Source of the DNA: Squalus acanthias
Lineage: Eukaryota
Assembly (NCBI GenBank): GCA_030390025.1
Contig: CM059431.1
Location: forward strand, 132,434,001-132,498,000
Reading direction: 5' to 3'
DNA: 64,000 nucleotides
The position numbers and the translations under genes are program-made. Numbering within the stretch: position 1 is the first letter of the stretch; each line of letters starts with the position of its first letter. The notes under the pieces are model-generated. The model did no database searches. It was not told where the DNA came from and saw only the letters and a list, made by a program, of their open reading frames with translations. Of this stretch, positions 1 through 64,000 are shown one piece after another.

Positions 1-1198
1 CGGATCCTGGAGCGGATCCCACCCCTCCTTCATCATCTTATTAACTAAACCCTTCCGGTCGTCTGCATAGAACATAGTAAGGGCACCATTCGTCCCTATT
101 CTATTTCTTTCTATGACACCATATATAGTCCAACTTACAGTCTTACCAAATACTGAGTTCCTCTAATCGGGTTAGTTCTTGATACCTTAAAAGACTTTAA
201 GCGGTTAAATAGTCACATTACACACACACATATATTAATTGACTTCACGATCCCAGAGTACTTTGGTTCTCTACGCCTACTTGATCCTGGCCATTACGTG
301 GGGCCCAATCGCCCTCTTAATTCTGGCTCAGGCTAGGTGTGTGAGACAGACGCCCTCCTTGTCCGTGTTGATCAGTCAATTACTCATACCTTCGCGACAT
401 TTATCGCTACACAGTGTTCCCTTAGTACACGCGATCCACACTCACACAACTGTGTTCTCATACCTCTAACAGACTTTCACTTGATTTGTGATGCTATGGC
501 ACTGCCTCTCCGCTGTCCCAAGCGATTCAATTTCTGGACGGTCAAAATTTGACTTCTCGTCGGCTTCACTGGTACGGGCGGTCTTTCAGTCCCAGAGCAT
601 CCTGCTGACTACGCCAATTGTTGGTGAAAAATTAATTCACTCGAGTCTGTCGTAAAACAAAAGATCACAGTTTATTATTCAGAGCGCTCCGGGAGAATTC
701 AGAGCGCTCTGGGAGAACGGTCACAGCCTGCGGTCTCATGACCCGCTTCTCAACTTAACAATGGTCACACAAGCTTCTTTATACACTTCCAAAAGCCAGA
801 AAATACAAACCTCAGCACAGTTAGGGTTAGGGTTACATCATGAGTGACCCTTAGGTTGTCTAAAAACAACTTGATCAGAATTTTACACTGTTAGCGAAAC
901 TTATCCTTTACTTCTGCTTTTTGTCAACCATCTGCGCTGTGAGGTTTCATTCTTAGTCCTTTCGAGGCTAGTTTATTATAAAAAACAATGATTCACATTT
1001 TTATTCTGCAGTATCTGCATTATCTATACTGCAGCCTAAGCAAGTTGGTCTTTATCTAATTATACCCGTCTCCATCGGCTTGTAGCCTTCAGGAGGTGCT
1101 TTGACCTTTACTATAGTCCTTTAAGCAGTTCAACTAATCTTAAACATTACAACTGATTTGCCCCTACATTATTACAATTAATTTTTTTAACTCTTACA
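1..1198 (-). mobile_element. LTR retroelement (ERV/Gypsy-like) 5' end: LTR 619-1198 plus internal leader running off the window start
   Basis: Minus strand starts TGTAAG at 1198 and ends ...CCAACA at 619. TATAAA at about 778-783 and AATAAA at about 671-676 on the minus strand. A tRNA PBS follows 2 nt after the LTR. Confidence 0.8.
599..616 (-). promoter_or_regulatory. Primer-binding site complementary to the tRNA-Ser 3' end
   Basis: Plus strand ATCCTGCTGACTACGCCA matches the vertebrate tRNA-Ser 3' end (ATCCTGCCGACTACGCCA) at 17/18 positions and sits directly inside the LTR end. Confidence 0.85.
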
Positions 1199-2032
1199 CA
1201 ACAATAACAACAACTTGTATTTATATAGCGCCTTTAACGTAGTAAAACATCCCAAGGCGCTTCACAGGAGTATTATAAGACCAAAAAAATTGACACCGAG
1301 CCACATAAGGAGAAATTAGGGCAGGTGACCAAAAGCTTGGTCAAAGAAGTAGGTTTTAAGGAGCGTCTTAAAGGAGGAAAGAGAGGTAGAGAGGCGGAGA
1401 GGTTTAGGCAGGGAATTCCAGAGCTTAGGGCCTAGGCAACAGAAGGGCACGGCCACCAATGGTTGAGCGATTATAATCAGGGATGCTCAAGAGGGCAGAA
1501 TTAGAGGAGCGCAGATATCTCAGGGGGTTGTGGGGCTGAAGGAGATTACAGAGATAGGGAGGGGCGAGGCCATGGAGGGATTTGAAAACAAGGATGATAA
1601 TTTTGAAATCAAGGCGTTGCTTAAGTGGGAGCCAATGTAGGTCAGCGAGCACAGGGGAGATGGGTGAACGGGAGTTGGTGCCAGTTAGGACATGGGTAGC
1701 CAAGTTTTGAATGACCTCAAGTTTTCTTAGGGTAGAATATGGGAGGCCAGCCAGGAGTGCATTGGAATAGTCAAGTCTAGAGGTAACAAAGGCATGGATG
1801 AGGTTTTCAGCAGTGGATGAGCTGAGGCAAGGGCGGAGTCGGGCGATGTTACGGAGGCGAAAATAGGTGGTCTTAGTTATGCAGCGGATATGTGGTCGGA
1901 AGCTCATTTCAGGGTCAAATATAACATCAAGGTTGCGAACATGTGGTTCAGCCATAGACAGATGTTAGGGAGAGAGATGGAGTCGGTGGCTAGGGAACAG
2001 AGTTTTTGTGGCGGGGACCGAAAACAATGGAC
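1199..2032 (-). mobile_element. L2 LINE, 5'-truncated 3' fragment
   Basis: ORF 1425-1955 carries L2 RT C-terminal motifs (LIHAFVTSRLDYSNALL, LADLHWLP, RLDFKI). The 3' tail is AAGGCGCTATATAAATACAAG followed by (TTG)n. Confidence 0.9.
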
Positions 2033-2173
2033 TTGTAACAAGTAACCTTGTTAAGCTGCAGCCGTGTGTCCTGTATATTTTACATGTTGCAGCCAAAGTA
2101 CGCTGGTGTTGGAGGGATGGATATTGAGTCCGGTCATGTGGGCTGCTCTTTCCCGGATGATGTCAAACACCTT

Positions 2174-2848
2174 GGGGGAGAATTTCCACTTTGGGTGCAA
2201 CTGCCGATCCAGGCGCAAATTGCGCCCAAAATTGCACTAGTTTTGAGAGTGTTTTTTTCTCAAGTTTTTGCTCAAACTCATTTGCATATTGCCAAATGCA
2301 AAATCTGCCATGAACCAGCACAATTGGTCAGCGTTTTAGAACGTAATTTTTTAAATAAAATATTTTTGCTCTAAAATATATTCCTTGTTATATTTAAGAG
2401 TTGTAACTTAGTGCAATTTGATTAATACAGCTGAAAATGGGTTTATCACAAAAAAGCATTTTTAATCAGAAAGCTAATTATATTGCTGCATAGTAGCCAG
2501 TTTCTTTGTAAATTAAAAACAATATTCAAAAGCTTTTAAACGTGCCTATTAGTGTCCTTGTACCTAAAAAAAGGTTAATTTTAAGACCTTCCTCGAAGGC
2601 CCGCAAACGAGCACAATTAGCGGAAACTTGCAATGTTGATTAATTCGATCTGGGGACAAGGCCAGTTTTGTGGGTGGGGCCAGCTTCTAGTGCGATGTTT
2701 TTTAAACTGGCGCAAAAGATCACAAAAACTCAAATTACGCTGAGCATAATTTGCACTTAAAATTCCACAAATTTTTGCGCTGGTTTGGCCAATTTCTGAT
2801 GAATTATGCCGAATAAAACAGCGCAACCGAGCAGCAACTCCAAGTCCT
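2174..2848. mobile_element. MITE-like non-autonomous DNA transposon (Harbinger-type end)
   Basis: Begins GGGGGAGAATTTCC, like the other Harbinger TIRs here, with GC-rich palindromic subtermini around an AT-rich core. The right end is degenerate. Confidence 0.45.
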
Positions 2849-2859
2849 TGAGTATTGTT

Positions 2860-4085
2860 GCCAGGTATCCTGACTAAATAGGCATTTATCAGGTACGACT
2901 CCAGTCACTGGGTTACATTGCAGGGCTTCACCAGATTTATCCAGGTGCCTAAAACAAGACTTCAGAATGCCAGTAGTCTGCTCTATGACACTTTTTATTG
3001 TTGCATGGACCTTATTACATCTCATTCTGTCTATGAAAGCCTTAATGGTATCATTAGCCATGACAGCTGGGGATTGGCCTGATCACCAATCAACCATCCT
3101 GCTACATAGCTCCAAGTTATGAGGGCTGGTCTGTTAGGTTGTCACATGATGAAAGAGTCATGACTGTTTCCTGGCTATCAGGTGTTCATGTGCAGGGTAA
3201 GGTGATTTGATATCACACACTAGTGGGCTTAAAGCAATGAATGCTTTTTTGGTTCATAAAATTGAGAGGTTGTCCTATGGGGCTTTGAGCGCCATATATG
3301 TTACATCATTTGCTTCTAACATCGTGGGGATCCCACTAGTCTGTAGAACTGGATAGCTATTTCTCTTTTCTTATTCATGAGATATGAGCAAGGCAGAATT
3401 CATTGCCTATTCCTAGTTACCCTGAAGGCATTACGAATGAACCATATAATGAGGGACTAGAGTTACATGTAGGCCAGACCAGGTAGAAGTGGCAGGTCAC
3501 TTTACCTGAAGGACATTAATGAACCAGTTGGATTTTTTACCACAATCCAGCAGCTTTTGTGGTTATTTTATTGCCAGATTTATTGAATTCAATTTCAGAA
3601 CTTTCCATGAACTCTGAACTTCCAGGTTGCTCATCCAGCACCTCAATCACTAGGCTACCATACACTTTTGATTCTCTGACTCCGTTGGCAGTGAAATGAA
3701 TTATGCAGCCCTCCTGAATAGAGCACCTTTTTGATGCCGTGGTGGCAAAGGTCATCAGATGCTGCCTGGAAGGATCCAGTTGCAACTAAATTTACGGCAG
3801 TGGTGACCTTGACTGGTACAGACAATGCTAATCTCTTGGGGGAAGTGGGCTGCATGTCTTCAGCCAGCACTTGACATATTTCCCCAATGACATGGGAGGA
3901 GGGAGGGAAAACACAGAAACATTTGAGTAACAGCCTGTAAACCTGGGTGAGTTGGCATCTGCATGTAGGAAACAAATACATTCTATAACACCTCCCTCTC
4001 AGAGTTTCTAATTTAGTCTCTTCTATCTATCATCTTCCGCCTCTTCATAACAAGGAAAAGAACCATTACCATTGGGAAATCCATG
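2860..4085 (-). pseudogene. Degenerate Harbinger (HARBI1-like DDE) transposase, interrupted by a SINE
   Basis: Fragments VPVKVTTAVNLVATGSFQ and HATIKSVIEQTTGILKSCFRHLDKSG parallel the better-preserved transposase at 28804-29805. Confidence 0.75.
3360..3665 (-). mobile_element. Diverged tRNA-derived SINE built from the 5' and 3' ends of the tRNA-headed LINE family
   Basis: Body CTGGTTCATTAATGTCCTTCAGG...ACCTGGTCTGGCCTACATGT matches 39370-39450. Tail CAGGGTAACTAGGAATAGGCAATGAAT...CATATCTCATGAATAA resembles the LINE 3' end at 40340-40408. Confidence 0.75.
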
Positions 4086-4522
4086 TCTCCTGTCCAAAGC
4101 TATGCTTTCTACAGAGCTAAGTAAAACTAACAGCAAAAGTTCTAACAGAACCTCCAAAGTACCAAACAGTTAGATATGTAGACAAAGTAACAGTTCATTT
4201 GCTACAAAAAAAATGACCTCTGCCAAGCAGTATCCGCCTCATGGGTACCTTACTGTTGCTCCTACCCCCACTTATAAAGTGGCAGCAATAATTTGGGGAG
4301 GATTTGAAATAGTGGGAAAATGGGTTGGCGAGTTTGGCAAGCCTTTTTGATCTCATTTAAAAATGCTGTTTGAGTTTGTCCCCTTGATTAGAATGATCCG
4401 TGGGGTTACTTGACAATTTACAAACAAATGTGTCTCATTTGTCAGCTCTCGGGCTGGTTATTGGATGGTTTTACTGTACCATTTGGCTCCAGGGTAACCA
4501 GCCATCTGGTGGCTGTCTCTAT

Positions 4523-6316
4523 GGCTGGAATTTTGCTGGCACTCAGAGGGTGGGTTCGGCAGTGGGTCCACTGTCAAAATCGAAAAGATTGACAGAGGGT
4601 CAGGATCAAGCAGTCAACCTGCCTCCATGTCAGTTTCCTAAATGTTGGGTCTGTCTGCGCTTTACAGGCCCGACACCAAGCGGCGGGTGAGACAATTCAG
4701 CTACTTAAGAGCTTGTTAAAAGGTACTTATACACCATTTCACCATGTACTTACCATTTTACCAGCTTTTTCATGAGGTTCCCGGCACTTGGGGATCATGT
4801 CAGGTAAGTAGGTCGGGCTGTCAGTAACTCTCCATTCCTCTGAATAGTTGACAGCTGCAAAAGTGGTATAAAAGCTACCATTTCACAGCTGTTCACTTTG
4901 CAATCTGAGAAGCTGGAGCCTTCAGGATTTGGAAGACACTTTTTAGCTTTCTGCAGTTTGGAATTATTTGGAGTAAACTCTCTATCCACTGTCACCTCCT
5001 TGGAGCAGCCTCTCTCACCATTGACAGATCGCTTCTGTCATCCCAACTTCAGCTGCCATCTATTGCAGCAGCGTCGGTACCCTTCAAAAAATCTTACCTT
5101 GGTCCTCAGAATCCCACCATGATCAGCCCCAACACCAACATCACCAGGCACACAAACATCACCAACAACAACACCAACCTTCTCCGCAATCACCTGATGC
5201 TGCACGGCACACAGGGCATCAGCACCCATGCACATTGCTGCCCGCGACAACAGGGATGGCCTCACCATGGCCAGATATACTTCACTTGATGCTGTACACC
5301 CTGGCTGTCACATGATGCGCCAGGTTGGCACCACCCCACACCAACAGCATAAAGCATGCCTGCACTGCCCAAGCCATTCCTTTCACACTCATCACCATTG
5401 CGGGGGGTAACGTTATGTCTCACCATTCACTGCAACTCACTAAGACACTTTCAAAGGTGCACATAAATCTGTCCAAGAAGGCAAAGTGTGGAAAATAAAG
5501 ATTTCAATGTTTGGCAACACATCAGCAGAAACTTCACATGAACATTGACTAAAACACCCAAGTGCCTACCCTTGTGTGTTATTAGTTGGTATGATTGGAC
5601 AAGGATGGGGGTGAGTGTGTGGGGTGGCTAGTGAGATGGGGCTGTGATGATGTAGATAGAGAGAGAGGGATGGGTGGAGGTGCAAGGTAAGTTGGTGTGA
5701 GTAAGGATGTGCAGGAGTAGAGTAGGGAAGACAGAGTGATGGGGATGTGATGAGTGGCACAGCATTATGAGGTTGAGTGTGGTTTTGCAGTAACGTTTCG
5801 TGATCTACTGAGATCATTGAAAGGTTTGCGCCACTGCAGCCTGGTCCTCCTGACGACATCCCTGCTTGTGTCCTCCTGTGCAATGTGCAACCAGGCTGCA
5901 TTGGTGTCCTGGGGAGGTTTCTTCCACCCATTGGAAGGGAAGAGAACCTCCCTGCGTGCTGTGACTCCCTCCATAAGCATATGGAGGGAGTCATGGGAGA
6001 GCCTGGGTGCAGCCGTGCACCTTTGTGCAGTGCTTGTCAGTGTTTGCAACACCTCAATGCTGCAGAACACTGACTGCACAACTGTCAAAATGAGTGTGGA
6101 CATGGTCCCTTTAAGGAAACCGGCTGACGACATGTCATCAAATGACGTCATCAGACCTGCTGCCTATTAATTGGCCAGGAACCTCGCAGGGTGGGCTTAA
6201 CAAGCCCAATCAACGGAAAATTCTTCTCACAGAGCGGGATGGAGCCGGGAGCAGTGTCGCAACCTGCCACCTACCTCGGCCGCACTGAGCCCCACTTGGT
6301 AGGTGAAATCGCGGTC
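4523..6316 (-). mobile_element. Non-autonomous Harbinger carrying a Myb/SANT-like exon (about 5780-6100, minus)
   Basis: TAT TSD at 4520-4522 and 6317-6319, with degenerate TIRs. The peptide APRLSHDSLHMLMEGV...W..IAQE...RRTRLQWRKPFNDL is an MSANTD/Myb-like domain. Sister copy at 57769-58472. Confidence 0.7.
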
Positions 6317-7274
6317 TATGTGTGTGTGTCTTTTGTCGTGATTTCTTACAGAGCTACTTCCCAGGATTTGGTGTTATCCTTCAGGTTTCCTAGAATTTCA
6401 GCATGATTCAGGGATTCGCTAATAACTGAAAACCCCACAAGATATTGTTTCTTTCGCCTTTCTTTAACATTTGGAGTAAGTTAATACTTGATAAAGTTAT
6501 TCTGCACAGAGTTATGGGCTGAATCAACTCAAAACCCTCTTCTACTAGTCTCTCTCTGCCAATTTAAGGGCACATCAATGGTCTTTTCCCTTTTCTTCCC
6601 CCTCATGCTGTTACTCCTTTTCTTTCTCTTCCTGCATGTGCTGAGACTCCTCATGCTGGTACCATCGCTCTTTTTCTTCAGCCATGTGCCTACAACGGCC
6701 CAAAAATTGCGGTCGGTGGTGTAGCTCTGTAGTACGCTGCCGACCTAGAAAATGAATACGAACTTCCCTTGTGCAAGGCCCAGAATGGAGAGTTGCTCTT
6801 CGGCGCTGTAAAGTTGTGCACAGCATATTACATCAGGAAGGCCAGGAGCACAGCGTACAGCCTATGTGTAAGGGAAGACACGCCCACAAAATCTGTCAAA
6901 ACTAAGCTACACCCACAGAAACTTCTCTCAGTCTCTTGCATTGAAATTACATTTTAAAAAGTTTAAAAAACTTTTGAATAAACTGGTACTTGGACTTATT
7001 TCATATGGGTTTTTTTCATCCAAACTCTCAATTTATTAGTCCCTATGTATACAACTTCCTGTTTTGATACTCAGTAAAGGTCTAACAATATTTTATATCT
7101 CCTACAAGTAATATTGTTGAACTTCAGAAAGAGATCCCTAGCCATATATTCAATGTTAATTTTCAGGATTAAAATATATTATTCATACCTCATTTAGACT
7201 GGTAATGGATAAATCTATTTTCCATGTTATAGATGCATTATATTAACTGTGCTGAGCTTTTCATTCTGTTAAAG

Positions 7275-7385
7275 GTATATTCACACTCACATGGACGTTG
7301 ATTCACTCGTTTTGATGGTCGGATCGATTAAAATTGCCAGACCAGTTGGTCACGACCTGCTAGAACGGAACTCATTCAAATCTGT
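7275..7385 (+). CDS. Candidate host-gene internal exon (YIHTHMDVDSLVLMVGSIKIARPVGHDLLERNSFKS), product unknown
   Basis: Pyrimidine tract plus AG acceptor, strong GTAAGT donor, 111 nt, only one open frame, CpG-containing island in non-repeat AT-rich DNA. Confidence 0.35.
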
Positions 7386-7651
7386 GTAAGTTGACTTTTG
7401 AATTGTCTGTCGTGTGATTTTAAGCACACAGCCCTAAATCGTCAGTGATCCTGGCCATGGAATGGCCTTACTAATTATTTGGAGTAACATCTTGAAAGTT
7501 TTATTGTCAAGTATGTTTATAATTAGACTAGCATTTATATGAAAAAAATCAGAGAAATAAATGCTGGCTCGAATTTCTGTGATTATCTTATCTTCACATT
7601 TTCTGACAGTAATCTATTTGGTGACAGTCATACTTTTGAACAGACCAGTGG

Positions 7652-8610
7652 CGGATGCAGCATTTCCAAATTTGCAGACGACACTAAACTAGGAGGGGGG
7701 GTGGGCTCAGAGGAGGAGACCAGGAAGCTCCAGAGCGATTTGGACAGACTGGGTGATTGGGCGGATAAATGGCAGATGCACTATAATGTGGACAAGTGCG
7801 AAGTTATCCACCTTGGGTGCAGGAACGGGAGGGCAAATTATTATTTAAATGGCAATAAATTGGGAGAGGGGGAAGTACAGAGAGACCTGGGTGTTCTTGT
7901 ACACCAGTCACTGAAGGCGAGCATGCAGGTGCAACAGGCGGTCAAGAAGGCAAACGGTATGCTGGCCTTCATAGCAAAAGGGTTGGAATACAGGAACAGG
8001 GATACCTTGCTGCAGCTGTACAGGGCACTGGTGAGACCACACCTCGAGTACTGTGTACAGTTTTGGTCGCCTCATCTGAGGAAAGATGTTCTTGCCATGG
8101 AGGGGGTGCAGCGGCGATTCACCAGGCTGATACCAGGAATGGCGGGATTGACCTATGAGGAGAGACTATGTAGTTTAGGGATGTACACACTGGAGTTTAG
8201 AAGATTGAGAGGGGACCTCATAGAAGTGTATAAAATTCTGACAGGTCTAGACAGACTAGATGCAGAAGGAATGTTTCCCTTGGCGGGTGAGAACAGAACT
8301 AGAGGACATAATTTAAGGATAAGGGCTAAACCATTTAGGACAGAAATGAGGGGGAATTTCTTCACTCAGAGGGTGGTGAACCTGTGGAACTCATTGCCAC
8401 AGAGGGCAGTGTACGCCAGCTCATTAAATATATTTAAGAGGGAATTAGATATATTTCTACAGGCAAAAGGGGTTAAGGGTTACGGAGAGAAGGCAGGGAC
8501 GGGATACTGAATTGGAGGATCAGCCATGATCTCATTAAATGGCGGAGCAGGCTCGAAGGGCCGGATGGCCTACTCCTGCTCCTATCTTCTATGTATCTAT
8601 GTATCTATGT
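7652..8610 (+). mobile_element. CR1 LINE 3' fragment (RT C-terminus uninterrupted)
   Basis: ISKFADDTKL...[16 protein letters not shown]...RRLRGDLIE, canonical CR1 3' UTR and (TATGTATC)n tail. Confidence 0.95.
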
Positions 8611-8614
8611 AAGT

Positions 8615-9151
8615 GAATGAGAGATTATAGAACTGTCAAAAGTGTGAATGGGGATCACATTTAAAAATACAGTTTAACATTAAATATATATTTTTTAAAT
8701 CACTTATTTAAAATTAGTTAAAATTACATTAAATTAAATATTTTAAACAAAAATTTAATTTTTTGAAAAAAATAATCAAAGTTTTTTACGGGGCTATAAA
8801 TAAACTTACCTTTTTTAAAAGTATTTTTAAATGATAAATGAGTGAAAAATTTTAATATTTTTATTTTTTTTAAACTCTTATGCTGGTAAAAGCAGGCCTT
8901 ACACCTGCTTTTACCAGGCGTAAGATTTTTAAAGGCTTTCAGCGGGAGGAAGTTGTGCAGAAAGCGGAACTCCCTGCCCGCGGAGGCCCTTTCTCCCGGG
9001 CAGGCGGATGATCTGTCAAGAGGATTCTTGACAGATCGGAACTGCCGGGTTTTAGCGCATGCACTTCGCATGCCTGAAACCGGCACTTGCGAGGCCCCTA
9101 CAGGTGCGTACACGCCTCGTACACACCCGTGGGGGTCGGAAAATCCGGCCC
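8615..9151. mobile_element. MITE fragment (right end), same family as 54625-56035 and 47387-47463
   Basis: Ends GGAAAATCCGGCCC with a subterminal hairpin. The AT-rich core is nearly identical to 55805-56030. Confidence 0.7.
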
Positions 9152-9157
9152 ATTATA

Positions 9158-10364
9158 GGTGTGAGGAAGACATAAAGAGTCTGCAAAGGGATATAGATAG
9201 GTTAAGTGAGTGGGCAAGAATTTGGCAGATGGAGTATAATGAGGGAAAATCATAGAATCATAGAATCATAGAAGATAGGAGCAGGAGTAGGCCATTCAGC
9301 CCCTCTAGCCTGCTCCGCCATTCAATGCGATCATGGCTGATCATCCAAATTCAGTACCCTGTCCCTGCTTTCTCCCCATATCCCTTGATCCCTTTAGCCT
9401 TAAGAAATATATCCAACTCCTTCTTGAATCTATTTAATGAATTGGCCTCTACTGCCTTCTGTGGCAGAGAATTCCACAGGTTCACCACTCTCTGGGTGAA
9501 GAAATTCCTCCTCATTTCTATTCTAAATGGCTTACCCCTTAACCTTAAAATGTGAAGTTATCCACTTTGGTAGGAAGAATAGAAAAGAAAAATATTATTT
9601 AAATAGAGAAAGACTACAGAATGCGGCGGTACAGAGGGATTTGGGTGTCCTCGTACATGAAACACAAAAAGTTAACATGCAAGTAATTAGGAAGGCAAAT
9701 GGAATGTTGGCCTTTATTTCGAGATTATTTCGGGATAGAGTATAAAAGTAGGGAAGTCTTGCTACAACTGTACAGGGCGCTGGTGAGACCACACCTAGAG
9801 TACTGCGTACAGTTTTGGTCCCCTTATTTAAGGAGGGATATACTTGCATTGGAGGCAGTTCAGAGAAGGTTCACTAGGTTGATTCCTGGAATGGAAGGGT
9901 TGTCTTATGAGGAAAGGTTCAGCAGGTTGGGCCTATACTCATTGGAATTTTGAAGAATGAGAGGTGATCTTATTGAAACATATAAGATTCTGAGGGGGCT
10001 TGACAGGGTGGATGCTGAGAGGATGTTTCCCCTAGTGGGGGAATCTAGAACGAGGGGGCATAGTCTCAGAATAAGGGGTCGCCCATTTAAGACGGAGATG
10101 AGGAGGAATTTCTTCTCTCAGAGGGCCGTGAATCTTTGGAATTCTTTACCCCAGAGAGCTGTGGAAGCTGAGTCATTGAATATATTCAAGGCTGAGATAG
10201 ACAGATTTCTGAGCAACAGGGGAGTCAAGGGTTATGGGGAACAGGCAGGAAAGTGGAGTTGAGGCCAAAATCGGATCAGCCACGATCTCAATAAATGGCA
10301 GAGCAGGCTCGAGGGGCCGAATGGCCTGCTTCTGCACCTGCTCCTATTTCTTATGTTCTTATGT
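9158..10364 (+). mobile_element. CR1 LINE 3' fragment containing an inverted CR1 3' end (9251-9549, minus)
   Basis: RT C-terminal ORFs 9699-9953 and 9957-10262. The nested piece starts with a (CATAGAAT)n tail on the opposite strand. Confidence 0.92.
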
Positions 10365-10663
10365 AAATGATGCATCGTTTTAGCAGTTACTGAATTTGGT
10401 ACATTTTTCAAACATGCAATTCACCCACAAGTGTTGACAATCTATCAGTGCAAGTATGTTAGGCAACGTTGGTCATGTAATTCTGAGAGAAACAAAGGCC
10501 CCAACATTCTGAGACTGAAGATTTACCATTCCAGTAAACCTCCTCTGCACCCTCTCCAAGGCTTCCTAAAGTGTGGTGCCCAGCATTGGCCACAATACTC
10601 CAGCTGGGGCCAAACCGGTGCTTTACAAAGGTCGAGCATAACTGCCTTGGTTTTGTACTCTAT

Positions 10664-13600
10664 GGGCTGGATTTTGATTCAGGGGCGGGCTGGGGTCGTG
10701 TAATCCGCATTTCGTGTTAGCCACCCGAATCTAAATCGATGTAGGAGATTGATGCGATTTTAACATAATTGGCCAATTGAGTTCCAACGTGTAGGAACCC
10801 ATGGCCAGTGAGTTTTTCCACTCTGAAAGTCGCTTCCGATGATGTCATCATTGCTGCAGCATTTAAGGTCTGCAACAAGCCTTGCTTCCTCTGCAGACTG
10901 CCAAGCTTCTGCCTTTGCATGTTAGAGGCACCTGCAGGAAGAATGGCCAGCCAGAGACCTAGGTCTGCACCTCGATTTGATGACGTCGCCCTGCAAGCTT
11001 TAATTGAGGGAGCCAGAGCTAATAAGGAGGTGCTCTTCCCTTCTTCAGGGAGGAAGAAGCCTTCCCATCAAACCAAGGCTGTGTGGATCCAGGTGGCAGA
11101 GGAGGTCAACTCGTTATCCATAACCCGCAGAACCTGGCTTCAGTGTAGGAAGAGGTTTCATGACCTGCTGCGCACTGGAAAAGTGAGTATGAATTTCCCA
11201 TCACCCTCATTCTGATCCCCATTGCCTCTCCTCACCAGCACTCAGCTTTGACAACCTCTTCCTCCACATCCCACTTGACACTGACATCCCTGCACCCTTA
11301 CCCATTCCCTCTCTCTGTATGGTCACATTCACCTAACTATTCGACTATGCAGCCCTCACACTCCCTATCGCTGTGATGCTATGAAAACAACTTACAACAC
11401 ACAGGGAGGGCCCATGGTCTTGCCACCTCACTCCGAATTTGTCTCCTTCTAACCATCAATGATATAAATTCTCTATACTCACTCCTTCATTCTCATTCAA
11501 ACTCCAGTTGTCTCCCTCATTGCAAGAAAAGAGAGCTCACATTAAGAGGGAAAGAGCGAGGACAGGAGGAGGGCCACCCTCAGTAGCCCAGCTCACCACC
11601 TGGGAGGAGGCGATCCTGGAGATCATGGGAGTGGAGGAGGATGCGCAAGTGGGGGACGGACAGACGGGTGCATCAGAGCAAGCTGGTGACAGAATAGTTT
11701 ATCATCTCTCTCATTGACATTGCATGAGTCACTGATAATGATTCTGATGCTCCAGCAGGCTGACTTATGATCATCTGCAATATGCAATGTGCATGTAACC
11801 TTGGACTCACATCTCTGACTCTTTCCTTTACTCCCCCCCAGGACCATCGCGAGCAGCCGTCCCCACCGTCCAGGAGGAAGAGCATGAGCCTCACCACTCC
11901 TCAGAGGAAGCTGCAACCTCTGAGGGCGCCGCGTCAGCAGAATTCAGCGCACCCAGCACCAGCGCAGACACTCACACCTCGGAGGGAACATCGCGAGATA
12001 GAATAGTGTTGTCACCTGGTGTATCACAGCTCACAAGTGAGCATCAGCAGATAATGGAGACAGGGACAGCAGTGGAGAGTCCTAGTCGGAGGGCGCAGGA
12101 CTCTCCTAGCTCGGCTCAGCTGCATGACGACCCTCTGCCTTTGGGTCCATCCATAAGATCAGCGGTGCTGGAACTCCAGGAACAGATGCAGGAGTCTCTG
12201 GCAGGTTTTGTCTCCAGGGTTGCTGCGAGTGTGGAGCGAATGGAGGAGTCCAATGCGAACATGAGCAGAGCCTTTGTGGAGTCATTGGCGCATGAACGCA
12301 TCACCACGGAAAGGATGGCAATCTCCGTGGAAAGGATGGCTACAGTAGAGGAGAGGATGGCTACGGCTATGGAGGAGCTAAGTTGCCAGAGTGTAGAAAA
12401 CATGGTCATTGTTCAGAATAGACTGGCATCTCTTGAGGAGCGATGGTCATCTATTGAACACAGAAACCAGACCTTCATGAAAGTCCTTCTGAGTAGGACT
12501 TCCAGTGCAGATAAGGGTCCCCATGGCCCCCCTGATGTGCAGCAAGGTGCTCTCAATCCACTTGCAAGCGCTGAGGTGGGGCTGACCCATGAGTGGGATG
12601 TTGGTGGCAGACAACAAGGAAGTGGGGGGCTCCTCTCCAAGCGCTCACACGACCAAGCCACTGCAAAGCCCTCAGTCAGAGCCCCACCAGAGTCCTCACC
12701 CAACTGAGATCGGCGTCTCAACCACTGCACAGCCGCAGGAGCAGCAGACTGTTGCCGAGCCCTCACAGGCTCGCAACCCCAGAGGACGCCCGCCAAAGGT
12801 GTCGAGGCAGGAGCAGCAAGAAAGTGAGCAAGGGGCCTCCACATCTGCTGAAGCCACAGGGGAAGCACCATGTAGAAGCATGCGTAAAAGAAAAATAATT
12901 CACAAGTAGTCACAAGGGTAGTCACTTGGGTGTAATGTTGTGTTTAATCTTGAAATGCCAGCACTGGCAAACTGCTGAAGTTGTGGCGTCTGTCATTTCG
13001 CAAATGGGACTTCCACATTGAGGGCTTAGGATGACTTGCAATTGTCAGTATGGTGGTCAGAGTGATAGGAATCCGCAAGTTCCTGGCCATTGTCGATGGT
13101 CTGATAAGAAGGTGCGAGGCAAAAGTGTTTGATTGTGCAGGCTAAGCAAATCTGGTCAAGTGCGTCCCTTGCATCTTGGGCAGCAATCTCGCGCGCTGGC
13201 ACCTTCTGGCCTGTGCAGCTTCAGGTGGGTGAGGAGCAGCTTGGCACTCCTGTTGATGCTGCTGCTGCTGGTGGTGCTGTTGTTCATGGTTCTGCTGCTG
13301 CCACGGCTGGTCCTCGTCCGAATCTGATGTCCAGGAGGAAAGGAAATAAATGGTTCCCATGCTTCTGGTGTATGCCTCAGTTGAGGAAGCGCTCAGTCAA
13401 GGTGGCGAGAGGGGTTTCCCAGGAGGCCACACTGGAGATGGGTGTCAGGCTCCAAACTTCCACAGCTGTGGTTATGCCATATAAAAGTTCCCCCAGACCT
13501 CAGACAACAAAGTCCTGCCAACTGCAAATGATGGCTGATCACATCTCCTATTTCATGGTTGAGCTGCAGCTGATAGTCAGCAATCCAAATGTGCTACCGC

Positions 13601-13890
13601 CAGGTTTCACATTCGTGGTTCAGAACAGGCGTGCTTCACGTGGAAAAAGTGTTAAAATCACAAAGACCTTTCAAAATGGCATTATGGAGGCAATTTAGTG
13701 CTTGTTAAGAGCCTTAACGGCCTATCCCGCCTCTTGGAGGCGGGAAGGAGTCGGGACCAGCAGACACGATTTAATGAAAATTGCCTGGAGACGGGATGGA
13801 GGCGGGCTTGTGCCCGCCCGCCAGTTTTCGCAATTTTAACCCCCCACACGCCTCCAAAAACGTCTCCACGGGTCAATGAAAATTCTGCCC
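10664..13890 (+). mobile_element. Complete non-autonomous Harbinger (3.2 kb) retaining the Myb/SANT gene
   Basis: TIRs GGGCTGGATTTTGATT / AATGAAAATTCTGCCC, TAT TSD on both sides. Only a remnant of the transposase N-terminus remains (about 13140-13360, minus). Confidence 0.9.
10943..12909 (+). pseudogene. Harbinger Myb/SANT-like DNA-binding protein gene, 3 exons (10943-11182, about 11527-11684, 11842-12909)
   Basis: MASQRPRSAPRFDDVALQALIEG...W..VAEEVNS...RTWLQCRKRFHDL|gtgagt, then exon 2 EKRAHIKRERARTGGG. Mutated exon-2 acceptor, TAG at 12004 and a frameshift. Confidence 0.85.
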
Positions 13891-14022
13891 TATGCCTCTA
13901 TTTATAAAGCCACGGAGCCTGTATGCATTTTTAACAGCCTTCTCAACTTGTCCTCTTCAAAGGTCTTCAAAGGTCCCTCTGTTCCTGCACCCTCTTTAAA
14001 ATTGTACCATATAGTTTATATT

Positions 14023-14787
14023 GGCCCGAAAATTAGACCTAATGCGGGAGAGTACGCACTGTGTACTCTCGCGTATTAGGTCCCGAATTGCCGGTTTCCT
14101 GCATGCACTGCGCATGCGCGGGAAACCAGCACTTCGTGTATGGCAAAGGGGGCGGTTCCTAAGTGAACCGCGTGCGTGCTACAGGTTGTGCGCACGCAGT
14201 GCACTTCGTTTTTTTTTCAGGTTTGAACGCGCAGGTAAGTGGTGAAGATTTTACACATAAAGAAAGCAGGCGTAAGACCCCCTTTTAACAAGGTAAGTAG
14301 TTAATTAAGTGTTATTTTAATTTTTTTTCAACAGGTTTATGTTATTTAGAGACTTTAAAGAAAGGTAAGTTTATTTTTATAACTTTTAAAAAGAATTTAA
14401 ATTTTTTCAAAAATTAAATTCTTTGTTTAAAGTGGTTAATTTATTTAACTATCGTTATTTTATTAATGTGATGGCTTTTTTTTTAAATTTAATTGAGGTT
14501 TAGCTGTTCTTTTGGAGGCTTGTTGTATTCATAGCTTTAACAGCCCTTGCTGTCAAAACTATGAATGAAAGATGGTGTGCTGCCATTGGCTCTAACTGTC
14601 CCACGTGATCCCAGTGCTCGCACGAACTAACTGCGCCTCTGGGACACGCAAGCACTGCACGCCGGCAACAGGGAGAGGCCCTCGAACTGAAGTTCGTGTG
14701 GGCCCGAACCATAAAGGTAGGCGCGGAGTGCGATATCGCGGGGAATCCATACCCCCGCGGCAACCATCGAACTCCAATTTCTGGGCC
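14023..14787. mobile_element. Complete Harbinger-type MITE (765 bp)
   Basis: TIRs GGCCCGAAAATT / AATTTCTGGGCC, ATT TSD at 14020-14022 and 14788-14790. Confidence 0.88.
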
Positions 14788-15356
14788 ATTGTCTCTCCTT
14801 GTTCTTCATATCAAAATGACTCACTTCACACTTTTCTGCGTTAAAGTTCATCTGCCATGGGTCTGCCCATTTACACCAGTCTGTCTTCTAACAGTGCTTT
14901 CCAATTGAATTTCATTAGCTCAAACCTCATCCCTTCAAAATCTTCCTGAAGTTGAAGTCTCTATTGTACTCATTGGGGGCTAAAATCAATAGCAAGGGCG
15001 CAAGGATTGCGATGCGTGATTAACCCACGCCTGTTGCTTCCGATGCAGACAGCATGACAACTTGGTGCTGCCTGCTGATTAACATGATTGCAGCGTGCAG
15101 CCATCGCTAACCGCACTGTTGATTGGCTGCACACATCAGCAGGTGGCCCAAATCGTACCTTGTGCGCACTACATAAAACTAGCTTGCACCTCTTAAAGGG
15201 GAGGTGCATTGTGGATGGAGCAGGTGCTGGGAGTCAAGGTTGAAGAGATCCTAACCTGGGAAAGAGTGAGGAATGCCACAACAGGGTAGAGAACAGGCTC
15301 CAAGGTTTTCTGACGCTGCACTGGAAGCCTTGGTGGAGGAGGTGGAAAGGAGGAGT

Positions 15357-17797
15357 ATTTTTTTTTTCGCTTATGGGATCTGGGCATCACTGGCAAAGCC
15401 AGCATTTATTGCCCATCCCTAATTGCCCTTGAGAAGGTGGTGGTGAACCACCTTCGTGAACCGCTGCAGTCCGTGTGGTGAAGGTACTCCCACAGTGCTG
15501 TTAGGGAGGGAGTTCCAGGATTTTGACCCAGCGACGATGAAGGATCAGCGATATACTTCTAAGTCAGGATGGTGTGTGACTTGGAGGGGAACTTGGAGGT
15601 GGTGGTGTTCCCATGCGCCTGCTGCCCTTGTCCTTCTAGGTGGAAGAGGTCGCGGTTTTGAGAGGTGCTGTTGAAAAAACCTTGGCGAGTTGCTGCAGTG
15701 CATCTTGTAGATGGTATACACTGCAGCCACAGTACGCTGGTGGTGGAGGGAGTGAATGTTTAAGGTGGTGGATGGGGTGCCAATCAAATGGGCTGCTTTG
15801 TCCTGGATGGTGTCGAGCTTCTTGAGTGTTGTTGGAGCTGCACTCATCCAGGCAAGTGGAGAATATTCCATCACACTCCTTACTTGAGCCTTGTAGATAG
15901 TGAAAAGGCTTTGGCGACAATCATAGAATCATAGAAAGTTACAGCATGGAAGGACGCCATTTCGGCCCATCGTGTCCGCGCCGGCCAACAAAGAGCTATC
16001 CAGCCTAATCCCTCTTCCTAGCTCTTGGTCCGTAGCCCTGCGGGTTAGAGCATCCCAAGTGCACATCCAAGTACTTTTTAAATGTGGTTAGGGTTCCTGC
16101 CTCTACCACCCTTTCAGGCAGTGAGTTCCAGACTCCCACAACCCTCTGGGTGAAGAAATTTCCCCTCAAATCTCCTCTAAACCTTCCACCAATTTATTTA
16201 AATCTGTGCCCCCTGGTTTTTGACCCCTCTGTTAAGGGAAATAGGTCCTTTCTATTCACTTTATCATTGCCCCTCATAATTTTATACACCTCAATAAGGT
16301 CTCCCCTCAGCCTCCTCTACTCCAAGGAAAACAGACCCAGCCTATCCAGTCTTTCCTCATAGCTAAGATTCTCTACTCCCGGCAACATCCTTGTAAGTCT
16401 CCTCTTTACCCTCTCTAGTGCAATCACATCTTTCCTGTAATGTGGTGACCATAACTGCACGCAGTACTCTAGCTGAGGCCTAACTAGTGTTTTATACAGT
16501 TGAAGCATAACCCCCCTGCTCTTGTATTCTATGCCACGGCTAATAAAGGCAAGCATTCCGTATGCCTTCTTAACCACCTTATCTACCTGGCCTGCTACCT
16601 TCTGGGATCTGTGGACATGGACTCCAAGATCCCTTTGTTCCTCTACACTACTCAGTGTCCTACCATTTAATGTGTATTCCCTTTCCTTGTTAGCCCTCCC
16701 CAAATGCATTACCTCACACTTCTCTGGATTGAATTCCATTTGCCACTGTTCTGCCCACCTGACCAATTTATTGATATCTTCCTGCAGTCTACAGCTTCCT
16801 TCTTCAGTATCAACCACACAGCCGATTTTAGTATCATCTGCAAACTTCTTAATCATACCCCCTATATTCAAGTCAAGATCGTTGATATATACCGCAAAAA
16901 GCAAGGGACCTAGTACTGAGCCCTGCGGAACCCCACTGGAAACAGCCTTCCAGTCACAAAAACACCCATCAACCATTACCCTCTGCTTCCTGTCTCTGAG
17001 CCAGTTTTGAATCCAACTTGACACTTTGCCCTGGATCCCATGGGCTTTTAACTTCGCGACCAGTCTGCCATGTGGAACCTTATCAAAAGCCTTGCTAAAG
17101 TCCATATACACTACATCAAATGCACTAGCCTCATCTACCCTCCATGTTACCTCCTCAAAAAATTCAGTCAAGTTTGTCAGACATGACCTTCCCTTAACAA
17201 TCCCTTAACAAATCTGTGTTGACTATCCTTGATTAATCCGTGTCTTTCTAAATGAAGATTTATCCTGTCCTTCAGAATTCTTTCCAATAATTTTCCCACC
17301 ACCGAGGTTAGGCTGACTGGCCTGTAATTACTCGGTCTATCCTTTTCTCCCTTTTTAAACAAGGGTACCACATTAGCAGTCCTCCAGTCCTCCGGCACCA
17401 CACCTGAAGCCAGAGTCAGGAGGTGAGACACTCGCCGCAGAATACCTAGCCTCTGACCTGCTCTTGTTGCCACAGTATTTATGTAGCTGGTCCAGTTAAG
17501 TTTCTGGTCAATGGTGACCCCCAGGATGTTGATGGTGGGGGAGTCGGCGATGGTAATACTGTTGAATGTCAAGGGGAGGCGGTTAGACTCTCGCTTGTTG
17601 GAGATAGTCATTGCCTGGCACTTCTGTGGCACGAATGTTACCTGCCACTTATCAACCCAAGCCTGAATGTCGTCCAGGTCTTGTTGCATGTTGGCATGCA
17701 CTGCTTCATTATCTGAGGAGTTGTGAATGGCATTGAACACTGTGCGGTCATCAGCGAACATCCCCATTTCTGACCTTATGTTGGAGGGAAGGTCTTG
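15357..17797 (-). mobile_element. tRNA-headed LINE family, 5'-truncated copy, split by a CR1
   Basis: RT motif MFADDRTVF at 17767 and C-terminal MEYSPLAWMSAAPTTLKKLDTIQ. 3' tail GGCAATTAGGGATGGGCAATAAATGCTGG plus poly(A). Confidence 0.88.
15919..17413 (-). mobile_element. CR1 LINE 3' part nested in the tRNA-headed LINE
   Basis: ORF 16317-17171 with YMDFSKAFDKVPH, GVPQGSVLGP and FADDTK, ending in an (ATTCTATG)n tail. Confidence 0.95.
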
Positions 17798-20700
17798 ATG
17801 TGCTATATCTGTTGGGGGCCAGGAGGCCCTTCAGACACACACTCAGACGGCAATGGGAGCAGATAGCCCTGGCGGTCAATGCCAGGAGTCAAGCCCCGAG
17901 GACCTGGATGCAGTGCTGTAAGAAGTACAATGACCTCACACGTGTGGTGAAGGTTAGTGAATGCATCTTCAAATGCCTTATCCTGTAAACTGCACCACTA
18001 GCCTCAGCCACTGCTCAATGGACCACATCCCTATCACTCACCTACCAACAATCTCTATCAATCAGGACTCATCCCTAATATTTATAGCTTCACCTTACCC
18101 TCACACACTTAGTACTGCTGCAAGACTTACACCCATATCTCACACACACTGCCAGCTATTCAAGCATGACAGCCACATTACCCAAACAGATTGCATGACA
18201 CTCACTTCCCTGTCTTTTGCAGGACAAGATGGCACACAACCGGAGACAGCAGGAACTAACTGGTGGGGAACAGGCATGGCTGCATGTCCTTACCACATGG
18301 AGGAGACGGTGCTCGCCATCATTGGAGTGGCCGTTGCTGAGACCGTGGCCAGCGGTGGAGCTGAAACCATAGAAGGTGAAGGTATCCTCATACCTAATCC
18401 TCCTTCTCACATCCCACTTCCCCCTCCTCCCACAATATCTTCTGATTTACAAGCTGCAGATGGTATAAGCATGCACTTCTTAATTTCCCCGCTCCCCTCA
18501 CCACAACCTTACCCTTGTGCCTTTCTCCTTACGATACACAAGAACTGCCACCTGGCCAGTGGTGGAAGAGCAACAAGATACTGATGATGAAAAAACACTG
18601 TCACTCGATTTCACACTCGCAGCCACCAGCTCAGATACTGACACTGCGTGTAATTTAGAGGCTAGCTTAGAGGCGGTATCGGCACGTGGTGAGACAACGG
18701 GCACGAGTGACCTGCAGCCAGGTCATGGAGCAAGGGTTGCGCAGGTGCCAGCTCACAGGTGGGCGAGGTCGTACACGAGTTCTGCTGCACAGGACTCAGA
18801 TGAGCACTTCGATGGGGCGGCCTACAGAAGAAGGCTGATGGGTGTGCACAATGAAATGCTTGGTGCATTGGAAGGCCTGGCAGAAAGCCTGCGTGAAATG
18901 ACCAGGAGCATGGAGGAGTCCAGCATCAACTTTGGACAGGGCTTTGCGCAGAGCTTGGAGCCCATCCTTTCCAGCATGGAAGTGGTGTCCAACTCCATTA
19001 ACACACTTGTGGACCCAACCATGATGCAGTGTCTGATGGCCGATGTCTCAGCTTCCATTGAAGCACAAGCAGAATCCACCCAACCTCTGGGTGCTGCAGT
19101 GGAAGCTCAGACTTCTGTCATTCAAGGCCAGCTTGCTGCCACGCAAACTCAGACTGCTGCCATCATGGCTGCGGGTACCAATGTTCAAAGGGGCTTGCAG
19201 GGTTTCACAGCAGTCCAGCAATCTGTCCTCCAACAAATTACTAGCATTGCTGAGGCGCCGCCCCGGGGGAGTGGCAGTGGCTCCATGGAGCACGAACCTG
19301 CTGTTCTCTCTCAGGATGACAGCATTCATCCTCCCACCCCTGCCACTCAAGAGAGAATGAAATGTAGTCGGCTATCTTTGAATAGAGAGCCTCAGTGACC
19401 TCCCTTATGCAACAGTGGACAGCAAACTGGGAGATGTTGCAAATATCTCCAGCTCCAGCCTGGAAGGAGCCCGACGCATAAAAGCTCATCGTCACTTTCA
19501 CAGCCACTGGCAATGCGGTCCTCGCCCTGCTCTGAGGTTGCAGTTGTGGCTGCAGCAGGTGGCAGATTTCAGTGAAGACATTCTTATTGAAGCGCGGACG
19601 TCTCACAGACTGTTCCTTGCTGAGGTTCAGGAAGGAGAATTGCTCCCTGAACACTCTGGGCGGATATGATCTCCTGCTGAGAGCCCTTCTCCCCCTCCTG
19701 CTCCTCCCTCTTCTAGCAGCTTGTCCTGCTCTGTGTCACCTCTGCTCATTCTCCAAGTCATGCTGTATTCCAAGGGGGGTGCCTATGAATGCACCCACAT
19801 CTGAGAGCAACTGGTTTGCGCAGAAGCCTTGAAGTCAGGACAAAATCCTTCAGGACCTGCCACACCACGCCCTGTAGACTTTAGCAACTTTAAAGAAATC
19901 TAGAAAGCACCAAACACTTCCACAATCATAGTAACAGCCAGTAGAAATCAATCAGCAACGGACCTGAAACTATTTGATGATCTCTTTAAATAGTGCTGAC
20001 AGGGCTCCTTCCTGCTGCTAAACAAGTGTTTAGCTGTGTGAGCTTACAAGAGAGCCTTAGCTGGAGCATTGAGCTCCAAAATAGCATGCTGACATCAAAT
20101 CACCATTTCACGCTGATTGACGTCATGATCTGCCTACTCTGCATACTTCCGGCGGATGCTCACGGTGCACGCACTAACGTCTTCACCAACATGGCGGCTG
20201 GTGCGACTCATCGACTGACGCCAGAAGTGTATGTGCACGCCGTGGACGCCATTTTGGACCTCTAAGGCATTCGTAGCAACTAAAAAACTGCCGCTATGGA
20301 TCTGAATTTTGTGCCCATTCACTTTTGCTTCAAATGCCTAAACTTAAAGTTCACAGAGGTACTCACTGACTCTGATCTCTTCTATTGGCCCAGAATTTGC
20401 TGCCAAAATAATGGCGAGTGGAATTGCTCTAGCCATTGTTAACATTTAACTGTTAGTCAACCTCCTTCCTTCTATGGTTCACAACGACCTGCTTCGAGTA
20501 AGCATGAGACACTTGATGGTAGAGTATACGGAAAATACTTTATTCATAAACAGCATAAGTGATAGATCTGGCTGTGAAATTCAGCACCTTAGTGCCGGTA
20601 GTTATGCTTGGTTTTAAATAAAATAGCGTCTTCCTCGCCTCCACCCACTTCTGGCGCAGCCTGCGCTGTTGGTCATCTTGGTGAGGGCGATAGCGTGGGC

Positions 20701-21010
20701 ATTAGGTGCGTGCAGTATGCAGAGTAGGCAGATTGTGACGTCAGTCAGCGTGTAACACTGCGTGATGCACAACCTGCCATTATGGACGGCGCTGCTCCAT
20801 TCAACGCCCTCTCCTAAACACACAGCTGAACATGGGTTCAGCTGCACGAGGGACCCCCACCAGCTCTACTTAAAGGGATACATCCAACTTGAAGGTAAGT
20901 TGATTATTGCTCTTGTACTGGCTCTTGCAGAGTGTGCAGAGAGTGCTGCTGGACGTTGGGAAGACGTTGACTGCTGGTGGAATGCCTGAGTACACCACTA
21001 GCTCCCAGTC

Positions 21011-22966
21011 ATGGGGGCTCTAGTTGCAATCCCCCTCACACTGCAGCATGACAGAGAGATGAAGCAGAGGCAGCAAAGACAAGCTGCTCGCAGAAGGAGG
21101 AGGAGGGCTCTCAGCAGGAGGCCTTACCCACCTGGGGTCTTCAGGGACCACCTCTCCTACCTGCACCTAAGTCAGGAGCAGTGTGTTCAGTGGCTCTGCT
21201 TCACCAAGGAGGTGGTCACAGCACGCTGCCCACTCTTGGAACCAGACCTGCAGTCTCAGAGCAGGGCGATGACGGCTCTGCCAGTGGCCCTTGAGGTGAC
21301 CGTGGCCCAGAATTTCTTTGCCAGTAGATCCTTCCAGGCTGGAACAGGCGACATAGCAAACATCTCGCAGTTCGCCGTCCATCAAAAGGTTAGTATGCAG
21401 GTGCAGCAAGTGATTAAGAAGGCAAATGGAATGTTGGCTTTCATTGCTAGGGGGATAGAATATAAAAATAGGGAGGTATTGCTTCAGTTGTACAAGGTAT
21501 TGGTGAGACCGCACCTGGAATACTGCATACAGTTTTGGTGTCCTTACTTAAGGAAAGACATCCTTGCTCTCGAGGCAGTGCAAAAAAGGTTCACTCGGTT
21601 AATCCCGGGGATGAGGGGGTGGTCATATGAGGAGAGGTTGGGTAGATTGGGACTCTACTCATTGGAGTTCAGAAGAATGAGAGGCGATCTTATTGAAACA
21701 TATAAGATTGTGAAGGGGTTGGATCGGGTGGATGCGGGGAGGATGTTCCCGATGACGGGTGAGACGAGAACTAGGGGACATAGTCTTAGAATAAGGGGCT
21801 GCTCTTTCAAAACTGAGATGAGGAGGAACTACTTCACTCAGAGGGTGGTAGGTCCATGGAATATGCTGCCACAAAAAGCTGTAGAAGCTACAACATTAAT
21901 TAAATTTAAAACAGAAATAGACAGTTTCCTAGAAGTAAAGGGCATTAAGGGTTACGGGGAGCGGGCAGGAATTTGGACATGAGTCTAGGTTCGGATCGGT
22001 CATGGCCCTGTGGGTAGTGGAGCGGGCCCAGGGACTGTGTAGCCTGATTCTGCTCCTATTTCGTGTGTGCAATTCTGTTAGATGCAGGAGATGGTTCTGT
22101 GATAGATAGTAGATTGGCGGTTAGGATCAGATCAGCCATGATCTTATTGAATGGCGGAGCAGGCTCGAGGGGCCGATTGGCCTACTCCTGCTCCTATTTC
22201 TTATGTTCTTATGTTCTTATCACTGCATCCAGGAATACACAGAGGCTCTGTACTCTAGGAAGGGATCTTCATTGTCTTCTCTCTAAACAGAGAGAAGCAG
22301 GAGGAGCGCACACATGGCTTTGACAGGATATCGGGCTTCCCCATGATGCAGGGCGCCATCAACAGCACACACGTGGCTTTACAGTCGCCGCATCTCAATG
22401 GTGAGATGTTCCATAATCGCAAGTGTACCACTCACTTAATGTGCAGTTGGTGTGTGACCACGTCCAGCACATCATGATGGTGAATGCCCGGTATCCTGGC
22501 AGCAGTCATGATGCCTTCATTCAGCGCCAGTCCGCTGTGCCGGCAATCTTCCAGCCACCACGTCGAACCCGAGGGTGGCTGCTAGGCGACAAGGGCTATC
22601 CGCTCTACACCTGGCTGCTGACTCCCCTCTGCAACCGCACCACTCGTGGTCAGCACTCATATAATGAGAGCCATGCTGCCACCAGGAACATCATCGAGCA
22701 GACCATCTGTGTGCTCAAGCAATGGTTCCGCTGCCTTGACTGCTCGGGAGGAGCCCTCCAGTATTCGCTGGAGTCGGTGCCCCAATTCGTGGTGTCTGCT
22801 GCATACTTCACAACTTGGCCATCATGAGGGCACAGCCCTTGCCACCACGGGTTCCATGACCACCTCAGGAGGAGGAAGAGGAGGAGGAGGAAGGAGGAGG
22901 CAGTCTACAAATCCACGTTCCGGACGGGCTGTCCGTGAGCACATCACCAGACTCCACTTCCCCTGA
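21011..22966 (+). pseudogene. Harbinger DDE transposase interrupted by CR1 (21384-22218)
   Basis: N-terminal RPYPPGVFR...ALPVALEVT...SRSFQ. After the CR1: YHSLNVQLVCD, PGSSHDA, LLGDKGYP, RNIIEQT. Confidence 0.88.
21384..22218 (+). mobile_element. CR1 LINE 3' fragment with a duplicated 3' UTR
   Basis: QKVSMQVQQVIKKANGML...GYGERAGIWT, (TTCTTATG)n tail, short ATCA duplication at the junctions. Confidence 0.93.
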
Positions 22967-25789
22967 ATGAAACCCCAGATCCCCGTTGCTCAACACCTTA
23001 CCATCCCTTTGTCAGGGAACATCACAGCGTCCTCTTAGCCACAATGCTGAATTGAAAGCCACCACAACACAAACATTCCAAACATAATTTATAAATGATT
23101 CAATCGAATACTGCATAACAAAGTCAACTAATCACCCTTGTGCATTCCCTTAGTGCCAGTCTTCCATGTACCTTTGCCTGTCCTAGTGCTCCTACACAGT
23201 GCTACCCCAGTGGCTGCAGCATGGCTGGAGGAAGGCTGCTGACTTTCAGTGGGGGAGACTGCAGATGGCCTCGAGCAGCTCTGGACCTAGAAGGTCCGGC
23301 TGCAGAATACATCACCTTGGCATGGGCGGCAGTAGTCTGGGCTGTCTGGCTGACAGGCAGCAGCAAGAGCAATGGTGGAGTGGCAGTGGTGGGAATACAA
23401 AAGCTGTCATCCTGAGAGAGGACAACAGGTTCGTGCTCCACGGAGCCACTGCCACTCCCCCGGGGCGGTGCCTCAACAAGCCTAGTAATCTGCTGGAGGA
23501 AAGATTGCTTGACTGTTGTGACACCCTGCAAACATCTTTCCACACTGGTAAACACAGCCATGATGGCAGCAAGCTGAGATTGCATGACAGAAGCCTGAGC
23601 TTGTGTGGCAGCAAGCTGAGCTTGCATGACAGAAGCCTGAGCTTCCACTGCAGCACTCAGATGTTGGGTCGCTTCCACTTGTGCTGCAATGGAAGCTGCA
23701 ACATCGCCCATCAGACCCTGCATCATGGTTGGGTCCACAAGTGCTCTAATGGAGTTGCCCATCACTTCCATCCTGGAAATCATGGGCTGCAAGCTCTGCA
23801 CAAAGCCCTGTGCAAGGATGGAGCTGAACTCCTTGCTCCTTGACAGTAACAACAGACTCTCTGGCAGGCCTGCCAATGCACCAAGCATTTCTGTGAACAT
23901 GCCCAGCACCCTTCTTCTGAAGGCCGCCAGATCGAAGTCTTCATCTGACTCCTCTGTTGCAGAGCCCGTGTGCGACCTCGCCCTCTGGGGAACTGGCACC
24001 TGTGCTACCCTTTCCCCCTGCCTTTGCTGCAGGCCACTCATACCTGGTGACTCACCACATGCCGATCCCAACGCTATACTACCCGCTAAAGTACGCCACG
24101 TGCCAGTTTCTAAGCTGGTGCCTGTGAGTGTTAGATCGAGTGACGGTGTCTCTTCTTCCCCGTCACTCTCCTCTTGTTTTTCCTGCGCTGGCTGGGAAGC
24201 ATGGTGTTCTTGGGTATCTGAAAGGAGAAAGGCATAAGGGTAGGGTTGTGCTGAGGAGGGTGGGGGGAAGCAAGATGTGCATGCTTACACCATCAGCAGC
24301 TTGTAAGTGAGAAGAGATTGTGGGATGAGGGGCAAGTGGGATGTGAGAAGGAGGATTAGGTATGAGCATACCGTCATCATCAATGCTTTCAGCCTCGCCA
24401 ATCGTCATGGCCTTATTGACGGTCTCTTCAATGATATCTAGCACAGTCGTCTCCAGCTGGGTCAGGATATGCAGCCGTGCCTGTCCTTCACCGGTTAGCT
24501 GCTGTTGTCTCCTGTTATGTGCCACCTTGGCCTGCAAGAGAAATGGATGTGTGTCAGTGAGTGTGGTGCAATGTGTTTGGGTGATGTGCTTGTCATGGTT
24601 GAATAGCTGGCAGTGTGTGCAAGGTGTGAGATGTGGGTGTGAGGCTTGCAGCAGTGGTAAGTGCGGAAGGGTGAGGTGAAGCTATGATTGTGAGGTGTGA
24701 GTCGTGATTGATGGAGATTGTTGGTAGGAGATTGATGGGGGTGTGGTGCATTGAGCAGTGTGTGAGGCTGGTGGTGCAGTTGGTGGGATATGGCATTTGA
24801 AGATGTATTCACTGACTTTGACCACTCGTGTGAGATCATTAAACTTCTTTCAGCACTGGATCCAGGTCCTCGGGGCAAGACTGCTGGCAGTGATCGCTTC
24901 AGCTATCTGCTCCCACTGCCTTCATACAGTGAGTCTGCAGGACCTCCTGGCCCCCTGCGGGTAGACGACCTGTGTCCTCCTTTCCACCCCCAATACTAAG
25001 GCCGCTAGTGCTGCATTTGAAAACCTAGGAGCCCTTTCTCTGTCCTGTTGTGCCATAGCTACCTTACAGTTGCCTTGACAACAATTATAATGATGTGCTT
25101 ATTTCAGAAAGCACCTCCCCTTTAAGAAGTGCAGACTGCGTTTCAAACTACAGGCTAGCTTTAAGTAAAGATCACTTCCCAAGGTATTGGGCCCCCTGCT
25201 GAGCACTCAGCCAACCAGCAGCGCGTTCAGCACTGGGCTCAGCGCTTCAATCATGTTAATTAGCAGGCAGCACAAATGTCGCGTGCTGCCTGCAATACTT
25301 TCAACGGGTGCAGGCAAATTGTGCATCGCGATCCCCATGCCCGTTTTCGGGCCTGATCGAATTTTTAGCCTCTATACTTTACACAGCGAGTGGCTTTCAA
25401 TTTCTGGGTCAATCTTTCGAGCCCTCTGAATAACTTTTGAAAACCATGCTCCTTTCTACAACTTAATTTGCCTACATTAAAGGCACATTTCACAGGTAAG
25501 ACCTCATGACGTATCTGTTCCTGAATCCTTTGAAAACAGTCTATTTACGTAAACAGTCGTAGTTGTTTACTTCAAAGATACTTTTCTTCCTGACTTAACT
25601 GTTCTTGAATCCTTTGAGGAGCAGTTTTATTAACCGTTATCAATCTATACCACAGTAAATGGATCCCTCTGCCTAGTTTTATTACACTAGCCATTAAAGT
25701 TTCACCGTAATCACTCATGCTTAATGTCTTCCCAGTCACTTATTTCCTTGCACAAGCATTTCTCATAGATAAGAAAGAAAGGGAGCTAT

Positions 25790-26900
25790 TTTGGCCGAAT
25801 ACTTTAGGCGCTAAAGAGGTAAAGAGGTGAAGAGGTGACCAAGCTGGGATCTTAAGCTGCAATGCCAGTTTAGCCTGCATTTAGCGCAAGACGCAATCTT
25901 GGTAAAGGAGTTGATGCGTGCGCTAGGAACGGTCGCCTGGAGGTTTGTTAAGTGGCTGATTGACAATTAAGTTGCTTGCTAGCACTCATTAAAGAGGCTA
26001 CATGCCATTTTGGTGGATAACGCTTAATTTAACAACCTCTCCTAACACCGATCAGCTGAGCAGGAGTAAAAAGAAAAGAAAGAAAGACTTGCATTTATAT
26101 AGCGCCTTTCACTACCACCAGACGTCCCAAAGCGCTTTAAAGCCAATGAAGTACCTTTTGAAGTGTAGTCACTGTTGTAATGTAGGAAACGCAGCAGCCA
26201 ATTTGCGCACAGCAAGCTCCCACAAACAGCAATGTGATAATGACCAGATAATCCATTTACTGTTGTTGATTGAGGGATAAATATTGGCCAGGACACCGGG
26301 GATAACTCCCCTGCTCTTCTTTGAAATAGTGCCATGGGATCTCTTAAACAAGTACTTGCTGAGAATTTCGAGCGCTACTTAAAGCTGTGCTCAGCTTTCA
26401 ATGGTCACGTGCAGATTGAGATCGACTGACTACACTGCGTTTGAAGAGGACTTTTTAAGACACATCGGGAGATTTTCTGAGACACTTTGTCACCAACACT
26501 CTATCAATATTTTTCCCGGATATTCTCTCAGGACTTCACCTAAAAAGAGTGAGTGCTACCCTACCTTATTGAACACCTTATAGGAGTCACTAGGAGCAAG
26601 GGCGTGGTTGGTTATGGGCATCTTGCTATGGGTCCCCCTTGCTCTGCGTGAGGAATTGGAGGAGGAGATGAGGCCGAGCAGAGCAGCACTAGCTGCTGCA
26701 GGAGGGAGGAACAGGAGAGCGAGGAGGACTCTCAGCAGGGGGCGCTATCCACCCAGGGTCTTCAGAGGGCAATACTCCTTAATTCACATGACCCAAGACC
26801 AGTGCATGAGGAGGCTGCACTTTACCAAGGAGGTCATCACAGAAATCTGTGGCCTTGTGGAAGGAAGACTCAGACGTCGCAGCACAGCCAGGACTGCATT
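25790..26900 (+). mobile_element. Truncated Harbinger with transposase N-terminus (26608-26900)
   Basis: RYPPRVFRGQYSL...QCMRRLHFTKEVITEIC...ARTA is homologous to the other transposase N-termini. Confidence 0.7.
26068..26345 (-). mobile_element. Deu-type SINE 3' half; a further 3' tail fragment lies at 26903-27010 (plus)
   Basis: Near-identical to 33488-33725. L2-like tail AAGGCGCTATATAAATGCAAGTCTTTCTTT. Confidence 0.8.
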
Positions 26901-27019
26901 TCTCACATCACAACAGTGACTCCACTTCAAAAGTACTTAATTGGCTGTAAAGCGCTTTGAGACGTCCGGTGGTCGTGAAAGGCGCTATATAAATGCAAGT
27001 CTTTCTTTCTGCCAATAAA

Positions 27020-27678
27020 AACATAAGAATTAGGAGTAGGAATTAGGACCATACAGCCCCTGGAGCCTGCTCCGCCATTCAATAAGATCATGGCTGATCT
27101 TTGACTTCAACTCCACATTCCTGCCCTATCCCAATATCCCTTGATTCCTCTGGAGTCCAAAAATATTTCTATCTCAGCCTTGAATATACTCAACGATTCA
27201 GCATCCACAGCTCTTTGGGGTAGAGAATTCCAAAGATTCACAACCCTCTGAGTGAAGAAATTTCTCCTCATCTCAGTCTTAAAAAGCCGACCCCTAGTTC
27301 TAGACTCTCCAGCCAGGGGAAACAATCTCTCAGCATCTACCCTGTCAATCCCCCTCAGAATCTTATATGCTTTAATGAGATCACCTCTCATTCTTCTAAA
27401 CTCCAGAGAGTATAGGCGTAATCTACTCAACCTCTCCTCATAGGACAACCCTCTCATCCCAGGAATCAATCTCGTGAACCTTCATTGCACCGCCTCTAAG
27501 GCAAGTTTATCCTTCCTTAGATGAGACCAAAACAGTGCACAGTACTCCAGATGTGGTCTCACCAAGGCCCTGTACAATTGTAGCAAGACCTCTTTACACT
27601 TGTACTCCAACCCTCTAGCAATAAAGGCCAACATGCCATTTGCCTTCCTAATTACTTGCTGTACCTGCATGCGAACTC
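27020..27678 (-). mobile_element. CR1 LINE 3' fragment
   Basis: ORFs 27107-27469 and 27482-27670 encode the CR1 RT C-terminus. Confidence 0.92.
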
Positions 27679-27681
27679 TGA

Positions 27682-30279
27682 GGGCTAGAAATTCATTATA
27701 GCCAAGAAATGGGCAGTGTTTAGATTAAAAATGGTTAAGCAGCGCCACCTGCAAATCATCTAGGATGCACGCAAAATTCATTCTCCTTCCTCAATAAAAT
27801 GATTGCAGTCATGATTCTCGTCTAAAAACGCAAGCTCATTGGTGTTGCACTGAAAAGCTGGACCAATATCGAGAGCAGTCTAAACGCAAGGAATGATTGC
27901 CACAAGCATTTTTCACCACTTAAAGGGGAGATTCATTGATGCTGTAGCATTTTCAGCATTGTTGGGTTTGCAGCTGCCTCAAAAACCATAAGAAGAAGGA
28001 CAAGGAGAAGTAGCACTTAATTTCAAACCCTGACGGCAGATCGCCACCCCAGGGAGAGAGCCCGGAGGTTTTCCGGTGAAGCTTTGGAGGCATTGGTTTT
28101 AGCAGTGGAGAGACGGAAGGCGGTCTTGTACCCGGCAACTGGCAGGAGGCACTCGCCACAAGTCTGCCAGACTATGTGGAGGGAGGTAGCGCAGCACGTC
28201 TTGGGCAGCACTGTGGTCCCCAGGATCCACACACAGTGCAGGAAGAAACTTAATGACCTCGCTCGGGTGGTCAGGGTGAATGAAGGTTTCAACAAATGCT
28301 ACATACCACCATCTGTACCACAATCTTCGGACACTGCTCAATGCACCACACCCCCAGCACTCACCCACCAACAATCTCTAGCAACACTCACACCCACATC
28401 TCATACCTTGCAAACAATGACAGCTATTCAACTATAGCAGGCACAAGGGTCATTAGTTATTAGAATTCATGTGATATGTGTGATATGTTTCTAAATAAAT
28501 TTATTAATTGTGTTTGAAATATTTTGTGGTCTCTTTCGTTTCAGCTTTGCACCCAGGAGGATGCTGTGATATGCCTAAGACAGGGATGGTATGATAGGGA
28601 TATGGGGAGCTACAGGGATCTGGGGTTTCATACATGTGAATCAGAGTCTGATGAGCTAGTCACAGACAGCCCGTCCAGAAGGCCGATTGTCTCACTGCCT
28701 CCTCCCTCCCTCCTGTTCCTCCTCCTCCTTGTCCTCTTCCTCCTTGTCCTCATCCTCATCCTCATCTGCCTCGTTGTCCTCCTGCAATCCCTGCTGGCAA
28801 GGGCTATGATCTCATGATGGCCAAGTTGTGGAGCAAGCAGCAGACCACCACGAAATGGGACACCCGCTCTGGCAAGTACTGGAGGGCTCCTCCTGAGCGG
28901 TCAAGGCAGTAGAACCGTTGCTTCAATAAGCTGATGATCTGCTCGATGATGTTCCTGGTGGCAGCATGGCTCTCATTATATGAGTGCTGGGCATGAGTGT
29001 TGGGGTTGCGGAGGGGAGTCATGAGCCAGGCGGAGAGCGGATAGCCCTTGTCTCCGAGTAGCCACCCTCGAGCTTGGCGTGGTGGCTGGAAGAGTGTTGG
29101 AACAGGATGGCGCAGGATGAAGGCATTGTGGCTGCTGCCAGGATAGCGGGCATTGGCATTAAGGATTTGCTGTTTGTGGTCACACACTAACTGCACATTA
29201 AGTGAGTGGTAGCCTTTGCGGTTACGGAAGATGTCAGGATTGTTATGCGGTGCCCGCAAAGCCACGTGGTTGCAGTTGATGGCACCCTGCAGCATGGGGA
29301 AGCCTGCTATCCTGGCAAAGCCACATGCGCGCTCATCCTGCTTCTCTCTGGTGATTGGGAAGCCAATGTAGTCCTTTCTCCTGCTGTAGATAGCCTCAGT
29401 AACCTCCTGGATGCAGCGATGAATGGCGAATTGTGAGATGTTAGCTATATCTCCTGTTGCAGACTGGAAGGATCCACTTGCAAAGAAATTGAGGGCCACA
29501 GTGACCTTGACTGCCACTGGGAGAGCCATGGTCACCCTGGTCTGAGACTGGAGGTCTGGTTGCAGGAGGTGGCAGAGTTCTGTGACCATCTCCTTGGTGA
29601 AGCGTAGCCTCCTAATACACTGCTCCTCGCTTAATTGAAGGTAGGAGAAGTGCTGTCGGAAGACCCTAGGAGGGTAAGGCTTCCTGTTGAGCACCCTGAT
29701 GGCCCTCCTCCTCCCTCTGCACACAAGTTCCTGTCTTTCTCGCTGCCTCCGCTCCCTCTGCCGTAGATCCTGGAGGGCGAGGTCGACTGCCAGTATGGCC
29801 CCCATGATTTGAGTGTTGTAGTTTGAAGCGTGTCAAAAATAAAGAGGGAGTTTTGTACTTGCCAGAACACTCCCTGATACCAAATAACTAAATAAAACTC
29901 TTGCAGTAGAAGGAAGTAGCACACAGCCACTCAAACTGCAAAACCCTGTCAGGTGCGAGTGATTGGTGATGATCCCTTTAAATATCGTCGCTGGAGCCGG
30001 CTTCCTGCTGCTGCACGCCACCTCAACCTGTCGTTACTTTCTCCAGCCAGTAACTGCAATGGCTCTAACGAAATTAGGAGATCGGGCATCAAGTGAGTGT
30101 TGCACACCCACTGATGTCATGATCTCCACAATTGCGATGTCCCCGGCGATCGAGTTTAGCTGCAGCAGTTCTGGCAACACGAAAATGGCGTGCACTGCTG
30201 GAACCGCCACCAGCTGACGATAAAGTGCCGACCAGCGTTTTCGTGCCATCTCGTGGCGCTAAACATGAATTTCTCCCCC
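27682..30279 (-). mobile_element. Harbinger with near-complete transposase (minus) and truncated Myb gene (plus, about 28040-28440)
   Basis: TIRs GGGCTAGAAATTCA / TGAATTTCTCCCCC. Myb exon ALVLAVERRKAVLYP...W..VAQ...TQCRKKLNDL. Confidence 0.85.
28804..29805 (-). pseudogene. Harbinger (HARBI1-like) DDE transposase, 333 aa open frame with D-to-N changes and a frameshifted acidic tail
   Basis: GAINCNHV (family consensus GAIDCTH), YHSLNVQLVCD, PGSSHNA, LLGDKGY, RNIIEQ, CCLLHN. Confidence 0.9.
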
Positions 30280-30382
30280 ATTGTTCCCCAATATAAATTC
30301 TCCTGTCTCAGCAGCTAAGGGACCAACGATTGCTTTTGCTGCTCTCTTCCTATTTACATACTTGTAGAACCTTTTACAATCA

Positions 30383-31930
30383 AAGAGTACGGAGTCAGGG
30401 GACAAGTAGCAGAATGGATAGCTAGCAGGTTTCAAGACAGAAAGCAGAGAGTAGGGGTAAAGGGTAGCTATTCACAGTGGCAGAAGGTGGTGTTCCACAA
30501 GGATTAGTGCTGGGACCACTGCGGTTCACAATTTACATTAACGATTTAGACTTTGGAATCAAAAACACAATTTCTAAATTTGCGGATGACACCAAATTGA
30601 GCGGGATAGTCAATACTGAGGAGGACTGCAACAAATTACAGGAGGACATTAATAAACTTGCAGAATGGGCATATAATTGGCAAATTAATTTCAACACAGA
30701 TAAATGTGAGGTATTACATTTTGGTAGGAAGAATAGGGAGGTCACATATTACTTGGAGGGTGCGAGTCTAGGTGGGGTAGAGGAACAAAGGGATCTCTGA
30801 GTACAAATGCATAAATCACTAAAAGTAGTGACACAGGTTAACAAGGCCATAAGAAAAGGAAACCAAGCACTAGGGTTTATTTCTAGAGGGAAAGAATTGA
30901 AAAGTAGTGAAGTTATGCTAAACTTGTATCGAACCTTGGTTAGACCACACTTTAAAGGTCTAGAAATTCAGTATGTTAGCGCCTCCCATTAGTGCCTGGC
31001 GGGGGGCGCTAACGGGGCGCGAAGGGGTTAGCGTCCAGGTGCAGCGAATGTAGCAATGCTTGCGAACTTCAGTGCCGGTTTAGCGCTGGCTCTAACTCTA
31101 AGCCCCTGGGCCCCTAGCACCTCACAGGTAGTGATTTCATAAAGTGCGCAGCGCCCCGTTGTCGCCCCAGATAGGAAATTCACTCACGCCCCCTTTTTTA
31201 TCGCCGCACGCCGACAACGCCAGCAAGAGGAGGCATTGTGAACTCGGCTGGCCACTTTGGGAGCAGTAATTAAAGGGAATGCTTTTCAGCTAGCGCAAAC
31301 TTTATTATTTGCACCAGTCTGGTGCCTGCGCAAAGTTTTTACTTTTTCATTGGTGCGAGATGTCCAAGCCCTCCACATTGTGAGAGTGTTTGGGGCTGTA
31401 ATGGCAGTCACCCAGGTCGCCTTGCAAAACAGAACTGACGACAACTAGCTTGTGCAGCATCATTAGCCCTTCCCTTTAAGCGAGGGAACAGCCTCTGTGA
31501 AGAGAGAGTGTTGTTCACAATGTGCGCGAAATTGTTTAGCGCTCTGCCGCTAATGCCCTGCTCTCGGACTTTAGCGACCTAAGAGAAGTGTTTAGCATTG
31601 ATTTATCACTCCACTTCCCTCTTGGAGCGCTAAAACTGAATTTCGCGGGAGGTGAGAATGATTAGCGCCTGCCATAATTTTTCAACTTTTCAAGTTTTAG
31701 CACCCCAAATGGGGCTATACTGAATTTCTCCCCCTTTGAGTACTGCGTACAATTCTGGTTGCCATATTATTAAAAGGATATAATGGTGCTGGAGAGGGTG
31801 CAGAGAAGATTTACAAGGATGATCCCTGAAATGTGAGGCTAAGGAAAGGATGAACAGGCTGGGTCTTTTTTTTCTCTTGAAAAAAGAAGGGTGAGGGGTG
31901 ACCTAATAGAGATCTTTAAAATTATGAAGA
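30383..31930 (+). mobile_element. CR1 LINE RT fragment interrupted by a MITE
   Basis: GVPQGLVLGP...ISKFADDTKL...LVRPH [MITE] EYCVQFW. Confidence 0.9.
30957..31734. mobile_element. Harbinger-type MITE, family of 54915-55798 in inverted orientation
   Basis: TIRs GGTCTAGAAATTCAG / CTGAATTTCTCCCCC, with shared CCCCAAATGGGG and GCGCCTCCC subtermini. TSD not clean. Confidence 0.8.
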
Positions 31931-31932
31931 GT

Positions 31933-33221
31933 TTTTTTCTATTTGTTTTATGGAATGTGGGTGTCGCTGGCAAGGTCAGCATTTATTGTCCATCCCTAAT
32001 TGCCGTTGAAAAGGTGGTGGTGAGCCGCCTTCTTGAACCGCTGCAGTCTGTGTGGTGAAGGTACTCCCAGAGTGCTGTTAGGAAGGGAGTTCCAGGATTT
32101 TGACCCAGCGACGATGAAGGATCGGCGATACACTTCTAAGTCAGGATGGTGTGTGACTTGGAGGGGAACTTGGAGGTGGTGGTGTTCCCATGGAAGAGGT
32201 CGCGGGTTTGGGAGGTATTGCTGAAGAAGTCTTGGCGAGTTGCTGCAGTGCATCTTGTAGATGGTACACACTGCAGCCACGGTACGCCGGTGGTGGAGGG
32301 AGTGAATGTTTAAGGTGGTAGATGGAGTGCCAATCAAGCGGGCTGCTTTGTCCTGGATGGTGTTGAACTTTTTGAGTGTTGTTGGAGCTGCACTCATCCA
32401 GGCAAATGGAGAGTATTCCATCACACTCCTTACTTGTGCCTTGTAGATGGTGGAAAGGCTTTGGGGAGTCAGGAGGTGAGACACTCGCCGCAGAATACCT
32501 AGCCTATGACCTGCTCTTGCTGCCACAGTATTTATGTGGCTGGTCCAGTTAAGTTTCTGGTCAATGGTGACCCCCCCAGGATGTTGATGGTGGGGGATTC
32601 GGTGATGGTAATGCCGTTGAATGTCAAGGGGTGGTGGTTAGACTCTCGCTTGTTGGAGATAGTCATTGCCTGGCACTTCTGTGGCGCGAATGTTACCTGC
32701 CACTTATCAGCCCAAGCCTGAACGTCATCCAGGTCTTGTTGCATGCGGGTATGAACTGCTTCATTATCTGAGGAGTTGTGAATGGCACTGAACACTGTGC
32801 AGTCATCAGCGAACATCCCCATTTCTGACCTTCTGTTGGAGGGAAGGTTATTGATGAAGCAGCTGAAGATGGTTGGGCCTAGGACACTGCCCTGAGGAAC
32901 TCCTGCAGCGATATCCTGGGGATGTGATGATTGACCTTCAACCACCACAACCATCTTCCTTTGTGTTAGGTATGACTCCAGTCAGTGGAGAGTTTTTCCC
33001 CCGATTCCCATTGACTTCAGTTTTACTGGGGCTCCTTCATGCCACACTCGGTCAAATGCTGCCTTGATGTCAAGGGCAGTCACTCTCACCTCACCTCTGG
33101 AATTCAGCTCCTTTGTCCATGTTTGGACCAAGGCTGTAATGAGGTCGGGAGCAGAGTGGTCTTGGCGGAACCCAAACTAGGCATCAGTGAGCAGGTTATT
33201 GGTGAGTAAGTGCTGCTTGAT
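31933..33221 (-). mobile_element. tRNA-headed LINE family, 5'-truncated copy
   Basis: GVPQGSVLGPTIF, MFADDCTVF, HHHLFNGN and the family 3' tail. Confidence 0.9.
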
Positions 33222-33487
33222 AAGTATTTCCTAAGAGTATTTCAGTGGAAGTGGGTGAGTTCAGGCTAAATGTGCAGCACCACAGAAATTGCGTCTAATC
33301 AACACTTGAGTCCTAAACTTGCAGGTTTCTGGTTAGCGTCTGCAGGCACGTTCAAATCATGATAATTATCAATTAGCCTGAAAATTGTGTGCTAAATCCG
33401 GACTTTCAAACAGGCATTTTTTATTAACACAGCACCCGTTTATCGCCTGTTTTCACCCTTTGGCCAAAATAACCCCCAGAGACCTGA

Positions 33488-33922
33488 AAGACTTGAATTT
33501 ATATAGCGTCTTTCACGACTTCAGGACGTCTCAAAATGCTTTACAACCAATGAAGTACAGTCGCTGTTGTAATGTAGGAAACGCAGCAGCCAATTTGCGC
33601 ACAGCAATGTGATAATGACCATATAATTTGTATTTTACTGATGTTGATTGAGGGATAAATATTGGCCAGGACACCGGGGATAACTCTCCTGCTCTTCTTC
33701 GAAACAGTGCCATGGGATTTTTTACATCCACCTGAGAGAGCAGAAGGGGCCCTTGGTTTAACGTCTCATCCGAAAGATGGCACCTCCGACCATGCAGCAG
33801 TCCGTTAGTACTACACTGGATTGTCAGCCTAAATTTTTGTGCTCAAGTCTCTGGAGTGGGACTTAGAACCCACAACCTTCTGAGTCAGAGGCGAGAGTGC
33901 TACCAACTGAGCCACAGCTGAT
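33488..33922 (-). mobile_element. Full-length tRNA-derived Deu-domain SINE (SacSINE1-like) with an L2-type tail
   Basis: Minus strand: A box TGGCTCAGTTGG, B box GGTTCTAAGTCC, central TCGGAGGTGCCATCTTTCGGATGAGACGTTAAACC, tail GCTATATAAATTCAAGTC shared with the L2 at 1199. Confidence 0.85.
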
Positions 33923-34784
33923 AATACTCAGACATTAAAAGCAGATGATAAGCTAAGCTTTCTCCTGTGGCACCCCAAAGCTATCTTGTTTATTTTGGAA
34001 AGCCTGTTGTTCCAAGGTACAAAGAAGTTTGATTATTAACCCTTAACTCCAAAATGTCCAATATATAACTCTCCAGGTGTCTAACAGTCATTATTGATGT
34101 GGAAATCATCCAGCAACTTCTGGTGAGGAAGAGATTACCCCGTGAATTGCGAATCGCAATTTCTCCTCATTCACCTCGCGAAAACAGCAGCCTGCCCTCA
34201 ACCCCGTGAGTTTCATGAAGTTGCTGCATTGGCACATTAATTGGTGATTAAACTCACTGTAGAATGTTAGAACTGGAAATTAATAACATAATATCTTTTA
34301 ATGAGGAGATTTATGTTCCTGCGATGCTAATCAATCTCTCCAGCCCAGAAAGTGAACAATTTAGACTATGAAGTTTCATTCCTGCAGGTGCATGTAGTAA
34401 ATTGTTCGTAGAGGATTTAATAATTTTTTTTAAATTAAAAATCTTATTTTTCCTTTCTGTCCCTTGTTTCTCTCTCACTCTTAATACCATCTTTCTTTCT
34501 CTCACTTTATTTCTCTTTCTATACCGGATTTGACTCTAATTCGCCCATTCTAATTCACCCTCCTTCTCCATCGTCACTCTGTTTCTTTCTCAATCCTTAA
34601 ATCTCAATGGTTAAGGAGATACACTGTTGGTCCTGTTGTTCACTAAGGTCATAGATACCACATTGCCCTCGCCCCACCATTACCAGCTTGCACTTCCAGC
34701 AACTTACAGGGCAGAAGAGTGTAGGAAAAAGTCTAACTAATGGGGAATGCCATGTGATGCCCTGCTCCAGAAAAATTTGAACCA

Positions 34785-34990
34785 ATATCTCCTGGTTGTT
34801 ATTTAATATCAGATCCAATGGAACCCCTGATGACATGGCTTGCTTGGCTGATAGTCCCATATAACAATCCAGTATTGTGTCTTGGATCATATTTTTACTC
34901 CTATTGCGCCCTTCTTAGTTATCCCAATCTACCCATGGTGAATTGAAGTCACCCATAGCAACTGCAATTGTTCCTGTGCACGTTCCCCAT
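34785..34990 (-). pseudogene. Ancient CR1-type APE endonuclease remnant
   Basis: Minus strand reads ...MGDFNSPWVDWD...LDLILNN, both APE motifs. Confidence 0.55.
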
Positions 34991-35762
34991 ATTTGTTGAA
35001 AGAAGAGAAATCCTAGTCAAGCCTGAGAGGTGGCAGCAGGCTTCACTGCCTGAATATTTCTCCATTCTCCACATCAATATTGTCAATTTTGGCCAGGATT
35101 ACGATGGAGACTCCCAGCCATCATCAGAAACTGTCCTTGGATTGTTCCTAGCTAGTGTTTAGTGATTTGACACTTCAAATGGAACTATATTTTAAATTTG
35201 ATCACTGTCAGAAAATTGGCAGCTTTATAAATCCTACATTACATGATACGTAGGCTGTGACACCTGGGGTTCTCTTGATGAACTGTTGTAGATTCAGAGG
35301 AAGATCGGTGGAAATCCCAGATACACCGCGTAAATGGGGTTTCTGCCAATCTTCAGCTGAAGTTACAGTACTCGGACTGGAGGAAGGTACACAGTGGTGT
35401 TCCCCATTGGTCAGTACTAGGACCACTGCTTTTCTTGATATATATTAGTGACTTAGACTTGGGTGTTCAGGGCACTATTACAAAATTTGTAGTTGACACA
35501 AAACTTGGAAGTATAGTGAACAGTGAGGAGGATAGTGGAATGGGCGGACACGTGGCAGATGAAATTTAACGCAGAAAAGTATGAAGTGATACATTTTGGT
35601 AGGAAGAACAAACAGAGGCAATATAAACTAAAGGGTACAATTCTAAAGGGGCTGCAGGAACAGAGAGACCTGGGGGTATATGTGCACAAATCATTGAAGG
35701 TGGCAGGGCAGGTTGAGACAGTGGTTAAAAAAGCATCCGGGATCCTGGGCTTCATAAATAGA

Positions 35763-35943
35763 ATTGAGAGGTCGCACAACACCAGGTTATAGTCCAACAG
35801 TTTTATTTGAAATCACAAGCTTTCGGAGCTATCGATTTGCTCCTTCCTCAGGTGAAGTAAATTAGATACAGAATCGCCAAAGCATATATAGATAGAAAAC
35901 AAAGCATGTGTACTTTACAATTGCAGACCAATAAATTAAATCA
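35763..35943 (-). mobile_element. Penelope-like element terminal fragment
   Basis: 11-bp TSD TCATAAATAGA (35752-35762 and 35944-35954). Contains a minimal hammerhead and the TGTTGGACTATAACCTGGTGTTGTG end also seen at 42761-42821. Confidence 0.75.
35812..35856 (-). ncRNA. Minimal type I hammerhead ribozyme
   Basis: Minus strand UCAC-CUGAGGA-A-GGAGC-AAAUCGAUA-GCUCC-GAAA-GCUU-GUGA: CUGANGA and GAAA cores, 5-bp stem II, palindromic AGCU stem III, UCAC/GUGA stem I. Confidence 0.75.
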
Positions 35944-36567
35944 TCATAAATAGAGGCATAGAGTACAAAAGCAAGGAAGTTATGATGAAACTTTATAAAA
36001 CACTGGTTCGGCCACAATTGAAGTATTGTATCCAATTCTGGGCACCGCACTTTAGGAAGGATATGAAGGCCTTAGAGAGGGTGCAGAAAAGATTTACAAG
36101 AATGGTTCCAGGGGTGAGGGACTTCAGTTACGGGGATAGACTGGAGAAGCTGGGGTTGTTCTCCTTAGAGCAGAGAAGGTTGAGAGGAGATTTGATAGAG
36201 GTGTTCAAAATCATGAGGGGTCTAGACAGAGTAGATAGAGAGAAACTGTTCCCATTGGTGGAAGGGTCGAGAACCAGAGGACAAAGATTTAAGGTGATTG
36301 GCAGAAGAACCAAAGGCGACGTGAGGAAAAACATTTTTACGCAGCGAGTGGTTATGATCTGGAATGAACTGCCTGAAAGGGTGGTGGAGGCAAATTCAAT
36401 CATGGCTTTCAAAAAGGAATTAGATAAGTACCGGAAGGAAAAAAATTGGAAGGGCTATGGAGAAAGGGCGGGAGAGTGGGACTAGCTGAAGTGCTCTTGC
36501 AGAGATCTGGCATGGGCTCGACAGGCCGAATGGCCTCCTTCTGTGCTGTAACCATTCTATGATTCTA

Positions 36568-39500
36568 TGGATGTGGGCGTCGCTGGCAAGGCCAGCATTT
36601 ATTGCCCATCCCTAATTGCCCTTGAGAAGGTGGTGGTGAGCCGCCTTCTTGAACTGCTGCAGTCCGCGTGGTGAAGGTACTCCCATAATGCGCTTAGGAA
36701 AAGAGTTCCAGGATTTTGACCCAGCGATGATGAAGGAACGGTGATATATTTCCATGTCAGGATAGTGTATGACTTGGAGGGGAACTTGGAGGTGGTGGTG
36801 TTCCCATGCACCTGCTGCCCTTGTCTTTCTAGGTGACAGAGGTCGTGGGTTTGGGAGGTGCTGCCGAAGAAGCTTTGGGGTGTTGCTGCAGTGCATCTTG
36901 TAGATGGTACACACTGCAGCTATGGTGCGCCGGTGGTGGAGGGAGTAAATGTTTAAGGAGGTGGATGGGGTGCCAATCAAGCGGGCTGCTTTGTCTTGGA
37001 TGGTGTTGATCTTCCTGAGTGTTGTTGGAGCTGCACTCATCCAAGCAAGTGGAGAGTATTCCATCACACTCCTTACTTGTGCCTTGTAGATGGTGGAAAG
37101 GCTTTGGGGAGTCAGGAGGTGAGTCACTCACTGCAGAATGCCTAGCCTCTGACCTGCCCTTGTAGCCACAGTTAAGTTTCTGGTCAATGGTGACCCCCAG
37201 GATGTTGACGATGGGGGATTCAGCGATGGTAATGCCGTTGAATGTCAAGGGGAGGTGGTTAGACGCTCTCTTGTTGTAGATGGTCAGTGCCTGGCACTTG
37301 TGTTGTGCAATCATTAGCGAACATCCCCACTTCTAACCTTATGATGGAGGGAAGGTCATTGATGAAGCAGTTGAAGATGGTTGGGCCTAGGACACTGCCC
37401 TGAGGAACTCCCGCAGTGATGTCCTGGGGCTGAGATGATTGACCTCCAACAACCACAACCATCTTCCTTAGAGCTAGGTATGACTCCAGCCAGTGGAGAG
37501 TTTTCCTCCTGATTCCCATTGATGTCAATTTTACCTGGGCTCCTTGATGCCACACTCGGTCAAATGCTGCCTTGTTGTCAAGGGCAGTCACTCTCACCTC
37601 ACCTCTGGAATCCAGCTCTTTTGTCCATGTTCAGAGCAAGGCTGTAATGAGGTCTGGTGCTGAGTGGTCCTGGCAGAACCCAAACTGAGCATTGGTGAGC
37701 AGGCTATTGGTGAGTAAGTGCCGCTTGATAGCACTGTCGACGACACCTCCCATCACTTTGCTGATGATTGAGAGTAGACTGATGGGGCGGTAATTGGCCG
37801 GATTGGATTTGTCCTGCTTTTTGTGGACAGGACATACCTGGGCAGTTTTCCACATTGTCGGATAGATGCCAGTGTTGTAGCTGTACTGGAGCAGCTTGGC
37901 TAGAGGCGCGGCTCATTCTGGAGCAGAAGTCTTCAGCACGACAGCCGGGATGTTGTCGGGGCCCATAGCCTTTGCAGTATCCAGTGCGCTGAGCCGTTTC
38001 TTGATATCATGTGGAGTGAATCGAATTGGCTGAAGACTGGCTTCAGTGATGGTGGGGACTTCAGGAAAAGGCCGAGATGTATCATCCATTCGGCACTTCT
38101 GGCTGAAGATGGTTGCAAACGCTTCAGCTTTGTCTTTTGCAGTCGTGTGCTGGGCTCCACCCTCATCGAGAATGGGGATGTTCATGAAGCCTCCTCCTCC
38201 CATTAATTGTTTAATGGTTCACCACCATTCACGACTGGATGTGGCAGAACTGCAGAGCTTTGATCTGATCCGTTGATTGTGGTATCGCTTAGCTCTCTCT
38301 ATAGCATGCTGTTTCCACTGTTTAGCATGCATGTAGTCCTGTGTTGCAGCTTCCCCAAGTTGGCACCTCATTTTTAGGTACGCCTGGTGCTGCTCCTGGC
38401 ATGCTCTTCTGCACTCCTCTTTGAACCAGGTTTGGTCACCTGGTTTGATGGTAATGCTAGAGTGAGAGTTATATGCCAGGCCATGAATTAACAGATTGTG
38501 GTGGAATACAATTCTGCTGCTGCTGATGGCCCACAGCGCCTCATTGATGCCCAGTTTTGAACTGCTAGATCTGTTCTGAATCTATCAGAATGCTGTCATG
38601 GACAGATGCATATGTGACAGGTAGATTGGTGAGGACGAGGTCAAGTAGGTGTTTCCCTCGTGTTGGTTCTCTCACCACCTGCCGCAGTCCTAGTCTGAAA
38701 GCTATGTCTTTCAGGACTCAGCTAGCTCGGTCAGTAGTGGTGCTGCCGAGCCACTCTTGGTGATGGACATTGAAGTCCCCCACCCAGAGTACATTCAGTG
38801 CTCTTGCTACCCTCAGTGCTTCTTCCAAGTGGTGTTCTACAAGGAGGAGTACTGATTCATCAGTTGAGGTAGGGTGGTAGGTGATAATCAGCAGGCGGTT
38901 TCCTTGCTCATGTTTGACCTGATGCCATGAGACTTCATGGGGTCCGGAGTCAATGTTGAGGACTCCCAGGACCACTCCCTCCCGACTGTATACCACCGTG
39001 CCGTCACCTATGGTGGGCCTGTGCTGCCGGTGGGACAGGACATACCCAGGGATGTTGATGGAGGAAGCTGGGACATGAGCTGAAAGGTATGATTCTGTGA
39101 GTATGACTATGTCAGGCTGTTGCTTTACTAGTCTGTGGGACAGCTCTCCCAATTCTGGCACAAATCCCCAGATGTTAGTGAGGAGGACTTTGCAGGGTCG
39201 ACTGGGCTGGATGTGCCGTTGTCGTGTTCGAAGCCGGTGCCTTGGTCGATGCCGGGTGGTCCGTTCGGGTTTATTCTTGTTATTGTTTCTTGTAGCAGTT
39301 TGTTACAACTGAGTGCCTTGCTTGGCCATTTCAGAGGGCAGTTAAGAGTCAACCACATTGCTGTGGGTCTGGAGTCACATACAGGCCAGACCAGGTAAGG
39401 ACGGCAGATTTTCTTCCCTAAAGGACATTAGTGAACCAGATGGGTTTTTTACAACAATCCGGTAGTTTCACGGTCACATTACTGATACTAGCTTTTTATT

Positions 39501-39604
39501 CCAGATTTATTTAATTAACTGAATTTAAATTCACGTCTCTGGATCAGTTAGTTCAGGCCTCTGGATTACTAATCCAGTAACATAACCACTATGTTACCGT
39601 TCCC
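36568..39604 (-). mobile_element. Full-length tRNA-headed, single-ORF CR1-group LINE (SINE-like head, Arg-rich leader, APE, RT); decayed copy
   Basis: tRNA-like arms at 39561-39597. ATG at 39329 is in frame with VLLTNIWG, ILTESYL and VGDFNVHH (APE). RT motifs NYRPISLLS, AFDRVWH and GVPQGSVLGP. C-terminal HHHLLKGN. No ORF1. Confidence 0.88.
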
Positions 39605-41995
39605 ATGGTGGAAGGATGGATGCTGTCATCCTGAGAGAGGAGAGCAGGCTCGTGCTCCATGGAGCCACTGCCACTCCCCAGGGGTGACACCTCAGCAATC
39701 TGTTAGAGAACAAATTGCTGGACTGCTGTGACACCTTGCAAACCCCTTTCAACACTGGTAACTGCAGCCATGATGGCAGCAGTCTGTGCTTGTGTGTAAA
39801 AAGCTGACATTGCATGACTTCAGTCTGAGCTTCCACTGCAGCACTTAGACATTGGGTGGCTTCTGCTTGTGCTGCAATCCCATCTACAAGGCACAAGTCA
39901 GGAGGGTGATGAAATACTCTCCACTTGCCTGGATGAGTGCAGCTCCAACAACACTCATGAAGCTCGACACCATCCAAGACAAAGCAGCCCGCTTGATTGG
40001 CACCCCATCCACCACCTTAAACATTCACTCCCTCCACCACCGACGCACCGTGGCTGCAGTGTGTACCATCTACAAGATGCACTGCAGCAACTCGCCAAGG
40101 CTTCTTCGGCAGCACCTCCCAAACCCATGACCTCTACCACCTAGAAGCACAAAGGAAGCAGGCGCATGGGAACACCACCACCTCCAAGTTCCCCTCCAAG
40201 TCACACACCATCCTGACTTGGAAGTATAACGCCGTTCCTGGGTCAAAATCCTGGAACTCCCTCCCTAACAGCACTGTGGGAGTACCTTCACCACACAGAC
40301 TGCAGCGGGTTCAAGGCGGCGGCTCACCACCACCTTCTCAAGGGCAATTAGGGATGGACAATAAATGCTGGCCTTGCCAGCGACGCCCACATCCCATGAA
40401 CGAATAATTTAAAAAATGGAAGCTGAGACTTCGGCATTCAGACACTGCGTGATGGTTAGGTCCACAAGTGCGCTAATGGACCTGTCCCCCACTTCCACGC
40501 TGGAAAGGATGGGATCCAAGATCTGCGCAAAGCCCTGTGCAAGGTTGGTGCTGGACTTTTCAATGCTCCTTGACATTGCATTCAGGCTTTCTGGCAGGCC
40601 TGCCAATGCACCAAGCATTTCATTGTTCATACCCATCAGCCTTCTTCTGTAGGCCGCCCCATCGAGAACCTCATCTGAGTCCTGTACAGCAGACCATGTG
40701 TATGACCTCGCCCTCCGGGGAACTGGCACCTGCGCTGCCCTTTCCCCCTGCCCTGGGTTCAGCCCACTCGTGCCCGGTGACTCACCACGTGCAGTCTCAG
40801 CCTCTATTCTACCCTGTGAGTGTGAGATCGAGTGACGGTGTTTCTTCATCATCACTGTCTTCTTCCTCTTCTACCACTGCCGATCCAGGTTGGAGTTCTT
40901 GGGTATCTAAAAGGAGAAAGGGGCAAGGGTAGGGTTGTGGTGAGGGGAGGGAGAAAGTAAGAGGTGCATGCTTATACCATCTGCAGCGTGCAAATCGGAA
41001 GAGATTATGGAATGAGGGGGAAATAGGATGTGAGGAGTATTAGGTATGAGCATACCATCATCTTCAATGGTTTCAGCCCCACCGCTGGCCACGAGCTCAG
41101 CCATAGTTGTTCCAATGATGGCGAGTACCATCTCCTCCATGGAGTAAGGACATGCCTGTCCCCCTCTGGTTAGCTGCTGCTGCCTGCGGTTGGACGCCAC
41201 CTTGTCCTGCAAGGAAGAGGGAAATGTGTCAGTGAGTGTGGAGCCATGTGTTTGGTTGATGTGGTTGTCATGGTTGAATAGCTGGCAGTGTGTGCAAGCT
41301 GTAAGATGTGGGTGTGAAGCTTGCAGCAGTAGTAAGTGTGTGAGGGTGAGATGGAGCATATGAATGTGAGGTATGAGTCGTGATTGTTGGTAGGTGAGTG
41401 ATGGGGTGCAGTGCATTGAGCAGTGTGTGAGGCTAGTGGTGCAGTTGGTGGGATATGACATTTGAAGATACATTCACTGGCCTTGACCACTCATGTGAGG
41501 TCATTGAACTTCTTTCGGCAATGCATCCAGGTCCTCCTGCTGACATTTACCTCAACAGCTATCTGCTCCCACTGCCTTCACAGTGTCTGTCTGGAGAGCC
41601 TCCTGGCCCCCTGCGGATAAAGGACCTTTCTGCTCCTGTTCACCTCCAGCACTAAGGCCTCCAATGCTGTGTCAGAGAACCTTGGAGCCCTCTCTCTGGC
41701 ACGTTGTGCCATTCCTGTTTCTTTGCCAGGTCGAACTTACTTTTGGAATGACTTCCAGCGCTTGCTCTCGTCAACCTGCACCTCCCCTTTAAGAGGTGCA
41801 GGTTGGCTTTAAGAGTGCAGGCTAGCTTTAATTGGTGCTAGCCTTGCACGAACTTGGTCCCCCTGCTGAGCGTTCAGCGCTGGGCTGCACGCTGCAATCA
41901 GGTAAATTATCAGGCAGCACGATGTTTGTGTGCGCAGGTTAATTACGCATCGCGATCCAGGTGCCCATTTTTGGGGGCATTCAAATTTTTTGCCT
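39605..41995 (-). mobile_element. Harbinger fragment with spliced Myb gene (ATG about 41712), truncated by the LINE at 39604 and interrupted at 39878-40415
   Basis: Homologous to the Myb genes of 14975-20316 and 20570-25372. End TCAAATTTTTTGCCT. Confidence 0.82.
39878..40415 (+). mobile_element. tRNA-headed LINE family 3' fragment
   Basis: IYKAQVRRVMKYSPLAWMSAAPTT and the complete 3' tail ...GCCCACATCCCATGAACGAATAATTTAAAAAA. Confidence 0.9.
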
Positions 41996-42485
41996 ATTTT
42001 CTGCATATCTCTAGTTGCCCTCAGAATGTGCTCATGGGCATTGTTCTTGAATCACTACAGTCTGTGTGGTGATGATTTTCCCAGAATAGAGAATTCCAAC
42101 AATTTGATCCAGTAATCATAGGATTTTTAACGATGAACTGTATACCATTGTGAACATCTCATAAAAGCATGAAAATTGTAAACAATGGTTCTTCAGGCTC
42201 ATAACAGAAAGCCTTAAGCCAAAAGTGAGCTCGTGATCCAGACAAATAGTCTACATTTGTCAAACTGAGGACTATGGAAACTATTCATCTGAAAGATCCA
42301 TTATTTTTGACTGGGGAGCATTCTGGATTTAACCTTTCTAATTTTGGCTTGTCTGAGATGCAGTCAGAAATTTTACAAGGATCAGGTTCTTTTAAAACAA
42401 ATCAAATTATAAACCTGAATAGGACAACTCATAATGATAACTAAATCATTTAATTCTGTTAGATTTTACTTTTAATTTTGTTATT

Positions 42486-45265
42486 GGCCCCGGTTGCTGT
42501 CACCCCGCAGATGAGATTTTACGTTGATTGACCTCGTTACGGCCGACGTGCGGGTCCATCCAGGCAATTGCTTGCAGAGTGTCAGATGCTCGCGTCTGAT
42601 GACGCGTTGTTTCAGTAAAGATTTAAAGGGGCCATGACCCCTTTGCAGAAGCATTAGCTTTTTTCTGTCAAAAGTGCTGGCTGCTGCAGGAACGGCAGCG
42701 CCAAAAACTAAGGCTGCACCCAGGTACACTGAGGGCTCCCCCCATGCTCTTGTGGAGGGACAAAAATGAGAAGTCGCACAACACCAGGTTATAGTCCAAC
42801 AGATTTATTTAATTTTACAAGCTTGTGGAGGGAGTTAGAGGATGTCAGGAGGTCCTCTTCCCTGGAAACGGAACGAGGAGGCCTCCTCATCAAACCAAGG
42901 CAACTTGGCTGCAAATTGCTGAGGAGGTGAGTTCGAGGTCTGTGTGCAGACGCACATGGGTTCAGTGTCGATAAAGGTTTAACGCTCTGTTGAGATCAGC
43001 TAAAGTGAGTATAACATCTCACTTACCTTCAATCTGCCTTCCATCTCTTATCATCCCCATCAATCTGCATTGGGAACCTTCCCCTGCACATCCCAACTCA
43101 CTGTAACATCCCTTGCACCCTCACCCATCCCTCTCTTTCTCTGTACAGAATCACGTCCCCATCTTGATATGCAACACTCACACCCTTATGCAATGCCTAC
43201 AACTTAAAATGCACAGGGAGGGAAGATGGTTAGTGCACCTCACTCCTTCACAGTCTGCCTCTAAACATCTATGTCATGCATTCTTAACACTCACTCCATC
43301 AGTCTCTCTCAAACTCCACTTGTATCCCTCCCTACAGGAGAAGAGAGCCCACAATAAAAGGGAGAGGGGAAGGACAGAAGGAGGCTCACCTTACGACTGC
43401 TGAGGAGGCAGCCCTGGAGATCGCTGGAGATGCAGAGAAGTTGGCAGTGGGGGATGGAGAGACGGGCATAGAACAGCAAGCTGCTGAGAGAATTGATTTC
43501 CAACCCTCTGATTTAGCAATCATGAGTGATTAAAATGGGATATGATGTTCATAGAGAATGAGTACTGAGCATCTGCACAATGGCATGTATCTGCAACCTA
43601 CATTTCACTTGTCTAACTCGTGCATTTACTCACCCACAGGACCATCGAGAGCCCCGCTCCCCACTGTACAGGAGCACTTCTCAGAGGAGCCACCAGCCTC
43701 TGAGGAAGCAGCATCACCAGCACTCAGCACACCCAGCACCAGCGCAGAGACACACACCTCGGTAGGTTTTGTGCAAGATAGTGTAGTGTTGTCACCTGGT
43801 GTATCACAGCTCACAGGTGAGCAGGAGCAGATGTTGGAGGCAGGGACAGCAGTGGAAAGTCCTCGTTGGAGGATGCTGGGCTCTCCAAGCTCTGCTCAGC
43901 TGCATGTAAACGTTGAGCCTCTGGGGCCATCCAGAAGGAAAGCTGTGCTGGAGCTTCAGGAACAAGTGCAGGAGGCTCTGAGTGGGTTTTTTCCACGGTA
44001 ACTGCGAGTGTGCAGAGATAGGAGGAGTCCAAGCTAAGCATGAGCAATGCCATGGTGAACGCTCTGGGCAATATATGTGCTGCAATGGAAAGGATGGCAA
44101 CCTCCATGGAGAACATAAATCGACAGACTCAGGAGAACATGGTAACACTTCTAAATAGATGGTCATCCATGGAGGATAGATGGGCATCTATTAAGGAGAG
44201 AAACCAGAGGTTCATGGACGTCCTTGTCATGAAGAATGTCAGTACAGTGACGGGTCCACATGGCGCCACCGATGTGCAGCAAGGTGCTCTCCAACAACTT
44301 GCCAGCAGTGAAGTGCGGGTGACACATGAGAGGGACGGTGATGTACGAGCACAAGGAAGTGGGGGCTCTGCTCCAAGCGCTCACACTCCCTTGCCACTGC
44401 CGAACCCTCGGTCAGAGCCCCATCTGCCTGAGGCAACAGGAATGGCTGAGTCTGCCCCTGCACAGCCGCAGAAGGAGCAGACTTTGGCGGGGCCCTCCAA
44501 GGCTCCCAAAACCAGAGGACGGCCACCAAAGGCGTCTAAGCAGGAGCAGCAGGGAGGTGAGCAGCCTGCCGCCACATTTGCTGAAGCCACAGGGATGTTA
44601 CAACGTAGAGCACGCGTAAGACAAAGATGTCACGTTAGTTATCACAAGGGTTCTCACTTGGGTGGTATGATGTAATTATTTGAAAGGTTTTGGTCATAGC
44701 GATGTTTGTAATAAATTGATGTTGATCCAAGGTTTGGCGTCGTTGTGGTGACAACTTGAGGTGGCACAGTTCAGGGTAAGTGCGCCTTTAAAATCCGGCA
44801 ATGCTGGTTGCAGTGCATCTACAGTGCCCACCACAGACTTGCAGAATAAAAGCAGAATCTGCCCCCCAAATGATTCAATCACCAAGCTTAGAGATTTCTA
44901 AGTGACTAGATTGAAGACTGCACCTTTTACTCTGCACTTGCAGCTCTGAAGTCTGCAGCTCGCTGGTGTTCACGCCACACTTACCTGGCGTGTTGTCCGG
45001 ACCTCGTAAAACTCGACCCAGAAGCTGGAAAATCAAAAAAGACCCTGAAAATTGCTCACAAGTACCTGTTAATAGGCAGTTAATTACCTTTAATCTGTTT
45101 CCCGCTGCTAGGTGTCGGGTCCATTCGCAAATCGGGGACCCGACACTTGGGAAGGTTGTGTGGAGTCGGGATGACGGCGGGTTCGCAACCCACCATCAAT
45201 CATTTAGATTTTCACTGCTGACCCGCCTCCAAACCCGTCCTCTGAACGCCGGCAAAATCGTGACC
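42486..45265 (+). mobile_element. Non-autonomous Harbinger with a decayed 3-exon Myb gene (about 42700-44675), related to 10664-13890
   Basis: RTWVQCR*RFNALLRSAK|gtgagt, exon 2 EKRAHNKRERGRTEGG, exon 3 similar to 11842-12909. Termini degenerate. Confidence 0.78.
42761..42821 (-). mobile_element. 61-bp Penelope-like micro-insertion in Myb exon 1
   Basis: 12-bp TSD CTTGTGGAGGGA (42749-42760 and 42822-42833). Sequence matches 35766-35820. Confidence 0.75.
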
Positions 45266-46749
45266 TACGGATGCTGCCTGACCGGCTGAGTATTTGCAGC
45301 ATTTTCTGTCTTCTCAGAGACCTTCCTTTACCATCCAAAGCCTTTCAAGTGTCCAGCAGCACTCCCTGTACTCCCTGCACACTTTAACAACTTTTTAGAT
45401 GTATTGCACTAAGCCACTACTTCAATAAAATAGTAAAAATCCATCCAAAAACTGAAATCCAAACTTACCCGAAAGATGTGTGTGTCCCTTTAAGAACTGC
45501 TGCACGGCTGCTTCACGCACGTTTTTCTGTGTGTATTTAGCACAGGGTGTTATGGTGTACGAGAACGTCCAAAACAACAGTCGTGGCATCAAATCAGGCG
45601 TTGCATGCTGATTGACATCACAATCTGCTTATTTAAATTTGAGAGGCCAGCGCTGTAAACGGGCAGAAGCGAGGCGGCCGCCATTTTTTCAACAAAACCG
45701 GCCTTAACTGATGGCGCTACACCGGGGAATTTCTAGGCCAACATGTTTTTAAGCTAATAAATCAACTATTAAACTTGTATGAATCTGAAGCTAATACCTG
45801 GTAAAATTCCATGGTGTGATAAAAAAACAAATACAAGTAATCATTACATAAGTTGTTATTAATTAATGCTATCACAACAATGTCTATGTTATAATTAATG
45901 TCAACACTGTGCTTCAAAGTGATTTATTGTATGTGAAGTGTTCTGAGCTATTCTGAGAGGCTTGTGCTATAGAAATGCAAGTCTTTGTAAGTATTGTCAT
46001 TGCCATTAAAACATTCTCTAAAATATCTACATTTGCCTAAGTAATAAAGTTGTTACATCCCTCAAAATATTAAGTGGCCGAGAAACCACGCCTGAAGACG
46101 TTGGCCCAAGACATTTTTAACATTTTTAACATTTTGCATTTTTGTTTCCTTTTGCTTGTCTCTTCGGATCTGCTGGTATGCAATTATCTCTCACAATGGT
46201 TAAGTTGTATGAACTGTTTTTCATGGTAGATGTATCTGCTTTTCCACGCAGTCTACTGCTCCCAGTATATCTGTTTTCCTTGGTGGTTTAGTGCCTCTGA
46301 ATGTTCCCTAGCATTCTACCTATTTATATACTGTTACGTTTTAAAGTAAATTTAGGAATTAGATTCATCAAATGAGATTGTCAGATATTTCAAAGTCCAA
46401 ATCTAGCTGAATGACGATCTGTGGTATTCCGAGATATTTGCTTGGTTGAGCAGTGCTAGGGTAGAGCTGATTATGAATCTAGATTTACAGAACATGGGAA
46501 AGTGTTTTTTTCTCACAGGCCTCAAGATGTGGTTTTTCTTTTCTTTTGTTCGATGTTATTAATTCTGAAGCAGTTGATAATATTTTGTGGTCCAAACTCT
46601 GGAATTATATTATTTGGGTGATAGGGGAGGGGATGTTTCTGTAATGCTTATTTGGTGTTTCGAGCAAAATCGTAAGTGTGTTCTTTGAAAATGTTTTTGT
46701 GATTTGACTAGAAATACAAACAGACGAAATCTTCACAAATACATCTACA

Positions 46750-47080
46750 ATTTTTTCATTTATTCATTCATGGGATGTGGGCGTCGCTGGCAAGGCCAGC
46801 ATTTTTATTGCCCATCCCTAATTGCCTTTGAGAAGGTGGTGGTGAGCCACATTCTTGAACCGCTGCAGCCCGTTTGGTGAAAGTACTCCCACAATGCTGT
46901 TTGGGAGGGAGTTACAGGATTTTGACTCAGCAACAATAAAGGAACAGCGATATATTTCCAAGTCAGGAAGGTGTGTGACTTGGAGGGGAAATTGGAGGTG
47001 TTGGTGTTCCCATGTGCTTGCTGCCCTTGTCCTTCTTGATGGTAGAGATTGTGGGTTTGGGAGATGCTGTCAAAGAAGCA
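46750..47080 (-). mobile_element. tRNA-headed LINE family 3' fragment
   Basis: Family 3' tail with (TGAA)n/A-rich end. Confidence 0.85.
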
Positions 47081-47171
47081 TCGAATGTCACATAGCAACC
47101 AGGGGAATTCATACCCACTGCAGCCTCTCAGGCCAAAGAGAATGGTGCACAGTTTGACATCAGAAGTGTCC

Positions 47172-50112
47172 TGTTCAAACCTCTACAAGAAACTATAATA
47201 AGAATAAAACCAGACGGACCACCTGGCATCGACTGCGGTAACGGCTTCGGACGTGACAATGGCACACCCAGCCCAATTGACCCTGTAAAGTCCTCCTCAC
47301 TAACATCTGAGGATTTGTGCCAAAATTGTGAGAGCTGTCCCACAGACTAGTCAAGCAACGCCTGACATAATCATACTCAAAGAACCATGGTGCAGAAATT
47401 CCGATCCCTACGGGTGTGTACGCGCTGCGTACTCACCCGTAGGGACATGGGAAATGCCGGTTCAGCCAATGTCCCAGATTCCTCTATCACAATCCCTGGG
47501 TATGTCCTGTCCCACCGGCAGGACAGACCCACCAGAGGTGGTGGCACAGTGGTATACAGTCAGGAAGGATTGGCCCTGGTAGTCGTCAGCATTGACTCCG
47601 GACCCCATGAAGTCTCATGGCTTCAGGTCAAGCACGGGCAAGGAAACCTCCTGCTGATTACCACCTACCGCCCTCCCTCAGCTGATGAATCAGTACTCCT
47701 CCATGTTGAACACCACTTGGAAGAAGCACTGAGAATAACAAGGGCACAGAATGTCCTCTGGGTGGGGGATTTCAATGTCCATCACCAAGAGTGGCTCGGT
47801 AGCACCACTACTGACCGAGCTGGCCAAGTCCTGAAGAACATAACTGCCAGTCTGGGCCTGCGACAGGTGGTGAGAGAACCAACACGAGGGAAAAACCTTC
47901 TTGGCCTCGTCCTCACCAATCTACCTGTTGCAGATGCATCTGTTCCTGACAGTATTGGTAACAGTGACCACCGTACAGTCATTGTGGAGACGAAGTCTCG
48001 TCTTCACACTGAGGACACCCTCCATCGTGTTGTGTGGCACTACCACCATGCTAAATGGGATTGATTCAGAACAGATCTAGCAGCTCAAAATTGGGCATCC
48101 ATGAGGCGCTGTGGGCCATCAGCAGAAGCAGAATTGTATTCCACCGCAACTGTAAACTCATGGACCGCCATATCCCTCACTCTACCATTAACATCAATCC
48201 AGGCAACCAAACCTGGTTCAATGAGAAGTGTAGAAGAGCATGCTAGGAGCAGCACCAGGCATACCTAAAAATGAGGTGCCAACCTGGGGAAGCTGCAACA
48301 CAGGACTATATGCATGCTAAACAGCGGAAGCAGCTTACTATAGATGGAGCTAAGCGATCCCACAGCCAACGGATCAGATCAAAGCTTTGTAGTCCTGCCA
48401 CATCCAGTCGTGAATGGTGGTGGACCATTAAACAACTAATGGGAGGAGGAGGCTCCATGAATATCCCCATCCTCAATGATGGTGGAGCCCAGCACGCGAG
48501 TGCAAAAGACAAGGCTGAAGAGTTTGCAACCATTGTCAGCCAGAAGTACTGAGTGGAAGATCCAGCTCGGCCTCCTCCTGAGGTCCCCACCATCACAGAA
48601 GCAATTCGTTTCACTCCAGGTGATATCAAGATACGGCTTAGTGTACTGGATACAGCAAATGCTATGGGCCCCGAAATATCCCAGCTGTTGCATTGAACTA
48701 GCCACGCCTCTAGCCAAGCTGTTCCAGCACAGCTACAACATTGGCAAGCACCTGACAATGTGGAAAACTGCCCAGGTATGTCCTGTCCACAAAAAGCAGG
48801 ACAAATCCAATCCGGCCAAGTACCGCCCCATCAGTCTATTCTCAATCATCAGCAAAGTGATGCAAGGTGTCATCGACAGTGCTATCAAGCAGCACTTACT
48901 CACCAATAACCTGCTCACCGATGCTCAGTTTGGGTTCTGCCAGGACCACTCGGCTCCAGACCTCATTACAGCCTTGGTCCAATCATGGACAAAAGAGCTG
49001 AATTCCAGAGGTGAGGTGAGAGTGACTGCCTTTGACATCAAGGCAGCATTTGACCGAGTGTGGCATCAAGGAGCCCTAGTAAAAGTGAAGTCAATGGGAA
49101 TCAGGGGAAAGACTCTCCACTGGCTGGAGTCATATCTAGCACAAAGGAAGATGTTTGTGGTTGTTGGAAGCCAATCATCTCAGCCCCAGGACATCGCTGC
49201 AGGAGTTCCTCAGGGCAGTGTCCTAGACCCAACCATCTTCAGCTGCTTCATCAATGACCAACCCTCCATCATAAGGTCAGGAGTGGGGATGTTCGCTGAT
49301 GATTGTACAGTGTTCAAATCCATTCGCAGCTCCTTAGATAAGTGCCAGGCAATGACTATCTCCAATAAGAGAGCGTCTAACCATCGCCCCTTGACATTCA
49401 ACAGCATTACTATTCCCGAATCCCCCAAAATCAACATCCTGGGGGTCACCATTGACAAGAAACTTAACTGGACCAGCCACATAAATACTGTGGCTACAAG
49501 AGCAGGTCAGAGGCTGGGTATTCTGTGGTGAGTATCTCACCTCCTGACTCCCCAAAGCCTTTCCACCACCTACAAGGCTCAAGTCAGGAGTGTGATGGAA
49601 TACTCTCCACTTGCCTGGATAAGTGCAGCTCCAACAACACTCAAGAAGCTCAACACCATCTAGGACAAAGCAGCCCGCTTGATTGGCACCCCATCCACCA
49701 CCTTAAACATTCACTCCCTCCACCACCAGCGCACCGTAGCTGCAGTGTGTACCATCTACAAGATGCACTGCAGCAACTCGCCAAGGCTTCTTCGACAGCA
49801 CCTCCCAAACCCATGACCTCTACCACCTAGAAGGACAAGGGCAGCAGGCGCATGGGAACACCATCACCCCCAAGTTCCCCTCCAAGTCACACACTATCCT
49901 GACTTGGAAATATATCGCCGTTCCTTCATCGTCGCTGGGTCAAAATCCTGGAACACCCTCCCTAGCAGCACTGTGGGAGTACTTTCACCACAAGGACAGA
50001 AGCAGTTCAAGAAGGTGGCTCACCACCACCTTCTCGATAGCAATTAGGGATGGGTAATAATGCTGGCCTTGCCAGCGACGCCCACATCCCAGGAACTAAT
50101 ATTTAAAAAAAA
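47172..50112 (+). mobile_element. tRNA-headed LINE family, near-full coding region (head missing), decayed
   Basis: Leader ATRN...RHR...PCKVLLTNI, APE (YRPPS, GDFN, SDH), RT (MFADDCTVF) and 3' tail with poly(A). Contains a MITE end at about 47387-47463. Confidence 0.9.
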
Positions 50113-50404
50113 TTCCATTCAGTTACTCTATGGACTGGCCAGTGAGTTTCTTTGCTGCATTTTCACTTTGCTCCAATTCCTTTAGTGTTTAATGCTTTTC
50201 TGTTCCTTTCAAGGTTTGAAGCAGTAACTAAAGAGACAGCATTCTCCAGATCGTCAATCCTTTGAGATGTGCTCTTCAGGCTAGTTTGCCTAGAAATACG
50301 GGAAAACCCATTTTTGGGCACTCCCCCCACACAGGGTACATACTCTGCGTACGAATAGAGAAGTCTGAGAAGCTGATATTGGGCCTTGGACCTCATTAGA
50401 CTGA

Positions 50405-53200
50405 AGGTAACAGAATGGATAGCAAGTGGCTACAAAACAAAAAACAGAGTAGGGCTTAAAGGCAGCTACTCAGACTGGTAAAAGGTTAAGAAGTGGTGTT
50501 CCACAAGGAACAGTGCTGGGACCACTGTTGTTCACAATTTACATTAACGATTTGGACTTGGGAATCAGAAGTACAATTTCTAAATTTGCAGATGACACAA
50601 AATTGGGGGGTGTAGCTCATACAAAGGAAGAATGTGACAAAATACAAGAAGAAGTTAATAAACTTGCAGAATAGGCGTGCAATTGACAAATGAATTTCAA
50701 TATAGTTAAGTGTAAGGTGGTGCATTTTGATAGGAAGAATAAGGAAGCCACATACTGCTTGGATAATAAGAGTCTAAATGGGGTACAGGAGCAAAGAGAT
50801 CTAGGGGTACAGATACACAAATCACTAAAAGTAGTGACGCAAGTTAATAAGGCCATAAAAAAAGCAAACCAAGCACTGGGGTTCATTTCTAGAGGGATAG
50901 AATTGAAAAGCAGGGAAGTCATGTGAAAATTGTATAGAAACTTGGTTAGACTACACTTGGAGTGCTGTGCACAGTTCTGGTCTCCGTATTATAAAAATAA
51001 TACAGACGCATTGGAGAAAGTGCAAAAGAAGTTTCACAAAGATAATACCAGAACTGAGAGGTTATAAGTATCAGAAAAGATTGAACAGGCTGGGGCTCTT
51101 TTCTCAAGAAAAGGGAAGGCTGAGGGGTGACCTGATAGAGTTTTTTAAGATAATGGAAGAGTTTGATAGGGTACATAAGAACATAAGAAATAGAAGCAGG
51201 AGTAGACCATTCGGCCCTTCGAGCCTGCTTCGCCATTCAATGAGATCATAGCTGATCTTCTGCCTCAACTCCATTCACCGGCCCTATCGCCATATCCCTT
51301 GAGGCCCTTACTAGTCAGAAATCTATCGACTTCTGTTTTGAATATACCCAATGACTGAGCCTCCACAGCCCTCTGGGGTAGAGAATTCCAAAGATTCACC
51401 ACCCTCTGTGTGAAGAAATTTCTTCTCATCGCAGTCCTGAATGGCCTACCCTTTATCCTGAGGCTGTGGCCCCTGGTTCTAGACTCCCCAGCCAAGGGAA
51501 ACATTCTCCCAGCATCCACCCTATTAAGCCCTGTAATAATTTTGTATGCTTCAATGAGATCCCCTCTCATTCTTCTGAATTCAAGAGAATACAGGCCTAG
51601 TTTACTCAATCTCTTCTCATACGACAGTCCTGCCATACCAGGAATCAATCTCGTGAACCTTCGTTGCACTCCCTCTATGGCAAGTATATCCTTCCTTAGG
51701 TAAGGAGACCAAAATTGTATACAGTACTCCAGGTGTGGTCTCACCAAGGCCCTATATAATTGGAGTAAGACTTCTTTACTCCTGTACTCAAATCCTCTTG
51801 TAATGAAGGCCAGCATACCATTTGCCTTCCTAATAGCTTGCTGCACCTGCACATTCACTTTCAATGACTCATGTACAAGGACACCCAGGTCCCTTTGAGC
51901 ATCTGTATTCCCCAATCTTTCACCATTTAGGAAATACTCTGCCTTTCTGTTTTTTCTACCAAACTGGATAACTTCACATTTATCCACATTATATTCCATC
52001 TGCCATGTTCTCGCCCATTCACTGAGCCTGTTGAGATCCCCTTGAAGCCTCTTCACATCCTCTTTGCAACTGACACTGTCACCTAGCTTTGTATCATCAG
52101 CAAATTTGGAAATGTTACATTTAGTCCCCTCATCCAAATCATTGATATAGATTGTGAATAGCTGGGGCCCAAGCACCGATCCTTGCGGTACCCCACTAGT
52201 CACAGCCTGCCATCCTGAAAAAGACCCGTTTATCGCTACTCTTTGTTTTCTGTCTGTTAACCAATTCTCAATCCATGCTAGTATATTACCCCCAATTCCA
52301 TGTGCCCTAATTTTGTTCACCAACCTCTTGTGTGGGAACTTATCGAAGGCCTTCTGAAAATCCAAATACACCACATCTACCAGTTCCCCTTTGCCTACTC
52401 CACTAGTTACAACCTCAAAGAACTCCAATAGGTTTGTTAAACAGGATTTCCCTTTCATAAATCCATGTTGACTCTGCCCAATCTTACTATTAGTTTCTAA
52501 GTGCCCAGTTATTGCATCCTTTATAATAGATTCCAACATTTTCCCAACTACTGATATGAGGCTAACAGGTCTGTAGTTCCCCGTTTTCTCTCTCCCTCCT
52601 TTCTTAAATAGCGGGATTACATTTGCTATCCTCCAATCTGCAGTAACCGTTCCAGAATCTATAGAATTTTGGAAGATGACAACCAATGCGTCCACTATCC
52701 CAATGGTCACCTCTTTCAAAACCCTAGGATGTAGGTCATCAGGTCCTTGGGATTTATCGACTTTTAGTCCCATTAATTTTGCTAGTACTGTTTTGTTACT
52801 AATAATAATTTCTTTAAGTTCCTCATTCTCGTCACACCCTTGGTTTTCTCGTATTTCTGGGAGGTTTTTTGTGTCTTCCTCTGTAGACGTAGAGAAGCTG
52901 TTTCCAGTTGTGGGGGAAGACCAAAACTAGGGGCCATAAATATAAGATAGTCACCAATGGATCCAATAGGGAATTCAGGATAATGTGATACTCGCTACCA
53001 CAGAGGTAGTTGAGGCAACTAGCATAGATGTATTAAGGGGAAGCTAGCTAAGTACATGAGGAAAAAAGGAATAGAAGGATATTCTGATAGGGTTAGATGA
53101 AGAGGGGTGAGATGAGTCTCGTGTGGAGAATAAACGCCGGCATCGACCAGTTGGGCCAAATGGCCTGTTTCCATGCTGCAGACTCTATGTAATTCTATGT
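50405..53200 (+). mobile_element. CR1 LINE 3' part (50405-51173 and 52884-53200) split by an inverted CR1
   Basis: RT motifs; the sequence rejoins GATAGGGTA|GACGTAGAGAAG; ATTCTATGT tail. Confidence 0.88.
51174..52883 (-). mobile_element. Young CR1 LINE 3' part with an uninterrupted 502-aa RT frame (51265-52773)
   Basis: NYRPVSL, QHGFMKGKSC, YLDFQKAFDK, GVPQGSVLGP, FADDTKL, and a (TTCTTATG)n tail. Confidence 0.95.
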
Positions 53201-54198
53201 AAGCCGACGATGCAGGAGGAGCCCAAGGAAGAGGAGTGGATGAACATCAGGCCACTTATAGCACTGCAGCAGCCCACAAGTAAGTGGCATCAGGGAGGGA
53301 TCAGTGGACTTGGGGGAGATTGTGGGCCTGGGGGGTGGTACAGGGTAGCGGCAGCTGGCAGTGGCTGGCTGGAGTGAGGGCCATGGGGATGGAGATTGGG
53401 TGTCAGGGATCCTGGGGTCTGGGCCTGGGCCTGGGTTGGGGGCCTGAGGTGAGATATCAGGGGTAAGGATCACGTGGGGGGGGGGAGGGGGTGCTTGGGT
53501 TGGGAGCTGGGGGAGAGTGATATCGGGGTTGAAGATCTTGAGACCGGGGGGTTGAGGGGGAGGGAGATCAGGGATCTCGGGACAAGGAGGGGATCGGAAG
53601 CAGCGGCGATCAGGAAGGTCTTTAATGTGGGGTCGCAAGGATTTCTGCTGCTCCTCCTGGCTCCACATTCAGGTAAGTTACTTTCCTTTTTGTTGCAGGT
53701 ATTCTGTAGGATTGTTTTCCCTGAGTGTAACCAGCAAAAAAATCTTGCAGCGGGGACCTCAAGCAGGCATTAGGCCCGTTATTTGCATATGCAAATGTAT
53801 CGTATTAAGGAGAATGTTCTTATATGTATATCTTATTCAGGAAAGTTTTGCAAGGCTGCACTCCTTACTCAAACAGAGCACAGCTCAGAGATTTGAGTCT
53901 GGAGGTCAGCCCAGCCAATTTGGAGCAATGTTTTACTGGTATGAAAAACCTGCTGGACTATAATAAGGGTTAACAGTAACAACAAAATGAACAAGAGCTT
54001 CAAATGTGTGACCACATATTGTCAAGAGTTCTGGCAAAGATTTTTTAAAGCCAATGAAACTGTTGAGAAGTCTGTCCTGTTGATAGACACTGTAGAAAGA
54101 TTTTTGACAGTGAATTTATACAGCTGTTCACCAAAGGACTCAATTCTTGCAGTTTTGTTTACTCTTGTTAAAATATCAAGTGACTTTTGGATTAACAG

Positions 54199-54311
54199 GC
54201 CAATTTTACAAGCAGGCAGCTATACCTCCAGCCACACATATCGGAAAATTGAGGGCACACACTCCTTCGTAAAATCAGCCCTTAAGTCTCAGGAGTCGAA
54301 GCCGAGGGTTG
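54199..54311 (+). CDS. Candidate host-gene internal exon (PILQAGSYTSSHTYRKIEGTHSFVKSALKSQESKPRV), product unknown
   Basis: TTAACAG acceptor, G|GTAAAA donor, only one open frame, non-repeat context. Phase is compatible with the candidate exon at 7275-7385. Confidence 0.3.
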
Positions 54312-54624
54312 GTAAAATGTTATTTTTTAGGTAGCATATTTTTAATGAGCTTCTTCATCTTTTAACATTTTGGTAGTTCATAAACAATGGTAGGGTGCAG
54401 TTTGGGTTGTAGGACAATTGGTAGGACAATGATCTCAACGTTAAAAAAGTTAATTGAAGCAAGGCAGACGTAAAAAGGGACCTGGGAGTAAAGTAGACTT
54501 ACACTTTAACTGCCTAAATAGTGTGGTGAAGCAAGTACAAAACCTAATAGAGCACTCGGATGCAGTCAAAACAAATGATGCTGTAATAATTATTATCCAC
54601 TGGTCAGATCGCACTTTAGGATAT

Positions 54625-56035
54625 TGGCCCATATCTTCCTGCGTGCGGAGGCCTCCGATCTGGAAAAATCTACAAACTTACCTGAAGGCTCCCGAGGTCC
54701 GTTCCTGGGCCTCTCCAAACTCGAAATGCGCAGGGCCCACGTATCCCAGAGGTGCATGCGGTTCGCAAACGTCCCTGGGATCACATGGGCCATGGGGAGC
54801 CAATAGGAGAAGGGAATCTCCCTTCATACACTTGACAGATAGACCTGTCAAATATATGAATGGAGATCACCACAAAAACACAGTAAAACATTAATTAAAT
54901 TTTTAAAAAACCATGGGGGAAAAATTCAGTATCGCCCCATTTGGGGCGCAATTATCGGCCGGGCGCAAAGATTAACGCCTGGCGCTAATTATCGCCTCCG
55001 ACTGCAAACTTGGCTTTTATCGCCCCTGGAGGTGATTGGAGCGCTAAATCAGGTGCTTCACACCTGTCTTAAGGCACAAAGGCCGAGGAGCGAGGTGCTA
55101 CCTCAGAGCGCTGGTGAAGCTCATGTGATGTCAGTCAGCAATGGAACAGAGACACAATGGCGCCGGCCAGTTCTTAAAGGGGAGGGTTGATCTTGCTCTC
55201 CATCCACATCCTGCTCATTGCAGCCTTGAATCTCGGCCTGGAGAGACCTGTACATCAAATCTGCTGGAAAGAACAATGGAGAGTACCAGGCAAAGAGCTC
55301 AGAGTGCAGCCCCCACAGTCTCCTCTAAATAGATGCAAGGAAGGGCAAATCAAAATGAACCTGCAAAGTGCTGCTCAGTACCCAAAACTCCTTCACACAG
55401 CGTTGAATCCCTCCAGAAGTCTCTCTCTCTCTCTCTCAGAATGCGTGGTGCAAAAATGTCACCAACAAAAAAAGGCAGGAAGCGTTCGCCTTTAAATAGC
55501 GCTCCCCCAGTCCCTTCCTGACTGCAAAACGCTCCCCTCAACCTGTCGTTGCTAGCGGCAGGCGGTAAGGCAGGGGGCGCCACTCAATATCCGCTACCGG
55601 GGCGTTGCACACTCGACTGACGTCACGATCTGCCAGCGCAGGTGATCGTGGCGGTAGTGTTTAGCGCCACCGCAAAATGTCTGGTCAATTTCGCGAGAGG
55701 CGCAGATATCGCCGTGCCCGGGCGCTAGTTGCTTTGCGCCCCATTAACGCCCTCTTAAGGCACTAACGGGAGGCGCAAACCAACTGAATTTTTCCCCCCA
55801 TCACTTTTTAAATGAGTTCAAATCACAATAAATTAAATATTTTAAACAAAAATGTAATTTTTGGAAAGAGAATTAAAGTATTTTACGGGGCTAAAAAAAA
55901 CTTACCTTTTTTAAAAGTATTTTTAAATGATAAATGAGTGAAAAAAAAAAATCTTATTTTACTTTTTTTTCAACTCTTATGCTGGTAAAAGCAGGCCTTA
56001 CTCCTGCTTTTACCAGGCGTAAGATTTCTTAGGGT
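54625..56035. mobile_element. MITE (family of 8615-9151) with a nested MITE; right end replaced by a LINE
   Basis: Starts GGCCCATATCTTCC. Region 55805-56030 matches 8700-8935. Confidence 0.7.
54915..55798. mobile_element. Complete Harbinger-type MITE (884 bp)
   Basis: Perfect 16-bp TIR GGGGGAAAAATTCAGT and CAT TSD (54912-54914 and 55799-55801). Confidence 0.92.
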
Positions 56036-56036
56036 T

Positions 56037-56547
56037 TTGGGCCTAGGACACTGCCCTGAGGAACTCCTGCAGTGATGTCCTGGGGCTGAGATGATTAACC
56101 TCCAACAACTACAACCATCTTCCTTAGTGCTAGGTATGACTCCAGCCAGTGGAGAGTTTTCCCCCTGATTCTCATTGACTTCAGTTTTACTAGGGCTCCT
56201 TGATGCCACACTCGGTCAAATGCTATCTTGATGTCAAGGGCAGTCACTCTCACCTCACCTCTGGAATTCAGCTCTTTTGTCCATGTTTGGACCAAGGCTG
56301 TAATGATGTCTGGAGCCAAGTGGTCCTGACGGAACCCAAACTGAGCATCGGTGAGCAGGCTATTGGTGAGTAAGTGCTGCATGATAGCACTGTTGGCGAC
56401 ACCTTCCATCACTTTGCTGATGGTTCAGAGTAGACTGATGGGGCGGTAATTGGACGGATTGGATTTATCCGTTTTTTCTGGACAGGACGTACCTGGGCAG
56501 TTTTCCACATTGTCGGGTAAATGCCAGTGTTGTAGCTGTACTGGAAC
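56037..56547 (-). mobile_element. tRNA-headed LINE family internal RT fragment
   Basis: NYRPISLL, AQFGFRQDH, ALDIKIAFDRVWHQG. Confidence 0.85.
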
Positions 56548-57070
56548 CTTTTCCCCCCACAAAATGTTCTGCACTCTCTCCGTGATATCCCTTACCCTGG
56601 CAGCAGGAAGGCAACATACCATATGGGTCTTACAATGACGGTAGCAAAACTGCCTGTCTGTCCTTCTGACTATCGAGTCCCCAATTACTACGGCATTCCT
56701 ACACTTTGCTGTAGCCCCCGTGCAGTCCTTTGCCTCACAGTGCCAGGCTCGGCACTGCACTCCTTTGAGGTGTCGTCACCCTCACCGGTATTCAGTGCTG
56801 AATATCGGTTTGAGAGTGCCACACTCTCAGAGGATTCCTGCACTGCATGCCTCTTCCTACCCTTCCAGGTGGCCACCCGCTTGCTATTCTGAACTCTATC
56901 TGGCTGTGCAGTGACCACCTCGTGGAACCTGCGATCCATGACACACTCAGCCACCCGTATGCCCTGCAGTGAATCCAGCTGCCCCTCAAGCTCAGAAACC
57001 CTCAGCGTGAATTCGAGCAGCTGGAGGGCCACCAGGACATATGAAGTGTCCTGAGGTTTCCACATGGCTC
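56548..57070 (-). mobile_element. CR1 ORF1 (esterase) fragment
   Basis: AVVIGDSIVRRTDR...VCCLPAARV is homologous to ORF1 at 61499-62449. Confidence 0.8.
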
Positions 57071-57768
57071 AGGAATTACAGGCTGTCCCTCCATTCTAAT
57101 TAGAAGCTTAAAATAAACTACTTAAATACAAGGTGATTTATATAATTGCTGTTAATTAGGTCTAAATTACACTGCAATTTTTCTATTCACTCCTCAAAAC
57201 AAACTAGACAAAGGCTAAATTATTACTCAAGCTTAACAAGAACCACTGAGATACTAATTACAAAGAACCTAAATATTAGATACTTAACTTAGAATCCTCA
57301 GGTTCTGTGGCTCCGCTCCTTCTTTTGAATTGGACGCGATAAACCACCTTTCTCCTCTCCACTGATTGCCTACTATCACCAATATTCCCAGCTTCCACTC
57401 TATTTGCAATCCATTCTGATTGCGATCTACCCAGCTCTGTCTCCAAGCTCTGTGTTTGGAATAATCTACAAAGCCAGATAATAGAGGCACAGACGTGGCA
57501 TTATTTAAAATCCGATTAGATGCCTTGTTGCGAGAAGTAATGTGCTAGAGGGATGAGCTTTGAGAGGCTACAAAGCCTTTTTCCTCTTCAAACTTATCCT
57601 TATGTTTCTTATGTTATTCTCCTTTGCATTTTTTAATTGTTCTGTTTTGAGTTGATTAGGGATTGATGTGGGAGTCTATTATTATAGGAGGGAGCGAGAA
57701 AGAAACCAGAAAACTCCAACCTGTCATTAATTGTTAAGAAGTTACTGGAATCTATCATCAGAGACATT

Positions 57769-58472
57769 GGCCGCGATTTCGCCGAGCGAGGCGGGTCCGG
57801 GGTGGCCGTGGTCGGTGTGGCGGGCCCAGCCCGTTGCCTGCTCCATCCCACTCTCTCTAAGTGATTTTCCGTTGATTGGGCTTGTTAAGCCCGCCCATGC
57901 GTTTCCTGGCAAATTAAAATGAAGCGGATCGGATGATGTCATTTGATGACACGTCATCAGCCGATTTCCTTAAAGGGACCATGTCCACAATCATTTTGAC
58001 AGTTGTGCTGTCAGTGTTCTACAGCATTGAGGTGCTGCAAACACTGACAATGACTGCACAGAGGTGCACGACTGCACCCAGGTTCTCCCATGACTCCCTC
58101 CATTTGCTTATGGAGGGAGTCACAGCACGCAGGGAGATTCTCTTCCCTTCCAATGGGTGGAAGAAACCTCCCCAGGAGACCAATGCAGCCTGGTTGTACA
58201 TTGCACAGGAGGGCACAAGCAGGGATGTTGTCAGGAGGACCAGGCTACAGTGGTGCAAACCTTTCAATGATCTCAGTAGATCTACAAACGTTACTGCCAA
58301 GCCACACTCAACCTCATCCTGCTGTACCACTCATCACATCCCCATCACTCTGCCTTCCCTACCCTACTCCTGCACATCCTTACTCACACCAACTTAACTT
58401 GCACCTCTACCCATCCCTCTCTATCTACATCCCCATCTCACTAGCCACCCCTCACACTCCACCCTCATCCTG
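57769..58472 (+). mobile_element. Harbinger left end with Myb exon 1, truncated by CR1
   Basis: TIR GGCCGCGATTTCGCC. Inverted sister of 5600-6316. Confidence 0.82.
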
Positions 58473-58494
58473 AAAGGCTCATAGAGTCATAGAG

Positions 58495-61374
58495 TTATAC
58501 AGCACAGAAAGAGGCCCTTCGGCCCATCGTGTCCGCACCAGCCATCAAGCCCTGTCTATTCCAATCCCATTTTCCAGCACTTGGTCCGTAGCCTTGTATG
58601 CTATGGCGTTTCAAGTGCTCATCTAAATGCTTCTTGAATGTTGTGAGGGTTCCTGCCTCTACCACCCTTTCAGGCAGTGAGTTCCAGATTCCAACCACCC
58701 TCTGGGTGAAAAAGTTTTTCCTCAAATCCCCTCTAAACCTCCTGCCCCTTACCTTGAAACTATGCCCCCTGGTTATTGACCCCTCTACTAAGGGGAAAAG
58801 TTCCTTTCTATCTACCCTATCTATGCCCCTCATAATTTTGTACACCTCAATCAGGTCCCCTCTCAGCCTTCTCTGCTCTAAGGAAAATAACCCCAGCCTG
58901 TCCAGTCTCTCTTCATAGCTGAAGCACTGCAGCCCAGGTAACATCCTGGTGAATCTCCTCTGCACCCTCTCCAATGCAATCACATCCTTCCTATAGTGTG
59001 GCGACCAGAACTGCACACAGTATTCCAGCTGTGGCCTAACTAGCGTTTTGTACAGCTCCATCATAACCTCCCTGCTCTTATATTCTATGCCTCAGCTAAT
59101 GAAGGCAAGTATCCCATATGCCTTTTTAACCACCTTATCTACCTGTCCTGCTGCCTTTAGGGATCTATGTACATGCACACCAAGATCCCTCTGATCCTCT
59201 GTCCTTCCTAGGGTCCTACCATTCATTGTGTATTCCCTTGCCTTGTTAGTCCTCCCAAAATGCATCACCTCACACTTTTCAGGGTTAAATTCCATTTGCC
59301 ACTGTTCTGCCCATCTGACCAACCCGTCTATATCGTCATGTAGCCTGAGGCTTCCCTCCTCGCTATTTACCACCCCACCAATTTTCGTGTCATCTGCGAA
59401 CTTACTGATCATACCTCCTCCATTCATATCTAAATCATTAATGTACACTACAAACAGCAAAGGACCCAGCACCGATCCTTGCGGTACACCACTGGACACA
59501 GGCTTCCAGTCACAAAAACATCCTTCGACCATCACCCTCTGCCTCCTGCCACTAAGCCAATTTTGGATCCAATGTGCCAAGTTGCCCTGGATCCCATGGG
59601 CTCTTACCTTCTTGACCAGTCTCCCATGCGGGACTTTGTCAAAAGCCTTACTGAAGTCCATGTAGACCACATCAACTGCACTACCCTCATCCACACACCC
59701 AGTCACCCCCTCGAAAAATTTAATCAAATTGGTCAGACATGATCTCCCCCTGACAAAGCCATGCTGGCTATCCTTGATTAATCCTTGCCTCTCCAAGTGG
59801 AGACTAATTCTGTCCCTCAGAATTTTTTCCAATAATTTCCCTACCACTGATGTTAGGCTCACTGGCCTATAATTCCCTGGTTTATCCCTACTACCCTTCT
59901 TGAATAATGGTACTATGTTAGCTGTTCTCCAGTCCTCTGGCACCTCCCCTGTGGCCAGAGATGTTCTGAAAAATTTGTGTCAGAGCCCCTGCAATCTCCT
60001 CCCTTGCCTCACACAGCAGCCTGGGATACATCTCGTCTGGGCCTGGGGATTTATCCACTTTTAAGCCCGCTAAAACCGCTAGTACCTCCTCCCTCTCAAT
60101 ACTAATTTGTTCAAGTATATCACAATCCCCCTGTCTGATTTCTATGCCTACATCGTCCTTCTCCATAGTGAACACAGATGCAAAATATTCATTTAAAACC
60201 CCACCTACATCTTCTGGCACTACACACAGATTGCCACTTTGGTCCCTAATGGGCCCTACTCTTTCCCTGGTTATCCTCTTGCCCTTAATATATTTATAAA
60301 ACACCTTGGGATTTTCCTTTATTTTGCCCGCCAGTGTTATTTCATGCCCCCTCTTCGCTCTCCTAATTTCTTTTTTAAGTACCCCCCTGCACTCTCTGTA
60401 CTCCTCTAGGGCTTCCACTGTTTTTAGTCCTTTGTATCTGCGAAAAGCCTCCCTTTTTTTCCTAATCCATTCTCGTATATTCCTTGACATCCAGGGTTCC
60501 CTGGGCTTGTTGGTCCCACCCTTGACCTTTACGGGAACATGTTGGCATTGTACTCTCTCTATTTCCTTTCTGAAAGACTCCCACTGCTCTGATGTGGATT
60601 TTCCTACAAGTAGCTGATCCCAGTCCACTTTGGCCAGATCCTGCCTTATCATATTAAAGTCGGCCTTCCCCCAATTTAGAACCTTTATTTCCGGTCCATC
60701 TTTGTCCTTTTCCATGACTACCTTAAATCTCACCGAATTATGGTCACTGTCACCAAAATGCTCTCCTACTGACACTTCTACCACTTGCCCAGTTACATTC
60801 CCTAGAATTAGGTCCAGTACCGCCCCCTCTCTTGTAGGACTTTCTACATGCTGGCTCAAAAAGCTCTCCTGGATGCACTTTAAGAATTCCGCACCCTCTA
60901 AGCCTTTCACACTCTGACTATCCCAGTTAATATTGGGGAAGTTGAAATCCCCTACTATTATTACTCTATTATTTCTACACTTCTCTGAGATTTGCCTACA
61001 TATCTGTTCCTCTATCTCCCCCTGACTGTTTGGGGGCCTATAGTACACTCCCAGCAAAGTGCTTGCCCCTTTTTGTTTTTAAGTTCTACCCATATGGCCT
61101 CATTAGAGGAATCTGCTAAGATATCATCCCTCCTTACAGCAGCAATTGACTCCTTGATTAATATTGCGACACCCCCGCCTCTTTTACATCCCCCTCTGTC
61201 TCGCCTGAAGATTCTATACCCTGGAATATTGAGCTGCCAGTCCTGCCCCTCCCTCAACCATGTCTCTGTGATAGCAACAATATCATACTCCCATGTGTTC
61301 ATCAACACCTTCAATTCATCTGCCTTACTCGCAAGACTCCTTGCATTAAAATAAATGCCGTCCAGCCTTGCCAT
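58495..61374 (-). pseudogene. CR1 ORF2 (APE endonuclease plus reverse transcriptase), frameshifted
   Basis: YFNARSL, ITETWL, YYRPP, GDFN, SDHN, then RT motifs including FADDTK. Confidence 0.92.
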
Positions 61375-61498
61375 ACTCCCTTGTGCCGTTACATATTTGC
61401 TCTGACTTCCAGGTTGACTTGTTTTTTCCTCTATATTTGGCTGTGCATCACCCCCTACTATAGCTCCACTCTGTATCCCATCCCCCTGCCAAGTTAGT

Positions 61499-62449
61499 TT
61501 AAACCCCCCCCCCCACAACAGTACTAGCAAACCTCCCCGCAAGGATGTTGGTCCCGTTCCGGTTCAGGTGCAACCCGTTCGACTTGTCCAGGTCCCACCT
61601 TCCCCAGAAGCAGACCCAGTGATCCAGGAAACTAAAGCCCTCCCTCCTGCACCAACTCTTTAGCCACGCATTCATCTGCTCTATCCTCCTATTCCTATAC
61701 TCACTAGCATGTGGCACCGGGAGTAATCCAGAGATTACAACCTTTGAGGTCCTGCTTTTTAATCTGCTACCTAGCTCCCTAAATTCTTGTTGCAGGACCT
61801 CATCCCTCTTTCTACCCATGTCGTTGGTACCAATGTGAACCACGACCTCTGACTGTTCGCCCTCCCCCTTCAGAATGCCCTGCAGCCGTTCAGTGACATC
61901 CTTGACCCTGGCACCAGGGAGGCAACATACCATCTTGGAGTCACGTCTGCAGCCACAGAAACGTCTATCTGTTCCCCTTACGATAGAATCCCCTATCACT
62001 ATTGCTCTCCCACTCTTTTTCCTCCCCTCCTGTGCAGCTGAGCCACTCGTAGTGCCACGGACTTGGCTCTTGCTGCATTCCCCTGAGAAACCATCTCCCC
62101 CATCAGTATCCAAAACGGAAAATCTGTCGGAGAGAGAGATGGACCCAGCGGACTTCTGCACTACCTTCCTAGTTCTTTTACTCTGTCTGGTGGTCACCCA
62201 TTCCCTGTCTGCCTGTGCACTCTTTACCTGCGGTGTGACCAACTTGTTAAATGTGCTAGCCAAGAAGATCTCAGCTTCACAGATGCTCCACAGTGACTCC
62301 AGCCGCAGCTCCAGCTCCGAAACATTGATTTCGAGTAGCTGCAGCTGGAGACACTTCCTGCACATGTGTTCGCCCTGGACACCTAAAGTGTCCCTGACTT
62401 CCAACATAGCACAGGAGGAGCACTCCACACTGTCGAGCTGCCCTGCCAT
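61499..62449 (-). CDS. CR1 ORF1 protein: CxxC/CxxC zinc finger, leucine zipper, SGNH esterase domain
   Basis: CSSC...CRKC, heptad Leu repeat, IGDSIVRG, HIGTND, GLHLN. Confidence 0.88.
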   Translation of the reverse strand: MAGQLDSVECSSCAMLEVRDTLGVQGEHMCRKCLQLQLLEINVSELELRLESLWSICEAEIFLASTFNKLVTPQVKSAQADREWVTTRQSKRTRKVVQKSAGSISLSDRFSVLDTDGGDGFSGECSKSQVRGTTSGSAAQEGRKKSGRAIVIGDSIVRGTDRRFCGCRRDSKMVCCLPGARVKDVTERLQGILKGEGEQSEVVVHIGTNDMGRKRDEVLQQEFRELGSRLKSRTSKVVISGLLPVPHASEYRNRRIEQMNAWLKSWCRREGFSFLDHWVCFWGRWDLDKSNGLHLNRNGTNILAGRFASTVVGGGV

Positions 62450-62771
62450 GTCCTACCATTAATTTACTCCTTTTAAATTAAAGAATATTAAATACACTAG
62501 GGACCTTACTTCCCTTTAAACACTACTTACTCTAAACTAGAGACCTTACTTTTACTTTAATGACTGGAATGTAGAAATACTGTAGAAATACTCACCGCTG
62601 GTTCTCTGTCCCCTCTTGTGCAGCTTTTTAGCTCCTGCTCTCCTGGAAGCTGACAAAGATGGAAAAAGAAAGGAACACCTCACTCCCCAAACTCACAGTT
62701 TAACACTCTGTTCCAATCTGCTCATTTGAAATTGGGCCTTGGGCCTCATCTGAATAATATCAGTGAGCTGC

Positions 62772-62950
62772 ATAGGAACATAGGAACAGGAGTACTCCAT
62801 TCAGCCACTCAAGCCTGCTCTGCTATTCAATTAGATCATGGCTGATCTGTACCTCAACTCCATTTATCTGCCTTAGCTCCATATCCCTTGATACCCTTAC
62901 CTAACAAAAATCTATTTATCTAAGTCCTGAAAGCTCTAATTGTCCTACCA
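62772..62950 (-). mobile_element. CR1 3' UTR fragment
   Basis: (CATAGGAA)n tail and CR1 3' stem-loop sequence on the minus strand. Confidence 0.8.
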
Positions 62951-64000
62951 TCCACATCGCTTTATTTCGCGGAAGCTACTGAGAAAACAGCAAAGCATGT
63001 CCAGCTCAGTTTATGACCAATTTCAGAGAAGGATCCTCAAACAGGCACTAACCCCCTCATTAGCATATGCAAGTGGCCTAACACCTGTTCCAGGCAGACG
63101 CCAGGAATGCTTGAGTATTGCCCGAGCAAACATGACCGGCATTTTTCAGGCACCTTTGGGGCGTGAGACATATCCTGGCAAAATTGGATCTTTTTGGTCC
63201 TGTTTGGTACCTGAAAACAGGTGAAACAAGGTTCAATTTCACCCCCAGTTTTTTTAATTTAAAACTTTGTAAGTAGCTGAAATTACTAATGTCATCTGTT
63301 AAATAAATAGTTTTTAAAAATCTGTAACTTGGAATGTTCCTGAAAATTGAACACAGTAGCTGAGTTTGTCCAGAACTCAAGCAGTTTACTGCAAGTGATC
63401 AAGTTCAGCATAGTAGGATTTGAAATTCAGGTCATGCCAAAGGTTGCCCAATTTTTCAGAGGCCAGCAGACCCTTCCCTCCCACTTGTGGACCATGAGGC
63501 CTGCCGGCAATGTTCCCTTTAAGCTGCCTGGCCGCGCGGCAATCTGCAGGTCCCGCGCAGCCGGCTCAACAGCGTTCTAATGGAAAAAAACACAGTAATT
63601 TGAATGGGCCGCGCAACCTCTTAAAGGGGCCACACAGCCCAAAAAAATTAGCCGGCCAGTTAAAATCACCGTGGCCTCATACTGTCACGGGTGGGCAGGA
63701 AACTAATTGAAACTAGTGGTTTCCTGCCAAAAAAAACATTGCCAGTTAAACACCAACGCCCCCCACCACCCCGCCCCCAACCGCACCTATTTACTGATCT
63801 GGATTTTTAAAAGAAATGGAGTTGAAGCGAGATAGAAATAGAGACATACACTTATTTACACTTGTCCTCAGAAACAAGAGGCACAATGAAAACCAGATGA
63901 ATATTAACTATATTAACTAGTAGTAATGGAGTCCATAGACCTTGTTGGATAAGCATAGTAAATACGTACAAATAAGGTTCAGTGCATAAACATTTATGTG

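Follow-up and report, generated by a model that had tools for sequence, protein, structure and literature searches.

Bipartite LINE-derived SINEs, whose two parts resemble the 5' and the 3' region of a single LINE, are represented in the available part of Kojima 2018 (PMC5786205) by Bov-tA/Bov-B, CoeSINE4, SINE2_Gav and SINE2-1_EC, with RTE partners, and by SINE2-1_ACar, with a Vingi partner. The same text derives SINE middles from RTE and Vingi only, the partners for which the original prediction for the present locus had called bipartite SINEs best known, and ORF-less bipartite elements from RTE, Ingi, Vingi and R2 only. Where SINE bodies come from is still an unanswered question, and the model of SINE birth published there, in which a deletion is followed by the addition of a head through template switch, rests on RTE and Vingi partners. 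The available text also describes RTE-1_DAn, a LINE whose tRNA-like sequence corresponds to the heads of SINE2 elements; such matches were treated as accidental and removed.

Several other tRNA-headed SINEs invite comparison. The V-SINE HE1 of sharks and rays has the partner LINE HER1, and SlmI combines a tRNA-Leu head with the partner LINE RSg-1 (PMC3747384, available part), and SacSINE1 and the CmiSINEs carry L2-2_CM tails (PMC5499810, available part). MetaSINE heads are reported to be nearest to tRNA-Thr, and among the 15 MetaSINEs named in the available part of PMC4824008 there is neither a shark element nor SlmI.

Here we describe a SINE from a 64-kb window of shark DNA, the window being the whole stretch that was analysed, together with a LINE of the same window whose two ends it resembles. 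Like the bipartite SINEs in the available text of Kojima 2018 (PMC5786205), it joins a putative tRNA-derived head, a LINE-5' body and a LINE-3' tail, and its partner has a single APE-RT frame. Unlike those SINEs, whose LINEs are headless and whose small-RNA head is added after the deletion, the present LINE itself bears the head, and by resemblance it falls in the CR1 group. The element works like a bipartite LINE-derived SINE, yet fails this one defining feature. We consider it probable that the SINE arose through internal deletion in an ancestral form of this LINE, one already tRNA-headed and devoid of ORF1.

Make-up of the short element and of the LINE

The features of the SINE and of the two LINE copies are collected in Table 1. 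In a search of the window against itself, the match of the short element was 39334-39468 (75% over 135 nt, E 2e-16). Local alignment of 3340-3690 with 39250-39650, both on the minus strand, gave a score of 155 with 174 of 230 positions identical, against 26.6 +- 3.6 for shuffled sequences, none of which (0/500) reached 155. Compared separately with the whole of LINE copy A, the body scored 143 (0/300 shuffles), the tail was best placed at 36622-36586 with a score of 43 (0/300) and the head aligned weakly with 39598-39566 (score 30, 6/300). Formal alignment had been named beforehand as the point on which the proposed relation could fall, and it proved significant for both LINE ends, body and tail carrying the signal. 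Scores of the tail against six LINE 3' ends were 46, 33, 51, 37, 45 and 50 at a shuffle mean of about 18, equalled by 0, 1, 0, 1, 0 and 0 of 500 shuffles, respectively. As in SINE2 elements, the 3' tail is common to the partner LINE and the end is A-rich.

Table 1. Coordinates of the short element and of the tRNA-headed LINE copies in the window
Feature	Position	Strand	Description
Short element (SINE)	3360-3665	minus	306 bases: head, body, tail
SINE head remnant	3590-3665	minus	A-box-like stretch at ~3647-3657, B box absent
SINE body	3424-3589	minus	homologous to LINE copy A 5' region 39516-39334
SINE tail	3360-3423	minus	LINE's last three codons, stop, 3' UTR and A-rich end
LINE copy A	36569-39604	minus	~3.0 kb, decayed, tRNA-headed APE-RT; ORF stop 36614-36612
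tRNA-like head of LINE copy A	39540-39604	minus	without recognisable T-arm or B box
Body and leader of LINE copy A	39290-39539	minus	5' breakpoints of short forms at 39290-39336
Endonuclease (APE) part of single ORF	38718-39302	minus	Pfam Exo_endo_phos, E 3.2e-9
LINE copy B	47176-50111	plus	86-88% like copy A; starts at leader, headless

Read from its 5' end, the SINE covers the first 271 bases of the LINE and then its last ~60 bases. Its start at 3665 is in register with the start of the LINE head at 39604, the body and tail matches adjoin at 3424/3423 with zero spacer, and both flanks are without LINE match (scores 31 and 32 at shuffle means of 30.6 and 32.6). The trinucleotide CTC lies on each side of the cut (LINE 39334 / 36623). 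The head and body motifs quoted in the original prediction were all recovered, and the direct run of the body into a diverged LINE 3' tail was borne out; homology of head and body to the LINE also held, although the shared 5' part is 39334-39604 and not 39370-39600 as first given. The statement that the SINE equals the joined LINE ends stood as to the two-part structure, but equality did not, since the parts are 24-38% diverged and several deletions have occurred.

Over 3424-3556 the body has 24% mismatch to the LINE (K2P 0.30), and the head is 33% diverged. The tail differs by 25-38% from the six LINE tails (25-29% for four of them), which are themselves 2-17% apart, so that body and tail have diverged to about the same degree. 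The SINE-to-LINE distance is two to three times greater than that between LINE copies A and B (K2P 0.30 vs 0.09-0.15). A scan with consensus patterns of the A and B boxes found an A-box-like stretch in the SINE head and a B box neither there nor in the head of LINE copy A, and an Rfam search of the SINE copy gave no tRNA match. A tail hairpin was predicted in all three LINE tails folded (z -1.35 to -2.42), about 10 nt of which are missing in the SINE copy; the body block folded no better than shuffles (z -0.44 and -0.92). The best target-site duplication for the SINE and for LINE copy A was an unconvincing 7-8 nt with a mismatch, and the 64-kb window holds no second copy of the short element. 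This SINE copy is an old, dead relic. The best-conserved block of the body (39432-39378 in the LINE and 3520-3470 in the SINE, both minus strand) contains a short ATG-started frame that shares the phase of the APE ORF in copy A, and one whale-shark gene model begins with the peptide of this block.

The head of LINE copy A starts sharply, a different neighbouring repeat ending at the 39605 boundary. It matched the Rfam tRNA model with 24.7 bits (E 0.0064), short of the gathering score of 29, and ARAGORN detected no tRNA in it; its loop would read AGU. Between head and endonuclease frame lie ~230 nt of body and leader. The single ORF sits directly behind this leader, leaving no room for an ORF1, and the ATG at 39329 shares the reading frame of the APE part, from which a single stop separates it in this copy. 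Copy B gave matches to RVT_1 (E 2.4e-28) and Exo_endo_phos_2 (E 3e-13). A LINE 3' fragment in opposite orientation, 46742-47079 (minus strand), lies ~100 bases before the headless copy B and is possibly a separate insertion that took away its head. We take the LINE to be of the CR1 group, an assignment by motif resemblance and not by a tree. Its RT is 26-32% identical to the other CR1-type ORFs of the window, and its four best long relatives (962-1195 residues) are 37-41% identical. One of the CR1-type elements of the window, 58479-62452 on the minus strand, is a conventional LINE in which an ORF1 of GDSL esterase type (E 3.6e-14) precedes the APE frame, in contrast to the tRNA-headed LINE, which is without ORF1. 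The sense strands of copies A and B contain 2 and 0 T-runs, and those of other CR1-type elements 18 and 5. Counts as low as those of A and B were matched by 100 and 24 of 200 dinucleotide shuffles, and because T-runs are thus no rarer than in shuffled sequence they were not counted as independent support for polymerase III.

Short forms and linkage to the ORF in public sequences

Copy A was compared with four of 24 public runs (X1, X15, X23 and X24), of which X1 and X15 consist of contigs and X23 of raw reads; that X15 is RNA is only a guess. Joints were taken from short unitigs at a likeness threshold of 80%. Among the 15 joints listed, out of 2531 in X1 and X15 together, eight link 36614-36662 to 39298-39336, with at least 30 letters on the shorter side in five of these eight, and seven are internal skips elsewhere. 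A ninth head-to-tail joint runs from 36689 to 39290. The forms ending at 39298 and 39290 keep leader sequence that is absent from the form ending at 39307, and five-base words are shared at two junctions (39311/36656 and 39299/36663). The 36623-39307 form was seen in five contigs, and its tail border is the same as that of our SINE copy. The junction of this copy itself (39334 to 36623) is absent among the 15 joints listed. Since relatives of the SINE, at ~75% identity, would mostly fall under the 80% threshold, amplification of its subfamily is not demonstrated by these joints, and the status of this exact junction as a candidate subfamily is unproven, with one instance in the window and the public joints listed.

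Summed depth, which is not copy number, was 1.4-2.2 million over head and body in X1 vs 0.74 million in the next ORF bin, and 51-70 thousand vs 5 thousand in X15; head and body therefore exceed the adjacent ORF in depth, though not necessarily in copies, by ~2-3 fold and 10-14 fold, respectively. X24 yielded no reads. X23 yielded 138, with no listed joint and a loose end in four reads at 36622 that is leader-like by eye (16/20 letters).

Beyond copy A, the body was found linked to the ORF in two kinds of record. One contig record of X1 (record 8) covers 39081-39405 with 61 differences and so provides an independent link between body and ORF. Among 162 proteins, APE residues are preceded by body-encoded peptides in the whale-shark gene models P0143 and P0119; P0119 stays open where copy A has the stop behind the ATG 39329, and two further short matches look like chance. 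As gene models can be spliced, P0143 and P0119 speak for linkage and not for the exact sequence. The close named homologues are fragments of gene models and all come from sharks (Rhincodon typus and Heterodontus francisci). Pieces of the APE frame of the LINE also lie inside shark gene models of unrelated genes (P0018, P0029, P0163 and P0164), where they are probably annotation artefacts. The exact body motif occurred in no stretch of the metagenome, viral and prokaryote contigs. In the metagenome contigs an RT scan found 80 distant loci, for the most part 22-38% identical, and neither the SINE nor the LINE head resembled any of them; a search for longer protein homologues gave none among 1826 candidates. 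Members of this abundant family may already be present in repeat libraries without having been interpreted.

Origin of the short element

Birth by internal deletion would proceed as follows. The LINE lineage would have gained a tRNA or tRNA-SINE head that replaced its 5' UTR and ORF1. Short microhomologies would then have let reverse transcription or repair jump from the 3' end into the 5' leader, with the loss of ~2.7 kb. Because the promoter head and the tail recognised by the RT are already on one RNA, each such deletion would yield a complete SINE without capture of a head. The LINE protein would, following established SINE biology, have copied the short RNA in trans via the shared tail hairpin. 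The copy has later decayed, with the B box and half of the hairpin gone. A deletion requires that homology to the LINE 5' part stop exactly where homology to the LINE 3' part begins, and in this copy the former ends at 39334 and the latter starts at 36622. The public contigs contain several breakpoints, some of them reaching into leader found only in the LINE, which favours repeated internal deletion; forms that keep the leader to 39290-39298 would have to derive from the long element. The linkage of body to ORF outside copy A, the greater depth over head and body than over the neighbouring ORF and the similar divergence of body and tail are further points in favour of deletion. The breakpoints on the 3' side, inside the ORF, have no discriminating power, as capture of a tail would give them too. 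The original prediction had left it as an either/or whether the SINE derives from the LINE or the LINE from its SINE's head: the two-part structure common to both options was upheld, and the zero spacer together with the breakpoints in LINE-only leader tilts the choice to the former. The headless copy B and the missing target-site duplication of copy A are arguments against deletion from a headed LINE.

In the opposite order, which we hold to be rather unlikely, a tRNA-SINE with a borrowed LINE tail pre-existed, the present copy being one of its old members, and the head and body of a younger subfamily later passed to the LINE through template switching, an accepted route of module exchange in the available parts of PMC4824008 and PMC5786205. 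The SINE copy is far more diverged than the LINE copies are from one another, which speaks for this order, and the head had to derive from a tRNA or a SINE at some time; whichever model holds, it must in the end go back to a tRNA or tRNA-SINE. The body may even predate the LINE, given that its short motifs are ordered as in the Deu-type SINEs of the window, a likeness that was marginal in two of eight alignments with the two Deu-type copies (12 and 19 of 500 shuffles) and non-significant in the other six; a profile search also missed the Deu copies. A capture must moreover have landed exactly on the border of body and tail, leaving neither spacer nor duplicated tail in the LINE leader, so that the abutment would have to be put down to chance, to within a few bases out of more than two hundred, and the leader retained down to 39290-39298 in short forms is left unexplained. 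The greater age of the SINE copy compared to the LINE copies fits an older SINE equally well; this copy descends from an earlier LINE or an earlier SINE, and a single copy cannot decide between them.

That an old full-length LINE insertion merely lost its middle at integration or later and never amplified, which would make the element a broken LINE and not a SINE, appears improbable to us. Its junction was seen at this locus alone in the window and the public joints listed, the copy has other deletions, internal deletions, tens to hundreds of bases long, also occur in the window's LINE copies, and the seven remaining joints among the 15 listed are likewise internal skips; yet the head-to-tail joints of two runs fall into two narrow zones, both of which a random deletion of 2.7 kb is unlikely to hit, and the tail border recurs in the form found in five contigs. 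We give the least credence, and very little, to copy A being a SINE and a headless LINE joined by chance, by which the SINE would be an ordinary tail-sharing element and its 5' match meaningless. Copy B does begin at the leader without a head, and copy A, without target-site duplication, is flanked by two different repeats, but an independent contig spans the junction of body and ORF, and body and APE are linked in two whale-shark gene models.

Returning to birth by internal deletion, the tail border shared with the 36623-39307 form means that the two may be one event and not two, and this copy may have come from that form by further shortening. The observations suggest that a single step, in which the coding middle is lost, can be enough here to give a short parasitic repeat. 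More tentatively, and somewhat short of an even chance in our judgement, a shark CR1-group LINE with a polymerase III head in place of 5' UTR and ORF1 may have acted as a standing SINE factory, each of its independent deletions, at differing times and breakpoints, yielding a SINE family of its own. If true, this would be SINE birth in one step in a clade other than RTE, Vingi, Ingi and R2, the present copy would be a relic of an early round, and the boundary between SINE and LINE drawn by polymerase would become blurred. In the present case all of the SINE, its head as well, can be placed on the two ends of a LINE that coexists with it and belongs to another group, and since several breakpoints coexist as well, the order of events can be tested by trees of the shared segments.

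Known families and neighbouring repeats

Like RTE-1_DAn and the elements related to it, the LINE is autonomous and carries tRNA-like sequence; RTE-1_DAn differs, in a comparison by description only, in being of the RTE clade and in that the available part of PMC5786205 describes no deletion SINEs for it. With HE1/HER1 (PMC3747384, available part) the pair shares the arrangement of a shark tRNA-SINE whose tail is common to a partner LINE; tails of the CR1_CM type differ from the present tail by eye, and HE1 and HER1 are set apart by description and not by sequence. The Deu-SINEs SacSINE1 and LmeSINE1 and the CmiSINEs are likewise tRNA-headed SINEs of cartilaginous fishes, but with an L2-2_CM tail in the available part of PMC5499810. 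Membership in the Deu-SINEs (SacSINE1 type) was rejected, as the Deu motif matched at 26328 and 33706 and not in this SINE, and the tail differs. Those two matches belong to Deu-type SINEs of the window, 26082-26346 and 33486-33900 (both minus strand), which are ~90% alike in their shared part; the latter retains a tRNA-like head, and both resemble the Deu alignment in the available part of PMC7245038.

The original prediction had likened the body to fish MetaSINE-type elements such as salmonid SlmI, with which it has in common a conserved body behind a putative tRNA head, as far as the available descriptions go; the AGU that the loop of the LINE head would read is a further point of likeness, to the MetaSINE heads reported as nearest to tRNA-Thr. 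The MetaSINE assignment did not survive: of the window matches to two Meta-domain consensus motifs (Fig. S4 in the available part of PMC7245038), 0/5 and 0/4 lay in the SINE or the LINE head, the 66-bp Meta domain being checked by these two motifs and not by full-length alignment. Kinship with SlmI, judged by description only, is doubtful. A SINE with the UCON3 domain was also discarded, the single motif match being at chance level and elsewhere in the window. We found no account of this SINE/LINE pair in the literature, the repeat libraries Repbase, Dfam and SINEBase lying outside the scope of that search, and three motifs of the window occurred in no paper and in none of the supplements searched.

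A CR1-type element on the opposite strand meets LINE copy A tail to tail at 36530-36569, its short-repeat end lying against the 3' end of copy A, and 794 records of X1 show that CR1-type short repeat as a loose end at 36530-36569; a similar contact of tail to body is found at 15917/15921. Dispersed repeats occupy 17800-19348, 23378-25273 and 39607-41920, the last with LINE pieces nested in it. A DDE_Tnp_4 transposase fragment at 28804-29832 (minus strand, E 3.9e-31) and a weak Myb/SANT-like match at 57918-58397 (plus strand) suggest, from their domain matches, putative DNA transposons of the Harbinger type.

Follow-up and report, generated by a model that had tools for sequence, protein, structure and literature searches.

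A 3.3-kb LINE family with a tRNA-derived SINE head in Squalus acanthias, and its proposed transcription by Pol III

LINEs are usually described as coding elements made by Pol II and SINEs as non-coding elements made by Pol III (Kojima 2018, PMC5786205; Kojima 2024, PMC10886601). An element at positions 36568-39604 of a 64,000-nt stretch of Squalus acanthias DNA, here called the window, combines features of both: on the minus strand a tRNA-like head leads through a SINE-type body into the decayed frame of an APE and an RT. This raises the question of whether a SINE came to lie beside a LINE by chance or whether the head is the genuine 5' end of a coding LINE family and, if so, which polymerase makes its RNA. 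The coordinates and letters of the element are as the first-pass annotation gave them, and the minus strand read from 39604 is GGGAACGGTAACATAGTGGTTATGTTACTGGATTAGTAATCCAG. The window copy, the parts of which are listed in Table 1, is a dead, decayed member of a LINE family with units of about 3.3 kb. Relative to the family, two internal segments of about 100 nt each have been deleted from its ORF and the final ~20 nt of the tail (..CATGAACGAATAAAAA) are absent. Alignment with 29 other copies places a further deletion of about 28 nt at 39532/39533; it removed the B box, as the initial reading had suspected, and also the T arm.

Table 1. Parts of the headed element and related sequences in the window, with the evidence for each
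Feature	Position	Strand	Evidence and remarks
tRNA-derived head	39533..39604	-	Sequence, Rfam tRNA 24.7 bits, alignment of 29 other copies, box counts
A box in window head	39586-39596	-	Sequence
Anticodon-like arm in window head	39561-39577	-	Sequence; a second, duplicated copy of the arm is present
SINE-type body	39306..39532	-	SINE alignment; common to the partner SINE family up to ~39290
Short ATG..TAA frame inside body	ATG 39327-39329, TAA 39303-39305	-	Codon counts
Decayed single ORF	36609..39302	-	ORF list, Pfam; interrupted by stops and frameshifts
APE (Exo_endo_phos)	38718-39302	-	Pfam
RT (RVT_1)	37259-37912	-	Pfam
C-terminal region after RT	ends at TAG 36609-36611	-	ORF list, majority frame
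3' untranslated tail with stem-loop	36568..36608	-	Ends of 16 copies; natural-tail fold; tail common to SINEs
Second family copy	47176..50089	+	BLAST; without head and body
SINE-body-related fragment	3424..3556	-	BLAST, 75% identity to element 137-271

When element positions 1-505 were searched against the 3.7-Gb genome of the species, 41 matches were obtained. A junction unique to this locus, the outcome that the first-pass annotation had named as fatal to its reading, was not found: 40 of the 41 matches span the passage from head to ORF, so the link between the two is more than chance. Thirty-seven matches begin within 8 nt of element position 1, and in 29 aligned loci the family has a sharp 5' end at the tRNA-like +1, upstream of which the flanks are unrelated. 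In 16 copies the family could be followed from its head as far as its 3' tail. Thirteen of these, 3.0-3.25 kb in length, were used in an alignment; the majority sequence excludes L032, L039 and L050 owing to a large deletion, an internal duplication and a rearrangement. The majority sequence of 3,299 nt represents 14 copies, i.e., the 13 traced copies and the window copy. From 5' to 3' the unit consists of the head, a body of about 210 nt, one 973-codon ORF for APE and RT, and a 3' stem-loop tail, in total about 3.3 kb, as had been proposed from the single copy. None of the sampled copies showed an ORF1 or an alternative 5' UTR. All copies in the sample whose sequence extends to the 5' end have this architecture of head, body, ORF and tail; as the sample was picked by similarity to a head-containing query, full-length copies without a head may have escaped it.

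The head and body match the ORF in age. From the majority sequence, the body diverges by 3.6% and the ORF by 5.2%, compared with 11.5% for sampled SINE copies. Variants in the 5' part are linked with variants in the ORF, the observed value being reached in 3 of 400 permutations, whereas a head variant present in three copies (G13, A21, C26, G32, A140) coincided with ORF variants at two sites only (P 0.40). Target-site duplications that bound the unit are plausible in two of the 16 copies; a third match of at least 6 nt lies inside the tail, and mismatched pairs used as a control gave matches of at least 6 nt in 4.6% of cases. All 16 copies that reach the tail are broken and none is intact. The longest open frame among 114 scored RT matches comprises 653 amino acids.

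In the majority sequence the single frame of 973 codons is open without a stop. Only 311 nt precede it, which leaves no room for an ORF1, in agreement with the first-pass annotation. A short ORF1 in the form of an off-frame ORF of 76 codons, with its ATG at majority position 256, was considered and dropped, as this T-poor sequence contains many off-frame ORFs of 67-120 codons. The manner in which the long frame is opened differs from that first described. The ATG at 39329 had been thought to lead straight into the APE. It is indeed in frame with the APE, yet a TAA at 39305-39303 intervenes, and this in-frame TAA is retained in 27 of 30 copies; in 16 of the 30, codon 3 of the short frame is in addition a TAG. 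Because conserved in-frame stops intervene, the ATG does not lead directly to the APE, and no in-frame AUG opens the ORF.

The ORF has been under purifying selection while the family diversified, as indicated by an excess of synonymous changes among the variants that several copies have in common. In an alignment in which unrelated DNA behind interrupted copies was masked, 948 nonsynonymous and 361 synonymous variants occur in one copy, 146 and 91 in two copies, and 54 and 56 in three or more. The ratio of nonsynonymous to synonymous variants falls from 2.63 in singletons to 0.96 in variants of three or more copies (Fisher test of one copy versus three or more, odds ratio 0.37, p 1e-6). Of the variants that create a stop, 64 occur in one copy, seven in two copies and one in three or more.

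The sense strand of the family is purged of T runs. The majority sequence contains 472 single Ts, 82 runs of two, seven of three and none of four or more, compared with 15, 11 and 8 runs of at least four A, C and G, respectively; individual copies have zero to two T4+ runs. Mononucleotide shuffles predict 20.8 runs of three or more Ts instead of the seven observed, and none of 3000 shuffles was as low. In the ORF, five T3+ runs contrast with 11.7 in codon-order shuffles (P 0.004). If the same protein were encoded with uniform use of synonymous codons, 5.1 T4+ runs would be expected and their absence would have a probability of 0.0017. These T-run results recur with the masked majority sequence. 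However, zero T4 is not rare under the codon usage of the family itself (probability about 0.11 in codon shuffles, 0.64 under a second-order Markov model), and therefore the signal lies in the wider depletion of T runs and T codons and in the difference from other families. T4+ runs number 19 and 15 in two further LINEs of the window; in RT-coding DNA their density is 0.00 per kb for the present family (5.7 kb in 10 regions) compared with 2.89, 5.48 and 4.13 per kb for other LINE groups. The depletion is compatible with Pol III transcription but is no proof of it.

The Rfam tRNA model matches 39540-39603 on the minus strand with 24.7 bits (E 0.007, 501 nt searched), which falls short of the gathering score of 29, and in the intact head of another copy the D, anticodon and T arms align to the model with 20.4 bits, likewise below that threshold. 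ARAGORN found no tRNA in the window. Rfam gave no match in 14 loci at the gathering threshold and none in eight loci at E values up to 1; the sub-threshold tRNA matches appear only in searches of small regions. Folding of the intact head is no more stable than that of shuffled sequences (z -0.12). The A box TAGCATAGTGG at positions 9-19 is present with at most one mismatch in 21 of 29 other copies. The B box GAGTTCAAATCC at positions 72-83, which according to the first-pass annotation should be intact in full-length copies, is present with at most one mismatch in 14 of the 29 and missing from the remainder; this share is biased because the query copy itself has no B box. In family heads the two boxes have tRNA-like spacing, and the first base of the copies lies some 8-12 nt upstream of the A box, as expected for initiation from a type-2 Pol III promoter.

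At the other end, the tail is the LINE family's own and is also found on SINEs. The natural tail is predicted to form a stem-loop of -26.6 kcal/mol, although 11 of 200 shuffles fold equally well, and in 16 copies the family ends in a short, A-rich stretch. SINE copies end with the same last 110-130 nt as the LINE. The partner SINE of about 430 nt corresponds to the element from position 1 to ~263-307 joined to ~2943-2991 through the end, and contigs of four runs contain joints of this SINE form (366xx/393xx). At least nine different deletion joints between the 5' and 3' parts of the LINE were distinguished among the partner SINEs, which are the headed LINE minus its ORF, cut at several junctions.

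We consider the chances about even that the ~3.3-kb family spread as one headed unit whose RNA was made by Pol III from the A/B-box promoter. Pol III would synthesize the template RNA from this internal promoter, beginning at the head or immediately upstream of it, and would traverse 3.3 kb because it encounters no TTTT terminator. The same RNA, or part of it, would be translated without a conventional AUG, possibly through reinitiation after an upstream frame of 2-8 codons, readthrough or internal entry. The resulting protein would bind the 3' stem-loop and copy the RNA at a nicked target, and internal deletions of the headed LINE would yield ready-made SINEs. That an uncapped Pol III RNA of 3.3 kb is both messenger, with an AUG-free start, and template, and that the headed LINE is the missing intermediate in the birth of SINEs, is a bolder proposal, to which we give somewhat less than an even chance. 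Pol III RNA without a cap serves poorly as a messenger, and we know of no natural Pol III transcript that reaches kilobase length. Pol III processivity has been treated as a limit on element length (Kojima 2024, PMC10886601). From the first-pass annotation, the SINE-headed LINE structure is thus retained, as the junction is family-wide, and the start at the ATG is abandoned; the putative Pol III transcription gains independent support from the T4-free sense strand of the majority sequence.

A different history, in which a Pol II-driven LINE took the 5' part of a SINE as a new 5' UTR, is in our judgment unlikely but deserves consideration. The head would then be a fossil or a platform for Pol II promoter function or factors, and the T depletion a matter of composition. 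LINEs are known to evolve by exchange of their 5' UTR (SolRTE, 10.1101/2022.11.04.512097), and the purifying selection on the ORF fits an mRNA-based cis-preference, but the family has neither an AUG start nor a leader typical of capped mRNA. Codon usage may explain the lack of T4 runs (P ~0.11) but not the scarcity of T3+ runs, which persists against codon-order shuffles, and T runs are not depleted in four further LINE groups of this DNA. Half of the sampled heads have no B box, yet the copies begin where Pol III would start. An AATAAA about 40 nt before the end of the tail, repeated at the end, suits Pol II; two further AATAAA motifs within the first 120 nt of the body do not, and Pol III-made SINE RNAs can be polyadenylated through AATAAA (PMC8466645). 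In another reading, the element would be a giant SINE, a Pol III RNA with a passenger ORF that is copied in trans by the protein of a LINE with the same tail. Tails of the stringent type permit trans-mobilization of same-tailed SINEs, and the family has no usable AUG. A passenger ORF is nonetheless very improbable because the open frame is kept across subfamilies: about half of the variants in three or more copies are synonymous, versus about a quarter of the singletons, and a single stop-creating variant reached three or more copies, versus 64 singletons.

The headed copies might also be recurrent by-products. In that case a headless LINE would share the body, as its 5' UTR, with the SINE, and within this body the RT would switch from LINE RNA to SINE RNA, again and again creating one-off chimeras that are not the form which replicates. 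Template-switch chimeras of SINEs or small RNAs with LINEs are documented for L1 (10.1101/2025.02.02.635956), switching would be favored by the ~210 nt over which SINE and LINE are homologous, and both head variants of the LINE copies also occur on SINE copies. The copy at 47176, the sole one not picked by the head query, starts right after the body: its BLAST homology begins at element position 303, i.e., majority position 312, the first base past the TAA, and the DNA upstream is unrelated to the headed element. That this copy shares the element without its head had been recognized at the outset. However, an ORF lineage purged of T runs makes sense only if the headed form is transcribed, and the linkage of 5' and ORF variants (3/400 permutations) argues in the same direction, even if co-variation in time could mimic it. 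Moreover, LINE-linked bodies carry TAAC in 27 of 30 cases, most SINE copies TATC or TACC, and the bodies are much less diverged (3.6%) than the SINE copies (11.5%). We regard recurrent chimeras as improbable. Least credible of all is a LINE that inserts at one site inside SINE copies, the head being that of its target. It is contradicted by the downstream sides of the tails, where the flanks are unrelated and no SINE remainder was found in 16 of 16 copies; in addition, the SINE copies are far older than the head and body, which match the ORF in age, and the alignments cross the junction as one block.

If the family did spread as a headed, Pol III-made unit, how does it relate to known elements? 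No published description of a coding LINE family with a tRNA-type SINE head was found in the literature, and its sequence motifs, as printed strings, had no match there. Single-ORF LINEs of the stringent type such as UnaL2 are about 3.3-3.6 kb in size, encode APE and RT without an ORF1 and share their 3' stem-loop with a partner SINE. The present family resembles them in size, in the single ORF, in the SINE-shared stem-loop and in having no long poly(A), but differs in its head; we know of no tRNA-like 5' end on UnaL2-type LINEs. Compared with tRNA-derived SINEs, the head, the T4-free unit and the LINE tail match, whereas the 3.3-kb length and the 973-codon ORF do not. The pairs Bov-B with Bov-A and Bov-tA (RTE) and Vingi-2_ACar with SINE2-1_ACar are described by Kojima (2015, PMC4494074; 2018, PMC5786205). 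As in our case, a short partner of the Bov-tA type consists of a tRNA-derived head and the 5' and 3' parts of a LINE, and its body arises by internal deletion of the LINE. In these accounts of Bov-B and Vingi, however, the head is on the short element only and the coding LINE is headless, whereas here the full-length coding element is headed. Such 5' sharing is reported there for the RTE and Vingi clades only, and the bipartite LINEs are considered likely to be transcribed by Pol II (Kojima 2018, PMC5786205).

Chimeras of U6, tRNA or Alu with L1 likewise have a Pol III-type small RNA or SINE joined 5' of a LINE, probably by template switching (10.1101/2025.02.02.635956), and by analogy the first headed copy may plausibly have arisen as such a chimera. 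The L1 chimeras described are single insertions of 5'-truncated L1 that founded no families, whereas here dozens of copies share one junction and the ORF is selected. Promoter turnover in L1 is a further case of 5'-UTR switching among LINEs. In SolRTE of Nicotiana a new 5' end was gained while the ORF and the 3' end were conserved; the acquired ends are taken as Pol II promoters, and the preprint uses none of the terms tRNA, polymerase III and Pol III (10.1101/2022.11.04.512097). Among non-SINE retrotransposons, the TRIMp3 elements Cassandra, Helenus and Ajax resemble the present family in possessing a Pol III promoter derived from a small RNA, but they are non-coding LTR elements of 311-1263 bp, not coding elements of 3.3 kb, and their length has been tied to Pol III processivity (Kojima 2024, PMC10886601). 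In sharks and rays, the HE1 SINE, a V-SINE of about 400 bp, is tRNA-derived and has a tail in common with the CR1-like LINE HER1 (PMC3747384, PMC2911107). The partner SINE of about 430 nt follows the same plan. To our knowledge, the 5' end of a full-length HER1 has not been described. Should the partner SINE prove to be HE1, its V-domain would represent the 5' region of the associated LINE.

A coding LINE family with a SINE head and a sense strand cleared of Pol III terminators blurs the division between LINEs and SINEs and provides an instance in which a long, protein-coding Pol III transcript can be tested for. The family further suggests a route to SINEs in which head, body and tail are preassembled on the LINE and differing internal deletions give rise to differing SINE subfamilies, in contrast to current models, which add the head to an already deleted LINE. 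If this holds true, a single internal deletion makes a working SINE, which would explain the source of the conserved SINE body. Repeat annotation will overlook such elements if it masks the initial 300 nt under the label SINE and the remainder under that of a 5'-truncated LINE.

Exo_endo_phos, Exo_endo_phos_2 and RVT_1 of Pfam were matched on fragments of both family copies of the window, and the Protein Atlas assigned the RT to generic 'reverse transcriptase' clusters only. The RT is 29% and 32% identical to those of two other LINE families of the window. BLAST identified six 3' fragments of the family in the window. Beyond it, 31-mers of the window copy turn up in runs from at least 10 organisms. 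Contigs of uncertain kind from four runs have loose ends at 36569, and summed contig depth, a weak measure, drops from 3' to 5' along the element in all four.

The head-ORF junction of the element, the approximately 3.3-kb tRNA-headed LINE of which the window holds one headed copy, recurs in the Squalus acanthias genome. A search of the 3.7-Gb assembly (3,882 contigs) with element nucleotides 1-505 yielded 41 scored matches out of 10,411 first-look candidates. The junction is spanned by 40 of them (query start ≤21, end ≥483), the remaining match covering 135-500, and in 37 the similarity begins no more than 8 nt from position 1. When 29 loci outside the window were aligned with 60 nt of flank, the 5' edge of similarity was sharp at GGGAACGG, lying a few bases earlier in a minority, and the DNA upstream of the head differed at every locus. 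The first-pass annotation, which had described a LINE with a tRNA-derived head, was correct in all but its ATG, and its observation extends to a family.

Twenty of the matched loci were extended to 4.8 kb, and in 16 copies the sequence could be followed from the head through to a shared 3' end, ...GACGCCCACATCCC(A/G)TGAACGAATAAAAAAA, which together with the recurrent junction supports the earlier view of a SINE-headed LINE unit. Thirteen of the 16 measure 3.0-3.25 kb; three were kept out of the alignment, one each for a large deletion, internal duplication and rearrangement. Compared with the family, the window copy is short because it has lost the T arm, about 100 nt at each of two internal sites (element 1016/1019 and 2301/2302) and the last approximately 20 nt. 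Between its head and its reading-frame fragments lies a non-coding body of about 230 nt; the frame itself has many breaks. All 16 traced copies are broken, and the longest open frame among 114 scored RT matches is 653 aa. The majority-rule sequence of 14 copies (3,299 nt, along which majority positions are counted) contains a single stop-free frame of 973 codons (312-3230), upstream of which there is nothing that could be ORF1. The copies diverge from the majority sequence by 4.4-6.3%. For the approximately 60 nt preceding the A-rich end a stem-loop is predicted (-26.6 kcal/mol), 11 of 200 shuffles being equally stable. Target-site duplications are visible in only 2 of the 16 traced copies, too few to bear on the extent of the unit: a likely duplication, AGATAC, flanks the whole head-to-tail unit at locus L032, and another likely one at L048, of about 19 nt with one mismatch, lies within a tandem repeat; the other 14 show none. 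The 3' end of the window copy is cut off by another repeat (..ATAGAATCATAGAATGGTTACAGCACAGAAGGAGGCC..); an adjoining frame looks like the C-terminal end of a different LINE family and shares 19% identity with the C-terminus of the element family (E 1e-5). Relative to the window copy, the second, headless copy carries an insertion (..ggtgcagaaattccgatccctacgggtgtgtacgcgctgcgtactcacccgtaggg..) with an inverted repeat.

Features of the window considered in the analysis
Feature	Coordinates	Strand	Remarks
Element, window copy	39604-36568	minus	3,037 nt
Exo_endo_phos domain	38718-39302	minus	in reading-frame fragments of window copy
RVT_1 domain	37259-37912	minus	in reading-frame fragments of window copy
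Stretch with the repeat that cuts off the 3' end of window copy	35940-36567		
Adjoining frame	35940-36485	plus	
Second copy	47176-50089	plus	
Insertion in second copy	47388-47461		~73 nt
Control LINE	50600-53400	minus	15 T4+ runs
Control LINE	58478-62720	minus	esterase-type ORF1; 19 sense-strand T4+ runs
ORF1, then APE and RT, of the preceding control LINE	58495-62452	minus	ORF1 matches GDSL-type lipase/esterase and OSK domains
Open frame with DDE_Tnp_4 domain	28804-29832	minus	342 aa; E 4e-31

The first 72 nt of the window copy resemble the 5' two-thirds of a tRNA, with an A-box match at element positions 9-19, a D-like stem, a 5-bp stem whose 7-nt loop has AGT at the anticodon place, and a second, diverged anticodon-type arm behind the first. 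The Rfam tRNA model scores 24.7 bits on 39540-39603 of the minus strand (E 0.007 in a 501-nt search), below its gathering score of 29, and ARAGORN reported no tRNA in the window. The T arm absent from the window copy is retained in many others (...GAGACGTGAGTTCAAATCCCACCACGGCAGCTGGGG...). In L014, a locus with an intact head, the D, anticodon and T arms align to the Rfam model with a 22-nt insertion. Since this alignment reaches only 20.4 bits and wider Rfam searches gave no tRNA match, the head is a degenerate SINE head of the typical kind rather than a tRNA gene. If one mismatch is allowed, 21 of 29 copies have the A box TAGCATAGTGG and 14 have the B box GAGTTCAAATCC, which sits at position 71-72 in 13 of these. 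An intact B box, whose presence in full-length copies the first-pass annotation proposed to check, is thus kept in part of the sampled copies; the count is biased downward, as the query has no T arm of its own and the scored matches, 40 in number, were ranked by likeness to it. T-arm/B-box deletions are frequent in LINE copies L002-L030 at element ~60-100 (window 39505-39545), nearly all with different end points, and have the similar words GAGTTCAAATCC and GAATTTAAATTC on either side; among headed SINE copies only about 1 in 16 has one. This excess is partly due to the query; slippage between the repeats, or a reverse transcriptase skipping the structured or modified T loop, are conceivable causes.

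A LINE inserted into copies of a SINE would also place a head before an ORF. This reading is excluded, as none of the 16 traced copies has a SINE remainder behind the LINE tail. Nor are the heads old SINE insertions, since divergence from the majority is 3.6% in the LINE-attached body and 5.2% in the ORF, versus 11.5% for sampled free SINE copies relative to their own majority. Variants that copies share within the first 311 nt, the T-arm region excepted, correlate with those shared in the ORF, with a mean r2 of 0.058 versus 0.049 ± 0.003 after permutation, a value reached in 3 of 400 permutations; the correlation is modest, co-variation in time could yield the same, and the association of one three-copy head variant with ORF sites was not significant. 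The head probably replicates as part of the LINE, and a headless replicating sibling is possible, because the only copy not chosen by a head-containing query, the second copy, starts directly after the body at majority position 312. Its common sequence begins at element position 303, preceded by unrelated DNA. A query of the ORF start alone matched 40 further places in the genome.

The ATG at 39329 is kept in 28 of 30 copies in the APE frame, but it does not lead straight into APE as first annotated. It is followed by GCC and then by NAG, which is TAG in 16 of 30 copies, CAG in 7, GAG in 5 and AAG in 2, and six codons further downstream by TAA in 27 of 30. The first base of the NAG codon (window 39321-39323, majority position 291) thus takes all four values, switching a TAG stop on or off, and the later TAA is fixed. 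The 973-codon frame starts directly past the TAA, with its first in-frame ATG only at majority position 1170. Given the conserved stops behind the ATG and the distance to the next one, three routes of initiation are conceivable: reinitiation after a tiny upstream frame, stop-codon readthrough (CAA follows both stops), or internal or non-AUG initiation.

Selection on the ORF was assessed in 31 copies aligned to the majority sequence, after masking of non-belonging stretches, by sorting variants outside CpG contexts according to the number of carrier copies.

Variants in the ORF by number of copies carrying them
Carriers	Nonsynonymous	Synonymous	Stop-creating
One	948	361	64
Two	146	91	7
Three or more	54	56	1

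Between variants in one copy and those in three or more the odds ratio is 0.37 (Fisher test, p 1e-6). Changes in lineages that produced further copies were filtered for coding capacity; the headed LINE was therefore a working coding element during its spread and not a dead passenger.

Vertebrate Pol III terminates at sense-strand runs of four or more T. The majority sequence has 472 single T, 82 runs of two, seven of three and none of four or more (T4+), versus 15 such runs of A, 11 of C and 8 of G; single copies have 0-2. Mononucleotide shuffles predict 4.1 T4+ runs (P(0) 0.015) and 20.8 runs of at least three, a number as low as the observed 7 occurring in none of 3000 shuffles. Codon-order shuffles of the ORF predict 11.7 runs of at least three versus 5 observed (P 0.004), and recoding this protein with all synonymous codons used equally would give 5.1 T4+ runs (P(0) 0.0017). 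Phe is rare (1.8%) and encoded by TTC 15 times versus TTT 3 times. Null models in which the TT and T-codon depletion of the family is already built in account for much of the T4+ effect, P(0) rising to 0.11-0.12 with codon shuffles, 0.20 with a first-order and 0.64 with a second-order Markov model. The contrast with neighbouring LINEs is the stronger argument, thymine content being alike (0.21 in the headed family versus 0.24-0.25). T runs have been purged in the headed family, the pattern expected from selection against Pol III termination along the whole unit, for which it is indirect evidence.

T4+ runs in RT-coding DNA
Group	RT regions	Length (kb)	T4+ per kb
Headed LINE family	10	5.7	0.00
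Group of 50600-53400 LINE	15	10.0	2.89
Group of 58478-62720 LINE	2	1.5	5.48
Other LINE RTs (<60% identity to any query)	9	5.8	4.13

The partner SINEs are deletion forms of the headed LINE. With a short repeat beside one locus as query, 40 matches out of 4,766 first-look candidates were aligned and proved to be tRNA-headed SINEs of about 430 nt, whose head and body are collinear with the first 300-325 nt of the LINE and whose last 110-130 nt are the LINE tail, the junction varying between subfamilies. An older subfamily (L052-L064 and others) has the terminus ...GAATGAATTTTTAAAAA, where a T5 run immediately precedes the A-rich end and resembles a built-in terminator for Pol III; in LINE copy L046 a T8 run occupies this place. 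When contigs from public runs of four organisms, one run each, were mapped on the element, they covered 30 of 30 bins in every run. Many contigs join 36614-36662 to 39298-39342 and so represent the ORF-less form, with nine or more distinct junctions, and a loose contig end at 36569 marks the true 3' end of the family. The 31-mers of the window copy are present in runs of at least ten organisms; like the contigs, they denote presence of the sequence and not expression.

Transcription of the headed LINE by Pol III is plausible, T-run depletion being the one independent line of support. Pol III would initiate at the head and transcribe to the first T run past the element; the RNA would be translated without a normal AUG start, and the protein would bind the 3' stem-loop and copy the RNA at a nick. 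AATAAA in the tail might, through polyadenylation, render such an RNA more messenger-like; Pol III-made RNA of some mammalian SINEs with AAUAAA can be polyadenylated, according to PMC8466645. The first headed copy could stem from a reverse transcriptase jumping off the 5' end of LINE RNA onto a tRNA-like or SINE RNA, and single L1 chimeras from such template jumps are recorded in a preprint (10.1101/2025.02.02.635956).

The nearest systems, as described in PMC4494074 and PMC5786205, are Bov-B/Bov-A/Bov-tA and Vingi-2_ACar/SINE2-1_ACar, in which the SINE consists of 5' and 3' parts of the LINE plus a tRNA head; there the LINE itself is headless, whereas here the coding LINE bears the head. Kojima 2018 (PMC5786205) states that 5' sharing of this kind was found for RTE and Vingi only, that SINEs cannot code for protein and that Pol II is the likely polymerase of LINE-type elements. 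The same division is drawn in Kojima 2024 (PMC10886601), where the length of Pol III-promoted elements is tied to processivity. In the full-text literature searched, outside which lie most subscription journals, Repbase and Dfam, we found no description of an autonomous LINE that bears a head or is driven by Pol III, and no paper with the element's sequence motifs; an earlier description in those sources is possible. To judge from a table row in PMC3747384, the partner SINE may be HE1, a V-SINE found in sharks and rays, in which case its LINE would be HER1. Elsewhere in the window, the DDE_Tnp_4 frame indicates the remnant of a PIF/Harbinger-type DNA transposon.

What the first reader, a model, noticed from the sequence alone, without database searches (positions are those of the whole stretch)
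47172..50100. Sense strand of the tRNA-headed LINE is purged of TTTT (Pol III terminators)
Seen, by-eye count: no run of 4 or more T in about 2.9 kb of sense strand, versus 12 runs of 4 or more A. In the minus copy 36568-39604 only two T4 runs occur (plus-strand AAAA at 36699 and 38066). Both are copy-specific substitutions, since sister copies read GGGAGGGAG and CCTCCTCCT. The canonical CR1 has at least 7 sense T4 runs in 58500-59940 alone. Established: vertebrate Pol III terminates at runs of 4 or more T. Inference: the whole ORF has been selected for Pol III read-through, which independently supports the tRNA head being the element's real promoter.
Basis: partly seen in the sequence, partly recalled or inferred. 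Interest (0 to 1): 0.88.

Follow-up and report, generated by a model that had tools for sequence, protein, structure and literature searches.

The report
LINE with tRNA head avoids T-runs
A 3.25-kb jumping gene that starts with a tRNA-like promoter has been kept free of the short T-runs that stop RNA polymerase III, which suggests that this protein-coding element may be copied by the polymerase normally reserved for small RNAs.

Summary
The count is right: 47172-50100 (+) has 0 runs of T4 or longer against 12 of A4+, and the two T4 runs in the minus copy are private substitutions. Across 19 aligned genomic copies every T4+ is private or recurs at one of two TTT sites, so the family's founding sequence of about 3.25 kb had none.

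T4 alone is weak evidence. Synonymous-codon shuffles give about 2.8 T4+ with P(0) about 0.04, or 0.12 in the best-kept copy. The purge also reaches T3. T3+ runs are 4 against 10.7 shuffled (P<=0.001), and codons before TTN never end in T (0 of 21, 5.0 expected). A, C and G runs and TT pairs sit at expectation. Ten ORF pieces from other mobile elements in this genome show no such depletion.

The head is a real family feature. It has a sharp common 5' end, an A box at +9 and a B box at +73, and it runs straight into the APE+RT ORF in many unrelated loci. Pol III read-through is the best explanation, but it is inferred. No RNA evidence was obtained. An AATAAA plus an A-run at the 3' end keeps a Pol II reading open.

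The parts
47172..50112 (+). 5'-truncated copy of the tRNA-headed LINE. It starts near element position 297, has no head, and carries decayed APE and RT frames. No T4+ on the sense strand. It ends in ...CCCACATCCCAGGAACTAATATTT + A8.
36569..39604 (-). Full-length headed copy of the same family, lacking about 100 nt at two internal places and the last ~12 nt plus A-run. Two private T4 runs.
39303..39604 (-). Head and 5' leader. It holds a tRNA-like D arm and anticodon arm, with an A box TAACATAGTGG at 39596-39586. The B-box/T-arm part is deleted in this copy.
38066..38069 (-). Private T4 run on the sense strand (sister copies read CCTCCTCCT).
36699..36702 (-). Private T4 run on the sense strand (sister copies read CTCCCTCCCT).
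31932..33222 (-). 5'-truncated copy of the same LINE family (3' 1.2 kb).
15374..15917 (-). 5'-truncated copy (3' 0.54 kb).
39880..40416 (+). 5'-truncated copy (3' 0.54 kb), ending GAATAATTT + A6.
46751..47079 (-). 3' fragment of the same family, just upstream of the plus copy.
56037..56547 (-). Internal fragment of the same family (RT region).
58495..62452 (-). Comparator: CR1-type LINE (esterase-type ORF1, APE, RT). Sense T is 22.1% and there are 18 T4+ runs. It belongs to a different family (29% RT identity).
51265..52926 (-). Comparator: RT ORF of another LINE family (32% identity), with 5 T4+ runs in 1662 nt.

Best explanation
The window holds copies of an abundant LINE family of about 3.25 kb. 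Its first ~95 nt are a tRNA-derived SINE-type head, with an A box at +9 and a B box at +73. A ~200-nt leader follows, then one 973-codon APE+RT ORF, then a ~55-nt 3' UTR.

Shown: the sense strand of the founding sequence had no T4+ run. Its synonymous codon choices specifically avoid making T-runs of 3 or more.

Inferred: the full-length RNA is made by RNA polymerase III, starting at the head's +1. Any T4 in the body would truncate that RNA, so source copies carrying T-runs left no descendants. Transcription then stops at a T-run just past the element. The variable 0-8 T between the conserved end ...GAAYGAAT and the A-run would be the remnant of that stop, and the RNA would receive a short A tail as in mammalian T+ SINEs. 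The abundant SINEs that share the head and the last ~55-170 nt are internal-deletion forms of the same transcript.
For: Family and head. The head-plus-5' query gave 40 of 40 scored near-full-length matches out of 10,270 first-look candidates. In the 39 fetched loci the head runs on into the ORF; 21 reach the 3' tail and 17 are near full length. The 5' flanks are unrelated right up to a common GGGAACGGTAGC start. An A box with at most 1 mismatch is present in 35 of 41 heads at +9. A B-box-like AGTTCAAATCC is present in 19 of 41 at about +73. The Rfam tRNA model scores 25.3 bits, E 0.0014, on one head.

Fair sample of 5' ends. I sampled 20 copies chosen by ORF nt 500-1000. Nine reach head position 126 or less, one runs off the fetched edge, five are cut inside the head at scattered positions, one is cut near 350 and four lack the region. 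There is no headless class.

T-runs. Eighteen copies hold 18 T4+ against 87 expected from independent bases, while A4+ is 261 against 271. All are private or recur at two TTT sites.

T3+ against synonymous shuffles: L072 4 vs 10.7 (P<=0.001), L073 7 vs 12.3 (0.005), L071 own part 5 vs 10.0 (0.009). All 19 copies lie below their shuffles (181 vs 289.7 in total; 15 of 19 at P<0.05). Exact T2 pairs are 59 vs 57.6, and A, C and G runs are not depleted.

Codons before TTN that end in T: 0 of 21, 0 of 21 and 0 of 17, where 5.0, 5.5 and 4.2 are expected. In another LINE family the figures are 23 of 79 and 20 of 67.

Comparators. T4+ runs at 2.3-4.5 per kb at similar T content. None of 10 ORF pieces is T3+ depleted. 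In L071 there are 0 T4 in 2.59 kb of this family and 12 in the next 1.85 kb of a foreign LINE plus flank.

3' ends. 26 of 29 carry an A5-10 run. T-runs of 3-8 lie right before it in 8 of 29, and this is the only place T4+ occurs. Human Pol III leaves U-tails of 1-6 and needs T4 as its minimal terminator (PMC5725217, abstract).
Against: There is no RNA evidence. No listed run is on record as RNA, and the four runs laid behave like genomic contigs.

T4 absence alone is not significant once tri-nucleotide content is kept: the Markov-2 model gives 0.7-1.75, P(0) 0.17-0.5. Against codon shuffles of the best-kept copy it is also not significant (0 vs 1.8, P 0.12).

T3 is not known to stop vertebrate Pol III, so the T3 depletion needs an added assumption: weak non-canonical termination, or selection for mutational distance from T4.

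All copies descend from one burst. The phylogeny is a star, with 0 of 20 inner branches supported. The statistics therefore describe one founding sequence, not replicated evolution.

AATAAA lies 40 nt before an A-run in 26 of 29 copies, which is what Pol II cleavage and polyadenylation would also give.

Pol III RNAs are uncapped. How a 973-codon ORF with no shared in-frame ATG for its first 286 codons would be translated is open.

The B box is missing from 22 of 41 heads.

ARAGORN calls a tRNA in 1 of 39 heads. Rfam finds nothing at its gathering score.
Confidence: 0.55

Rival explanations
1. The LINE is transcribed by Pol II. The SINE-type head is only a co-opted 5' UTR, acquired once by recombination or template switching with a SINE RNA. 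T-runs are avoided for an RNA-level reason unrelated to Pol III, for example U-tract-binding proteins, cryptic cleavage/polyadenylation or cryptic splice signals. The A-run is an ordinary poly(A) remnant directed by the AATAAA.
For: AATAAA lies 40 nt upstream of an A5-10 run in 26 of 29 3' ends. The literature read states that non-LTR elements are Pol II transcribed (PMC10886601 and PMC5786205, passages). Head variants A and B differ at 4 or more linked positions while the ORF tree has almost no inner structure, which hints at head exchange with SINE RNAs.
Against: A Pol II start would have to coincide with tRNA position +1 in copies with unrelated flanks. No headless full-length class was seen in 20 sampled copies. 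Two further AATAAA motifs sit in the head and leader, at about +115 and +325; a Pol II element might be expected to avoid these. The other LINEs tested here show no T-run avoidance. The variable T-runs in front of the A-run are not explained.
Confidence: 0.25
2. Nothing was selected. The lack of T-runs is a by-product of composition (T 19-21%, Phe only 2.2% of residues, TTC preferred 5:1) plus chance in a single founding sequence.
For: A second-order Markov model of the copies gives only 0.7-1.75 T4+. Synonymous shuffles of L072 give 1.8 T4+, P(0) 0.12. Phe codons are TTT 3 and TTC 15 in 815 codons. All copies stem from one burst.
Against: Shuffles that keep the protein and the codon usage still give 2.5 times more T3+ runs (P<=0.001). 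TT pairs and A, C and G runs are at expectation. 0 of 21 codons before TTN end in T, where 5.0 are expected. Comparators at the same T content (20.6-22.1%) carry 8-18 T4+.
Confidence: 0.12
3. The headed copies are in effect long SINEs. Pol III makes them only as templates, and the protein comes in trans from other RNAs (Pol II read-through transcripts or a different LINE). The ORF in the Pol III RNA is never translated.
For: No shared in-frame ATG occurs in the first 286 codons. The same head and tail mobilise short deletion forms (L048; joints). Pol III-made RNAs can be retrotransposed without ORF1 protein in the L1/Alu assay (PMC2666806, passages).
Against: The founding ORF was open for 973 codons. 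No separate headless relative was found: the other high-scoring RT hits inspected are this same family or unrelated families.
Confidence: 0.08

Closest known systems
tRNA-derived SINEs with LINE-derived tails (SINE2), e.g. the elasmobranch HE1 SINE with its partner LINE HER1 as listed in the table of PMC3747384
   Same: tRNA-like head with A and B boxes at the exact 5' end, a 3' tail shared with a LINE, a body free of T4, and thousands of copies.
   Different: This element carries a 973-codon APE+RT ORF and is 3.25 kb long, while SINEs are 100-700 bp and non-coding (PMC10886601, passage). Whether this family is HE1/HER1 itself was not tested. That resemblance is recalled only.
CR1/L2-type LINEs (APE + RT), such as the one at window 58495-62452
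   Same: Pfam Exo_endo_phos_2/Exo_endo_phos plus RVT_1, and mostly 5'-truncated copies.
   Different: RT identity is only 26-32%. This element has no ORF1, a tRNA-type head instead of a Pol II leader, an A-run at the 3' end, and the T-run purge (0 against 18 T4+).
Mammalian T+ SINEs (B2 and others): AATAAA, Pol III terminator, A tail
   Same: The same order of signals at the 3' end: AATAAA, then a T-run, then an A-run (PMC12101331 and PMC12358842, seen as abstracts in search listings only).
   Different: Here a T-run of 3 or more survives in only 8 of 29 copies, AATAAA is 40 nt upstream, and the element is protein-coding.
TRIMp3 / Cassandra: LTR retrotransposons with small-RNA-derived Pol III promoters (PMC10886601)
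   Same: A retrotransposon class normally made by Pol II that has taken up a tRNA or 5S promoter.
   Different: Those are all non-autonomous and at most 1.3 kb. The author argues that autonomous partners must use Pol II because of Pol III's weak processivity.
Bipartite non-autonomous LINEs as the source of SINE bodies (PMC5786205)
   Same: SINEs here consist of the LINE's 5' part plus its 3' part (joints; L048).
   Different: In that model a tRNA head is added to a deleted LINE. Here the full-length LINE itself already carries the head.

Membership tests
LINE (autonomous non-LTR retrotransposon with APE and RT) | Apurinic-type endonuclease domain | tested here: met
   PF14529 E 3e-13 and PF03372 on window 47366-48064 and 38718-39302
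LINE (autonomous non-LTR retrotransposon with APE and RT) | Reverse transcriptase domain | tested here: met
   PF00078 E 2.4e-28 on window 48461-49531
LINE (autonomous non-LTR retrotransposon with APE and RT) | Many dispersed, mostly 5'-truncated copies with a common 3' end | tested here: met
   Six truncated copies in the window; 4757 first-look candidates for ORF nt 500-1000; scattered 5' ends
LINE (autonomous non-LTR retrotransposon with APE and RT) | Transcription by Pol II from an internal 5' UTR promoter | not testable with these tools
   No RNA holder listed. The 5' end is a tRNA-type head instead of a known LINE leader.
Pol III type 2 (tRNA-type) transcription unit / SINE2 head | A box TRGCNNAGTGG about 8-20 nt from the start (motif recalled) | tested here: met
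   35 of 41 heads with at most 1 mismatch, at +9 in most
Pol III type 2 (tRNA-type) transcription unit / SINE2 head | B box GGTTCGANNCC 30-60 nt downstream of the A box (motif recalled) | tested here: inconclusive
   AGTTCAAATCC-like motif at about +73 in 19 of 41 heads. The other 22 carry private deletions of that stretch.
Pol III type 2 (tRNA-type) transcription unit / SINE2 head | Recognisable tRNA fold | tested here: inconclusive
   Rfam tRNA 25.3 bits against 29 gathering on L048; none at gathering or at E<=1 elsewhere; ARAGORN 1 of 39 heads, 0 in the window
Pol III type 2 (tRNA-type) transcription unit / SINE2 head | No T4+ inside the transcribed unit | tested here: met
   0 in the founding state over about 3.25 kb
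Pol III type 2 (tRNA-type) transcription unit / SINE2 head | T-run terminator at the 3' end | tested here: inconclusive
   T of 3 or more just before the A-run in 8 of 29 3' ends, T of 4 or more in 3 of 29
SINE (short, non-autonomous) | Short (100-700 bp) and non-coding | tested here: not met
   3.25 kb with a 973-codon ORF open in the founding state. Short deletion derivatives do exist (L048; joints).
T+ SINE-type 3' end | AATAAA, then terminator, then A tail | tested here: inconclusive
   AATAAA in nearly all tails and an A5-10 run in 26 of 29, but the T-run is present only in a minority
HE1 SINE / HER1 LINE of elasmobranchs (V-SINE superfamily) | Sequence identity to the published HE1/HER1 and V domain | not tested
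   No reference sequence was available in the tools. Only a table entry was seen in PMC3747384.

The most novel reading that the evidence does not exclude
An autonomous LINE whose genomic RNA, and possibly its messenger, is a 3.2-kb RNA polymerase III transcript driven by a tRNA-derived internal promoter. The coding sequence has been shaped at synonymous sites to hold no Pol III stop signals. The element ends in its own T-run terminator and is A-tailed. The ORF, which has no AUG for 286 codons, is translated without a cap, perhaps with help from the tRNA-like leader. The striking hotspot of private deletions over the T-arm (13 of 18 copies) would then be a footprint of reverse transcriptase jumping over a folded, perhaps base-modified, tRNA-like 5' end.
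Probability: 0.35. Interest if true: 0.92.

Novelty: new variant of a known kind. Interest (0 to 1): 0.78.

Why it matters
Textbook and current specialist accounts divide retrotransposons as follows. LINEs are made by Pol II. SINEs are made by Pol III and are kept short by Pol III's stop signals and weak processivity (PMC10886601 and PMC5786205, passages).

A coding, 3.25-kb LINE with a SINE-type head and a coding sequence purged of T-runs would blur that division. It would show that a Pol III unit can evolve to carry a long ORF. It would give a simple origin for the partner SINEs, as internal deletions of an already Pol III-driven LINE. It would also offer a natural test case for translation of Pol III transcripts.

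The signature used here, T3+/T4+ against synonymous shuffles together with codon choice before TTN, is a cheap screen that can be run on any LINE library. Seven full-text searches found no description of such an element. Repbase and Dfam entries could not be searched.

Tried and rejected
RNA evidence. No RNA holder was listed. The four runs laid (X1, X3, X8, X11) gave only short contigs with very high word depth and a 3'-to-5' depth gradient, which is what genomic repeats look like. They say nothing on expression. Of the 40 differences shown out of 278, none would create a sense T4; this is too partial to count.

tRNA finders. ARAGORN found 0 in the window and 1 of 39 heads. Rfam found nothing at gathering in the window, and no tRNA at E<=1 in 8 loci.

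Subfamily test. I asked whether head and ORF co-evolve. The ORF tree of 23 copies is a star, and head type B needs 3 changes (18 of 500 shuffles as low). No conclusion follows.

Headless parent. I looked for a separate 5' end near position 300, as in the window's plus copy. Of 20 sampled copies only two start at 272-274 and one near 350. For the same reason only 5 comparator loci were fetched, and 3 of them turned out to be this family.

Start codon. The ATG at 'GAAATGGCC' is followed by TAG in 10 of 18 copies and by a shared TAA, so it is not the start. A 76-codon upstream ORF in the -1 phase overlaps the main ORF. I saw no classical slippery heptamer by eye.

Earlier scan notes. Nothing was held for this genome or sequence, and the word search gave only unrelated SINE cases in other genomes.

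The clade of the RT (CR1, L2 or other) was not resolved. No database search of the protein was run.
Full report
**1. The observation**

Window 47172-50100 (+) is 2929 nt with A 829, C 828, G 661 and T 611. It has 12 runs of A4+, 12 of C4+, 5 of G4+ and none of T4+. The minus copy 36568-39604, read on its sense strand, has two T4 runs at 38069-38066 and 36702-36699. In an alignment with 18 other copies, both are private changes of CCTCCTCCT and CTCCCTCCCT. The CR1-type LINE is coded on the minus strand. It has 7 sense T4+ in 58500-59940 and 18 over 58495-62452. The plus copy actually ends at 50112, with TATTT followed by A8.

**2. What the element is**

The ORF pieces carry an APE endonuclease (PF14529, PF03372) and a reverse transcriptase (PF00078). 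The window holds one full-length copy (minus strand), one copy that starts near element position 297 (the reported one), and six shorter 3' fragments.

The minus copy has about 300 nt more at its 5' end. A 455-nt query spanning that head and the following sequence gave 40 of 40 scored near-full-length matches, out of 10,270 first-look candidates, in the 3.7-Gb genome.

In the 39 loci I fetched, the head runs straight into the ORF. 21 of them reach the 3' tail and 17 are near full length, about 3.25 kb. Their 5' flanks are unrelated right up to a common start, GGGAACGGTAGC. Their 3' flanks differ too. One pair, L049 and L061, shares its flanks and is a duplicate.

The head has these features:
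- An A box (TAGCATAGTGG) at +9 in 35 of 41 heads.
- A B-box-like AGTTCAAATCC at about +73 in 19 of 41 heads.
- A D arm and an anticodon arm visible in the alignment.
- A sub-threshold Rfam tRNA match of 25.3 bits against 29 gathering, E 0.0014 in a 136-nt search.
- ARAGORN calls a tRNA in 1 of 39 heads and in none in the window. Rfam at its gathering score finds nothing.

Is the head the true 5' end? The result:
- Nine reach head position 126 or less.
- One runs off the fetched edge.
- Five are cut inside the head at 170, 186, 223, 272 and 274.
- One is cut near position 350.
- Four lack the region.

No headless class exists in this sample.

The ORF is open in the founding state for 973 codons. 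A tree of 23 copies is a star with median end branch 0.044, so the family comes from one burst. Contigs from four differently labelled organisms carry the family, together with joints that make SINE-type forms from element 1-~310 plus the last ~55-170 nt.

**3. Is the lack of T4 more than chance?**

Eighteen copies hold 18 T4+ in total, against 87 expected from independent bases. A4+ is 261 against 271, G4+ 131 against 116, and C4+ 163 against 248. Mapped onto the alignment, every T4+ is private. The exceptions are recurrent hits at two TTT sites, in 2 and 3 copies, and T-runs at the very 3' end. The founding sequence therefore had none in about 3.25 kb.

Stricter nulls shrink the surprise:

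| Null model | Expected T4+ | P(0) |
|---|---|---|
| Dinucleotide shuffles | 2.0-3.0 | 0.03-0.12 |
| Second-order Markov model | 0.7-1.75 | 0.17-0.5 |
| Synonymous shuffles, 19 copies (ORF) | 2.76 (mean) | 0.044 (mean) |
| Synonymous shuffles, L072 (815 codons open) | 1.8 | 0.12 |

**4. The stronger signal**

The depletion already starts at runs of three. Against synonymous shuffles, T3+ runs are:
- L072: 4 vs 10.7 (P<=0.001).
- L073: 7 vs 12.3 (P 0.005).
- The family's own part of L071: 5 vs 10.0 (P 0.009).

All 19 aligned copies lie below their shuffles (181 vs 289.7 in total; 15 of 19 at P<0.05). These copies share one ancestor, so this counts as one observation, not nineteen.

Exact TT pairs are at expectation (59 vs 57.6), and A3+, C3+ and G3+ are not depleted.

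The cause is visible in codon choice. Among codons that could end in T and precede a TTN codon, 0 of 21 (L072), 0 of 21 (L073) and 0 of 17 (L071) end in T, where 5.0, 5.5 and 4.2 are expected. TT-ending codons before a T-starting codon are 1 of 110 against 4.6 expected.

**5. Comparators from the same genome**

At similar sense-strand T content, other elements show no purge:

| Element | Sense T | T4+ runs | Length (nt) |
|---|---|---|---|
| CR1-type LINE, window 58495-62452 | 22.1% | 18 | 3958 |
| RT at window 51265-52926 | 24.9% | 5 | 1662 |
| Window 16317-17830 | 23.8% | 5 | 1514 |
| Other LINE family, ORF in L070 | 20.8% | 9 | 3918 |
| Other LINE family, ORF in L074 | 20.8% | 8 | 3321 |

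The L070/L074 counts are above their own shuffles. None of 10 comparator ORF pieces is T3+ depleted, with P between 0.10 and 1.0. In L070/L074, T-ending codons before TTN are enriched: 23 of 79 and 20 of 67.

In locus L071, a headed copy is followed in frame by a foreign LINE. There are 0 T4 in 2.59 kb of the headed family and 12 in the next 1.85 kb. These RTs are 26-32% identical to the headed LINE, so they are different families. No close headless relative was available as a control.

**6. The 3' end**

Of 29 3' ends, 26 show ...GGGCAATAAATGCTGGCCTTGCCAGCGACGCCCACATCCC-AKGAAYGAAT, then a run of A5-10. Eight have a T-run of 3-8 directly before the A's, counting L041 with T8 followed by AAA. 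Three have T4 or more, among them L072. This is the only place in the element where T4+ occurs.

Human Pol III uses T4 as its minimal terminator, needs T6 or more for full stops, and leaves U-tails of 1-6 nt (PMC5725217, abstract). Mammalian T+ SINEs carry AATAAA, a Pol III terminator and an A tail in that order (PMC12101331 and PMC12358842, abstracts seen in search listings only).

**7. Reading**

Shown:
- A family-wide purge of T-runs that is specific to the sense strand, to T and to run length, acting at synonymous sites.
- A tRNA-type head that is the true 5' terminus.
- SINE-like deletion forms that share the head and the tail.

Inferred:
- The full-length RNA is made by Pol III from the head.
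- T-runs were purged because they stop Pol III.
- Termination happens at a T-run just after the element, followed by A-tailing.

I put this at 0.55. The main rival, at 0.25, is a Pol II element with a co-opted SINE leader and another reason to avoid U-tracts. The AATAAA plus A-run fits it. The exact +1 start, the extra AATAAA motifs in the leader and the T-runs before the A tail do not. Pure composition and chance (0.12) is hard to square with the junction-codon result.

Three open problems remain for the Pol III reading:
- Why T3 is avoided at all.
- How an uncapped RNA with no shared in-frame ATG in the first 286 codons is translated.
- Whether Pol III can make 3.2 kb in vivo. Pol III-driven Alu reporters that carry a neomycin-resistance cassette are retrotransposed without ORF1 protein (PMC2666806, passages), which shows that Pol III RNAs well beyond SINE length can serve as templates.

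**8. Literature**

Seven full-text searches found no LINE with a tRNA-derived head or a Pol III-transcribed LINE. Kojima 2018 (PMC5786205, passages) and Kojima 2024 (PMC10886601, passages) state that LINEs are Pol II units, and that Pol III's weak processivity limits SINEs and TRIMp3 elements to about 1.3 kb or less. Ohshima 2013 (PMC3747384, table passage) lists HE1 SINE with HER1 LINE for sharks and rays. Whether this family is that pair could not be tested. Luchetti 2017 (PMC5499810, passages) does not mention such a LINE. Repbase and Dfam could not be searched, and supplements were not consulted.

**9. Limits**

- One founding sequence stands behind all the statistics.
- Comparators are few and not close relatives.
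- Only 20 of 39 5' ends could be sampled.
- There is no expression data.

Noticed in passing
L031-L069 heads (element positions ~60-105); in the window 39545-39520 (-): There is a hotspot of private deletions over the T-arm/B-box of the tRNA-like head. 13 of 18 full-length copies carry a deletion of 5 nt or more in one 30-column window, against a median of 1 and a next-highest of 5 among 110 windows. Nearly every copy has different end points. This suggests the deletions arise during reverse transcription of a folded (perhaps base-modified) tRNA-like RNA, or by slippage between the similar GAGTTCAAATCC and GAATTTAAATTC stretches.
   Followed up: partly
alignment of 19 copies; window 39340-39130 (-): The 973-codon APE+RT frame opens right after a shared TAA. 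It has no in-frame ATG shared by 10 or more copies until 286 codons in. A conserved 76-codon upstream ORF (ATG in CAATGTGG, -1 phase) overlaps its first ~170 nt with no stop in any of 19 copies. In L071 a private 20-nt deletion fuses the two frames. How the main ORF is started is unexplained.
   Followed up: partly
3' ends of 29 copies, e.g. window 50090-50112 (+) and 40395-40416 (+): Between the conserved end ...GAAYGAAT and an A5-10 run lie 0-8 extra T or T/A letters (TTT, ATTT, TATT, T8). AATAAA sits 40 nt upstream. The A-run length is oddly uniform for an old poly(A) tail.
   Followed up: partly
L071 (G000:C3445:267400-271900), sense positions 2652-3299: A headed copy is joined in frame to the APE region of a different LINE, giving a chance 971-codon open frame. 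T4 runs start exactly at the junction.
   Followed up: yes
heads of L034, L045, L047, L058, L066, L071: A second head variant (GTAATGTCAC...GGGC) differs at 4 or more linked positions from the common one, while the ORFs of the same copies are almost indistinguishable. This hints at head exchange between LINE and SINE RNAs.
   Followed up: partly
window 28804-29832 (-): A 342-codon open frame with a DDE_Tnp_4 transposase domain (E 3.9e-31), a PIF/Harbinger-type DNA transposon relic.
   Followed up: no
window 47399-47462 (+): A ~64-nt stretch with an internal inverted repeat (47405-47445 pairs with itself) interrupts the plus copy just after its first ATG. It has a 79.7% match at 9078-9141 on the minus strand, so it is probably a small inserted repeat.
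   Followed up: no
runs X1, X3, X8, X11: Contigs from four differently labelled organisms carry this LINE at 88-99% likeness. One of them (X11) is fixed for a few differences of its own (places 2407, 2545, 3202, 3212 of L054), so the family was active in, or shared by, several related species.
   Followed up: no
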